A stretch of DNA of 63,903 nt, filler included, from Conidiobolus incongruus B7586 (Eukaryota), in assembly GCA_000697335.1 (NCBI GenBank). It is 19 parts of 19 records of this genome, joined end to end, with 100 filler letters (N's around TTAATTAATTAA, not from the genome) between each part and the next. Parts side by side here need not be neighbours in the genome. Positions count along the whole stretch, not along the records: positions 15,094 to 21,114 come from JNEM01003726.1; 18 more parts are not named here. The stretch is one strand, 5' to 3'. The translations under genes and the position numbers were made by a program. The notes below the pieces were generated by a model that ran no database searches, was not told the DNA's origin, and saw only the letters and a program-made list of their open reading frames with translations. Position 1 is the stretch's first letter; the number at the start of each line of letters is the position of its first letter. This document shows positions 1 to 63,903 of the stretch, one piece after another.

Positions 1-150
1 ATATTATATATATATTTTAAGAATATATATTTTCTTATTCATTATATATGTATATTTTTTCTGAAATTAATAATATATTTAAAAAATCAGAAATTGGAAA
101 AATTTTTATTTTTTTAATTTGAGGTAATAAATACATTTCAAACTAAATAA
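1..150 (-). mobile_element. 5' terminal fragment of a degenerate mariner element
   Basis: The string aaaatcagaaattggaaaaattttt...atttgaggtaata matches the 5' end/TIR region of the mariner copies at about 61870-61917 and 43590-43644. Similar fragments lie at about 25045 and 45160. Confidence 0.55.
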
Positions 151-2826
151 ATTGAACTACCATTAGTTTCTTAATTTGATGGTAATTATTTTATAATATT
201 TTATTAATAAAGTTATATAAGTTTTTATAATCCTTAGCAAATTCATTCCTGATAGGATTAGATGGATCTTATACTAGTGACTGGTCAGAACTAAGCAAGG
301 GAATTCACTTAATAGTATAACCACCTATTCAAGGGATATATGAAAACTTAATGCCCATCAGTTACTTGATTAGTGACAAAAATTATAGATTTTGAAAATT
401 AGATATTTAAGGAATTATATAATTTAAATTAGAATATAAAACAGATAAACTTAGAAATGGCATATTAAAAAAATAATTTTACTTATTAATATTTAATAGG
501 TTGAATTAATAGCTATTGTTGTAAAACTTCATTGTTTACAGTTCTATCAGTTTTAGGATAGTGAAAATTATCATTGGGATTAGTGTTATATGAAGTCATT
601 CTTTTCAAAATAAAAACGCTGTTAAATGGTGTTATGAACTTGATTAAAAATAAGTATAAAAGCTAGAAGGGATCTGTCTTAATTGTTCAAATATAAAAAA
701 ATACTCTTATATTATAGAGAAACGCAGCTAAAATATTAGATGCTTTTATCAAAGCATTATCTATTAACATGAACATGCTTAAATGTATGACTCATAAATA
801 CAACAGTTATATTCAAACTATTTGTAATAATATATCTTGAGAATTCGCCCAAAAGTTTACATTTTGGTTATATGAATTTTTAATTTAATTATCTTAATAT
901 TAATTTTAATATCAAAGTATAATTGATTATTAACTGCAAGTTCAATTTAGTATATAAGGGACCTTATTTTAGTAATTTCAGAGATTCTAACTTGAAAATC
1001 TTATAATTTGAATATATATGAATCATTTTATCTGGTAATTTATAATATAAATATTAATATAACGTTAAAATATTGATATAAGTTATTTATAATATTAAAG
1101 ATATTGGCCCAAAATGTATATATTAGTTATCACCATTTTAACTTCATTATTATATAAATCTTATTCAAAGTGACATATTGATAAAATTAATAAGATATTA
1201 TTATATTTTGCAAATTACAAAATATTATATATAAATGAATCAAATAGTTTTATTTGATAATATTTGATTTATTTTCATAGTTTAAAATAAATTGAAATAC
1301 AAATATACAATCATATTGTAATAAATAATTTTGATTCAATAAACAAAAATATAAAATATTTTCCATTTATGAAAAAAAATAATAATAATAAATTAATTAA
1401 ATTTGAAATATATATTCAAAAATATAAAGTGTAAATTTGATTGTATTGATTATTATCATTTATATTTTTTTATAAATAATAATCATTATATCTTAAAATA
1501 TATTTAAAAATTACATAATTTTTTGATAACTTTAATTATTAAAGTGAAAATATTATGTGAATCAATTGAGTAGACAAAGTTTTAGAATCCAAAAACTAAT
1601 ATATTGATTTTTATATCCATGATTATTTATAAGAATAATTTTTATAAACGTTATTCAAAATATCACGAAAATTGAATTTTTGGATTTTTTTCAATCATAT
1701 TGTAAGTAAATTTTTGATTTAAAATATTAAAATAATGTCTATTTGCTAACATCTAAAATGAACTTGAGTGTTAAAATATATTAAAAAAGTCCATTTATAG
1801 GATATATTCGAGTTGAGAGATTATAAATTTTTTTAGAAAGGATTATCAACTAATGGACGGTGATATAATAATATAATGGATTAATCATTTACCATCAAAT
1901 ATGAAAACTCATACATATATCTGAGTTTTTCCCATTATTAAAAAATTAATATAAATATATCTACAGGATCCATTATAGTCTTTTGAAAAATTTTGTTTTA
2001 ATTATTTTCAATATTGAAATTAATAATTATAACTTATTAAGAAAATAATCAATGATTTAATTAAATTACAAGTAGAATTTGAATATACCTGTATATTTGA
2101 TATTAAGCTGACAAATAAAAGGATAATAACATAATTATTAATATTAACTGAATCTGAAACAAGAAAGCCTAAACTTTAAAAAACATTCATAATCCAAAGT
2201 TGAAATAAAGTTCAGATAGTAAAAAAATTAGGAAAGTTTGTCACTCTATAATATACTCTAATTTAATTCTACTTGAACTAAAATCTTGATAGTTAAATTG
2301 ATTTGGTTTGAGGTTTAAAAATTATATAATTGTGATAGATTTTTTAGGAGAATTAATGAAATATTAAATAGTTTATAATCATTATTGTAAATACAATATT
2401 AAAGATATATTCAAAATTAATTATAAATTAAAGATAATAAAGGAATATAGTGGTAATATATATATTATTGGATATTTGTTAATTATTATAATCTTGTAAA
2501 TGAATTAATATAATTTATTAATTGTATAAATATTATAATGTTTATGGTTTCTATTTATGACAAATGTTAAGAATTTCAATAAAGAAATTGGTATCATTGA
2601 TGCTATATTATATTCCTAAAGCTACATAACTAACTATTAATAATTATTAAGTAGATCCTTAATCTTTACTCTTGATGCTTAATTTGCTCATTCCAGATTA
2701 ATTTTGTTTGATTGATTAATCCATGTCTTTTATGTTTACATATTGCAGGTAAAATAATATTACACTCGCAAATCTATAGTGTTTTAGGGAGTAATTTTCA
2801 TTATTTGTAAGTCCTTTTAATTTATA

Positions 2827-3733
2827 ATGGATTGCTATCAATATATTTTTTGTTTATTTAGAGTTTTTAATACAACTCGCCCTCCTTTACCTGTAGTCAT
2901 CTAAACTATTATCATATATATATTTTCTGCTATGTCGGGTCTGACACTTATATATATTGATATTTAGAGTAAGATAATTTACATCGGATAAACTTGTTAT
3001 GTTCATTATTACTACCATTGACATATTGTGGAGTTCCAAGATGTTAGTATACGATATTATATTTATAATTAATGGTAGGGTTGTCTTAAAATCAGAAGGT
3101 ATGTTGTGTCAAGTGAATGCTTTGACAATTGACTCATCATTTAAAAGTGCGGTGTGTCGCTACTTTGGCATTAATTCGATTTGTGAATTGATGCTTGAAA
3201 ATTAATATCCACCCCGTATTCTGGTACTTTTTCATAGGTCTCAATATTTCTGTAAATGTGGCTCTCGGCATCTATTCAATTGTGACACGCTCTGTGAAGC
3301 AAAACGATTCTGGAGCGCATTGCATCCCATTTACGAATCCAGACCACATTGTTAAGGCATTGTCAGTCCTCGAAATTGTATATCTAAAATTGGCATCTTT
3401 AATAATACTCATATGTTATTTTGGTAGTACGATGTTCATCAGCCAATCGATCAGTAGGCCCATGAATGATGCTAAAATGAATAACAAAATTGAAGAAGTT
3501 GAGCTACTGCAAGCACAAACTCATCATCTTCGTCATTTTTTCACCATCACGATCATGTACCTTACTCATATTCTACCCATCGGTCATTGCGCACATTATT
3601 AAGAGATATTGAAAACCCCACACACTTTCGGAAGATCCTTTAATTATCACTTTTAGTCAATTCCTCAGTTTAATCATATTCTTACCATTCCTTTACAATC
3701 TTTAACGAATGAAGAATTTTACAATTGCTTATA
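2827..3733 (+). pseudogene. Class A-like 7TM GPCR pseudogene (boundaries approximate)
   Basis: Pieces in different frames give TM2 (DKLVMFIITTIDILW), the TM3 Cys (LCQVNA), a DRY-like VATLALIRF followed by in-frame TGA, ECL2 HCIPF, TM5 (LIILICYF), TM6 LLIFYPS after a frameshift near 3560, and TM7-like FNHILTI. There are at least 2 frameshifts plus stop codons. Confidence 0.7.
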
Positions 3734-4543
3734 GGGAAAAAAACTAATAAAATCTTTGAAAAGTTGACAATTTTATGTTAATAATATTAATAAAAGATTG
3801 TTTAGTGAGTATTATTATTATTATTATTATTTTATTAATTAATTTTTATTCTCAAATTTGTTTTTGTTTTACACTAAATTACCCATTCAATTGATTAGAT
3901 AGGATGAGAATATTTTTTTTCTAATAAATAATGATTTCATAATGATCATTTAATTTCATTATTTTAAGTAATTTTATAAAAGTTATTTTTATTATTAAAA
4001 ATTTATTAAGAAAAAAAATTATATATTAAATTAGTTTCATATCATTCTATTGATATTTGTTTTAAAAAAATTTAATTTTAAATTAAAATACATATATATA
4101 TATATATATTAAAAAATTTTAATTATACATTATAAACTTATAAATCCTTGAGAATTAAATTACCTCTATCTGAATTTATTAAAAAAAATTTCACATAATA
4201 AAAAAATGAATAATTTCATTTCATTAAAAAAGTGATTACTCATTATTAAATATATGTTTTTGTTTTAATTAAATTAACAAAATTTTTTTTAAAAAAAATT
4301 TATAACGAATAAAATAAATTAAAATAGTTGTTATTATTATTATTATTATTGATAATTTAATATAAAAAATTTTAATGATGACGAAAATATATTAAATAAA
4401 AAATTTTTTATTTACAAAATTATCAGTTGACAAAGGGATTTTCATTAGAATGAAATGATTAATTAAGATCCCTCAAGATGTACTGATAACTAATGATTTC
4501 GTGCTAATTTTAAGTTGGGTTTTTCCAATTGGTCCATTTGGAA

Positions 4544-5614
4544 TCATGTAGGATTTAGACATTTAGTGCGATTGTAGAAATCCCCATTAATGATGTTAGC
4601 TTGTGGTGGATTGCTGTTACAATGGGAGCGTGTGGCGACCCCGAGATCAGCTGTTGACATCCACGCTTTTCTGGGATTTAAAGAGTGCGTGGATGTAGTT
4701 TTCTTCAGAGTGTGCTTGAGAGTGGAGATCAATTTGGATTTTTGGAACTTGGTCTGGATATTGTGCTGATGGGGAGAATTGAGGTTGATGGTGGTCCTGT
4801 TGTGTTTGCGGAGTGTCGAGCTTCTCAAGCTGAATGTGGAACTGGATGCGGTTGGGGATGAAAAGAAGGGTTGCGATGATTGTGTTGACATCATGGAACT
4901 TTCATTCATCCAATCGAGGTTCTCGCATTGGGAGGTCACCTCGAAATGGGAGCGATCTTTGCGCTTGAATAGACCGAGACTCCACTTGGAGAAAGATCTG
5001 GAAATTGCTCTGGGTTCCTCCGAGATGACAATAAGCATGCTCTTAGGTCTCTGCACTGATTTGTCAGAGGGCTCGTTGGGTGTAAAGATATTAGGGAATT
5101 GTCTCAAATTTTTGTGAAATTTCCCTGAAAAGGAATGTTTTGTATTTAATCTAGAATTGGACGAATTTGTACGACTGTTCATAAGTTTCAATCGTAAATC
5201 AGGATGGGAAGATACGTCAAATATGAGATAAAATTTGGTACCAGTTTCAAACCACTGAGTGAGTTGAATGTGATCGAAATCTCTCTTTAATATTGTGTTA
5301 TAGTGAATGCTGCTCGGTGCATACAGTTCCCAGGGCGATTTTTTGTCGTTGTTATTGATAGAGTTTTGTGCATTTAATTTGATTGTCAAATCACTCAATT
5401 CATGAAGTTCCTTTCTGACCAAATCAACTATATAAGGGTCTCGATGTTTTGTCACGGTACGGATAGCTACCAATTGACCATTATTTTCCCTTTCGGCTAG
5501 CACCACCCTGTTGAAAGCATCCAATTTATCAATCTTCTCAATGGGTCTGAACTCTCTATAAAGGTTTTTGATATCGATATGATCTTTATACTGATTAACT
5601 ATTTTAGCTAACAT
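4544..5614 (-). CDS. 356-aa protein: degenerate CAMK-like kinase N-lobe plus Ser/Thr/Lys-rich disordered tail
   Basis: Uninterrupted ORF with raised GC. AFNRVVLAE..NGQLVAIRTVTK..ELHEL..IQLTQWFETGTKFYLIFD resembles kinase subdomains I-V with VAIK changed to VAIR. No HRD, DFG or APE motif is present. Confidence 0.7.
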   Translation of the reverse strand: MLAKIVNQYKDHIDIKNLYREFRPIEKIDKLDAFNRVVLAERENNGQLVAIRTVTKHRDPYIVDLVRKELHELSDLTIKLNAQNSINNNDKKSPWELYAPSSIHYNTILKRDFDHIQLTQWFETGTKFYLIFDVSSHPDLRLKLMNSRTNSSNSRLNTKHSFSGKFHKNLRQFPNIFTPNEPSDKSVQRPKSMLIVISEEPRAISRSFSKWSLGLFKRKDRSHFEVTSQCENLDWMNESSMMSTQSSQPFFSSPTASSSTFSLRSSTLRKHNRTTINLNSPHQHNIQTKFQKSKLISTLKHTLKKTTSTHSLNPRKAWMSTADLGVATRSHCNSNPPQANIINGDFYNRTKCLNPT

Positions 5615-8600
5615 TATAAAGAACTATAATATTTTATTAAATAATAAACAAAACAAATTATAATATAACTTATATTAAATTTATGGAGATCAGTTATGAT
5701 TAAAGATATATATAAATTTAATAAAATAAAAAATTTTATAATGAATTGCGAGATGAACTTGATATTTATAGCGAATGAGATTAATTTAATGATGGGTGGA
5801 TATTTTTGAAGTGATGAGTTCATTAAACTGATTTATCTCAAAAAAGTGAATTCGGTTGGTGGTTAATCAGAATTTAGTTTTGATTGGCTGATTTAGTAGC
5901 TAATTATTGAGTTTTTTTACTTATCGTAAGGCAGTTTTCTCGTTTAACCCTTTGTTAAACTCAATTCACCTTTTATGATAATAATAATAATGTGTTCATC
6001 ATCATATATTAATTGTTTTTAATAATGAAAAAATATCTTGTGACAATAAACATATTTCATTTAAAGATTGATAATTTTCTTATTTGACCAATTTTGAACT
6101 ACCAATAATTTTATTAAAAAATAAATTGAAGTTGATTATTTTGAGTCACCACAGCATAAGTTATGTTAAACTATCTACTTAACTAATTAATCAGATACAA
6201 TTTTATGTTAAAATGATATAGTTTTATAATTAAGCATTTAAAATTATTCATGAATACTTTATCTATACTTTATCTATTGATTTTTAAAGTAATACAAATA
6301 TATGATAATTATTATTTGAGTTTGAGTTATTATTCAACAAATTAATTATAAGTGCTTGAAATAATCTTTTGAAATGTTAAATAATATTGGTATTTGAATC
6401 AAACCAAGAACATATAGGGAATAAAATTTGAAAGAAAATCCCGCACATATTTTATGGTTACCCAAAAACTTTAAATTTTGCTAATAGCCCAATTGTCAAA
6501 TTATCAAAAGTTGTTTTGATACAACTTGAGAAGTGACGTTGTACCGAATACAAACCCCATCTTCCCTTCAGCATTTGAGAGATGGATTCGGTAAAATATT
6601 TGGGGTAAGTTGCTGTCATTTCTGCTTTTCTTGAATGTGCTTTAATGATTGGGTGCCACAATAGCATTTATCCACTTGTCATATTCGTTTGGTTGTATCA
6701 AATTGGAAGCTATCCATACTACTGTAAAAAGCGCTGAATTTACTTATTGAAAAGGTTTAAAATCAACCTACCAATTAAGTTTTAATATTAAATATAGAGT
6801 TCAAGTAGTGATCAATAGTTTATTTTACAATGAATTATTTGAAACTTATTAAGTTCAAAGGTGAATTATCAGAATTATGATTAAAGTAGAGATAATCTTT
6901 GGTGAATCACTAATTATTTTGGCTTAATGATAACCCAAATAATTCTTTGAAATCTTTAGAAATAAAAGAAACTTACAAGAGCTGACATCTACTTCATTGT
7001 TGAGAAAATAATATTTCATTTAACCAAGGAATTTTTTGTGTTAAACTTTTAACAACTTAAAACCAACAATAAGAAAATCTTAAATGAATTTGAATTATTA
7101 TATTTTACTATTTTTAATTTTATTAATATAATTTATTACATCATTGTTACTTATTTTAATTTTATTATATAATTTTTTATTGTTTAGGAAATACTTTTTA
7201 TTAATATTAATATACACTATGTAAAATTCTTTTCAGTTATTGGAATTATTAGGATATTAAAACGTTAATTATATTCTTAAATCAAAGGTATATGTCTTAA
7301 ATAAATAAACATACGATATCTTTTAAATTATTTAGTTTAATTTATAAACTATATCCATATAAATGCTATAGACTATATTTTAGCATATATTTCACTTGAA
7401 ATTAATATATAAAAAGAGAAAAAAATTTGAGGGAATGTTAAATTATTGGAATATTTTATAAAATTTATGGTAAATGTACAATTCGAAATTTGACTCAATT
7501 TTTACTTAATATTAATGAATAAAATTATCAAGAGATGGAGAATATACTCAGCTCAAGAAATAAGATAAAACCCTATATTTCAAATATAATATATCTCAAT
7601 TTGCTCTAGAATTTTAAGTTTTGTTTTAATACTGAATTTATATCAATTAATTTATAATAATTCATTTTTTCAAATTGAAATTGGTGCAAAATTTTTCACA
7701 CTAATTTTCTCATTAATTATCATTTTTTGATTAAGAAATTGACAATTATTGAAAATTAATTCAAAATGTAAATTTGTATATAAATCTTATTAAATGGCTA
7801 TATCTCAGAATAAATAATACACAAACAAAAAAATCAATTTTTTAACATATCAAGGATAGTGAACTTTTAAGTTTCAAAAAATTAATCAATTTTTTTTGCA
7901 TTTTAATGGTTTAATATTTTGACAATAAAGAATCAATAAATTATTAAAAATAACAATAATTAATTAATTGAATCAAGTAAATTATGTTAAGTATAATTTG
8001 AAATGACTGTTTTTTCAAAAGGCAAATAATAAAATTCTACTAAATGTCATAGTTTTGATGAGACATTAACCTTAATAGAAATGATATTAAATTCATCTTT
8101 AAAAAACATTGTATGATTAGATTTATTCTTGGAAAATTCATTATTACATTTTTATTAAAATTCAATATATAAGTTCATTTTATAGATAACATATTCTATC
8201 AATATAATAATTGAATTAGTATTTGAATAAATAAATTCAGATATATTACAAGATACAACCTGAGAAAAAAGTAATAAAATTTCTGGTAAAGGTTATATTG
8301 TTAATGAGATTAAATTATAAATTTATTAATAGTAATATTTAATATTGATAAATTTGAAATACAGATGAGCGTATTTAAATATACAGGAAATTGATAGATG
8401 AAATACAAGTAAAAATTAATGATTAATTAGACAAAACAATCCAAATAATTTTCATGTCTCTATTATAAGTTATCCAACAATAATCATGTATCATACCTTC
8501 ATTAAATTCCACAATTCTTTCATTAGAATAATATCATTATTTTTATATAGTAATAATATTAATAATATAATTTTAATCAAAAATAGCCAAATTATAAATT

Positions 8601-10716
8601 ATTATAACGAATTCAATCTGTGTATTTAAGCAGAGTTATTGGTAATATTCATTGTATTTTATATTTTTTACTATAATCTTTAATGATTAATGATGCTTTA
8701 TATATATTTATTAATTGATATGATTATGCTGATTGGCTAGAATAATGAATTTATTTTATTAGATTTGATACAATAATTCAATATATATTGCTTAAGTTAC
8801 AAATAATTATATACGTTTATATTATTGGGTATTCTTGTTTAAAGTATATAAATAAAATTCGAATCGATAAAAATATCTAATTAATATTTTATATAATATA
8901 ATTGTTATTACTAATGATGAAAAATTCACTAAAATGTCCAAATTCAGAATGATATTCAACTTAATTTCATTTATATCGTTGAGTTTAAAAAATTTCAACT
9001 TTAATTAAATAATTACTCATAAGTATTGACAAACAATAGTATATCTCAAACATACAATATTTAATTTTAGATTTATTAAAAATATTGAATAATAATGTAA
9101 ATAATTAATTGTTTACAATATCTTGTACATTATCAGAATAACATTTGATGTAAACTTGAAATGTTATTTTATTAAATTTTTTATATTCGTAGAAATTGTG
9201 AATAGATCAAAATTAATCATATCATTCCATATATAATATTTCTGTTTAGTACAGATAATTGGAATGTTAATTTTTCAATATTTTATATCTAAAGATCACT
9301 TGGACAATTATATTACCTTATCATCTGTTTAAATTATTTTTATTAAATGTTTAATAATTTTCAAAATTGATTAATACAAATTTTAATAAAATCAAGTATA
9401 TAATAAAATTTAATAATTGGTATGAAAATATAAATCTAGATAACTTTTTTAATATAAAAACAAGTGAGTATATATCATATTAAAAAATTTGATTAGTCAT
9501 AAATTATTCTCTATTGAAATTATTATATGGTAAATTAATATAAATATCAATTACTATAAAAAATCTACTGTTTTTTGAAAATTAGAATATTGAAATGAAT
9601 TTAAATTTATGTTAGATAAATTAATAATATGGATGGTCAAATTCATATATATATATATATATATATATTATAAAACCACATAGTTTATAGTCCCATATAT
9701 TTCAAACTGGCTGAGTTTTATATTTAAGTTTATATTATTGGAAGTCATTTTTAAGAATAAAATTAAAAAATATATATAAAATAATAGAGAATTGCCTTTA
9801 TTGCCATAATAACTTTTTCTATATTTTATATCATAGGGATAATAACAGAAAATTTTTAATTATCTTTATCTAAGTATTATCTATTAATAAGAACATACCT
9901 AGTTTTATGACTCATCTATTTAACAAATTATATTTAATATATTGAAATATTATAATCAACTTATAGGAATTAAGACTTATAAATAATTAGAAATATTTAA
10001 TATATATTTTATAAAGAAGTCATAATAATATGTATCTATTAATATTTTTTACATAAATATTATTATTTATCTAATCTTTTTTAATTTATTAAAATTTAGA
10101 ACATTTTTCAAAATCCTTAATTAATAATTTTTAATTCGAATTTTATAAATATATATATGTATATATATATAGTTTGAAAATATCAACTCTTATATATTTT
10201 ATATCTAATTTATTTTTTAAAATTAACATTATATCTGAAAAATCTATAATTAAAATATTTGCTAATTTTTTTTCATTTTGAATTAATAAATAAAATTAGT
10301 GGAAATTATTGAAAATTATAATTTTTAAATATTTGTATGTATTTAATTCATTTTAAATATTTTTAATTTTTTTAAATAATTATTTTTTTTACTTATTAGT
10401 TTATTAATCATATTATCAAATTTCAAAACAAATTATAAATTAAATTGAGAGTTTATATTATAGGACCTTTATAATGATCAACTCCCTAAAAGTGGAATAT
10501 CAACCCCTCAAGAATAATAGTAAACGAATATTAAAAATCATTTATAAATATTGTGATTGAAAAATTAAATTTATTAGATTAAATAGTTATTGAATAGAAA
10601 AAATACATAAAAAATATAAGGAATATATAAATTTAAAATTAGTTTGAAATATTAAAGCTTTAGGTAATAATATTTCCGATTGATTCACACTAGTCTAATT
10701 GAATCAGTTGAAAATA

Positions 10717-11841
10717 TTAAAAAATGCGCACCTTTTTGACACTTGGTGTGAAGTAGCTCGAAAGAGGGACGGATTTGAAGAGAGGTGCCACAAAACGATC
10801 GAACTGCTCCCTAGAGACAGGTACTTTGAACACGTTCTTGTAACCGTCCAAAGGCACTGGTATGCTCTTGGCAGTTGGTGGGCGCTTGGGTGGAGATTTG
10901 GACTTTCTTCTAGGTAGTTGAATTGCATCCTTTTTAACCCTTTGGCCATTATCATTAATACCCTCATTGGATGATTGATCCATTTCGTCTTGAGGTTCAG
11001 CTTCAAGAGGTCTCTTGGCAGGCTTGACCTTTTGAATGGGAGCTGGCGACATTTTGAAGGATTTGTTCTTAAGTTTTGATAAAGCGACCATCATGTCACT
11101 TCTAGACTTTTTGAGAAGGGATGAAATACCTTCAAAGTCTGAAATATTGCCAAGCTGGTGAATGAGATTGAATTTGTTCTTATCCTGGGAGCTTAATTTT
11201 TCCCATCCAGCGAATTCTGGGACTTTGGTTGCCTATTGAATAGGTTGATTAATAAAGGTTGTGTATACTTGGATGGTATGATCATTACTTTAAAAGCATT
11301 AGTCACTTTAGAATTGACACCTCGGATGGAGCAATAATGAGAAGCACCCTCATACCTAACAATAATCAATATATAATCCAGTTTTTTGATAATAAACAAT
11401 ATTACCAAACATGAATAGTCCTCTTATTTTGCTTAGGATCAACATCAGGATAAGAGTAGATATTACCTCTATCGTCATGAACGAAAATATAAACATTCAA
11501 AACTTCAGCCAAGGCTAAGATCTCTAAGGAGTCTGCCCAGTTGCAATCTCTTCTGACATTTCTCAAGAATTGCTTCCATTCGTGTTTGGGCATCAGACTA
11601 CCGCAGTATTCGGAAGCTTTACTCTCCAACTTTTTGGCAGTTAAACCTCTTAAATAATTGTAGCGTTCTTGAGTTCCAAACATTTGATCCGATACTGATC
11701 TGTAAAAGCAGTTGCCATCTCCTCTAATGGACACGAAACGAAGGCCGAGATAAGAGTATAATTGGTTTAAATAATTGTATCCTGGCTATTTCCAACAATT
11801 ATTACTTTATCCTAATCTCTTTGATTTATTTCACTTACCAT
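10717..11841 (-). CDS. OTU-domain cysteine protease (deubiquitinase), about 321 aa, 4 exons
   Basis: Exons 11841-11839 (ATG only), 11785-11406, 11355-11289 and 11232-10717 total 966 nt and stay in frame. GT-AG introns are 53, 50 and 56 nt. Motifs: IRGDGNCFYRSVS (catalytic Cys), WADSLEILALA and WYEGASHYCS (catalytic His), then a basic Pro/Lys-rich C-terminal tail. Confidence 0.9.
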
Positions 11842-12979
11842 CTTAATACTATATACAATAATAATAATAATAATAAATTTGTATTGGGTTAATTGTTCCC
11901 AATTCGAAAATAAAAACTTGAAGAGGAAAAAATAATTATTCAGGTTGTTATTTATGGGTTTTGATGATTTTTTTACTCAAAAATTTGATTTTAGTTGAAT
12001 TGGTACCACTTAAGGCTTTATATCATTGACCAATCAAAACTTTGAAGTGAATAATGCAAGTGTTTGATTAGTTGGTAAAGTTCGCGTCTATTGTGGATAT
12101 TGACAATTTGAATTTTAGTTTTGTTGAGTTAAACAATTATTGATAAATTAATTATTGGATAATATTGTGGTGAATTTGAATTGAAATTGATATTGAATTA
12201 AATAAAATAATAGTAATAATCATACAATAAATATTAACTCGTAATTTTTATTGAATAATTAATAATTAAAAATAAATATATAGTAATTACTGGTGTTGCT
12301 TTATTAATAATACAATATGTAGATTTTTAATCCAATTTTGACCGAATCATCACATCATATTTAAATCAAAATAACTTCAAATATTTGCTAAATCTTTATT
12401 CATTTAAAAGAAAAAATTTTTAATATGATATCAATTAAATACAATTTTAACAGTAAACAAACTTACTATGAAATTAATATGAATTAATACAATGTATTAT
12501 TTAGTACTGTTTTAAATGTTGTTATTTTGGTTTAAATGATTACTTGAAAAATGATCAATTACGAAAAGATTAATCATCTTGTTTTAAGAAAATTTTATAG
12601 GAATTAAATAATATATTATAATATGATGATTAGTTTCTGACACTAATAGTGAAATATACAATATTATTAATTCATCAATATAGCTTTTTTAAATAAAATG
12701 AGTGAATGGTGAGATATTATATTATTTAATAATGTAATATTTATCAAAATTGAATCAAATATATTCAAAATGATATTAATATTTTATAAACAATTAATTA
12801 CTTATATATTTTTGATATTTTTTGATTAATATTAATTTGAAATTATTATAATATTATTACTATATATTTTAAATAATNNNNNNNNNNNNNNNNNNNNNNN
12901 NNNNNNNNNNNNNNNNNNNNNTTAATTAATTAANNNNNNNNNNNNNNNNNNNNNNNNNNNNNNNNNNNNNNNNNNNNAC

Positions 12980-13180
12980 GCCGAAAACGGCTCCACCAGT
13001 GTTTCCCGAACTACCAGCTCTACCGACTTGCCCAAGCTCGCCCCCCTGAGCTCCCTGTCCAACGCCAAGCTCAACAAGCAGGAAGATATTCTTTCCGATA
13101 AAGTTAAGATAACACCTCCATCCCCCCAAAAATCATCCAGTGACCAACAGCAACCCGTCGAAGATAAAAAAGATATTTAA
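12980..13180 (+). CDS. 3' end of an unidentified gene (5' part in the assembly gap)
   Basis: GC-rich open frame from the gap edge: AENGSTSVSRTTSSTDLPKLAPLSSLSNAKLNKQEDILSDKVKITPPSPQKSSSDQQQPVEDKKDI-stop. Confidence 0.65.
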   Translation, partial: AENGSTSVSRTTSSTDLPKLAPLSSLSNAKLNKQEDILSDKVKITPPSPQKSSSDQQQPVEDKKDI

Positions 13181-13830
13181 TTACTCTATTAAGATTCTGT
13201 ATCCTCCATCTATTAATCTATAATAAATATTTCATTACTTTATTTATAATTTATATATGATTTAATACAATTAGAATCGATATAATTAATTAATAATTTG
13301 TTTAATTATAGAGATTTGATGTGTTTTTTTGAAAAATAAATTCAATTTTAAATCGTGGTACTATTCGATTAAAATCTCCATTATCATGTTTTAATGTTTA
13401 TGTCATTCTTTCAAATTTTCAGTGGTACAAAATTTCCACATCTTTCAATCATGTTTTTCAAAGTGGAAATTTGAAAACAATATTTTCAATATATCATTTA
13501 TTATTAAATTTATATATCTTTTGAAAATAGATTTTGATAATGCTCAAGAAATATGTTTACGTTTTGTGATTTGTAAAGAAAATATATTGTTAATGAAATT
13601 TAAAGGTATTATTTTCAAATCAATTTATTTTTATTAAGATGAAATGTTATTAATATATTATCCATAATTAGCAAAGAAAAATTTATATTTAAACCTATTT
13701 AAATAAACAAAATTAGATTTTATATAAAAGAAAAAAATTTCGATGTCCAAATATTTGGAATTGCTTTTAGAAATTATTGATTTTAAAGGATGATCGATGA
13801 TATATTATAAATATGAATAATAATTGCCAT

Positions 13831-13912
13831 GACACTTTGGCGGAGTGGTTAACGCGGCGCCCTGCTAAGGCGTTTCCCTTTGGGAGCACAGGTTCGAATC
13901 CTGTAGGTGTCG
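13831..13912 (+). tRNA. tRNA-Ser, anticodon GCT
   Basis: 82-nt cloverleaf: acceptor stem GACACTT/AGGTGTC with discriminator G, D-arm TGGCGGAGTGGTTAACGC, anticodon arm GCGCC-CTGCTAA-GGCGT, long variable arm TCCCTTTGGGA, T-loop GGTTCGAATCC. Confidence 0.97.
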
Positions 13913-14189
13913 AAATTTTGCCTTTTCATTCTACGATTTGAATTTATAAAGTTTTTTTTCTAAAGTTTAAAGTTAATATATTTATATATAATAAAAATTA
14001 ACTTTTAATCTAAATTTTCCTAATATCTCTTTATTGTCAAATATTTTCTGATATTATTTTAGTCTGTTGAAATTATTTTAAATAAAAATGCTTTTAATGG
14101 AAAATATTTAAGATTATTTGTAATTTAATAATTTAATAATCATAATATTTTTCAATATAATTTTTCTAATATTTATTGCCATTAATATA

Positions 14190-14993
14190 AATTATTAGTA
14201 TAGAAATTAAAAAATTTGCCATTTTTTAATTTCTGATCTTTTAAATATATTATGAGTTTTGAAAGATTATTTATCTAAAAAATATATAAGAAAATAAATA
14301 TTTTCTAATTATATATATATTCAATTATAATTATATTTTTTATTAAAATATTTATATTTTATAATTTATGGTTAAATTTAATTATATTTAAATTAGATAG
14401 TAATTATCAAAAGGCTTTTATTTTTAAATTTTTAAAATTTAACTATATATATATTAAAATTAAGATTTGTAAATAGCTTATGAAGATGATATTTTATCTA
14501 AAACTATCATATATCATTAAAATTATAATTTTAAAGCTGGAAGGGATATTATTTAAAATTTATTAAAATCTAAAATACTAATTTTTATAATTATTTTTTA
14601 TTTAAAATTAAAATAAAAAAATATATTAATAAAAACCTTTTTATTTTAATTTACAAATTATTAAAATAATTTAATATTAATTATATAAGCATGTTATATA
14701 TACTATAGTTTAAACTTAGATTAATTAATAAAAATATAAAATAGATATTTTATAATTTAATAAAAACTTAGAAAAAAATTAAAATAACTATAGTTAAACT
14801 AAGTTTATCAAAATATAACCAAAAACAAAAGGTTTTTATAATAAATACTTATAATTTTAAATCTTAAATTTTTTTATATAATTTTTTACTTAAACAAAGA
14901 AGTTAGATTAAGCCAAATTAATCCTTTTTATAAATTCTAATAAATAAATATTTTAAATATAAATAAATATTAGCTATTATAATATAATATAAT
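14190..14993 (+). mobile_element. Highly degenerate mariner copy (older or divergent subfamily), runs into a gap
   Basis: About 14475-14580 translates as AYEDDILSKTIIYH*NYNFKAGRDII*NLLKSK, which matches the mariner N-terminal AYGDxALSxxTVxxWxxxFKxGRxxxEDLPRSG. The string agttagattaagccaaatt at about 14900 matches the other copies. Confidence 0.6.
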
Positions 14994-15325
14994 NNNNNNN
15001 NNNNNNNNNNNNNNNNNNNNNNNNNNNNNNNNNNNNNTTAATTAATTAANNNNNNNNNNNNNNNNNNNNNNNNNNNNNNNNNNNNNNNNNNNNAAATAAA
15101 TAAATATATTATATAATAAAACTATATAAGATTAATAATATTATATAAAAGTAATATTTAATATTAGTTTTATTTTATTTACTTTATATTAAAATAAATA
15201 TTATTTTTATATTACAAAACCCTTATAATTAAAAAAAATTTATTATAATAATTAATAACTATTTAAATTTTATTATTAAAATTTAATTAAAAATTATTAA
15301 ATTTAATTAATATAAATATATCTTT

Positions 15326-15699
15326 TGTAAGTGAATAATAATAGTTAAAGGTAGAAGAAGCAAGTTTCTTAATATCTTAAGAAATATATAATAACTAGAT
15401 CCTTTAATATTAAGATATTAACTAATAATAATAAGAAATATATTAATAGTTAAGCAAAAGGTTTATTTGTGTAAAAAGTAATATAAGCTAAAGTCCCAGC
15501 TAGAAAAAAAAATCTAAGTCTTTTTTATAGTTAAGTAGAATATATACATATAAATATATAAAGTTAAATAATAGTAAAGTTATTTAGATGTAAAGATTTA
15601 TAAAATATTAATAAAACTTAATTTAGATAATTAAATCTTTAGTAGTAAATTAAAGTGAGGAAAAATATCAATTAAGTAATAATTGTTATAATACTTACA
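15326..15699 (-). repeat. 3' LTR
   Basis: Starts TGTAAG and ends CTTACA (inverted termini). Aligns without gaps to 20565-20938. Confidence 0.93.
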
Positions 15700-18600
15700 C
15701 CCTTTTTAAACTATATTGAGCTATTAATATAATCTTATTCATTTTAATTTTTTTGATATAGAATAGGTAAGCTTAAGTGTCTTTAATTACATCAAGTAGT
15801 TTTTAAGTTGATTTAAAATTAAAATAGCTTAACCATTTTATAAAATAATAAGGTTTTTTATATTTTGTTTTATATGCAAGAATTTCATCAATATAATATT
15901 CTTTATCTCTTTAATTATTAATAATAGGTAATAGAGGTTCTTTAAAATTTTAATCAAGAAACTTATCTTTAAGATAATAATATAGTTTTAACAATGAGGT
16001 ATAGAAGACTAAATAACATTTATAAGTTTTTAGTAACTTTAATTTATAATTTCTAAGTTTAAAACCTGCTTTAAAAATATAAAATAGTTTAATCTAATAT
16101 AATAAAAACTTTCAATTTATGTTGTTTCTAGATATTTACTTAGTAAAAAATATATCTATTATATCTAAAAAGACTAGGGACTTAGATTTATATTCAAGTA
16201 GAGTTTTATAGAATTTTAAATAATAATTTTCATTATATATTTGTTTTAACTTAATTAATTCTAAAACTATTTAGTGGATTAATTTAAATCTTTCTAATTT
16301 ATCTATAATAAACTTATTAGTGATAATATTTAAGTTAGGGTTAATTAATAAGTTAAGATATTATTTATAATTTATAAAATAGGGAGTTAAATTACTAAAT
16401 TAATTAATTAAATTATTATAGGTAAATTATAAATAAAATAAAAGAGATTTTTAATTATCTTAATAAAAGTTAATATAATTTCTAACCATCTCTTTTAAAG
16501 TTTTAATAACTTTTTTAACTAGTCTATTTAATTAATAATGGCAAATAATACTAAACTTTATATTAATATTTATATGCTATATAAAAGCTTTTTAGAATTT
16601 TAAAGTAAATTTGAAATTTTTATCAATAATGATAATAATAGGTAATTTATATAATAAGATCACTTTTTTAATTAACAAGTTAGCTATTTTAAATACTATA
16701 ATTATTTTATAAGTAAAAATAAAATAAGTAAATCTATAGTATAAATTAATAACTATTAAAATATTATTATAGTTTTTTTTAACTTAAGTATTTATATAAA
16801 ATTAAGTTGTATTTAAGCTTAAAGTTAAAATAATAAAGGTAAAGAATTTAATTCACCAACTATTTTTTTTATATTATACTTATTTTTTAACAGTTATTAT
16901 AAGATTTATAATAGTTTCTTACCAACTTAATTAATTTTAGTACATAATATTTTATTTGAATTTTATTGATAAGTTGAATTTAACTTTAATGTTTACTTAA
17001 CTTATAGTTGTAATATTATTTTAAAATCTTTAATTAAAAGTTAAAAACTTTTAAAATATATAATTTATTATGTTTATATAACAAACCATTTAATATTTAA
17101 AATCCTTTATATTTAGAAAGTTTTTTCTTATTATTCTCTTCTATTTTAACTTTAATTATTAAATAAAAGTTATCACATTATAGTTTTTCTTTTAAAATCT
17201 AATAAAAATTTTTATTATTTAAGATAATAATTATTAAGTTAGTTTTAATTAGTTTTTTATATTTATTACACATTAGTGTATAATTTAGATTTTTACTTAA
17301 TATATCTATAACCTTATTTTATTTATTAAAAAAGTATTTAATTAAGAATAAAACTCCTAGATAGTTTTTATCTATCTAATTTATTTTTTAGATAAGTATT
17401 TTTGTGAATTTAAGTAAATTAATAATTTATAATTCTTTAGGTATAAAAACTCTTGATAGGATAACTAAAAATTAAACTTTTTTTTGATTTCTACTAATGT
17501 AAACATTTTTTACTTATGTATAAGATAATTTTATTTAGTAGGTGTTAATTTTCTAAACTAAAATACTAAAAGCTTTAGATTTAAATATTTAAAAACCTTT
17601 TAGTGTTTAATTACCCCCTTTAAAGTTTTAAAATAGTTATACTTTTTAAAATCTTCAATAATTTTGCTTTGTGTTATTTAATTACCTATAATATAAATAA
17701 ACATATCTATAAATATAATTACCAACAATTTAAAGTTAAATATAGCAAATATTAAAGCTATAACAATTTTATAGATTAGTGTATAAAAAGAAAAAATTTT
17801 ATTAAAGGTTTAAATAAATAATTTATCCTTCTTTAATAAATTAGATATAAAACTAGTAAGTTTAATAAATATAAGAATATAGTTTTTAAAATATATAACT
17901 AATTTTAAAAAATTTATTACTTAATATTTACTAGCAAAAATTACAATATTGTATAATCTTTAAAGTTTTGTTAAGTTAATAGAAATTCCTTTAGAAAAAA
18001 TAATATAACTATAAAATAAAATAAATAAAGCAATAAAAACATATTTAGAGAATTTTACTAATAACTAATTTTAGTTAAGTATCTGTAAAATAATCTTTAC
18101 ATATAAAATATAATTATCTAAAGTTATTAAATAAATTAAAATATTATTTAAGTAGCACATAACAAAATTATTATAATACTTGTTAAATAAACTATTTATA
18201 AGTTTTATAAATATAGCAGGTGTATTACAAAGTTTAAAATTTATAACTTTAAACTTATAATACTTTAATATATCATTAAAAATAATTAAAAGGATACTTT
18301 ATTTATTAACTAAAATATTATAATAATTACTCTTAAGATTTATTTTAGTAAAGTAGTTTATATTTATAAATCTATTTTTAATTTTATTTAAATTAGGTAA
18401 AAGAGTTTTATCTTTAATTGTTTTACTATTAAAAACTTTATTATTTATGTAAAACCACCAACCTTTATTATGTTTTTTAATAAAAAAACTAGTAAACCTT
18501 AAGGGTTTATAAAAGGTTATATAAAACCTAATTCTAATATCTTATTTATTTCTTTATAAAAAACTTTATATTGTTTAAAAGAAATATAATAAGATGATTT

Positions 18601-20564
18601 ATAATAAAGTTAGGTATTAAATAATAGTTTAATTTTATAAAATATATTTCTTTTTAATCATAGAGTAGTTAGAACTTTAAAAATATTTTTGTATTTATTA
18701 ACAACCTTATACAGTAGATTTTTGATATCTAAAGCATCTTTTAAATTTTTTAAAGAAAAAAAGATAGTATTATAGTTAATATAAATTATACTAGATTAAT
18801 TTTCTAACTTCTTAATTAAATTCACAAAGGATATTCTTGAAATTATTATATTATTGAAAAAGTTATCATTAGTATCTTTTTCTATAATAGAATTAGTTAT
18901 TAGCTAATAACTTAAACTATTATAGCAAAATAAAAAAAAATATTAATTAAACAGACTTTTATTTATAATAATTAGATAATACTTTTATAAACAACTAAAA
19001 CTTATAATAGTGTTATATTTTATAAAACCTATTATAAATTAGATTCTTTTAAATTAACTTATTACTAATAAAATATTACAATATCAAAATCTTTTAATAG
19101 TTTATTAAGTATTATTTATATAATTCAATATTATATTTATTTAATCAGAAGATAATTTAAATCTCTTAATAATATCTTTATTAATAAATATACTATTATA
19201 TTTAAAGTTAAGTAAGAAAGAAATAAAGTGTTTATTTAAAGTCCTTTTAAAAATTTATCAGGAACATAATTTATTTTTATTAAAATCTAATAAATAAGAG
19301 TTTAGATAAATATTACTCTTCTTTTCTAATAAATTTTAAAATAATTTTTGGTTATTTGAATATAATTTCAAAGGTTCATTATAAAAGATTTTTTACAAAG
19401 ATTTCTCTTTATTATTTTAACTATATTAGGTTAAATTTTAACTAGATCAATTATTAATTTGTTGATTACTTTCTTTATTGTTCATTTAAATATTATTAGT
19501 TGAAACTATATTACTAAAGTTTTTATTATTAAATAACTTCTTAAGACATTTATTCTAATGATAATCTATATTAATTTATCTATAATCAAAATATCTTTTA
19601 TTTTTTCTCAAGTATAATTTTTCTTTTTTAGTTAAATACTCTTTGTTCTATATTACAAATATATATATAACATTAAGATTAGATGATTTAGATGGGGAAT
19701 TATTAAAATTTATATAGAAACTCTTATTTATTTCTTTAATATAATTCTAATCATCTTTTACCTCAATAGCTATTTTAATTAAAATAGCAAAACTAGCTGT
19801 TTTTACATTAATCTTAAAGTAAACAACTATAAAAACATTAAGCTTGAATTTTCTCTTAAACCTATTTTTCTTTTCATCTTTAAATAAGTTAAGAATTTTT
19901 AATTTAAGCTAAACAAATTCTTTTATAGAATTTTTAATTGAAGATTTTTAAATAATCTTTGCTAGCTTATTTTAAGCTAGAGTAACTATATTTAATAGGT
20001 AAAACCTCTACTTAATCACTTATTTAAATTAATTAAATGTTTAGATTTTATCAAGATAAAAAAACTACTAATAAGATTAAATATATTTTTTAAGTGTTTA
20101 TACCACTAAAGTTTAACATAAGAGGCTAATTTAGAAGCTGAAATTTTTACTAAATTATATAAATTTAAAGCTTTAATTTTTTTAAAGAATTTAGTTAGTT
20201 TGTTTAAAAATTCTTTTAATTTTTTAAGAGATTTTAAGCTGTTATAAGTAATTAAGTTATTTGTAAAGAACTTAACTTTGTTAAAGTTTTTTAAAATAGA
20301 AAATAAAACTCTATAACTGTTTAATTCAGCTATCATCTGTTACATATAGTTAATCTACTAGGTTTACCCTAATTTTAATATATACTCAGTAAAAGTATTA
20401 TTAATATTGATAAAGTCTTATTAACTAATAGAATAATAGTTATTGTTACTAAAACTTTAAGTGTTTATCTTGTTTTAATTATATATAGAATAATAAGTTA
20501 TAATTATAAAATTTTTAATTATAGTAATAAAAGTACTTTTAGATCTTTTTAATTACTACTATTA

Positions 20565-20938
20565 TATAAGTAAATAACAACACTTAAAGGTAGAGAAAGT
20601 AAGTTTTTTAACACTTTAAGAAATATATAATAATTAGATCTTTTAATATTAAAGTGTTAACTAATAGTAATAAGAAATATATTCATAGTTAAGTAAAAGG
20701 TTTATTTGTGTAAGAAGTAATATAAGTTAAAATCCCTACTAGAGAAAAAAATCTGAGTTTTTTTTATAGTTAAGTAGAATATATACACATAAGTATATAA
20801 GGTTAAGTAATAATAAAGTCACTCAAATATAAAGATTTATAAAATATTGATAAAACTTAATTTGGATAATTAGGTCTTTAATAGTGAATTAAAGTAAGGA
20901 AAGGTATTAATTAAGTAGCAATTGTTATAATACTTATA
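20565..20938 (-). repeat. 5' LTR
   Basis: Starts TATAAG and ends CTTATA (TG...CA mutated to TA...TA). About 86% identical to the other LTR by hand count. Confidence 0.93.
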
Positions 20939-21468
20939 TCTTTATTAAATATTTTAAAAAAAAACTAGTTTATATCTATTATATTATTTTAACTTAAATT
21001 TATAATAATAAGCTAATTATTATTAAAAAATATATATAATCTTAAAAATTTAATATTTTTATATAGTTAATAAAAGAATTAATATTAAATTATATTAAAC
21101 TATTTTGATTAATANNNNNNNNNNNNNNNNNNNNNNNNNNNNNNNNNNNNNNNNNNNNTTAATTAATTAANNNNNNNNNNNNNNNNNNNNNNNNNNNNNN
21201 NNNNNNNNNNNNNNAATATAAATTATCTTTAAAATTATTATAATATATTTTTAATAATATTTCTATATTCTTTTATAGTTATATTATTATTTTTTAAAGA
21301 GTTAATATTAATTTAACTAAACTAAATAATATTACAGTTTTTATTATATTTATAAACAAAGATTAATTTATGTTTATACTTAAATCATTAAATTACTTTT
21401 AAGATTTAATTAATTCTTTAGTTAAACCTATAACTTTTTTAAATTATCTTTTAAGAAAAGATTTTTTT

Positions 21469-22389
21469 ATTATTTTAAATTTAAAATAATAAGAAATTTT
21501 TTAATTTTTAATTTTTCAACGATATTATGAATTAGCAATAAATAAAAATATATAAAGTTAATAAAAAATTATATATTTTTAATAAATATATATATATATA
21601 TATAAACTTTTTTGATTAAAAAATTAACTTTTTAAAATTAGTTATTTAATTTAATTATATTGAAATTAAATAATAATAATTAAAATTTATTTTTAGTAAT
21701 AATAAAATTTAAGCATAAGTTTTTTAAAATCATTTGAAATTTACAAATAGCTTTTAATAATAAAGTATTATTTAAATTAATAATTTATTGTTAAGTAAAC
21801 TACTTTAAAGTTAAGAAAGAAACTATTTACAACCTATTAAAATTTAAATATTTAACTTTAACTAATATTTTTTTAATTATTTTAAAAGACATCTTTTTAA
21901 TTTAGTTATAAAACTATCTAAGCATTTTAATATTAGTTTTATATATATATTTTAAATATATTAAAGCTTAAATTCAAATTAATAAATAAAAATATAAAAT
22001 AGGTATTTTATAATTTAATTGAAACTTAATAAAAACAAGAATAATTATTGTCAAATAAAATTTATTAAAATATTACTAGAAGCTTAAGATTTATAACAAA
22101 TAGTTACAATTGATATATTTTAAATTTTTACATATAATCCTTTACCCAAATATAAATCAAGATATTAAACTAAGTTAAATTAACCCCCTCTATAATTCCC
22201 TTTAAATAAATATTTTATTAATAAGCAAATATTAATCATGGTAATAAAATATAATGATATATGCTATTTTTATTTAATTCTTAAAAGAAAATCTATTAAT
22301 AATAAACTTTATATGGTTTTTTAAATAAAAATAATCTTAATTTATATTTTTAATATAATTTGTAAGGACTTATTTTAAATAATAATAAA
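21469..22389 (+). mobile_element. Degenerate mariner (DD34D family) copy, 3' end in gap
   Basis: Colinear with 43788-44903 and with the reverse complement of 60598-61917 (e.g. acaattgat, taagttaaattaaccccctc). Confidence 0.8.
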
Positions 22390-25300
22390 NNNNNNNNNNN
22401 NNNNNNNNNNNNNNNNNNNNNNNNNNNNNNNNNTTAATTAATTAANNNNNNNNNNNNNNNNNNNNNNNNNNNNNNNNNNNNNNNNNNNNATATAAATTTT
22501 AAATAATTTTAGAAAGTTTTTAGTTAAATTTTTATAATAATAAAATAAATAATTTTTAATGATTTTTATTTAATTTAAATAAAGTAAAATTATATAATAA
22601 ATTATAAAGAGATATTCTTTATCAATAAAGTTATTATATATATAAATTAAAACTATATATTCTATTATTCAAAACTAATAATATTTTTAAAAATTAGAAA
22701 TTAAAAAATTTTCTATTTTTTCAAATTTAATAAAAAAATATCTTATATATTAAATTATTTTTCATTATTGACTTTTAATTGACTCAAAAAACCATTTATA
22801 AATACTGATAATAAATTTAAGAAATTTTGTTTAAAAATATAATGAAAAAATTATATATTATATATATTATCATAATTTATAAAAATTTAAAAAATATTTA
22901 TTTAACTAATATATCAGCATTAAAAAATTCAAAATCTATAATTTAGATATAGAATTTTAATAATAAAATCGCAATTAAAATTTAACTAATAGAAACTAAT
23001 AATAATAAGGCTCTTATAATACACATGCTTTTTCCTTTATTTACCTTATAAAGATTATGAATTATATAATATATTTTGAAAATAAAATATTACTTAAATA
23101 GAATTATTATTAATATATTTATCACCTGCTATTAAAAATATAAATTTTTCCAAATTTTATCTAAATTTTCATTTATTTTAAAAAAATTTTATATTCATAG
23201 TGATTTTTTCACAAATAATATATCAACAAATAAATTTATACTCCAATATTATTATTTTAAAATGTAACTAATTAAATTATAATATATAATTAAATTTATA
23301 AATAAAACCAAATTAATTCTCTGGTAGCATTAGGTTATATATATCTAAACTAATTTTAATTAAAATTATATATTGATTATATAATAAAAATAATTTTTAA
23401 ATAATAAGTAATTAATCTTGAAAATATTATTTTAATATTAAAAAACTATGTATTTAAATATATCTCCAATAATAAATATTTCATAAATAATTTATAAATA
23501 AAGATTAAAAAAATAAATCCTTATAAAATTTTAATATGTAAATAATACATATTTGATCAATTATATCAAAGTTTTATCATAATTTATAATTTCATTCTTA
23601 TTTCTATAGATTAGTTACTTTTACTAAGCTTTAATTAATATTGATTGATATAATTATAATTAAAATTACTTGCATATAATTCAATATAAATATTAAATTT
23701 TATTTTATAATTTTGGATATATAACTGGACTATTTTGTAATTAAAATATCTTAATCAAATTATTAATTGTAATTTATATAGTTTATCACTTGAAAAAACA
23801 GATTATAAAATTATTTATTTTTATATTTTTTAAAGTTGAACTTTTATATTACAACCGTATAATTCTCAATGACAAATTTAATACCAACTTGTGCAATTAT
23901 CAATTAAAACCATTATAATTTTATAACATCATATATTTTTCAAATTAATTTTTGACATTAATTATTAATAATTCTTTTAAAATTTAAATATCAAAAATTA
24001 TTAGTATGAATAAAATCGAATAAAATAATAAAATCTTTAAAATATTTAGTATTATTCTCGAAAAAAAATTAAAATAAGAAATTTATAAATATATTATTTT
24101 TAAGTATATTATTACTTTTATTGGTTCAATTTAATATAGAAATATAAAAGAATATATATTTTGAAATAATATATATATATATATACTCTTATATAATTAT
24201 CATTTTTATTCAATTATTTATATTTAAAAATTTAATAAAATATATTAAATTATCGTCAAAATAAATAAAGATAATCAAATATTTTTTATGGTTTATTATT
24301 AAAATTTAGTCACTAATCTTTTACAACTATTCCAAACTCATAAATAGTTTTTAAAGATAATTTTTTATTGATAATTATTTTTTGTTATTTTATATATTAT
24401 TTTAAATTTATTTAATAAAATATATTTATGTTTTTATAAATTAAAAAATAGGTTTTGTTATGATATTTTAAATCATTAATCAAAAGAAAATATATTGAAA
24501 AATATCTATATTGCTAATAAGTTATCTGGGTATTTAAATATTAATATAGATATATTATATATTTTTTAAATTAAATTGATCTTATTTATACAAATATTAA
24601 ATATATATGATATAACTTTATATAAGCTTAAATATATTGAAATTTCCATAGTTAAATTAATTTTATTAAGGAATAATCCAAATTCTTATTTTTAAAATAA
24701 AGTTGAAGTATTTAATGAATCAAAAACACTTTTATATAATTTTTAATATAGATTTAATAAAATTTTGGATTATATTAAAATAATGCTTTTAATAAATCTT
24801 AAAGAATAATTAGTTTATTTATGAACAAAATTTATTATTATTTTTGGTTATAATAAAATATATCATTTTTATTCAATTTTGAAATAAAATCAATTAATAA
24901 AAAGCTTTATATTTTATAAATTAATATAATANNNNNNNNNNNNNNNNNNNNNNNNNNNNNNNNNNNNNNNNNNNNTTAATTAATTAANNNNNNNNNNNNN
25001 NNNNNNNNNNNNNNNNNNNNNNNNNNNNNNNAATATATTTGAAATATCAGAAATTCAAAAGCTTATTTTTTCAAATTTCAGATAATATTTAACTAAATAA
25101 AAAAATCTGAAGTTATATTTTTAATATTTCATTTAAAATATTTTTTTATCAAAATAATTTTAATTTTATGTTATTAAATTAGGTCTATAATTTCTAATTT
25201 TAATATAATTTTTTCAGAAATTTTATAATATTTATTCAAATAGTTATATTAATATATTAAAAGTTTATAAGTTTGAATATATTATTGATTTATAGATTTA

Positions 25301-26314
25301 ATGGAATAATTTAAATTTCATGATTATTGAAAATTAATTATAAAATTCAAATATTATTTTACTTGGAATAAACCTGAAATATAAATTTATAGTTGACTCA
25401 ATCTTTATATATAATGAAAAATATATTGAATATATATATATATATACTTTATACTTGGTATATTAAAACATTTAAAAGTTCAAATTTAATGACATTCAAT
25501 CTTAATTGAGTAACAATTATTGATTAAAAAATTATATTGAAAAATTTTTATTTTAATCTATAATATCATTCAAATTATTAAGTTAATAATAATATAAGAT
25601 TATGAGATTTTTTTTATTCAAAATAAAATTTGATAATAATTATGATTTTTTATATATATTATTATGATGTTAAAATCATGGTATAATTTTTGTAACTGAC
25701 TATATATCTATTCAATATTTAAAGTTTATTCAAAAATTATAATCTTAAAATATACATTTACTACCAATATTTTATTAACAAAATACTATATATGAAAATA
25801 ACTCGATTATTTTATAAATATGTATAATTGATACTCTTTTATATATTTATATAATATTGGAAATCAAATATTCGAAATTATTAAATCGATTTTAAATAAA
25901 ATATTATATTTGTCTTAAGAAATGTTATTATTGTCCTAGTATAATTTAATGATAAATATTGTCAATATACTATTATCTATTGTTTATATAAACGCCATAT
26001 TGGTAAATAAATTTAAATTATTATATATGAATATTATATTTGCAAAATTTTGAATCATGAAATATTTATTAATACTCCAAATATTTGATTCATATAAAAC
26101 AACTGATATGTTTCAAAATCCTTAATCTGTATCAACAAATCAATTTCATTTGAAATAATAAAATTATAATTAATACCAATTATTCAACTCTAAAATTAAT
26201 TAATATTATTATTTGAATAAAATAAATTTCAAAGTGAAACCTATTAATTTTTATCATGGTATAAAAGATTTTGACATAATAATAATAATTAATAATTATA
26301 TTAATTTTATAATA

Positions 26315-26599
26315 ATGAAAAATAACATATTATTTATACTTTTATTTATTAATATTATCATATCAGACAGTTGTAAATCTGAATTATATCAAGATCTAAT
26401 TGATACTATTTTCGACGAAGATACTCAAACGTTTACAGGTGGAAAAGTAGAAAAATCTGTGAGTGACTTACCTACTGACCTCAGGCTTCGGGGTCCCGGT
26501 AAAGTTTTTTCCGCTGAAGTAGATCCTCGAAGACTCAATGTTGAATATAGTAAAGATAGAGCTGATAATATGGTGGTTAATAGGGTGTTTTGTGAGTAA
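26315..26599 (+). CDS. Small secreted protein, peptidase inhibitor I78-like (94 aa)
   Basis: ATG at 26315 and hydrophobic signal peptide MKNNILFILLFINIIIS. It has an N-terminal Cys, and the C-terminal LRLRGPGKVFSAEVDPRRLNVEYS...VVNRVFCE resembles the I78 pattern RxxxPGxxxTxDxxxxRLNIxxDxxxxVxxVxCG. Confidence 0.75.
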   Translation: MKNNILFILLFINIIISDSCKSELYQDLIDTIFDEDTQTFTGGKVEKSVSDLPTDLRLRGPGKVFSAEVDPRRLNVEYSKDRADNMVVNRVFCE

Positions 26600-29500
26600 C
26601 TACCAATGTTATTATGTAGTTGAATTTTTGTGTCTTACTAATACATAATTAAAACATTTTACATAGTTATCAATATCTAATGCTAGTAATAGTTAATAGA
26701 TATTTTATTAACTATATCGAATTTTTAAATTACTTATATAATTTTGTAATAATATTTTAGTCCAAAGACGGTTACACTAGTTTTGAATCTTAATTTTATA
26801 TTTTTTAATCCATTCTACACTATTATTCTATCACACTACTGTTATTCTCTTTAATTTATCACTTTCAATAAAATAAAACTAATAATATTCTATCATTAAA
26901 TACATATCATTTATTTTTAAAAACTACAATTGAATTTTTATGTTTTAACCCAATATAATTATTTTTCATTTTGAACTTGCATTGAGTAAATATTTTTGGT
27001 ATTTTTGCTATATTTAATTTAAATAATTGATCTTGTATTGAAAATTATTTTGTAATATATATATATAGTTAATTTAAAGTTAAATATAAAATTCATGTAA
27101 TATTAATAATAATATTTGCTATTAAATAGCTTATCTTAATATATCTTTAATGGCTAATAAATATGATGTTTATTGGATTATAAAACGAATATTTTATTCA
27201 ATTATTAATTAATGTTATTCCAGACGATAAATACATCAACGAAAATTACTACCAACTATAACTTATTTTAATCAAAGTAATATGTTCACTAATTGAAATA
27301 TATTTTTCGATTAACAAACTAAAATTGATATAATTTGATAAAAGGATTTTTATATAATACTTAAAATATTTTTATACTTAGATTACCATGATTAATTAAA
27401 AATAAATTTTTATTTTTCAAAGATCAATATTAATGGTAAATATAAAATTGAAAATTTTTTTAAAAAAATTTTTAATCAAATGTAATTTAATTCAAGTACT
27501 ATATATTCAAATTAAATTTATCTTTTTAGATATTTTGTATAGTAAGGATTTATAATGAAATAATAATGAAACAATATTGAAATGATTTAATCATTATAAA
27601 TATTTTTTATATTTATTAATATAATAATTTTATTAAATTATATATTATCATAGTGAAAATTTGTTTTTATCAAAATTAATATATATTATAAATTTTATAA
27701 ATAATATTAACTAATTCAGTTATTGTGTAAAAACATATTTTTAATTATATAAAATTTTATAAATTTTGAAAAAAGAGAAATTTAGAATAATTATAATATA
27801 GATATAAATTCAAAGACCTATTTCAAAAATATCTTTAAATATCCTATTATTGATATCAATTTAAATAAATTATATATTTTAATTGAAATCGAATTAATTA
27901 TATAAAAGATCTTAATATAATTAGTTAATAAAGTCACTTATATTAATCAAATATCTTATTAATATTAGTTATAATTAATAATTATTTTTTATAGAATTAA
28001 AACCAGTTTAATAAATAATAATATTTAATTATCCAAAATATATCTAATAATATATTTAGTTTAATAAGTAATTTAAGGTTTATATTAATTATTCTATTTA
28101 ATTTATTATATAATTTTTACTGTAATTTTTTTATATTATATTAATTTAACTATTAACTATTATAATAATATATATTAACTTGAAAAAAAGTTATGGAGTT
28201 AAAATAATATATATATTTATTTATTATTTAATTAATTTTTGATTAAATAAACTTAAAAAAATTATATAATTAAAATATATTATTTGATTATAATTAGCTA
28301 TATTTAACTATATTTAATTGATCATTAGTTAATATATTATAATCTAAAATTTAATTAAAAAAATCATAATTTATGAGTTATAAGTTAAAAAAGTATATAA
28401 AATAAAATNNNNNNNNNNNNNNNNNNNNNNNNNNNNNNNNNNNNNNNNNNNNTTAATTAATTAANNNNNNNNNNNNNNNNNNNNNNNNNNNNNNNNNNNN
28501 NNNNNNNNTTTTACTTTTAAAAAATGAATTATTTATATTGATTAATTATTATTTTTAATTTTACAAAAATAATCTAAAATATATTAACTAAAATTTAATA
28601 TAAAATAGATAAATGATTTAATTTATCAATATAATAACAAAATAATTAGTTTTAATCAAATATCAATTATATAATGAATATTATGTTAACGGAATTATTT
28701 TTAATAAATCAATTCATAATTATACATAAACAAATAATTTATCTTAATATAATGTTTTTAAAAATAAATATTCAATACAAATAATACTATAAGATACATT
28801 TAAAACTATTTTTTGTTAAAATTTAATTTATTATATAATATACGTATTATGTTTTAAATATTTCAAAAAATATTAAATGTGTCAAAAAAAAATTCAAAAA
28901 AATAAAACAAGGCTTATTCTAAATAATACTATCATAACGATGAAAATTTTGTTTCAAAAAATTTTGAAAAATTAATTTTCTTATGTTTTAATATAGGTTT
29001 AATACATTTGTCAAAACAAAATGATAAATATTATAGTATAAGTATTAATAATATTTTTATTAATTTATCAAATTTAACTAATATATTATATATTAGTCAT
29101 ATATTAAAATCAATATTAATATTGATTTCAAAACAAATTATTTATATAAAATGAATAATTTTGATTTTTAAACTAATCATAATAAGTAAAATATTTATTA
29201 TTATTATAAAAATAATTAAACTAACAAAATAAAACATAACATAAAATTAACTATATAGCATATATTTTGTTAATATATTATGGAAATATAATCAAATTAC
29301 AATTTAACTCCGAACTTAAATAAATCAATATTAAATTAGGCTTAATATTATATAATTTTAATATATTGAAATATTACTAGACTATAAACTAATTCTATAA
29401 AATTTAGATCAAATAATTAATGATTATATTTAACAAAAATATAATAAATTTATTATCGATATAATAATATTTACAAATATTGATGTGTTAATAAAATCAA

Positions 29501-32500
29501 ATAATTCAAATTAATTATTTTATATATAAATATATATATATATATAAGAATTTAATAATCTTGACTTTTAATACTCCTTTATTTAGTTTCTTAATGATGA
29601 CATATATTTTAAATTTTTTTATATTGTTAAACAAGCTAAAAAATTTTAGTAATTGTAATTATTTTTGAAAAGCTTTTTTAATTTGATCAAGAATTTATTT
29701 TATATTCAAATTAAACATAATATACATAATTTAATATATAATTTTATTAAGAATTTAATTTTTCTTCAATTTGATTAATAACTATATTGATTTTCAAAAC
29801 TTTTGATTAATTGAAAAAATATTAGTATTTCACAAAATTGTTTGATTTTAGACAAATAATTGTTAAATTTGATTATTAAGGCTAAATGTAATAAAATGTA
29901 GAATTACCTATTTTAATTAAAAGGTAGAATATTATAAAACCTATAATATATTAATATTTAGAAGAAATAATTATGTTCAAATTTAAATTATTCTGAATGA
30001 CCTAATATCCTTATAAGAAATAGGATTTATACAAAATTTTAAGTTTTATTATTTTAAAATTCTTTGATTTTTTTCAGGTTAAATTTAACAAGTATTAATA
30101 TTTTTTTATTTGATTGAAATTCAAAAATATTTAAAAGTTGATGTACAGTTCTATAATATTAATAACTTAAAACTTGTATTATAAGATATCAAAAAAAAGT
30201 TTTAGCTAATCAATTTGTTAAAATGGAATTGATATTTTATTAAAATTGATTGATATAAGTATATTAAATGATTGATCTTTATATATGATTAATTAATTAT
30301 TTTAATTTTTATATAGTTTATTCAATGAGGGTAAAAGTTTTAAAAAAATTGTTAATAGGTATAGATAGGTTAAACTTAAATATAAAAAATAACTATTAAA
30401 ACAATTATTTAAATAATATATCTTTAATCTAAATAGTGATTTATGGAATTTTATATTTGTTAAGATTATTAGAGAATAATATTAATATATTTTCTTTAGT
30501 TATCATATTTTTGAAAAAAATATATTTGGAAAAAAATTCAAATAAAATTAGTAAATATTTAAAAATATTAATTAATTAAATGATTTCTATCAATTGAAGT
30601 TGTATCTCTTACTAATTATTAGAATAAAATTAAATTGTGATAAGTTTTCTATATTTAATTTAATATTATATTTTGTTATTTAATATATTTTACTAAAATT
30701 ATAATAATTTGAGTTTTATATAAACGAAGAAATTTAATAGGTATATAATTTAGATATTTTGATAGTTTTCAACTAATAATAATATATTCTAACTACTGGA
30801 TTATAACCTTTATTAAATATTGCTTATTAGGTTTTAAAGAAATTATATAAATAAACTCAAAATTTAAATATTATTAAATAAATGATAAATTATAATTCGA
30901 TTAACCAATATCAATACATATTTTAATAATATCAAACAGATTTTTTAATTCAAATTAAGTAGTTATCATTTGATAAAATAATTTAAAATGATATATTAAA
31001 TTTTTTATTTTGTTGGAATATTTATTAAATTTATAATAACCATATTTTTATAATTAGATTAATTTGATAAATATAGAAAATAGTTAAATAAAGTATTTTT
31101 ATTATAATTTTATGTATTCAAGAAATATTAGACAAATATATAAACCTTAATAATTATTATCTCTATAATTTATTTTATTGATATATTATATTAAGTTTAT
31201 AGGTAGATAATTTGTCTTCAATTTATATATATTAAGTTATTATAAAATAGCAAATATGAGCGATAATTAAATTTGATAATTATATATTTGGTATTATTTA
31301 TAAACTAAATATATTAAATTGTATAATTTTATTTTTCTAATAATATAGTTATTTTTTATAATAATAATTATTTGGTTAAAATTAACTTTGTATTTTATTT
31401 TTATTATTTTATTTTAAATTGAAATGGTAAATTAGAATAATTTATTCAATTTTATGATTATTTTATCAATATAAAAAATTTAAATGAATAAAAATATATT
31501 TAAGTAATTATAATTTTAAAACAAATTAATTAAATATATTAAAAAAATAATGATTAAAAAATATATATATAATTTATATTATTGTTTGTTCAAAAATAAA
31601 CAATTTAAGATATCAATAAACAAAATAGTAATTTGAATAAATAATTAATAAAATCCTCAAAATAATTTAATAATCTAAGAAAAAAATAAGTAGATTATTA
31701 TTTATAAATGAAAAATAAGCAATTATATAATTTAATATATTTGTAATATTATTTATTATACAATAACCCATATAAGTTTAAAAATAAATTGAAATAAAAT
31801 TAAAAGTTATTTTAGAAATTAAAAAGCTAGTTTTTTTATTAAATATTATACTTCATTTGACTGATATATTGAATATATTTATTCATTAATTTCAACTATA
31901 TTTTAATATCATTACATTTAATAATATTAAATTTATTGATAATAAGATTAAAAACAAAATTAATATTTTAATAATAAATTACAAGGGTAATAAAAAAAGA
32001 TAATTTCAATTATAATAAATATTTGTTAAAAATCATTTGAAAAAAATTTTTAAAAGAAATATTTTTGTTAATAGTATAATAATATTAAATTCCGAATATA
32101 ATAATATATATAGTTAAATCATAAACTCTTTGCTAATATTTTATATTTTTAATCAAAGGTTTTATATTAAATTATTTGAAACTTATGAAATAATTTTGAA
32201 ATTATAATATTTGACAATAATTAACAATTTGCATCCAAAATATCAGAGATTGATTTGGTAAAAAATAAAGGTTTAATATATCAATTTATAAATAATTTTT
32301 ATATTTAAATATTTATTCTAAATATTATTTAAATATTAAATAATAAGTAATTATATATATATTAATATTATTGAGAAGTTAAATGTTATATTTAATATTA
32401 AGTTTAAANNNNNNNNNNNNNNNNNNNNNNNNNNNNNNNNNNNNNNNNNNNNTTAATTAATTAANNNNNNNNNNNNNNNNNNNNNNNNNNNNNNNNNNNN

Positions 32501-33923
32501 NNNNNNNNAAAATATTTTTAGTTTTTAATGGTTTAATAAGTGAAATCTCATTAGTATATACAGTTTAATTGATAGAATCATTAATTTATTAAAAACTTTA
32601 TAGATTAGTTGAGAATTTGTTAATTAATTTTAAAAAAATTAATTTGAAAATTATATTAATATTATTTAAATTTAATTTTCAGTTAATAGATTAAGATTAT
32701 TAAAGATTAAATTGATATTGTTTTTTTGAAGGATATTTATTAACTTTATAGTTAACTTAAATTTTTTAATAACAACAACCATTATTAACTTTTAAATAAG
32801 TTTTAACTTTTTTAATAATTGTTTTATATAAAGTTATAAAATAATAACATCTATTATTTAAGATTTGTATAATTTAAAATAAGTTTTAAAGAATTAATTC
32901 TTTAGGTGAAAAAATTTAATTATAGAATAGATATTATATAATAATATTATTATATCAAAAATCACAGAAAAAAATATATAATCAAAATATTACTGATTAA
33001 TTAATTAAAGATTTATTTAAAAATTAAAACACTATAATAGCTTATTGAGTAATTCTACTTTAATGATGGTTTATATATTAAAATATATTTTATTAAATAT
33101 CTTATTTAATTAGCTTATAAAAATTTTATATTTACGTAAAAAAAGTTTTTCTCTTGTTAATTAAACTGAAACTTTTAATTAATATTATTTTTTAAAGATT
33201 TTTTCCAATTATTTAAAAATATATATATATATACAATATATTATCCTTTTGAAAATTTTTCAAAATTAAGATTATAACAAATTACCTATTAAGTATAAGT
33301 AGACTTTTCTAAAATAGAAATAGCTAATTTAATGATATTCTATAAATTTATATAAAAAATTAAATTAAATTAATTTTTTATGTTTTTATTGTAGTTTTTA
33401 AGTATATAAAGGTTTTTAAAATATTTATAAATAGCTAATTTATTTTTAATTATACTTAAGAGATAATTTAATATATCAAAAATAGTAAAATAACTAGTTT
33501 ATTAGATTTAAACACTATAATTTATATTTTTCTTAACCAAAAGTTATTTAATATAGGCTTCTTAAAAGGTAATAATTTTTTATAAATTAAAGTTTTAGAT
33601 TTACTTAGTAATTAAGTTATTATCATTATTAAATAATATAAGGGTATTTCTTTAATAATATTATAGTATTTAATTTTTAATTTAAATAAAATAAATTGTA
33701 GATATGATTTAAAATAATAATATATAAAGTTAATATAAGTAGTTATTTATTTTCTAGTAAAATTTTAATAGTTTCATTTTTGTTATTATATAAGAACAAT
33801 AATATAAGATTATTAAAATAATATAGAGGAAAACTTAATATAAAGATAATATAGCATAAAACATAGTGATATAATATAATATGAAAATTTAAACAAAGTT
33901 TAATTAAGCTTTAAATTAAAATA

Positions 33924-35378
33924 TATTAGTTTGTAAAAATGAGTTATAAAATTAAAAGTATAAATATTTCTATTTATATTTTAATCAATTCTAATTAAAA
34001 TAAATTTATATTAAACTATATAATTAATATATATTTTTTGTTTATAATATAATATAATATATAAAGTAAAATTTAATTTATTATTAATTCATATATTAAA
34101 ATTCAAAGTATATATAAGATAAGTTATAAATTTGTGGATTTTAATATTAATAGAAAAATTAATTTTCTAGTATATTTATTTTTTGCTTTTCTAACTTCTT
34201 TAAGTTTATAGGGTATAGAATCAACTAGTTTCTTATATTAAGCAAGACTAATATTATTCTAAGCTTCTTGAATATACTCCTAAAGTTAATTTAAATTTTT
34301 TACTAGGGGGAAAGTTTTAATTGATTTTTTTAGTTAATCCTAAAGATATTCAATTGGGTTAAAATTAAGAAATTATTGAGGCTATTTTATAATGATTATT
34401 TTGTTATTTTTAAGTTATTTAATAATAGAATTTAGTATATAACAAATGGTATTATTTTGTTAGAAAATAATATTTGATTTATTTAACCAATACTATTAAA
34501 TAGTTTTTTTCAATTCATTGTTTAAAATATTTTAATATATCTTAGTATTAATTCCCCTATTAACCTTATAAAAATATTTTATACTTAAAGATAATATATA
34601 TCCCTAATTTATAATTAACCTATTATATTATTTTTGGGTTATAATAACATAATGGTTATAAAGTAGTTCTTTATTTTTTTTGAAATATCTAACTTTTTTA
34701 TATGATTTATTAAGATATATATTTATTTCATCAAACTAAATAACTTTATTCTAATAATTTTTAGTTTAACTTTAATATTAACATTTAAATTCTAATCTAA
34801 CTTTATAATGGGATTTCTTTAACTAAAAGTGTTATTTCTTAAAGTAAAAGTGATATCTATTCTAATATAAAGTAGATATAATAATATTAGTATTAATTAA
34901 TATTCTTATATAATCTTATAATTTTTATTTCATTTTTATAGCAATATTACCTTTACCTATACTAGTTAATCTATAAATATAATTTTTATTATGCTTATCT
35001 ATAATTTTAATATGCTTAAGTTTTAATTTAGGTTTTTTTAACATTATTCTTAATAACCCTAGTTATAATAAATTAGCTAACCCTAATAATTTTAGTAATC
35101 TTATAAGTTGATTTATTTTCATTATAAAGCTGATTAATATATAAATAAACTTTTTTAAAGAGAGATTTAAGTATTATAATATTAATTATAAAATATTATC
35201 TTAATAATATTATAATATATTTAATATAACCAAAGAAAAAAATTATATATATATAAGTTTTGTTATTTTTACCTTTTTAATATTTAAACCTATAAATTTA
35301 TAACTCACCTTGGTTAAATTTTAAGTTTTGATATATTAACCAATATTTAATAAAATATTATCAAATAAAATTAGCTAT
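33924..35378 (-). mobile_element. Degenerate Tc1 (DD34E, IR-DR) copy, 5' end in gap
   Basis: Terminus TA|tattagtttgtaaaaatgagttataaaat. Colinear with the reverse complement of 37217-38783. Confidence 0.85.
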
Positions 35379-35711
35379 NNNNNNNNNNNNNNNNNNNNNN
35401 NNNNNNNNNNNNNNNNNNNNNNTTAATTAATTAANNNNNNNNNNNNNNNNNNNNNNNNNNNNNNNNNNNNNNNNNNNNTTATATATTGAAAAAATATTAT
35501 ATAGAATATAATTAGTGATTTAAAAAAGATTTAATTTTTTAATTAAAATAAAGGATTTTATTAATAATTTAATTTATTTAAAAATATGCTTTGAATATTT
35601 TTTTATTCAATCAAAAATTTAATAGTAATATTTAAAATAATTACCTAAATTTCATTAAATTTCAAATAATCTTTTTTCTAGGTTATAAATATCGTACTTA
35701 TTTATAGACTA

Positions 35712-36595
35712 TTTTATTAAATTTACAAAAATAAGAAATTTTTTATTTTTGGTTGATTTAAAATATAATTAATTATAAATAAACAAATATATAGAGAATA
35801 AAAAATAATATCATTTCAATTATGTTTATATATATATAATTATTTTCTTGATTAATTAATTTATTTTTTTAAATATATAATTTAATTAAACTAATTTAAA
35901 CAAAATAATAATTAGCAATAGTGTTTTAATATTAATAAAATTAATATTAAACCCTTTAATATTATTTAAAACTTATATATAACTTTTAACTATAAGGAAC
36001 TATTTAATCAATTATCTATTATTAAATAAATTATTTAATAACTAAAAATAAATTTTAAAATAGGTTATAAACTAAAAAAATTAATTCTGCCTGTTATTTT
36101 TTAATAATTAGCTAAATTAAAGAATATATTTTAAAACACCTTTTTGTTTTGCTTAAAAAGCTATCTAGATATTTTAATATTAATTTTATTAGTAATTTAA
36201 ATAGATATTTAAGTTTTAATATAAATTAATAAATAAAAATATAAAATAAATATCTTTAAATTTAATTTGAGCTTAAAAAACACTAAAATAAATATTGTTA
36301 AATAAAACTTACTTAAGATTTACTAGAAACCAAAGTTTTAATAATAAATAATAATAATTCGTTAATTATTAAACTATTCATATAAATTTTTAAATATAAT
36401 TTAAAATGCTAAATTAAGCTAAACCAACCCTTTTCATAAATTATTTTAAGTATTATCTTAATAAATTAATATTAAATATTAAAGTGAATTATGAATTTAT
36501 ATATTACTTATATTAAATAAATATATTAAAATTAATTAATAATAAACTCTATATTATTTTTTAAGTATAATTATTTTTAATTGGTGTTCTTATTA
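35712..36595 (+). mobile_element. Degenerate mariner copy, 3' end in gap
   Basis: Colinear with 21469-22389 and 43788-44903. Confidence 0.7.
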
Positions 36596-36695
36596 NNNNN
36601 NNNNNNNNNNNNNNNNNNNNNNNNNNNNNNNNNNNNNNNTTAATTAATTAANNNNNNNNNNNNNNNNNNNNNNNNNNNNNNNNNNNNNNNNNNNN

Positions 36696-39565
36696 TTATC
36701 TTTTTTCTTTTTTTGTCTTTATTTTATATAATATTTTACAGATATATTAAGTTTTTATATTTGTATTATTATATTTAAATCCCTTTTTAAAAAAATTTAT
36801 TTATATATTAATTAATTTATAAAAAAAATTAATTTGTGATATTATTAGAATTACTAGTGTTAGCTAGTCTACTATGGTTAAAGCTATTAAGAATAACAAC
36901 AAAAACATATTTAAACTTAAACTTAAATATATTAAAACTTTTAATAAATAAAATAAGAAGTATAATTATAAATTGGTTAGTATAAACAAATATAATATTA
37001 TTATAAAAATATAATAAAAACTAAAAACTATATAAAATTGTTAATTAATATTAATATTATTATACATATTATATATTAGCATGGATATCATTTATATCTT
37101 AAGAAAAAACACCCTTAACTAAAGAAATCTTATTATAAAGCTAGATGGGAGTTTAAATATTGCTATTAATATTAAACCAAAATTAGTTACAATAAAGTTA
37201 TTTAGTTTAATAAATATATTAACCTACAAAAGTAAGTTATAAAATCAAAATTACTTAAATATTTACTTATATTTAAAATAATTCCAAATTAAATAAATTT
37301 AAATTAAAATATATAATTTACCTATATTAATTGATTATAACTAATTATATTTGATTATATTACATTAGCTATTGGTTAATATATCAAAACCTAAAATTTA
37401 ACTAAGATGAGTTATAAATTTGTGGGTTTATAAGTTAAAAGGGTATAAATAGCAAAACTTATATATATCTTCTTTTTCTTTTGTTATATTATATATATTA
37501 TAAAACTATTAAGCTAATATTATAAAATTAATATTATAATGCTTAAATCTCTCTTTAAAAAAGTTTACTTATATATTAATCAACTTTATAATGAAAATAA
37601 ATCAACTTGTGAAATAGCTAGAATTACTAATGCTAGCTAATTTATTATAGTTAGAGTTATTAAGAACAATGCTAAAGAAACACCTAAACTAAAACTTAAG
37701 TATACTAGGATTATAGATAAGCATGATAAAAAATATATTTGTAGATTAGTTAGTATAGGTAAATGTAATATTACTGTAGAAGTATAACAAAAATTACAAG
37801 ACTATATAAAAATATTAGTTAGTACTAATACTATTATATATACTTTATATTAGAATGGATACCATTCACATCTTAAAAAAAACACCCTTAACTAAAGAAG
37901 TCCCACTATAAAGTTAGATGGGAGTTTAAATGTCAATACTAAAGTTAAACCAAAACTAACTAGAATAAAGTTATTTAGTTTAATAAAACAAAGATATATC
38001 TTAATAAATCTAATAAATGAGCTAGATATTCAAAAAAGATAAAGAATCACTTTATAACCATTATGTTATTATAACCCAAAAATATAATAGTGGGTTAATT
38101 ATAATTTAGGGATATATGTTATCATTAGGTATAGGGTATCTTTTTAGGGTTGATAGGGGAATTAATGTTGAGTTATACTAAAGTACTCTAAATAATAAAT
38201 TGAAAAAAACTATTGAGTAATATAGATTAAAAAAATCAAATATTATTTTCCAACAAGATAATACACCTTGTTATACTATTAATTTTATTATTAAATGGCT
38301 TAAAAATAACAAAATAACTATTATGAAATTGCCTCCTCAATTTTTTAATCTTAACCCAATTGAATATATTTGGGATTAAATAAAAAAATTAATTAAAGCT
38401 TTCCCCCTAGCAAAATATTTAAATCAACTTTAGGAGTATATTCAAGAAACTTGGAATAATATTAATCTTACCTAATATAAGAAGCTAGTTAACTCTATAC
38501 CTCACAAACTTAAAAAATTTAGTAAAGCAAAAGATAAATATACTAGATATTAATTTTTCTATCAATATTAAAACCTACAAATTTATAACTCATCTTAAAT
38601 ATATTTTTAATGTTAATATATCAATTAATAATTAATTAAATTTAACTACATATATTATATTATAAATAAAATATATATATTAATTACATTTTTTAATATA
38701 AGTTTATTTAAATTACAATTGATTAAGATATTAATAGAAATATATATATATTTAATTTTATGACTCATTTTTATGGGTTAGTATAAAATATAATTTAATA
38801 AATTTAATAAAAAAGCTAGATATTTTAAAAAAATATAGAATTATTTTATAACCATTATATTAATTTTAACTAAAAGTATAATGCTAGGTTAATTATTATT
38901 TGAGGATATATATTGTTTTTAAGTATAAAATATTTGTATAAAATTAATAATATAATTAATATTAAAATATGATAAAATATTTTAAATAATAAATTGAAAA
39001 TAATTATTAAATAATATAGGTTAAACAAATTTAATATTAATTTCTAGCAAGATAATGCTCTTTATTATATTATAATTTTTAGTACTAAATAGCTTAAAAA
39101 TATCAAAATAATAGTTATAAAATAACCTCTTTAATTTCTTAATTTTAATTTAATTAAAAATTTTTAAGATTAGGTAAAAAAAAATTATTAAAGCTTTTTT
39201 TTAACAAAGAATTAAAATTAGCTTTTAAAATATATTTAAGAAACATAAAATAAGATTAACCTTTCTTAGTATAAAAAGTTAATAGATTCTATACCCTATA
39301 AAGTTAAAGAAGTTAAAAAAGCTAATAATAAATATACTTGGCTATAATTTTTTTATCACCAAAAACCTATAAATTTATAACTTATTTTAAATAAAATTTA
39401 AAGATTTATATATTAACTAATTAATATTTAAATATTATTATTTAATGATATATAATTAATAAATATAATAGATTTTAATTATTTAATTTAAATTTATTTA
39501 ATTAAATATTAAATAATTAATTAATTAAAATAAAAGTTGTTTTATTTTATTTTTATAGGTTAGTA
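36696..39565 (+). mobile_element. Degenerate Tc1 host copy, split by a nested Tc1 insertion at 37217-38783
   Basis: 36696-37214 matches the 5' half of the transposase, and the match resumes at 38786. The copy ends with ...ttttataggttagta near 39565. Confidence 0.85.
37217..38783 (+). mobile_element. Full-length Tc1-family DNA transposon (1567 bp), DD34E, about 210-bp IR-DR arms, hypermutated
   Basis: TA TSDs at 37215-16 and 38784-85. The transposase relic (37539-38553) reads KSTCEIARIT, VI*FNKTKI (ancestral VIWSDETKI), FQQDNTPCYT, LPPQFFNLNPIEYIW and KYTRY*. Exactly 34 residues lie between the second D and the E. Confidence 0.93.
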
Positions 39566-39574
39566 TTTTTGATA

Positions 39575-40020
39575 TTCAAATATTTAAAGTTTATTTAAGA
39601 TAAAATATAAATTTATATATTTTAGTTATAGAAATAGTAAAACTAAATATATTTATCTTTTACTTTTCTGACTTTTTCTAAGTTTATACAGTAAAAAATA
39701 AATTAATTTTATATATTAAAAAAAATTAATTTTATTTTATATTTTTTCAATATATAAATTTATATAATTTTTTATTGGTGGGAAAGTTTTAAATTTTGAT
39801 TTTAAATAACCTTAAAGGTATTTGATTTGATTAAAGTTATATAATGAAAAAAACTACTTTATATCTATTAATTGGTTAATTTTAAAATATTTAGTAATTA
39901 AAATAATAATATATTTAAAGTTATTATTTTATTAGAAAATATTATCAGATTTTATAACTTATATTATTTATTAATATTTTTAATTTATTATTTAAAATAT
40001 TTTAATATATCTTAGTATTA
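39575..40020 (-). mobile_element. Degenerate Tc1 fragment (3' part)
   Basis: Colinear with 34110-34550. Confidence 0.7.
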
Positions 40021-40120
40021 NNNNNNNNNNNNNNNNNNNNNNNNNNNNNNNNNNNNNNNNNNNNTTAATTAATTAANNNNNNNNNNNNNNNNNNNNNNNN
40101 NNNNNNNNNNNNNNNNNNNN

Positions 40121-41234
40121 ATTTATATAATTTTTTGATTATTTTACTTATATAATTAAATTATATTATTATTTAATTGATATATTAAAGTTTAATTTTA
40201 TTTAAGATAAGTTATAAATTTATGTGTTTTGGTTTTAAAAACAAAATTAAAACTTAATATATTTATGTTTTGTTTTTCTAACTTATTTAGGTTTATAGTA
40301 TATAAAGTCAACTAACCTTATATATTAAAAACGATTAATTTTTTCAAGGTTTTTAAATATATTTCCCAAACATATTTAAATCTTTTACTAATAAGAAAGT
40401 TAAATTTTTTTTAATTAATATTAAAGTTTTTGTAATTAGATTAAAGTTAAGGGATTAAAAAGCCACTTTATAACTATTATTTTATTATTTTTAAATTAAT
40501 TATTAAAAGAAATAATAATATATCAAGGGGTATTATCTTATTATAAAATAATATTTAATTTATTTAACCTATATTGTTCAATAGTTTTTTTAATTAATTA
40601 TCCAAAATATTTTAATATATCTTAATATTAATTCCTTTATTATCTTTATAAAGATATTTTATATAAAAAGATAGTTTATATTTATTAATTATAATTAACT
40701 ATTATTATATTTTTGAGTTTAAATAATATAATAGTTATATAGTAATTCTTTTTTTTTTGAAATATTAGTTTTTTTTTGTTAAATCTGCTAAAATATATTT
40801 TTATTATATCCAATTAAATAAACTTATTTTAATTAATTTTAATTTAATTTTAATAATGATATTTAAACTTTTATCTAGCTTTATAATAAGATTTTTTTAA
40901 TTTGGGGTGTTTTTTCTTAAGATATAAATAATATCAATTTTAATATAAAACATATATATTAATTTTAAATATTAATTAATATTCTTATATAATCTTGAAA
41001 TTTTTTCTATATTTTTATAATAATATTATATTTACTTATATTTACCAACCTATAAATATAATTTTTATCATATTTATTAATAATCTTAATATATATAAAT
41101 TTAAATTTAAATATGTCTTCATTATAATTTTCAATAACCTAAGTTATAATAAACTAGCTAACACTAATAATTCCAGTAATCTCACAAGTTTATTTATCTT
41201 TATTATAGAGTTGATTAATATATAAATCAATCTT
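40121..41234 (-). mobile_element. Degenerate Tc1 copy between gaps
   Basis: Colinear with 33924-35378 and 57997-59434. Confidence 0.85.
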
Positions 41235-41334
41235 NNNNNNNNNNNNNNNNNNNNNNNNNNNNNNNNNNNNNNNNNNNNTTAATTAATTAANNNNNNNNNN
41301 NNNNNNNNNNNNNNNNNNNNNNNNNNNNNNNNNN

Positions 41335-42346
41335 CATTTAAATTTAAACTTAAGTATATTAAAATTATAGATAAATATATTAAGAAGTATATTTATAGGT
41401 TAGTTAATATAGGTAAATATGGTATTATTATAGAAATATAACAAGAACTATAAAAATATATAAGAATATTAGTTAACATTAATACTATTATATATATTTT
41501 TTATTAATATAGATATTATTTATACTTTAAGAAAAAATACCTTCAATTAAAGAAATCTTATTATAAAGTTAGGTAAGAGTTTAAATGTCACCATTAATAT
41601 TAAACTAAAACTAATTAGAGTAAGGTTATTTAATCTAATAAAATAAAAATATATTTTAGTAGATTTAATAAAAAAGCTAGATATTTTAAAAAAGATATAA
41701 AATAACTTTATAATCATTATGTTAGTTTTACCTAAAAGTATAATAATAGGTTAATTATTATTTCAGGATATATATTATCTTTAGGTATAAAATATCTTTA
41801 TAAAGTTAATAGGGGAATTAATACTAAAATATACTAAAATATTCTAAACAATGAATTGAAAAAAATCATTAAATAATATAAGTTAAACAAATCTAATGTT
41901 ATTTTTTAATAAGATAATACCTTTTGTTATATTATAGCTTCTATTACCAAATAACTTAAAAATAATAAGATAATAGTTATAAAGTAGCTTCTTTAATCTT
42001 TTAACATTAATTTAATTAAACACCTTTAAGATTAGTTAATAAAGCTATTAAAATTTTCCCCCTAACAAAAAATTTAGATTAATTTTAAAAATATATTTAA
42101 GAAGTATAGAACAAGATTAATCCTTTTTAGTATAAGAAGTTAGTTAATTCTATACCCCACAAACTTAAAAAAGTTAGAAAAGTTAAAGATAGATACACTA
42201 GGTTTTAATTTTTTTATCACCAAAAACTTATAAATTTATAACTTACCCTAGGTAAAATTTAAAAATTTATATTTTAACTAATTAATAGCTAAATATCATC
42301 ATTTAATAATATATATAATTAATAAATATAATAGATTTTAATTATT
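41335..42346 (+). mobile_element. Degenerate Tc1 copy between gaps
   Basis: Colinear with 37680-38600. Its 3' arm matches the 3' arm of the host copy at 39360-39485. Confidence 0.85.
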
Positions 42347-42446
42347 NNNNNNNNNNNNNNNNNNNNNNNNNNNNNNNNNNNNNNNNNNNNTTAATTAATT
42401 AANNNNNNNNNNNNNNNNNNNNNNNNNNNNNNNNNNNNNNNNNNNN

Positions 42447-43644
42447 AAATATAATATTTTCTTTTATTATTGATAACTTTTTGCTATATTTTTAGTAAAC
42501 TTCTAATATTTAAAAAATAATTTTTTTTATTAAAGACTGAAATTTGATATTTTACAAACTAATTAAATATTTTTTAGTAATTCTTTTTCTTATAAACTAA
42601 TTTTTCAATTATCTAAAGCAAATATAATTATATAAGTTATAGTTAAAAGAATATACTAGATATGGTAGTTTTTTCCTGTTATTTTTAATTTGAAAGTTTT
42701 TTATAATTTTAGATTTATATATTTTATAATTATTATGCAAAATAATAAAGCTTCTTAAATTATATTGAGAATACTAATTAAAAATACTTTTATTTAAAAA
42801 AATAATATAAAGTTTACTATTAATTGATTTTCCTTTAAGAACTAAATAAGAGTAGCATATATTATTATAATTTATTATAATAATTAATATTTACTTATTA
42901 ACAAAATATTTATTTAAAGGGATTTATAAAAAGGGTTAATTTAACTTAATCTAACATCTTAATTTGTGTTTTAATAAAGGATTATATATAAGGATTTAAG
43001 ATTCATCAATTGAAATTATTTATTGTAAAAGTTTAAGCTTTTAGTAATATTTTAATAAGTTTTGTTTAATAATAACTACTCTAGCTTTTTTTAAGCTTTA
43101 ATTAAATTATAAGATATCTAATTTATATTTTTATTTATTAATTTGAATTTAAGGTTTAGTTTATATAAAATACTTATAAGACTAATATTAAAATGCTTAA
43201 ATAATTCTTTAACTAAAATAAAAAGATACTTTTTCAATATATTTGTTTACTCTATTAATAATTGAAAAAATAATAGTTATATTAAATTTTTTACAATTTA
43301 GCTAATTTTAGATAATTTTTTTTAATCTTAAAATAATTTACCTAGCAATAAATTATTGATTTAGATAATATTTTATTACCAAAAGCTGCTTGTAAATTTT
43401 AAATAATTTTAAATACTTTTGGTTAAGTTTTATTTATATTAAAGTTAAAAACTTTTGATAATAATTATTTGGTTTAAATATAATTAAATCAAATAACCAA
43501 TTTTAAAATATTAATTTTTTAATCAAAAAATTATTATATATATAATTTCTTATTAACTTCATAAATATTTATTGATTTCAAACTAATAATATATTTGAAT
43601 AATTAAAAATTAAAAAATTTCCCATTATTTCAAATTTAAGATAA
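42447..43644 (-). mobile_element. Degenerate mariner copy
   Basis: Colinear with 60680-61917. Terminus aaaaatttcccattatttcaaatttaagataa. Confidence 0.85.
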
Positions 43645-43787
43645 TTTATTAATATTTATATTTATTATAATTTAAACTTAAATTTTTNNNNNNNNNNNNN
43701 NNNNNNNNNNNNNNNNNNNNNNNNNNNNNNNTTAATTAATTAANNNNNNNNNNNNNNNNNNNNNNNNNNNNNNNNNNNNNNNNNNNN

Positions 43788-44903
43788 ATAATTAATAGGA
43801 AATTATATATTTTTAATATATATATATAATAATTTCTTTAATTAAAAAATTAACTTTTTAAAATTAGTTGTTTAATTTAATTATACTTAAACTAAATAAT
43901 AATCATTAAAAGTTTTTTATTTAAGTATTAGTAAAACTTAACTATAAATCCTCTAAAATTATTTAAAATTTACAAGCAGCTTTTGGTAATGAAACATTAT
44001 TTAAATTAATAATCTATTGCTAAGTAAATTACTTTAAGATTAAGAGAAAAACTATCTAAAACTTGTTAAAATCTAAAAAATTAACTTTAACTTTTTACTC
44101 TTTCAATTGTTAATAAAGTGAAAAAATATATTAAAAAGCATCTTTTTATTTTAGTTAAAAAATTACTAAGCATTTAAATATTAGTTTTATAAGTATTTTA
44201 TATATATTAAAGTTTAAACTCAAATTAATAAATAAAAATATAAAATAAATACCTTATAATTTAATTAAAGCTTAGAAAGAAGCTAGAATAAATATTGTTA
44301 AATAAAACTTACTAAAATATTATTAGAAGCCTAAACTTTTACAACAAATAATTATAATTAATGAATCTTAAATTTTTATGTATAATCTTTTACTAAAACA
44401 CAAATTAAAATGTTAGATTAAGTTAAATCAACCTTTTTTATAAATCCCTTTAAATAAATATTTTATTAATAAGCAAATATTAATTATTGTAATAGATTAT
44501 AATAGTATATACTACTTTTATTTAGTTCTTGAAAAAAAAATCAATTAATAATAAACTTTATATTATTTTTTTAAATAGAAGTATTTTTAATTAATGTTTT
44601 TAATATAATTTAAGAAGACTTATTATTTTATATGATAACTATAAAATACATAAATCTAAAACTATAAAAAACTTTATAATTAAAAATAACTAGAAAAAAC
44701 TACTATATCTAGTATACTTTTTAGATTATAACCTATGTAATTATAATTGTTTTAGATAATTAAAAAACTAGTTTATAAGAAAGAAAATTTTTGTAAGAAA
44801 ATTTAATTAATTTATAAAACATCAAATTTTAATCTTTAATAAAAAGAATTATTTTTTAAGTGTTAGATCTTTGCTAAAAATATAGCAAAAAGTTATTAAT
44901 AAT
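43788..44903 (+). mobile_element. Degenerate mariner (DD34D) copy between gaps
   Basis: Translates AAFGNETL... and IILYDNYKIHKS...LLYLVYFLDYNLCNY (ancestral HDN...LPHPxYSPDxxPxDY). There are 34 residues between the second D and the third catalytic position. Confidence 0.88.
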
Positions 44904-46744
44904 NNNNNNNNNNNNNNNNNNNNNNNNNNNNNNNNNNNNNNNNNNNNTTAATTAATTAANNNNNNNNNNNNNNNNNNNNNNNNNNNNNNNNNNNNNNNNN
45001 NNNTTATTTTAAATATAATTAAATTAAATAATAAATTTTTTCAAAAATAAATCTATTCATCAAAAGACTATTATATATATAATGTATATAATTCAAACCT
45101 ATTTATTCTCCTATTTATTTTATATATTTTTTTTATTTAAAAATAATAATAACTCTATAAAATCAGAAATTAAAAAATTTTCCATCTTGGTAATTTTAAA
45201 ATAATATTATTTATTTTTTGATATTTTTTTTATAAATATTGTAGGCAAATATTGATTTAAACTCTAAAACTTTATTTTTTTAAATAATTTGATAGTTTGT
45301 TATATTGTTTTATATATATATATATATATAACTTTATAAAATTTGATTAAAAATATTACTTCTATTATGATAATATTTCTTATTTAAACTTATTAAAAGA
45401 ATTTTTACTATTTTAACTAAAAATACTTTTTACTTTGTATATAGTATAGTTTTGTTTATAAAAATTATATTTTAAAACTAGATATAAAGCATATAAAATA
45501 ATATACTTATATATAGGTAATTTCCAATTAAATTATAGATGCAAAATTAATTAATGAATTGATGAATAGATAGGTAATTACAGTGCGTTTAAATAATTAG
45601 TATAATTAATAATATTTTAATCTAAATTGATTCTTTTGAACTATATTTCAATATACAAGATTTTTTTCGTTATATTATATTCCAATATATATAAACTTTT
45701 GAATAAGTTGGTTAACAATTCAATATAAACAAAATAGTTCAACTTTGCTAAGTTATATTAGTGAATAATATTAATATAAAGTAGAATTAATTGAATAATA
45801 ATTTTACATTAAGATTAATAGTTTAAATTTTGATAATTTTTCTGAAAAGAATAATTTTGATGAAATAATTATAGATTGATAAATTATCCCAAATTAAAAT
45901 TTTATTGTAATTCCAAAATGATAGAGAATTGATTATACTGTGAGAAATTATAATATTATAATAATTATAATGATTCGAATATGGAGAATATATTGCTTTA
46001 AGATTGATCTACTTTATTGTTTAGATTATATTTAAGACTAATTTTAGAAATTGAATGATAATATAATAAGGGGTAAAAATTTGAATTTTTAGGTTAAATA
46101 TCTCAGTAAATCAAATTTTCTAATATTCTTTTTAACTTTAACAGGTAATTTTTTCTATTAAATTATCATTGAATTATTTAACCAATAATAATTGTTTGTT
46201 TATTTTGATTAGACCAAGAAATATCATAAAAGTTCAAATATTTTATAGGCAAGTATTTTGATAATAAAGCCATTTCCATGATGTTATTAGATGTTTTTAT
46301 CACTTTTAATTCACTGATATACAACAAGGCCTTATTAACCATCCATAGCCTTTGTCTCAATACTGATGAACTTTAACCCTTTAGAAGGTGAGTCATAATC
46401 TATGAATTACCATGGATATATAACCTTAGTTCAGGACACTAGAATAAAGATACCTTTTTCTATCATAAATCCCTTGATCACTTGAATCTTTAAATTATTA
46501 CTTACTAACTAGTGATTGAGTCAGGAACTAAGATAATGCCAGATCTTTGTAATTTTTGGTTAGAGACATTGTGTATATTTGTGATTTATTAGCAATTCAC
46601 TTTATTATTACTTATCCCTTCTTTTTGGTATATCCAACAGGCATACTATCCAACTTTTTTACAAAATCCTTGATATTGAATAACAACTCATCATCAACAT
46701 ATATCATCAAATTGAAAGTTATTTTATTAATCAAATATAACTAA

Positions 46745-48948
46745 ATGATATTTTGTATAGCAATATCTATTATACTCTACTTAATTTACAGTTTATACAA
46801 TTTTATACAATGCACTAAAGAATTGAAAGATATTCCATCTGCTCCAATTTGGGCAAATTTTCAGGCAAAGCTATCTCAGGAGTCATTTAATAATAAAATG
46901 GAAAAAGCGATACAACCATTATTAAATCGATATGGTATTGTTAAAGTATTTTTACCATATTCTGATACATAGCTTTTCAGATTTAATCATTATATTGAAA
47001 TAAGGCTTTCAGTATTCAAGGGGGAGTTTATTTGTTTGTAACCCTGCATTATCAAAGGAAATTTTAAATCTAGTATTTTTTGATCAATCTAATTTGAACA
47101 ATTTAATTGAAACAGATAAATACTTGGAAAACCAATCGATCTAAGAATTCATAATTTCATTTTAATAATATTTATTTGAGAGAAAATAGTTACAAGCATT
47201 AATGAACATGTAATTTATATTATTATTTATTTTTGAAACATATGATATTAATATCATTTCATAGAAATGGAATAGTGTAAAATTTTGAACTCTACCATTC
47301 ACAAAGGCTGATCTAATGAAATATTGACACTTGTGCTAAGGAATTAATTGAAGGTTGTGAAAGAAATATTCACCAAGATGTTCAAATTGATGATTTAATT
47401 AAACGGTATGTAGTTGTGAAATTGCAGAATCCCGAATCGATATTAATGTAATATATAGAATGACTTTGGATGTATTAGGTCGTCCAATTTTCGATATTGA
47501 TTTTAAAATAAATTTGTCTAATAATATTATGAAGCATAAAATAATTAACAAAATAATTGTAAGCTATTAAAGGTCCAAATCCTAAACTATTCCACCGAGA
47601 CAATTTAGTTCACCAAGTTTTCGGTCAAGTAATAAATTTGATTTTTCCATTTTTAGAGTATGTCCCGTTTTTGAAAATAGCCAAGCTTTCCTGTCAAATT
47701 GATGAATGCAATCAATTCACCAATAGTGCAGGTCTTCTGGAAAGTAGACTTGCAATAAAGACCACACAGATTCGATAAAACGGGCTAAGGACGACTAACT
47801 AGATACTTTAAATGGTTTTATTAAAATTTTAAAATGTAGGGCTTGGCCATGATCGAGATGATCCTTGAGCAAATATGTGCCCAATGACTTTTTTATAGTG
47901 TGATTAATCCTTTGCCAATGTATTGAAACTCTGATTTCTGTTATAGTCAGGAATTTTCCATTGTGCAAGGATTGTCCGTGATATTTGTGACTAGATAACA
48001 TTCTGAATCATGATATATGGTTAAAGTTTAAAGGCCAGCAGACCTCCCGAACGGCGACAATAGGATTATTGAATTAAGGAAACAAGAAATTCAAGATCCT
48101 AAACCTCAACATAAAGATAATCTATTTGATGCATTAATTGAATCTAACAATAAGGAAGAATATGAAAAACTAACTTATGAAGTAATTAGGGTAAATTATA
48201 TCGAAAAAATTATAGTTAGCTAATATATGATAAGGAAAATGCAAAAACTTATTTATCTGATTATGACACTACCTCGAATACTATAAATCTTGCATTATAT
48301 TATTTAGTTCGTTATCCTGTTAGATTAATTGATATTATATCAATCTATTAACTAATTTTTAATATATGAAATTCAAGAACAGCTCAGAGATGAGACTTTA
48401 CAAGCTTTAAAACATCCTACAGAACTCATTGTTCCTACTATTGAACAGTTGAAAAAATCCCTTATATGGATATGATTATTAAGGAATCGATAAGGATTAT
48501 GACAACTGTAACTGCAATTCAACGTGTAGCTTATGAAAATTATACACTAAAAGAACTACTGTCCCCAAGGATGCATTTGTATTTGAGCACATGTGAGCCT
48601 CACCTCACAATTCATCAACATTTTCCAATGCTGATAAATTTGACCCTGAAAGATCTGCTGATTTTCGAATGATCAAAGTAATAATTTACAACCAAATTTC
48701 ACTGGAGCTAAATAATATATGTTTGAAAAATATCTAAAATATAAATGACTCTGATTAAATACCACTCATTTATTCAGGTATCGGATCTGGATTCTCATTG
48801 ATGGAACTTCGTGTCATCATTTCAATGATTTTACGAAAGTGAGTTATCCATTCCCAATAATAGCCCACATAATCACCAAGTCAAGCTTACTTCCAATTGA
48901 ATTATTAAACCAGATAATTTGAGGATTCAATCCCAATTTAGAAGATAA
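46745..48948 (+). pseudogene. Cytochrome P450 pseudogene, paralog of the adjacent minus-strand P450
   Basis: Same exon layout as 49782-51682, with MTLDVLGR and KESIR retained. The WxxxR region is damaged, the I-helix is broken (YDTTSNT remnant), and the heme motif is disrupted (FTGAK*). It has several stops and frameshifts and an insertion at 47727-48059. Confidence 0.9.
47727..48059. mobile_element. 333-bp TG...CA insertion (probable solo LTR) in a P450 exon
   Basis: Flanked by the direct repeat ATAG (47723-26, 48060-63; extends to CAATAG if the terminal CA is counted). Removing it restores NQFTNRIIELRKQEIQD, which aligns with HQFIEEMMTIRKKELQD in the intact paralog. Confidence 0.8.
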
Positions 48949-49781
48949 ACAGACTATTTTTAATTTAGATTTTCCTATCTTATCATTACATGGTTATTAT
49001 ATCTCGATAAATCTTGGATATTTAATAATATTACATGGATATTATATTTGGATTAAGTACTCGATATAATGAAAATCTAACTATAATTAAAATTAATAAA
49101 ATTTGTAATATAAAATAATACTGAAATCGTAGAATGACCATGTTTTATATATTATGTTGAAATAAATTAAATAATACTATATTTCAATCATTTAATAAAT
49201 AAAGTGATGAAAGCAACATTTTTAAAATAAATTCATAAATAGAATGGTCTGAAATTAATGAAGTATAATAATAAAGTTGAAAGTATAAAAAATAGTATAA
49301 AATTTGTATACAATTTAAAATAGAGTGAAATAATCACTAATTTTTATATCTATTAAATTAAGTAAATAAATTTTGATAATTAAACATATCTTTTATAATT
49401 TTCTTTTCATAACGAATACTTATACTCAAACATTTTAAAACGAAAATAATACTTTTTAATGATTAATATTATTTAGGGCCTTAAGTAATTAAAGTGTAAT
49501 ATATAAAATGGATTATTAGTTTGATCATTTTAACAAGTGATTTATCAATTGTCAAATATCAATCAATACAAAAGGAAAAAGTTATCATGATTGTTATATT
49601 CCTACTAATATTAATATGGTAATTTAAATATCCTGGTAATTTCTAAAAAATAATCCATACAGCATTTTTATATCTGGAAATAAACATGTAAAAAAATCAT
49701 TATTGGCAATATTAATAATTTTTCATCCTAACTATCGTTTAATATAGAAAAATAAATTTATAATAATATCTTCAAATATAA

Positions 49782-51682
49782 CTATTGTCTTAATTTGATA
49801 TGAAGTGATAAATCGGAAGGACGAACAATACCAGTAGGAGTAATTCTCAAATTATGATAATCAGGATTATCAACTCCAATTGAAAATTCGAATTTTTGCA
49901 ACAACATTGCAATCGTTACTCTCTGTTCCACTAATGAGAAAGTGGTACCAAGGCCTAATAAATATTGTTATTATATTATTGTATTAATGATATATCTAGA
50001 ATTAAAATTACATGATCTGGAACCAGTTGAGAAAGGCTGCCAATTGCGACTCTCATCATTAGACAAATCAGCGAATCTATCTGGATTGAATTCTTGAGGA
50101 TTGGGGAAAGCTGATGGGTTATGATGGATGCCCCAGAGGTGGAAGAATATTGTAGTTCCTTTAGGCACAGTAATTCCATTGCTCAAAGTATGCTCTTGAG
50201 CTGTATCTCTTTGGAGCACTGCAGCAGTCGTCATAATTCTCATTGATTCTTTGTTAACTAGATCGAGGAATGGAATGTGTTTGAGCTGTTCAATGGTTGG
50301 AATGGTTACTTCTTGAGGATGACCCAAGGCTTCTAATATTTCTTTACGTAATTTATCTTGGATTTCCTAAAATTCAATTTAGATAATTGATTTAAATTGT
50401 AACTAATTTCGCTTACAGGATAACGAGCTAAGTAATACAGAGTACTGGCCAAAGTATTAGAAGTCGTATCATGTCCAGCTAAAATAAATATAGTGATATT
50501 GTCCTAAAAATATATTTAAATAAGAATTATCAAAGACTAAATTGGTAATTGATTACTCTAATTTCCTCTTTCGTAAGTTTTGATTCATCTTCATTTTCAT
50601 TAGAGCGAATGAATGCAGTAATTAAGTCTTGAGATTGCTTATTCGAATTGTCCTGTAACTCCTTTTTTCTTATGGTCATCATTTCTTCAATGAATTGGTG
50701 ATATTCCTTTAATCTCTCTCCCAATTGTGGTCTACGAAAATATGGGATATGTTCTAAAAATGGCAATATAACGTATAATGGCTGTCCAAAAATTTGCTTA
50801 ACAATATCATTATACAGATTATATAAACGAGAATTTGGATCCTTAACAGCCTAAATCCAAAGCATTTGTTAAATATAGTAACATTTCTTAATTTTTTGTT
50901 TTACATTGAAGTCAACATTAAAAATTGCTTTTCCAAACACATCTAAAGTCATTCTAATTATCATTACTATTATGTTGTAATTTTAATATCATTAAATATA
51001 TCTACCTCTGAATTAAGTCGTGAACTTTGACATCTTTGCCAGCCTGTTTTTCGAATTGATCAATTAAATCTTGAGCACAACTTCCAAATAGCTGAGTATT
51101 CCAAGTTTGGTTGAATATAGGATTGATCACTTTTCTATGACGCTTCCATTCCTATAAAAATATTAAGAGAGTTGATTGAAAAATAACAAATATATTTTTT
51201 TACATTTCCGTTGTTGCTAAGTACTTGACTTGGACCAAAGAATTTCATCAAATGCTCGCTCACTTTAATTTTGGTGAAATCAGTTTTTGGAAAGATATCT
51301 AATCATAAATTATGATTAATTGATTAAAATATGAATTATACCAAATGCATTTACCCGCTTTAGCTGAAATTTCCTTGCAAATTTTGGGATCACCAATGAA
51401 TAAAGTCCATCCGAAATGAGTAAAAACCTAATATCCATTGAATTAATTTTGATATAGTTAATATGTTATTTCATTCCTTACACGAATCACTCCATGCTCG
51501 TCGAGCAAAGGTTGGAATACTTCCTTCATCTTCTCGGGGAAACTCTTCTTGGACAGAGAAAATATAAAGAATGTGAGAAATGGGGCAGCCGGAATGTGCT
51601 CCAATTCTTTAGGGCATTTAGTCCAATTATAAATTTTATAAATGGAATAAATTATTAAAGTTGAGATTAAATATAAAATCAT
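49782..51682 (-). CDS. Cytochrome P450 monooxygenase, 9 exons, apparently intact
   Basis: N-terminal anchor, EWKRHRK (WxxxR), AGHDTT (I-helix), KESMR (ExxR), FNPDRF and FSTGSRSCLG (heme Cys codon split T|GC by the last intron). GT-AG introns include 51428-51481, 51299-51354 and 51152-51203. The stop is TAG at 49784-49782. Confidence 0.93.
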
Positions 51683-54600
51683 TTTGATAAACTGTTATAA
51701 TGAAATCTAATGGAATAATTCGAATTTTATATACATGTTCAACTATTTTACTTTCTTGTAGAATTTCCTGATTTAGTAACTTATTTAGGATATTCAATAA
51801 AGGAGTTATTCTGTCGGATTAAATTGTAATGATATCATCCGATTTTAACCGTTATATAATTGAAAAGTTGATTAAATTTGAATAAAATAGAAAAATACAA
51901 TTGAAGAGATATTTTTTACTTGAACATAAAACATATATCAATTGGGTACCGAATACTGTTATAATTTAGGTATGTTTATTTATAAAATGGAATCTGATAT
52001 TAATCTTTTATTAACGAGTTATTTCTATTCAATTTTTTAATATCCTCATCACAAAATTTCATAAATCAATCAATCAATCTGAAAAATCAAAATTGCATCC
52101 GGTTGAGCCCCCGCAATCTTAATTCGGCTATTTAAAGTTTATAAAATCCAATATTTAATAATTACTATTACACCAGTAATCAAAAATTTTCCACAAGTTT
52201 AATCATTATCAAATGGGGTAAATTTTCAAATTCGGATATGTAATGTCTTTTATGGCTATTTTCGGATGACTAAAATCAACATATATTTGATGATGATGAA
52301 AAATTATGATTTCATAACTTATATTACAATGAATTTGGTAACCAAAAATAAAGAGATTACCAATTTAAGTTTAATACCAAACATATTATAATTTAAGAAT
52401 GCAAGATATATTAGGCAATTTAATATAATATTATAATTTATAATATCGTTATGAATTTTCAAAACTGATCTGTTTAATAATCCCTCAAATATAATTTTAT
52501 TAAAGCATTTCCTAATTATTACCTTAGAATAATATAATAAATATTGAAAAACTATATTAATCGATTAATTGATATTTGATATATTTCATTTTGCTAGTAA
52601 TATATGTCAAATACTCTAAACCTTGTTATATATGTATTGAAATTTTTTAAATATTTTAAAAATTGATCACATCATAAGATTTTATGGTCTAATTACAATA
52701 AATCATAAAAAACAAAGGGAAATCCACAATAATGTTTTACTGGATATCATCAGGTGTCAAAGAGCAGACCACCCCAAAAAGAGCTATTGTAAGAACATTG
52801 AATATAAACAAATCAAGCTTTTCAACCAGTTAAAATTACATATAATGGAATATTTCTTTATTGAAAATGGAATTTTAATAATGATAATCCACTTGTTCGC
52901 AACCAATGACCCGAATGTACAATTTGAATTTACCTAAAATTTTCGTGAATGATTGAAAATGATCCATATTCAAAATTCCAAAAAAATTGATTTAATATAC
53001 TCAATCATTCATTAATAGAATCACTATTAAATATATTAACTTAATATACCAAAGAACTCTGTTTTTGTTTATTAGATTTTGATTAAACTTTTTAATGTAC
53101 ATAAATAATATCAAAGGTATACATATTTTAACTCTAACTGGGATATTGGATAATTATCATGATAGTGATTATCATCATTAATCAATATCAAATTAACTCG
53201 GAAGACTGATTTGTTCATGATGTTAAAAATTTGTTGCCTATTTATTCCAGTCCAATGTTATTAAAATATTTATTTCCGTATAACTCCTTCAAGTTAAGGG
53301 TATATTAATTGGAACAACACAATACAAGTTATATTGAAGTATTGGATATAAAAATTCATAATTAATATAATAAAAATTTTAATTAATAAATATTATATGA
53401 TCAACCGTTATTTCATCTCCATATAATTTTAAAGTAATTTCACTCATTAATTTTTTAAAAAACACTTGTATCATTTAAACATATTCTAATTCCTACTGAT
53501 TACCTTAATCACTTAATGCTCAATTATTCAGTAATTTTAAATATATTCTTTATGTATGAAATTAATCATGGAATCAAATAATGAGGTTACTAATCAACAC
53601 TATTTTACATATATTAGCAGTTTTTGAGCTACATCTTATAAAAAATCAGAGAGACTTAGTTTGAAGATATACATTCATCAATAATCATCTTTTATTAAAT
53701 TTTTATTTAAATATTTAATATTAAATTTAATCATTCCAAACAAAATGGTGAAAACCAAAGGATTTTTTTTATATTGTTCAAACTTAATCAAAAATCTTGT
53801 TATATTCTTCAAAATTTACAAGCAACTTATCAAATCAATACATTATCCAAAAACACCATATAGCACTAGCTTTGTGATTTTAAATCTATAAAATAAGCTA
53901 TACAAAAATTGTCACAATTTGATAAGCCAATTTTTTAATTATTTTTGCAATATTTAAAATAATACAAATATATAAAATAATTTAGAAATCACTTATTTGA
54001 TAAATCTAATAAGTTTCAAATATAACTTTATACAAATTATAATAATTTATTTTGTCTATTATTTTTCAACCTTAGTATATTTGATAAATATATCAAATTG
54101 AAAATTAATAAATAAAAATAATATCAATTAAAATTTTTAAAAATAGGAAATTTATTAAAATATATTTATTAACTTAAGTTTCTATCTTTTATTTTACTAA
54201 TAAAAAATAAATATTTTTATATTTTGGTTTAAAACTAAAGTGAATTATTTTTTTAATAAAAATAATACTAATAAATTGGAATAAATTAAAATTAAATTTA
54301 TAATTAATGATTAATATATATTATTTTATATTATTATATGATTTTATAGATTCTTAAAATTAAAACCATTATTATTAAGTTACTATTAATATTTCAAGGT
54401 TAAATTAACCATAATATATATTTTTTATAAATATAAAAATAGAATTACTGATTTAATATAGGGAAATACTTAATATAAAAGTAATATGGTACAAAACATA
54501 GTAAGATAGAATAGAATATAATGTGTAAATATAAACAAAGTTTAATTAAGCTTTAAACTAAGATTAGTGACTGATATATTAAAATTTATATTAGGTAATA

Positions 54601-55527
54601 CCAATATACTATAATATTAACAGAATATAACCTTAATCTTAGAAAAAATATAAAAATAAAAAATAATAAAAATTGAGACAAAAAAGAAATAACTAGTTTA
54701 TTAGATATTTTAATATGATTTATTTAATTAGTTTATCTATAAAAGTATAAATAAATTATATAATTTATAATAAATCAAATTATATAAAAATATATATAAA
54801 AATTTAAAAATCTAGTCTTTTAATTTTTTAATAATAATTATATAATTCATTGATTTAATATTATAAGATATTATTTAAATTAAATTACAATAAGATTATT
54901 TTAATTAATTTACTCTTTAGGCTATAATTCTTGTGATTATTAATATATCCTATATTTAAAAAAAACTATTATAATATATTAATAATTAAAATCAATATTT
55001 AATCAGAAAATAATATGAATTATCATTATTATACTTTTATATAAATTACTCAATTTATAATAACGATCCAATTAAAATTAAATTTTCTAAAATTTTAAAC
55101 TTTATTAATTTTATATATAATATAATATTAATATTTTATTTTCAAACTTATTAATAATTGATTTATATGATAATTATACTATTAAAATAAAATTTGTTAA
55201 ACTTTTAATTATATTATTTTATTATATATCTAAACTATATTGTTTTATGAATTTTGTCATTTTACTATTAATATAAAGTATATTTTTTTATAAAACCTTT
55301 ACTCATTTATATTATATATTAAATTTATTATATAATTTTGAATATTTATTATTAAGATAGATAATGATTTAATAAAGGTTTCTTATTATTAATTAATAAA
55401 ACAAAGATAGATATTAAAGTTTGGGTANNNNNNNNNNNNNNNNNNNNNNNNNNNNNNNNNNNNNNNNNNNNTTAATTAATTAANNNNNNNNNNNNNNNNN
55501 NNNNNNNNNNNNNNNNNNNNNNNNNNN

Positions 55528-55817
55528 TCAATTAAAATTTCAAAAGGAAAAAAATGGACTGAATTTGGATTCAAAATTATCAAATTGAAGTTTATTTGCT
55601 TTGAATACAATGTACAAATGCTAGAATCTTGGGTCAGTTGACCAATCAAAGTACAGTTGAATTGCTTGATGGCCAATGTTTTAAAAGGTTTGATTTTTAT
55701 GTAACCTTTAATCACTGTACCATCACTTTTGGACTCCGAGCAATTGAGATGAACCGTTGATGGAACAGATTCAAAACTCACTGAACAAGGAGATGAGCTA
55801 GAAAATAAAGATTTCAT
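55528..55817 (-). CDS. N-terminal fragment of a probable alpha-arrestin (arrestin-N-like); the rest is in the gap
   Basis: VIKGYIKIKPFKTLAIKQFNCTLIGQ...LNPNSVHFFPFEILI resembles the arrestin-N pattern GxVxL...IxxxLxG...LxPGxHxFPFE. Confidence 0.55.
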
Positions 55818-57996
55818 AGTTAGTATAAGTAAGTAGATTTACAAATCAGTAATTTTAGATTGATATTGAACTTGTATAGAATTATTTCATATTTATACCA
55901 ATCAATCTCGAATACTTTGACTCTAATCAAAATACTCACCAATATATGGCTTTAACTGATTCATCTTAGTAACTCAATAAATAGTTCAACAATCAGCTAT
56001 ATGGATAATTTTATGTCTCAATATAGTTAAAATAACGTATATTATAGGGAGTAATATTAGGGAAGCAGAATTACTGGAAATTTTTGGGAGATTCATTAAA
56101 GCTATTGCTCTCTATATATTATATTTATGATAATATATTGATATTAAAATATTAATTTATTTTAAATTTTAATTAATGATGACGGTTAAAAAAGAATTTC
56201 ATTATATAAATATATCTTTTGAGTTGAATAAACAATATATATTTTTGAATACATTAGGATCTTAGTTATCTAATGATTCAAAAGTAATTTCCTATATTTG
56301 AATCAAATATTATTTTATGAATCCTAATTATTTCATTTTACCTTTTATACTATTATTATTAGTAAATGATTCTATAGTTCAATATATCGAGTATATTTAA
56401 TTTAATTTTCTAAGGAACTTTATTAAAAAATAACTGAAAATGACAGGATTTTAAATTTTACTTGAATTAAAAAGAGTATTTATCAAAATATCATATATTG
56501 TACGAAATATTTTATATCAACTATTCACGAAAATCTCTAAGTAGCAATTAGTAGTAAAAGATTTTCAAAGTATTATTTTGTCAGTTGGTTTAATCAACTT
56601 AAAAATGAAAGCTCCAACATAGAAAATTTATTATATTCAACTTATTTTAAATCTTTAACTAACCAAAAAAATCAATATTAATGAAAAAATATTCTAAAAA
56701 TTATTTGTATACCTTAGCGAAAGAATCAATATAGCTTTTATATTTCAACATTAACTTTATTATAATATATTAAAAGATAATTCAAAACTAATAAAAAAAT
56801 TAAAAAATAGGTAATTTATATTTTAACTAAAAATTAAATAGAGAAAGAAAAAAATATAGCTTATATAAGTCTAAATATTACTATACTTATTTTATTTTAT
56901 CTAAAATCATTATAATAGATAAATTAAGGGTTTTGATATATTATCTATTACCAAAAAATTAAAATAGCGTTTAGGTTGAAAAATCAAAACCATTATAATA
57001 TATTTCAAAAAAATTATTTAAAAAACCAATTTTTATATTTTTATAGATATTAGTAATATGATATTTCATTTATAATTATTAGTAAGAATAAATCTTAATA
57101 ATAAAATATATCTCAATATTTTGATAATTTATATAGTAATTTAATAAAAAACTGAATTAATAAATCATTTATATTGTATGTTAATTATTTTATATATAGC
57201 AAAATTTACCAAAAAATAATTTATTAAAAAAATATTATTTATTGTTATATCCATCATATTCATCAGGTATTGATATTTGTTATTAAGGTTACTTTAGTAA
57301 ATTAAAGAATTTAATTTATATAAAGTAATTTGATTGACTTTTAAAATTAAATTTATAATTTTGATAATAAATTATCAAATCCAATATAAAACAATTAACC
57401 AATTATCATCAATATGGAATTTTATTATTAAAATATATGGAAATATTTAATTTACTATTTAAATTATATTATATTTACTTTGGTTTAATTTTAATTTGAA
57501 AATTTCTAAATTTAAAATTAAAATACTTATTTTTTAAACTTATATATAAATTGATTTTGGAATAAATTTTGGTTAAATTAAATATATATTTTAAATATTA
57601 ATTTTTAATTTTAGAGTAAAATTTTTATATTAAACTAATTTGAAATTAAATTATCATCTTATCTTATATAAGTTGATATTGAAATTTTTTAAAATATACT
57701 AGCTTGTAAAAATATATTAAGAGATTAGTCTTTTAAATTCTTAAATATATATTTTTAAAATTTAATTAATTATAAATTATATGATTAATTTATAATTTTA
57801 TAGCTAAATTAATTATATNNNNNNNNNNNNNNNNNNNNNNNNNNNNNNNNNNNNNNNNNNNNTTAATTAATTAANNNNNNNNNNNNNNNNNNNNNNNNNN
57901 NNNNNNNNNNNNNNNNNNATAATTATTATTCAATATTAATAAAATTCAGTTTAATTTCAAATTAAAATATTTAAATAAATAACTATTAAATAAATA

Positions 57997-59434
57997 CACT
58001 AACCTATAAAAATAAGATATAAAAAAAGATATAGATATTTCTTTGAATATTTTGATCAATTTTAATTTAACTTATATTAAACTATATAAAATATATAATT
58101 TTTATTAATAATATAATATATAAAATTATATTTAATTAACTATTAATTGATATATTAAAACTAAAAATATATTTAAGATAAGTTATAAATTTATATGATT
58201 TAATATTTATAAAAAAATTATTATCTAGTATATCTATTATTTGTTTTTCAATTTTTTATAAGTTTATAGCGTATAGAGTCAATTAGCTTCTTATATTAAG
58301 CAAGACTAATATTATTCTAAGCTTTTTAAATATACTCCCAAAGTTCATTTAAATTTTTTGTTAAGGGGATAACTTTAATAGATTTTTTTTAATTAATTCC
58401 AAAAATATTCATTTAGGTTAAAATTAAAAAATTGAGGAGGCTATTTTATAATATTTATTTTGTTATTTTTAAGCTATTTAATAGTAAAATTTATAATATA
58501 GCAAAAGGTATTATTTTGTTGGAAAATAATATTTAATTTATTTAACCTATATTATTCAATAGATTTTTTTAATTTATTGTTTAAAATATTTTAATATATT
58601 TTAATATTAATTCCCCTATTAACCTTATAAAAATACTTTATACCTAAAGATAATATATATCCCTAAATTATAATTAACCTATTATTATATTTTTAGGTTA
58701 TAATAATATAATTGTTATAAGGTAGTTCTTTATTTTTTTTGAAACATTTAACTCTTTTATTAAATTTATTAAGATATATCTTTGTTTTATCAAACTAAAT
58801 AACTTTATTTTAGTTAATTTTAATTCAACTTTAATATTGACAATTAAATTCTTGCTTAACTTTATAATAAGACTTTTTTAATTAGGGGTGTTTTTTTAAG
58901 ATATAAGTAATATTTATTCTAATATAAAATATATATAATAGTATTAATATTAACTAATATTCTTATATAGTTCTATAATTCTTATTGTATTTTTATAGTA
59001 ATATTATACTTACTTATACTAATTAATCTACAAATATACTTTTTATCATGTTTTTAATCTTAATATATTTATATTTTAGTTTAGGTGTTTTTTTAACATT
59101 GTTTTTAATAACCTTAGCTATAATAAATTAGTTTATACTAATAATTCTAGCAATCTCACAAGTTTATTTATCTATATTTTAAAGTTGATTAATATATAAG
59201 TGAATTTTTTTAAAAAAAGATTTAGGCATTATAATATTAATTTTAAAATATTAACTTAATAGTTTGATAATATATTTAATATAATAAAAGAAAAAAATAT
59301 ATAAGTTTTGTTATTTATACCCTCTTAACTTATAAATATGTAAATTTATAACTTACTTTGGTTAAATTTTTGGTTTTAATATATTAACCAATAGTTAATA
59401 AAATATAATCAAATATAATTAGTTATAATCAACT
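57997..59434 (-). mobile_element. Degenerate Tc1 (IR-DR) copy, 5' end in gap
   Basis: Terminus TA|CACTAACCTATAAAAATAAG retains the unmutated CACT. Colinear with the reverse complement of 37217-38783. Confidence 0.88.
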
Positions 59435-60597
59435 NNNNNNNNNNNNNNNNNNNNNNNNNNNNNNNNNNNNNNNNNNNNTTAATTAATTAANNNNNNNNNN
59501 NNNNNNNNNNNNNNNNNNNNNNNNNNNNNNNNNNTTATTATAATATAGTTATATATTTAAATTCATTATATATTGATTATCTTTTCTGTATTAATTACTT
59601 TAGTATAAATTATAATAAAAACATACTAAAAGATAAATTATAATTATCGATTTTATATTTTCTTCATAAAGCAAACAAAATTGATATTATTAATTCTGTA
59701 TCATTGTTTTGAATAAAGAGTTAAAATTTACAAATATAATAAAATTAGTTCAATATAATTATTGGTCGAAGTAAAATAATAATATAATATAATAAATACA
59801 TTTTATATAAATTACCTTTCAATTGATATTAGATATTAGTAAATTTAATTCAAATTATAGTTTAAGAATCTTAATATATTATTTTTTTTTGAAATCAAAT
59901 ATTAATATCAAATAACTTTTTGTGCATCTATACCTTAATTATAATAATATATCTGATATATATATATATATAATTAGATTAAAATTTTTAATAATTAAAA
60001 GGAATTGACATATATAATAAAAATCTCACTTTATAATCAAATTCAATTAAGAAAATATTAGGATATATTAATTTGGAATATTGCAAACTTTGTATATTAT
60101 TTGAATAACTATAATATTTAGTCAATAAATAAACTTTATGTCATTCTGTTTTAATTATCAATCAATATTATTTATTAAATAACCATTAACATTCATTGTA
60201 TTTTTCATGCAATCAATCTAAATAAATAAATTTTTTATTAAGAAATTTATCAAATAAGCAATATCACTGTTTTCAATGAATTAATTTTTTAATAAAATTA
60301 TTAATTTATGACATAGAATATAAATTAGCTATAACATTCAATTAAGTATCAATTATTTTTATTTATCATATATAATTGATATTACTATGCATTATATTTA
60401 CTTAAAAAATTAATTTTAACTTTTTCTAATAATTCATAATTTCTAAATATTGGTTAAAAAAATAAATATTGTTATATATTAATATGATTTTATTATTTAT
60501 TATTTTTAATATATTAATTGTTTGAAATATATAGAGAATAATATTGATAACTATTAAATAATTGCTATATTAAAATTTAACTATTTTATATATAATA

Positions 60598-61917
60598 TTC
60601 CTTTGTATTTTTAATAATGGGAATTTTTTACAATAAAAAATAAATAAATATTTTAATATAAAATATATAAAAATAAATATATAATATAAATTTAATAGTT
60701 TCGTTTATTATTAATAACTTTTTGCTATATTTTTAACAATGATCTAACATCTAAAAATAAGTATATTTTTTAAAGACTGAAATTTAATATTTCACAAACC
60801 AATTTCATTTATTAGCAGGAATTTTTTTTCTTGTAAACTGTTTTTTAATTGTCTAAAGCAATTATAATCAAATAGGTTATAATCTAAAGAGTTATTGGAA
60901 GTAGTAGTTTTTTCCAGTTATTTTTAATTAAAAAGTTTTTTATAGCTTTAGATTTAATTATTTTGTAATTATCATGCAAAATAATAGGTTTTCTAAAATT
61001 ATCTTGAGAACACTAATTAGAAATACTTTTATTTAAAAAAACACTATAAAGTTTATTATTAATTGATTTTCCTTCAAGCACTAAATAAAGGTAGCATATA
61101 CCATTATATTCTATTATAATAATTAACATTCAATTATTAACAAAAGGCTTTTTTAAAGGAATTTGTGAAGGGGGTTGATTTGGCTTAATCTAACATCTTG
61201 ATTTGTGTTTTGGTAAACAATTATATATAGGGATTTAAGATTCATCAATTGTTTTTATTCACTTTAAAAGTTTAAGCTTCTGTTATATTTTAATAAGTTT
61301 TGTTTAACAATAACTACTATAGTTTTTTCTTGTGCTTTAGTTAAATTATATAGTAACCATTTTATATTTTAATTTATTAATTTGAGTTTGAACATTAACA
61401 TTTATAAAATACTTGTAAAACTAATATTAAAGTATTTAGATTTTTCCCTAGCTGAAATAAAAAGGTACTTTTTAATATATTTTTTCATTCTATTAACAAT
61501 TAAAAGAGTAACTGTCAAAGTTAGTCTTTTAGATTTTGGCAAGTTTTGGATAGTTTCTATTTTAGCCTTAATGTGATTTACTGAGCAATTAATTTTTGAT
61601 TTAGATAGTATTTCATTACCAAAAGCTACTTTAAAGTTATAAATAATTTTAGAGGGTTTATGGTTAAGTTTATTGATATCAAAATAAAAGACTTATGAAG
61701 ATAAATATTTGGTTAAAGTTTGATTAAACTAAACAACCAATTTTAAAAAATTAATTTTTTTATCAAAACAATTATTATTTATACATATATTAATATATAT
61801 AATTTTAAAAATATATCATTTCTAAGTAACTTAGAATATATTTATTTATTTCAAACTAATAATGTATTTAAAAAATCAGAAATTAAAAAATTTCCAATTA
61901 TTACAAATTTAATGTTA
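60598..61917 (-). mobile_element. Near full-length mariner (about 1.32 kb), best-preserved copy
   Basis: Minus-strand relics: VAFGNEILSKS, QNLPKSKR, KWLLYNLT (WVPHxL), TIDES*I, EGKSINNKLY, IILHDN and SLDYNLFDY. Imperfect TIRs of about 30 bp contain taataatgggaatttt / aaatttccaattatta. Confidence 0.88.
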
Positions 61918-62781
61918 TATTTATATTTTAATATAAATCTTTAGAAGTTATTTTGAATTTTTGATAAAAATTTGGTGAAAAATAAAATATTTAAATAATA
62001 AATGGATAAATGTATTAAATTTTTTATATTATTTTCAAAAATTATTTTTGTGATTTTTTTTCAAACCAAATAGTTTTACTTTGTTCATTTTGATTTGTTA
62101 TTTTAAAAATTCATAATTATTTTATATTCAAATTGTATAACATAATTATTATCTAAAAATAATTAAAATAAATTGGAAAATATATATCTTTTAATATCAA
62201 ATAAGAGAATAAAATATATAAAGTGAAAAATAATAATAAATATTTAATATATAACTATTAGTATAATATTATCCAAATCAATAAAAATGAATTTAATTAT
62301 TGCTTAAAATTTATTATTATGAAATATGTTATATTGATCTACAAAATTTAATATATTCTTAAAATTCTACTTTAAATTTATGTTAAGGGAATAACAAATT
62401 ACAATTTTGATATTATTTAAATTATTCGTCAAAATTATTTTTTTACATTATTTAAATAGAATTATAACAACAAAAATTTATTATATTGTTGAAATATTAA
62501 TTAAATAAAAAATATTTTCTCATATTTAAAATAATACAATATTTTTGATATTAAAAATTAAATATAAAAATTAGATTGATAGGTAAATTTTAATATTAAT
62601 ATGAAATATCTTTATAATTAAGTTAACTATAATATATATTTTTTAAACAAATCTATATATATAAAATATTATTTTATTTCANNNNNNNNNNNNNNNNNNN
62701 NNNNNNNNNNNNNNNNNNNNNNNNNTTAATTAATTAANNNNNNNNNNNNNNNNNNNNNNNNNNNNNNNNNNNNNNNNNNNN

Positions 62782-63903
62782 AAATAAATAAATATTTTAA
62801 TATATAATATAAATTTAATAGTTTCTTTTATTATTAATAATTTTTTGTTATATTTTTAACAAAGATCTAACACTAAAAAAATAGTTTTTTTTATTAAAAA
62901 CTAAAATTTAATATTTTACAAATCCATTAAATTTTTTTGCAAAAAATTTTTTTCTTGTAAGCTAGTTTTTTAATTACTTAAAGCAATTATAATCATATAG
63001 GATATAATTTAAAGAGTATACTAAATGTGGTAGTTTTTTCTAGTAATTTTTAATTAGAAATTTTTTTATAGCTTAAGATTCTTATATTTAGCAATAACAA
63101 TGCAAAATAATAAGTCTTCTTAAATTATATTAAAAACATTAATTAAAAATATTTTTATTTAAAAAAGCAATATAAAGCTTACTATTAATTGATTTTTTTT
63201 AGTAACTAAATAAAAATAATATATGCTATTATGATTAATTATAATGATTAACACTTGCTTATTAATAAAATATTAATTTAAAGTAGTTTATAAAGGGGGT
63301 TGATTTAGCTTAATCTAACATCTTGATTTGTGTTTTGGTAAAGGATTATATATAAAGATTTAAGATTTATCAATTATAATTATTTATTATAAAAGTTTAA
63401 GCTTCTAGTAATATTTTGGTAAGTTTTATTTAGTAATAACTATTTTAGCTTTATTTAAGCTTTAGTTAAATTATAAAATACTTATTTTATATTTTTATTT
63501 ATTAATTTGAGTTTAAACTTTAATTTATATAATACACTTATAAAACTATTAAAGTGCTTAGATAATTCTCTAACTAAAATAAAAGGATGTTTTTTCAATA
63601 TATTTTTTCATTTTATTAATAATTGAAAAAGTAACAATTAAAGTTAATTTTTAGATTTTGATAGATTTTAAATAATTTCTTTTTTAACTTTAAAATAATT
63701 TACCTAACAATAAATTATTAATTTAAATAATATTTTATTATTAAAAATTACTTGTATATTTTAAATAATTTTAGAGAGCTTATGGTTAGGTTTTATTAAT
63801 ACTAAAATAAAAGACTTTTGTTGATTATTATTTGATTTAAGTATAATTAAATTAAATAGCCAATTTTAAAAAAATTAATTTTTTAATCAAAAAAGTTATT
63901 ATA
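62782..63903 (-). mobile_element. Degenerate mariner copy, truncated by a gap and the window end
   Basis: Colinear with 60640-61780 and 42447-43540. Confidence 0.85.

What the first reader, a model, noticed from the sequence alone, without database searches (positions are those of the whole stretch)
15326..20938. RIP-like repeat hypermutation recorded by the LTR pair of one retrotransposon, in a probable early-diverging fungus
Seen: the two 374-bp LTRs align with no indels but differ at about 51 sites, about 48 transitions and 3 transversions (hand count). Neither LTR contains a CpG, and the TG...CA termini of one became TA...TA. Apparent contexts are about 20 CpA, 22 CpT and 5 CpC, on both strands. 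Known: LTRs are identical at insertion. RIP is best characterised in Pezizomycotina (Neurospora, CpA preference, RID methyltransferase-like protein), with a TpCpG-type variant reported in some basidiomycetes. Inference: a homology-triggered cytosine-mutation defence with broad context acts in this genome. The genome looks non-Dikarya, so this may be an uncharacterised system. Apparent contexts are blurred because neighbouring bases also mutated.
Basis: partly seen in the sequence, partly recalled or inferred. Interest (0 to 1): 0.9.

Follow-up and report, generated by a model that had tools for sequence, protein, structure and literature searches.

The report
Transposon-only C-to-T hypermutation in Conidiobolus-like fungus
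In a fungus whose closest protein matches are to Conidiobolus, far from the moulds known for repeat-induced point mutation (RIP), transposons but not neighbouring genes have lost every CG and many other cytosines to C-to-T change far faster than ordinary mutation explains, likely through a methylation-linked genome-defence mutator whose enzyme and trigger are still unknown.

Summary
The two 374-bp LTRs differ at 51 sites (48 transitions, 3 transversions, no gaps) and sit between perfect 5-bp target duplications. The host is Conidiobolus-like (Zoopagomycota): a P450 exon matches C. coronatus proteins at 60-74%. The damage is specific to transposons. Three families (22 kb, GC 14.0%) have CpG o/e 0.05 and CpA 0.63. 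Unique DNA of the same GC has 0.63 and 1.12. The context is not flat: once normalised, CpG >= CpA (about 4x) > CpT/CpC, on both strands. C-to-T change runs about 100-fold faster than transversion, and a model of general AT drift is rejected (P<=3e-5). The load is near its plateau in the youngest copies and does not grow with age, so the process looks front-loaded and self-limiting. Against classical RIP: no strand coordination in 12 copies, and P450 duplicates about 98.6% identical keep their CpG. No whole genome was available, so RID and DNMT genes and methylation are untested. Best reading: a transposon-targeted, methyltransferase-linked mutator. A RIP index was already reported in another entomophthoralean, but a 2025 survey scored all 8 Zoopagomycota as no-RIP. 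New variant of a known kind.

The parts
15326..15699 (-). 3' LTR of a Ty3/Gypsy (chromovirus-like) retrotransposon, ends TG..CA, no CpG
   Evidence: orientation from the pol frame and the purine tract at 15700-15707
20565..20938 (-). 5' LTR, ends mutated to TA..TA, no CpG; 48 transitions and 3 transversions from the other LTR
15321..15325 (.). Left target-site duplication TCTTT
20939..20943 (.). Right target-site duplication TCTTT
17501..18763 (-). Dead pol, RT/RNase H region, 23 in-frame stops (21 TAA, 2 TAG); catalytic motif now reads YLNN
   Evidence: 2 Ty3 pol hits among 5,397 candidates; RVT_1 E 0.02, below cut-off
15761..16864 (-). Dead integrase and probable chromodomain end of pol, 19 stops
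   Evidence: Chromo E 0.12, weak; E 1.6e-9 to P0019
18763..20340 (-). Probable gag/protease region, inferred from position and low stop density only
   Evidence: no Pfam hit for 18763-20052
15096..15315 (.). Family B (Tc1-like) copy into which the Ty3 element is inserted, left part
   Evidence: matches 40814-41039 and 58796-59017
20945..21114 (.). Same family B copy, right part, continuing the match next to the left part
   Evidence: matches 40597-40766 and 58575-58751
37215..38785 (+). Full-length family B Tc1/mariner-like DNA transposon with 215-bp terminal inverted repeats, dead DDE transposase, no CpG; nested in another B copy
   Evidence: (DDE_3 E 2.2e-6, 28.0 bits vs cut-off 28.6)
33884..35378 (.). 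Family B copy; further copies at 40121-41234, 41335-42346 and 57960-59434, and a fragment at 28152-28407 on a contig with host-type composition
42447..43687 (.). Family A repeat (about 1.2 kb, class not identified), same signature; other copies at 14190-14993, 21438-22386, 24040-24931, 35700-36595, 43788-44903, 60661-61928 and 62782-63903
   Evidence: no Pfam hit for its longest ORF
45004..45206 (.). Family A end on the P450 contig; another end at 5-136 on the OTU-gene contig; these link the mutated repeats to host genes
   Evidence: a public-run contig spans 45030-46278 with 0 differences
49782..51694 (-). Control: cytochrome P450 gene with introns (host marker); CpG o/e 0.64; near-identical duplicates of its 3' part exist and are not hypermutated
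47730..48045 (.). Control: 316-bp high-copy MITE-like element inside a P450 pseudogene; keeps 5 CpG (6.5 expected)
46250..46620 (.). Intermediate tier: about 370-bp multicopy repeat with no CpG (5.2 expected, P 0.006) but normal CpA (o/e 1.12)

Best explanation
The transposons of this Conidiobolus-like fungus have been hit by repeat-confined C-to-T hypermutation on both strands, likely caused by a cytosine methyltransferase sent to transposon chromatin that turns cytosines into thymines soon after insertion and then stops. Shown: the direction, both strands, the confinement to transposons, and the involvement of both LTR and DNA transposons. Estimated by models: the hierarchy CpG >= CpA (about 4x) > CpT/CpC, a rate about 100-fold above transversion, and a load that is near plateau in the youngest copies. 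Inferred steps: (1) new copies are marked as transposons by RNAi or heterochromatin rather than by pairing of any duplicate; (2) a DNMT1-superfamily enzyme methylates CpG and also CpA/CpH there; (3) the modified cytosines are fixed as T in many independent events, as with the Dim2-dependent mitotic mutator of Zymoseptoria tritici; (4) the process fades once the copy is dead and its CpG and much of its CpA are gone, at about 11-19% GC and 77-87% identity between copies, after which ordinary drift takes over. The effect is permanent inactivation: pol and transposase are full of stops.
For: Matched composition control: repeats (22,094 bp, GC 14.0%) have CpG o/e 0.046, CpA 0.63, CpT 1.39; AT-rich unique DNA (13,019 bp, GC 13.8%) has 0.63, 1.12, 0.87 (p 4e-57). 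Rate: per-copy change probability in the LTRs is 0.71 for CpA, 0.27 for CpT and 0.24 for CpC, against 0.004 transversions per site (95% range 0.0008-0.012). The low transversion age is supported by at least 14 private transversions in 5,613 bp among the 40 of 1,832 rows shown. Family-wide, other copies differ at 1,485 transition vs 198 transversion places (run X1; 1,481 vs 198 in X4). Forward simulation (9 rate sets) reproduces the element only with CpG >= CpA > CpC/CpT. Front-loading: transitions stay at about 0.10-0.17 per site across copy pairs while transversions range from under 1% to 25%; copy A43 is fully hit at 0.5% transversion age; a constant rate would leave under about 5% GC at ages of 5-11%, yet the 7 copies of that age hold 10-18%. 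Many independent events: C>T and G>A loads are equal in all 12 copies tested. Transposon targeting rather than any-duplicate targeting: P450 duplicates with 7 differences in 506 bp keep 8 CpG, and their listed differences are 7 transitions and 4 transversions (vs 48:3, p 0.015). A CpG-only tier exists (46250-46620). Precedent: Dim2 drives over 95% C-to-T, mostly at CA, in methylated repeats during mitosis (PMC8016269, passages). All entomophthoralean genomes in PMC11105155 carry PF00145 genes (passage).
Against: No methyltransferase gene or methylation data were seen for this organism, because no whole genome is held. The Z. tritici mutator spares CpG, whereas CpG is gone here, so the match is partial. 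5mC is described as scarce in Zoopagomycota (PMC11258239, passage). The arrest at 77-87% identity fits homology-dependent RIP equally well. The P450 control rests on 11 listed rows and one gene family under purifying selection. Transversion ages may overstate time since insertion if copies come from different master elements. A high-copy 316-bp MITE escaped, so being a transposon is not sufficient. Part of the CpA signal in the LTR pair may come from former CpG sites. The inverted-repeat arms of the full-length Tc1 copy show 30 transitions and 29 transversions, not the LTR pattern, though the arms were probably never identical.
Confidence: 0.5

Rival explanations
1. True RIP-like defence: duplicated DNA above a size and identity threshold is recognised by pairing, probably around zygospore formation, and C-to-T mutated over many rounds until copies fall to about 80% identity.
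For: Front-loaded and self-limiting at 77-87% identity; RIP is said to fade near 80% (PMC8016269). All transposon classes are hit. A 316-bp MITE escapes, as short repeats do under RIP (threshold of about 400 bp recalled). A CpA component has been tied to RID-bearing genomes (PMC4352252). Methyltransferases with RID-like architecture and a 24.2% RIP index are reported in Zoophthora radicans (PMC11105155).
Against: No strand bias or runs in any of 12 copies (Fisher p >= 0.12, runs p >= 0.07, heterogeneity p 0.48-0.96). About 98.6%-identical P450 duplicates of similar transversion age keep CpG. RID/Masc1 was not reported in Zoopagomycota (PMC5751038). The closest relative, C. coronatus, scores no_rip (PMC12543289 supplement). 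A CpA-dominated model leaves CpG enriched (o/e 1.4-1.7), the opposite of what is seen.
Confidence: 0.25
2. Passive decay: transposons are methylated at CpG and non-CpG sites, and 5mC deaminates spontaneously over long times, with no active mutator.
For: CpG is lost first and completely, including in a repeat with normal CpA. Events are independent and symmetric on both strands. Repeat-restricted 5mC is reported in Linderina (Zoopagomycota) and Phycomyces (PMC11258239).
Against: Non-CpG cytosines changed about 70-300 times faster than transversions. This exceeds the 25-30 fold recalled for fully methylated vertebrate CpG, though the low end of the confidence range for CpT/CpC (about 25-fold) overlaps it. 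A steady clock would strip older copies to under 5% GC, which is not seen. CpG decay alone does not deplete CpA.
Confidence: 0.17
3. General AT-biased mutation acting on all unselected DNA.
For: Unique intergenic DNA is as AT-rich (11-16% GC) as the repeats.
Against: The upper-bound neutral Ti/Tv is 1.6-2.4 against 16 observed (P <= 3e-5). The dinucleotide signature is opposite at equal GC. A flat-rate model fails. The P450 pseudogene keeps CpG o/e 0.61 and CpA 1.17.
Confidence: 0.03
4. The mutated contigs come from a contaminating ascomycete with ordinary RIP.
For: The LTR contig carries no host gene. Long contigs of other family copies are at lower depth (4.6-9.5 in X1) than the exact-match pieces over the P450 genes (27.6-30.5).
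Against: Family A ends lie on the OTU, tRNA and P450 contigs, and a family B fragment lies on a host-type contig. A public-run contig spans a family A end into unique DNA with 0 differences. The Ty3 element is nested in family B. AT-rich host DNA is also at low depth (10-14 in X1; 7.5-9.4 in X4 vs 4.2-6.1), consistent with GC bias.
Confidence: 0.03
5. APOBEC-like cytidine deaminase editing of retrotransposon cDNA before insertion.
For: The changes are C:G to T:A in a retroelement.
Against: Both strands are equally hit. The two LTRs mutated independently after insertion. A DNA transposon with no cDNA stage shows the same signature.
Confidence: 0.02

Closest known systems
Dim2-dependent mitotic CA>TA mutator of Zymoseptoria tritici (PMC8016269; passages read)
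   Same: Repeat-confined, overwhelmingly C-to-T, CpA-favouring change that inactivates transposons and needs no demonstrated pairing step.
   Different: There over 98% of changes are at CA and CpG is spared; here CpG is fully lost and CpT/CpC are hit at about a quarter of the CpA rate. The host is outside Dikarya, and enzyme and life stage are unknown.
Canonical RIP of Pezizomycotina (RID-dependent; Aspergillus and Tuber CpG+CpA variants, PMC4352252 passages)
   Same: C:G to T:A on both strands without indels, CpA depletion, TpA gain, positive composite index across the element, all transposon classes hit, arrest near 80-87% identity.
   Different: No strand coordination, near-identical gene duplicates survive, CpG is the strongest target, and no RID is known in the phylum.
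RIP-index signal in Zoophthora radicans and other Entomophthorales (PMC11105155; passages)
   Same: Same subphylum; suggests RIP may act outside Dikarya.
   Different: That work used dinucleotide indices only and gave major caveats. Here the evidence is from alignments, with an LTR clock, context rates, matched-GC controls and timing, in the Conidiobolus lineage.
CpG-only transposon decay of basidiomycetes (Microbotryum TpCpG, rusts; PMC4352252 passages)
   Same: Loss of CpG from repeats, attributed to DNMT1-class methylation plus deamination.
   Different: Here there is a strong extra CpA and CpH component and a front-loaded time course.

Membership tests
Canonical RIP | C:G to T:A transitions without indels, confined to repeats | tested here: met
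Canonical RIP | CpA preference | tested here: inconclusive
   CpA is about 4x CpT/CpC, but CpG is at least as strong and fully lost; CpA-only models fail
Canonical RIP | Any duplicate above about 400 bp and 80% identity is hit, whatever its sequence | tested here: not met
   One test case: P450 duplicates with 7 differences in 506 bp keep CpG; selection on the gene is a caveat
Canonical RIP | Processive, strand-coordinated mutation per round (feature recalled) | tested here: not met
   0 of 12 copies show strand bias or runs; many rounds could average it out
Canonical RIP | Stops as copies diverge to about 80% identity | tested here: met
   Copies 77-87% identical; load does not grow with age; the cause of the arrest is not identified
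Canonical RIP | Requires a RID/Masc1 methyltransferase | not testable with these tools
   No genome held
Canonical RIP | Acts premeiotically in the sexual cycle | not testable with these tools
   Needs crosses or zygospore passages
Dim2-type mitotic mutator | Over 95% of new changes in repeats are C-to-T | tested here: met
   48 of 51 (94%) between the LTRs, a historical not experimental count
Dim2-type mitotic mutator | Nearly all at CpA, CpG spared | tested here: not met
Dim2-type mitotic mutator | Depends on a DIM-2-like enzyme and acts in mitosis in 5mC regions | not testable with these tools
   No genome, methylome or lines
Passive 5mC deamination | Confined to CpG and raising TpG/CpA | tested here: not met
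   CpA o/e 0.63 vs 1.12 in matched DNA; met only for the repeat at 46250-46620
Passive 5mC deamination | Clock-like accumulation with age | tested here: not met
   model-based, one seed per setting
Ty3/Gypsy LTR retrotransposon (the element) | LTRs with TG..CA ends, 5-bp TSD, RT-RNase H then integrase order | tested here: met
   chromodomain only weak

The most novel reading that the evidence does not exclude
This is a genuine homology-sensing, RIP-equivalent genome defence in Zoopagomycota, with its own CpG >= CpA > CpH specificity and probably no RID. Repeat-directed mutagenesis would then either predate the split of zygomycete fungi from Dikarya or have evolved a second time.
Probability: 0.25. 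Interest if true: 0.88.

Novelty: new variant of a known kind. Interest (0 to 1): 0.6.

Why it matters
A 2025 survey of 1,239 genomes concluded that RIP-like signatures are restricted to four ascomycete classes and scored all 8 Zoopagomycota, including C. coronatus, as no_rip (PMC12543289). CpA signatures have been tied to RID-bearing ascomycetes (PMC4352252). This window shows, by alignment rather than by index, a strong CpA-containing, transposon-confined, front-loaded C-to-T mutator in a Conidiobolus-like fungus. It supports the tentative entomophthoralean claim of PMC11105155. It also suggests that k-mer screens may miss the process in genomes whose unique DNA is already about 14% GC. Comparing this genome with C. 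coronatus would make it testable which methyltransferase is mutagenic and whether pairing or sex is needed, a long-open question for RIP itself.

Tried and rejected
No whole genome is held, so the DNMT/RID/deaminase search and genome-wide spectra were not done. The full HMMER search for closer Ty3 relatives never ran (queue full on all 7 tries), so the element's closest relatives and its true ancestral contexts are unknown; only two 23-24% hits were available. The Tc1 transposase search found nothing at E<=0.001 among 225 candidates. No RNA holder was listed. The small secreted-type ORF at 26315-26596 gave only weak I78-inhibitor leads (Pfam E 0.098; Atlas scores <=0.80) and does not identify its contig. 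The inverted-repeat arms of the Tc1 copy gave 30 transitions and 29 transversions and were set aside as a clock, because their transversion distance (0.13) is far above the copy's own (0.019). Trinucleotide contexts showed no consistent 5' preference across families. Patchiness was significant in 1 of 12 copies (A62, p 0.02). Border comparisons were too thin in cytosines to test spreading; only copy A60 shows a clean edge. Rfam found only the tRNA-Ser and nothing in 46100-48200. The eLife supplements held no PF00145 or RIP values. A cross-fungal methylome paper was not held. Passages of PMC7862722, PMC13297926 and PMC12344493 had nothing on Conidiobolus.
Full report
OBSERVATION. The window is 19 short contigs joined by 100-nt spacers. 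The finding fills most of one 6,021-bp contig (15094-21114). The LTRs at 15326-15699 and 20565-20938 align without gaps and differ by 48 transitions and 3 transversions. They are bounded by TCTTT on both sides; the left has TG..CA ends and the right TA..TA. The contig has no CpG where 21 are expected. The element is a minus-strand Ty3/Gypsy retrotransposon: its RT/RNase H frame, read with X at 23 stops, matched 2 Ty3 pol proteins among 5,397 candidates. At the 115 positions where both agree, 37 are unchanged, 40 are explicable by C>T/G>A alone, 1 by the reverse and 37 by neither (no shuffled null was run). Both strands contribute (D>N, G>K, R>K as well as H>Y, P>F, S>F). This copy also has a few single-base indels relative to others.

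HOST. A P450 exon returned 14 hits among 364 candidates. The top 12 are Conidiobolus coronatus proteins at 60-74% identity and the next is at 35%. The host is therefore a relative of C. coronatus (Entomophthoromycotina, Zoopagomycota); the species was not determined, and this rests on one gene family. The Ty3 element is nested in a Tc1-like family B copy. A B fragment lies on a contig of host-type composition. Ends of a third repeat, family A, lie on the OTU, tRNA and P450 contigs. An independently assembled contig from run X4 spans 45030-46278, from a family A end into unique DNA, with 0 differences. Depth falls with GC in these runs: X1 gives 27.6-30.5 over the P450 region, 10-14 in AT-rich host DNA and 4.6-9.5 for long Ty3-family contigs. 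Contamination is unlikely but not excluded by a single molecule.

MORE THAN AT DRIFT. Unique intergenic DNA here is itself 11-16% GC, so a matched control was needed. Repeats (22,094 bp, GC 14.0%) have CpG o/e 0.046, CpA 0.63 and CpT 1.39; AT-rich unique DNA (13,019 bp, GC 13.8%) has 0.63, 1.12 and 0.87 (p 4e-57). I calibrated neutral change from 2,108 invariant A/T columns in 4 older copies and the equilibrium GC, counting every GC loss as a transition. That gives an upper-bound Ti/Tv of 1.6-2.4, under which 48 of 51 has P<=3e-5. Across the Ty3 contig, about 10-50 contigs overlap each listed site, and places differing in at least 5% of depth number 1,485 transitions and 198 transversions (X1; X4 1,481 and 198). 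The P450 contig, a mix of genes, paralogs and repeats, gives 385 and 189.

CONTEXT. Normalised, the LTR differences fall on 20 of 24 CpA, 22 of 52 CpT and 5 of 13 CpC sites (p 6e-4). Corrected for double hits, that is 0.71, 0.27 and 0.24 per copy, and about 32% GC at insertion against 17-19% now. In the 5-copy alignments CpA is also ahead but only modestly (A: 0.54 vs CpT 0.47, CpC 0.40; B: 0.60, 0.54, 0.33). Their union states reach 28-31% GC yet hold only 3 and 0 CpG. Of 20 sites kept here but lost in most other Ty3 copies, 10 are CpA against 23% expected (p 0.008). These are 20 of the 21 such rows among 40 shown; row 18735 was left out for single-run support. In forward simulation from host coding DNA, flat, CpG-only and CpA-only rates all fail; CpG >= CpA (3-4x) > CpC >= CpT reproduces the element. 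Whether founders were already poor in CpG cannot be told; only 3 TG/CA column pairs per family were seen.

TIMING. Transversions between the LTRs are 0.4% per copy (95% range 0.08-1.2%), so C-to-T ran about 100 times faster. Among family A and B pairs, transitions stay at about 0.10-0.17 per site while transversions run from 2% to 25%; part of that plateau is saturation at low GC. A constant-rate model predicts 2% GC at a transversion age of 0.03 and 0.6% at 0.06, or 9% and 4% on the most lenient calibration. All 15 copies hold 10-19% GC, including 7 aged 0.05-0.11, and the youngest (A43, 0.005) is already fully hit. The oldest (A24, 0.19) has drifted back toward background CpA/CpT. The process therefore appears front-loaded and self-limiting. 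Caveats: one seed per setting, and subfamily structure or misalignment could inflate ages.

TRIGGER. Two tests go against classical RIP. First, none of 12 copies shows strand bias or runs of one mutation type, and copies do not differ in strand ratio, although they differ strongly in total load (p 5e-9 and 5e-11). Many rounds could hide this. Second, the 3' part of the P450 gene has near-identical duplicates. A run contig of double depth covers 49771-50276 with 7 differences, while the 8 long pieces listed elsewhere on the contig as exact matches have 0, which argues for paralogs rather than alleles. That stretch keeps 8 CpG (10 expected), and the 11 listed differences in the gene are 7 transitions and 4 transversions. 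Selection may protect the gene. A 316-bp MITE-like element of very high copy number also keeps CpG, and a 370-bp repeat has lost CpG only. These are single examples, but they suggest tiers: none, CpG only, and CpG plus CpA/CpH in larger transposons. For homology sensing: arrest at 77-87% identity and escape of a short repeat.

MECHANISM. The most likely explanation (0.5) is a methyltransferase directed to transposon chromatin that methylates CpG and non-CpG sites and leaves them fixed as T in many independent events, fading when the copy is dead. Pairing-triggered RIP gets 0.25, passive 5mC decay 0.17, and drift, contamination and cDNA editing 0.08 together. Enzyme, methylation and life stage are all untested.

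WHAT IS KNOWN. PMC11105155 (passages; supplements searched without result) reports a 24.2% RIP index in Zoophthora radicans and methyltransferases with RID-like architecture that it declines to call homologs. PMC12543289 (abstract, sections 8-9, supplement rows) finds RIP-like signatures only in four ascomycete classes and scores 8 of 8 Zoopagomycota, and the 22 of 30 Mucoromycota rows shown, as no_rip; three of its large supplements could not be read and may list Rid1/Dim2 presence. PMC5751038 (passages, supplement rows) lists no RID in Zoopagomycota. PMC8016269 and PMC4352252 (passages) give the Dim2 mitotic mutator and the CpA-RID association. PMC11258239 (passages) notes repeat-restricted but scarce 5mC in the phylum. 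Paper searches showed no alignment-based report for Conidiobolus. However, a 2017 subscription paper on CG deficiency in basidiomycetes and 'some lower fungi' (recalled, not read; its title phrase was searched) may cover part of this. Earlier notes of this scan describe similar CpG-then-CpA decay in Endogonales and Dimargaritales; I did not check them.

VERDICT. A real, strong, transposon-confined C-to-T mutator signature outside Dikarya. It works like RIP in outcome but fails two RIP membership tests and is not shown to be homology-triggered. New variant of a known kind; interest 0.6.

Noticed in passing
window 47730-48045: 316-bp MITE-like element with short terminal inverted repeats, inserted in a P450 pseudogene; summed depth up to about 11,500 against about 28 for single-copy DNA, so probably hundreds of copies; CpG intact; no Rfam match.
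   Followed up: partly
window 46250-46620: Multicopy repeat (about 13-35 overlapping contigs) just upstream of the P450 pseudogene, with no CpG but normal CpA.
   Followed up: partly
window 46745-48922 (+) and 49782-51694 (-): A broken P450 (stops, frameshifts, MITE insertion) and a P450 with no break seen in the matched exons, convergent, about 61% identical in DNA; run contigs show further paralogs at about 87% and 98-99%.
   Followed up: partly
window 26315-26596: Small ORF with a signal-peptide-like start and a weak match to peptidase inhibitor I78 (Pfam E 0.098); Atlas look-alikes were bacterial but scored under 0.9.
   Followed up: partly
window 10717-11785: OTU-like cysteine protease gene with introns (PF02338 E 8e-16).
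   Followed up: no
window 4544-5623: 359-aa ORF with a Ser-rich tail and no Pfam match.
   Followed up: no
window 13830-13913: tRNA-Ser(GCT), about 280 bp from a family A copy, with CpG intact.
   Followed up: no
window 36696-40020: Nest of Tc1-like copies inserted into one another; the full-length copy 37215-38785 is the least mutated of its family (19% GC) despite lying in the nest.
   Followed up: partly
window 60661-61928: Isolated family A copy in unique DNA; about half the C-to-T load of its siblings, nearly normal CpA but only 1 CpG, with a sharp compositional edge.
   Followed up: partly
window 54400-55100: Very high-copy AT-rich repeat at the end of the P450 contig (summed depth about 18,000-21,000 in one bin), not classified.
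   Followed up: no
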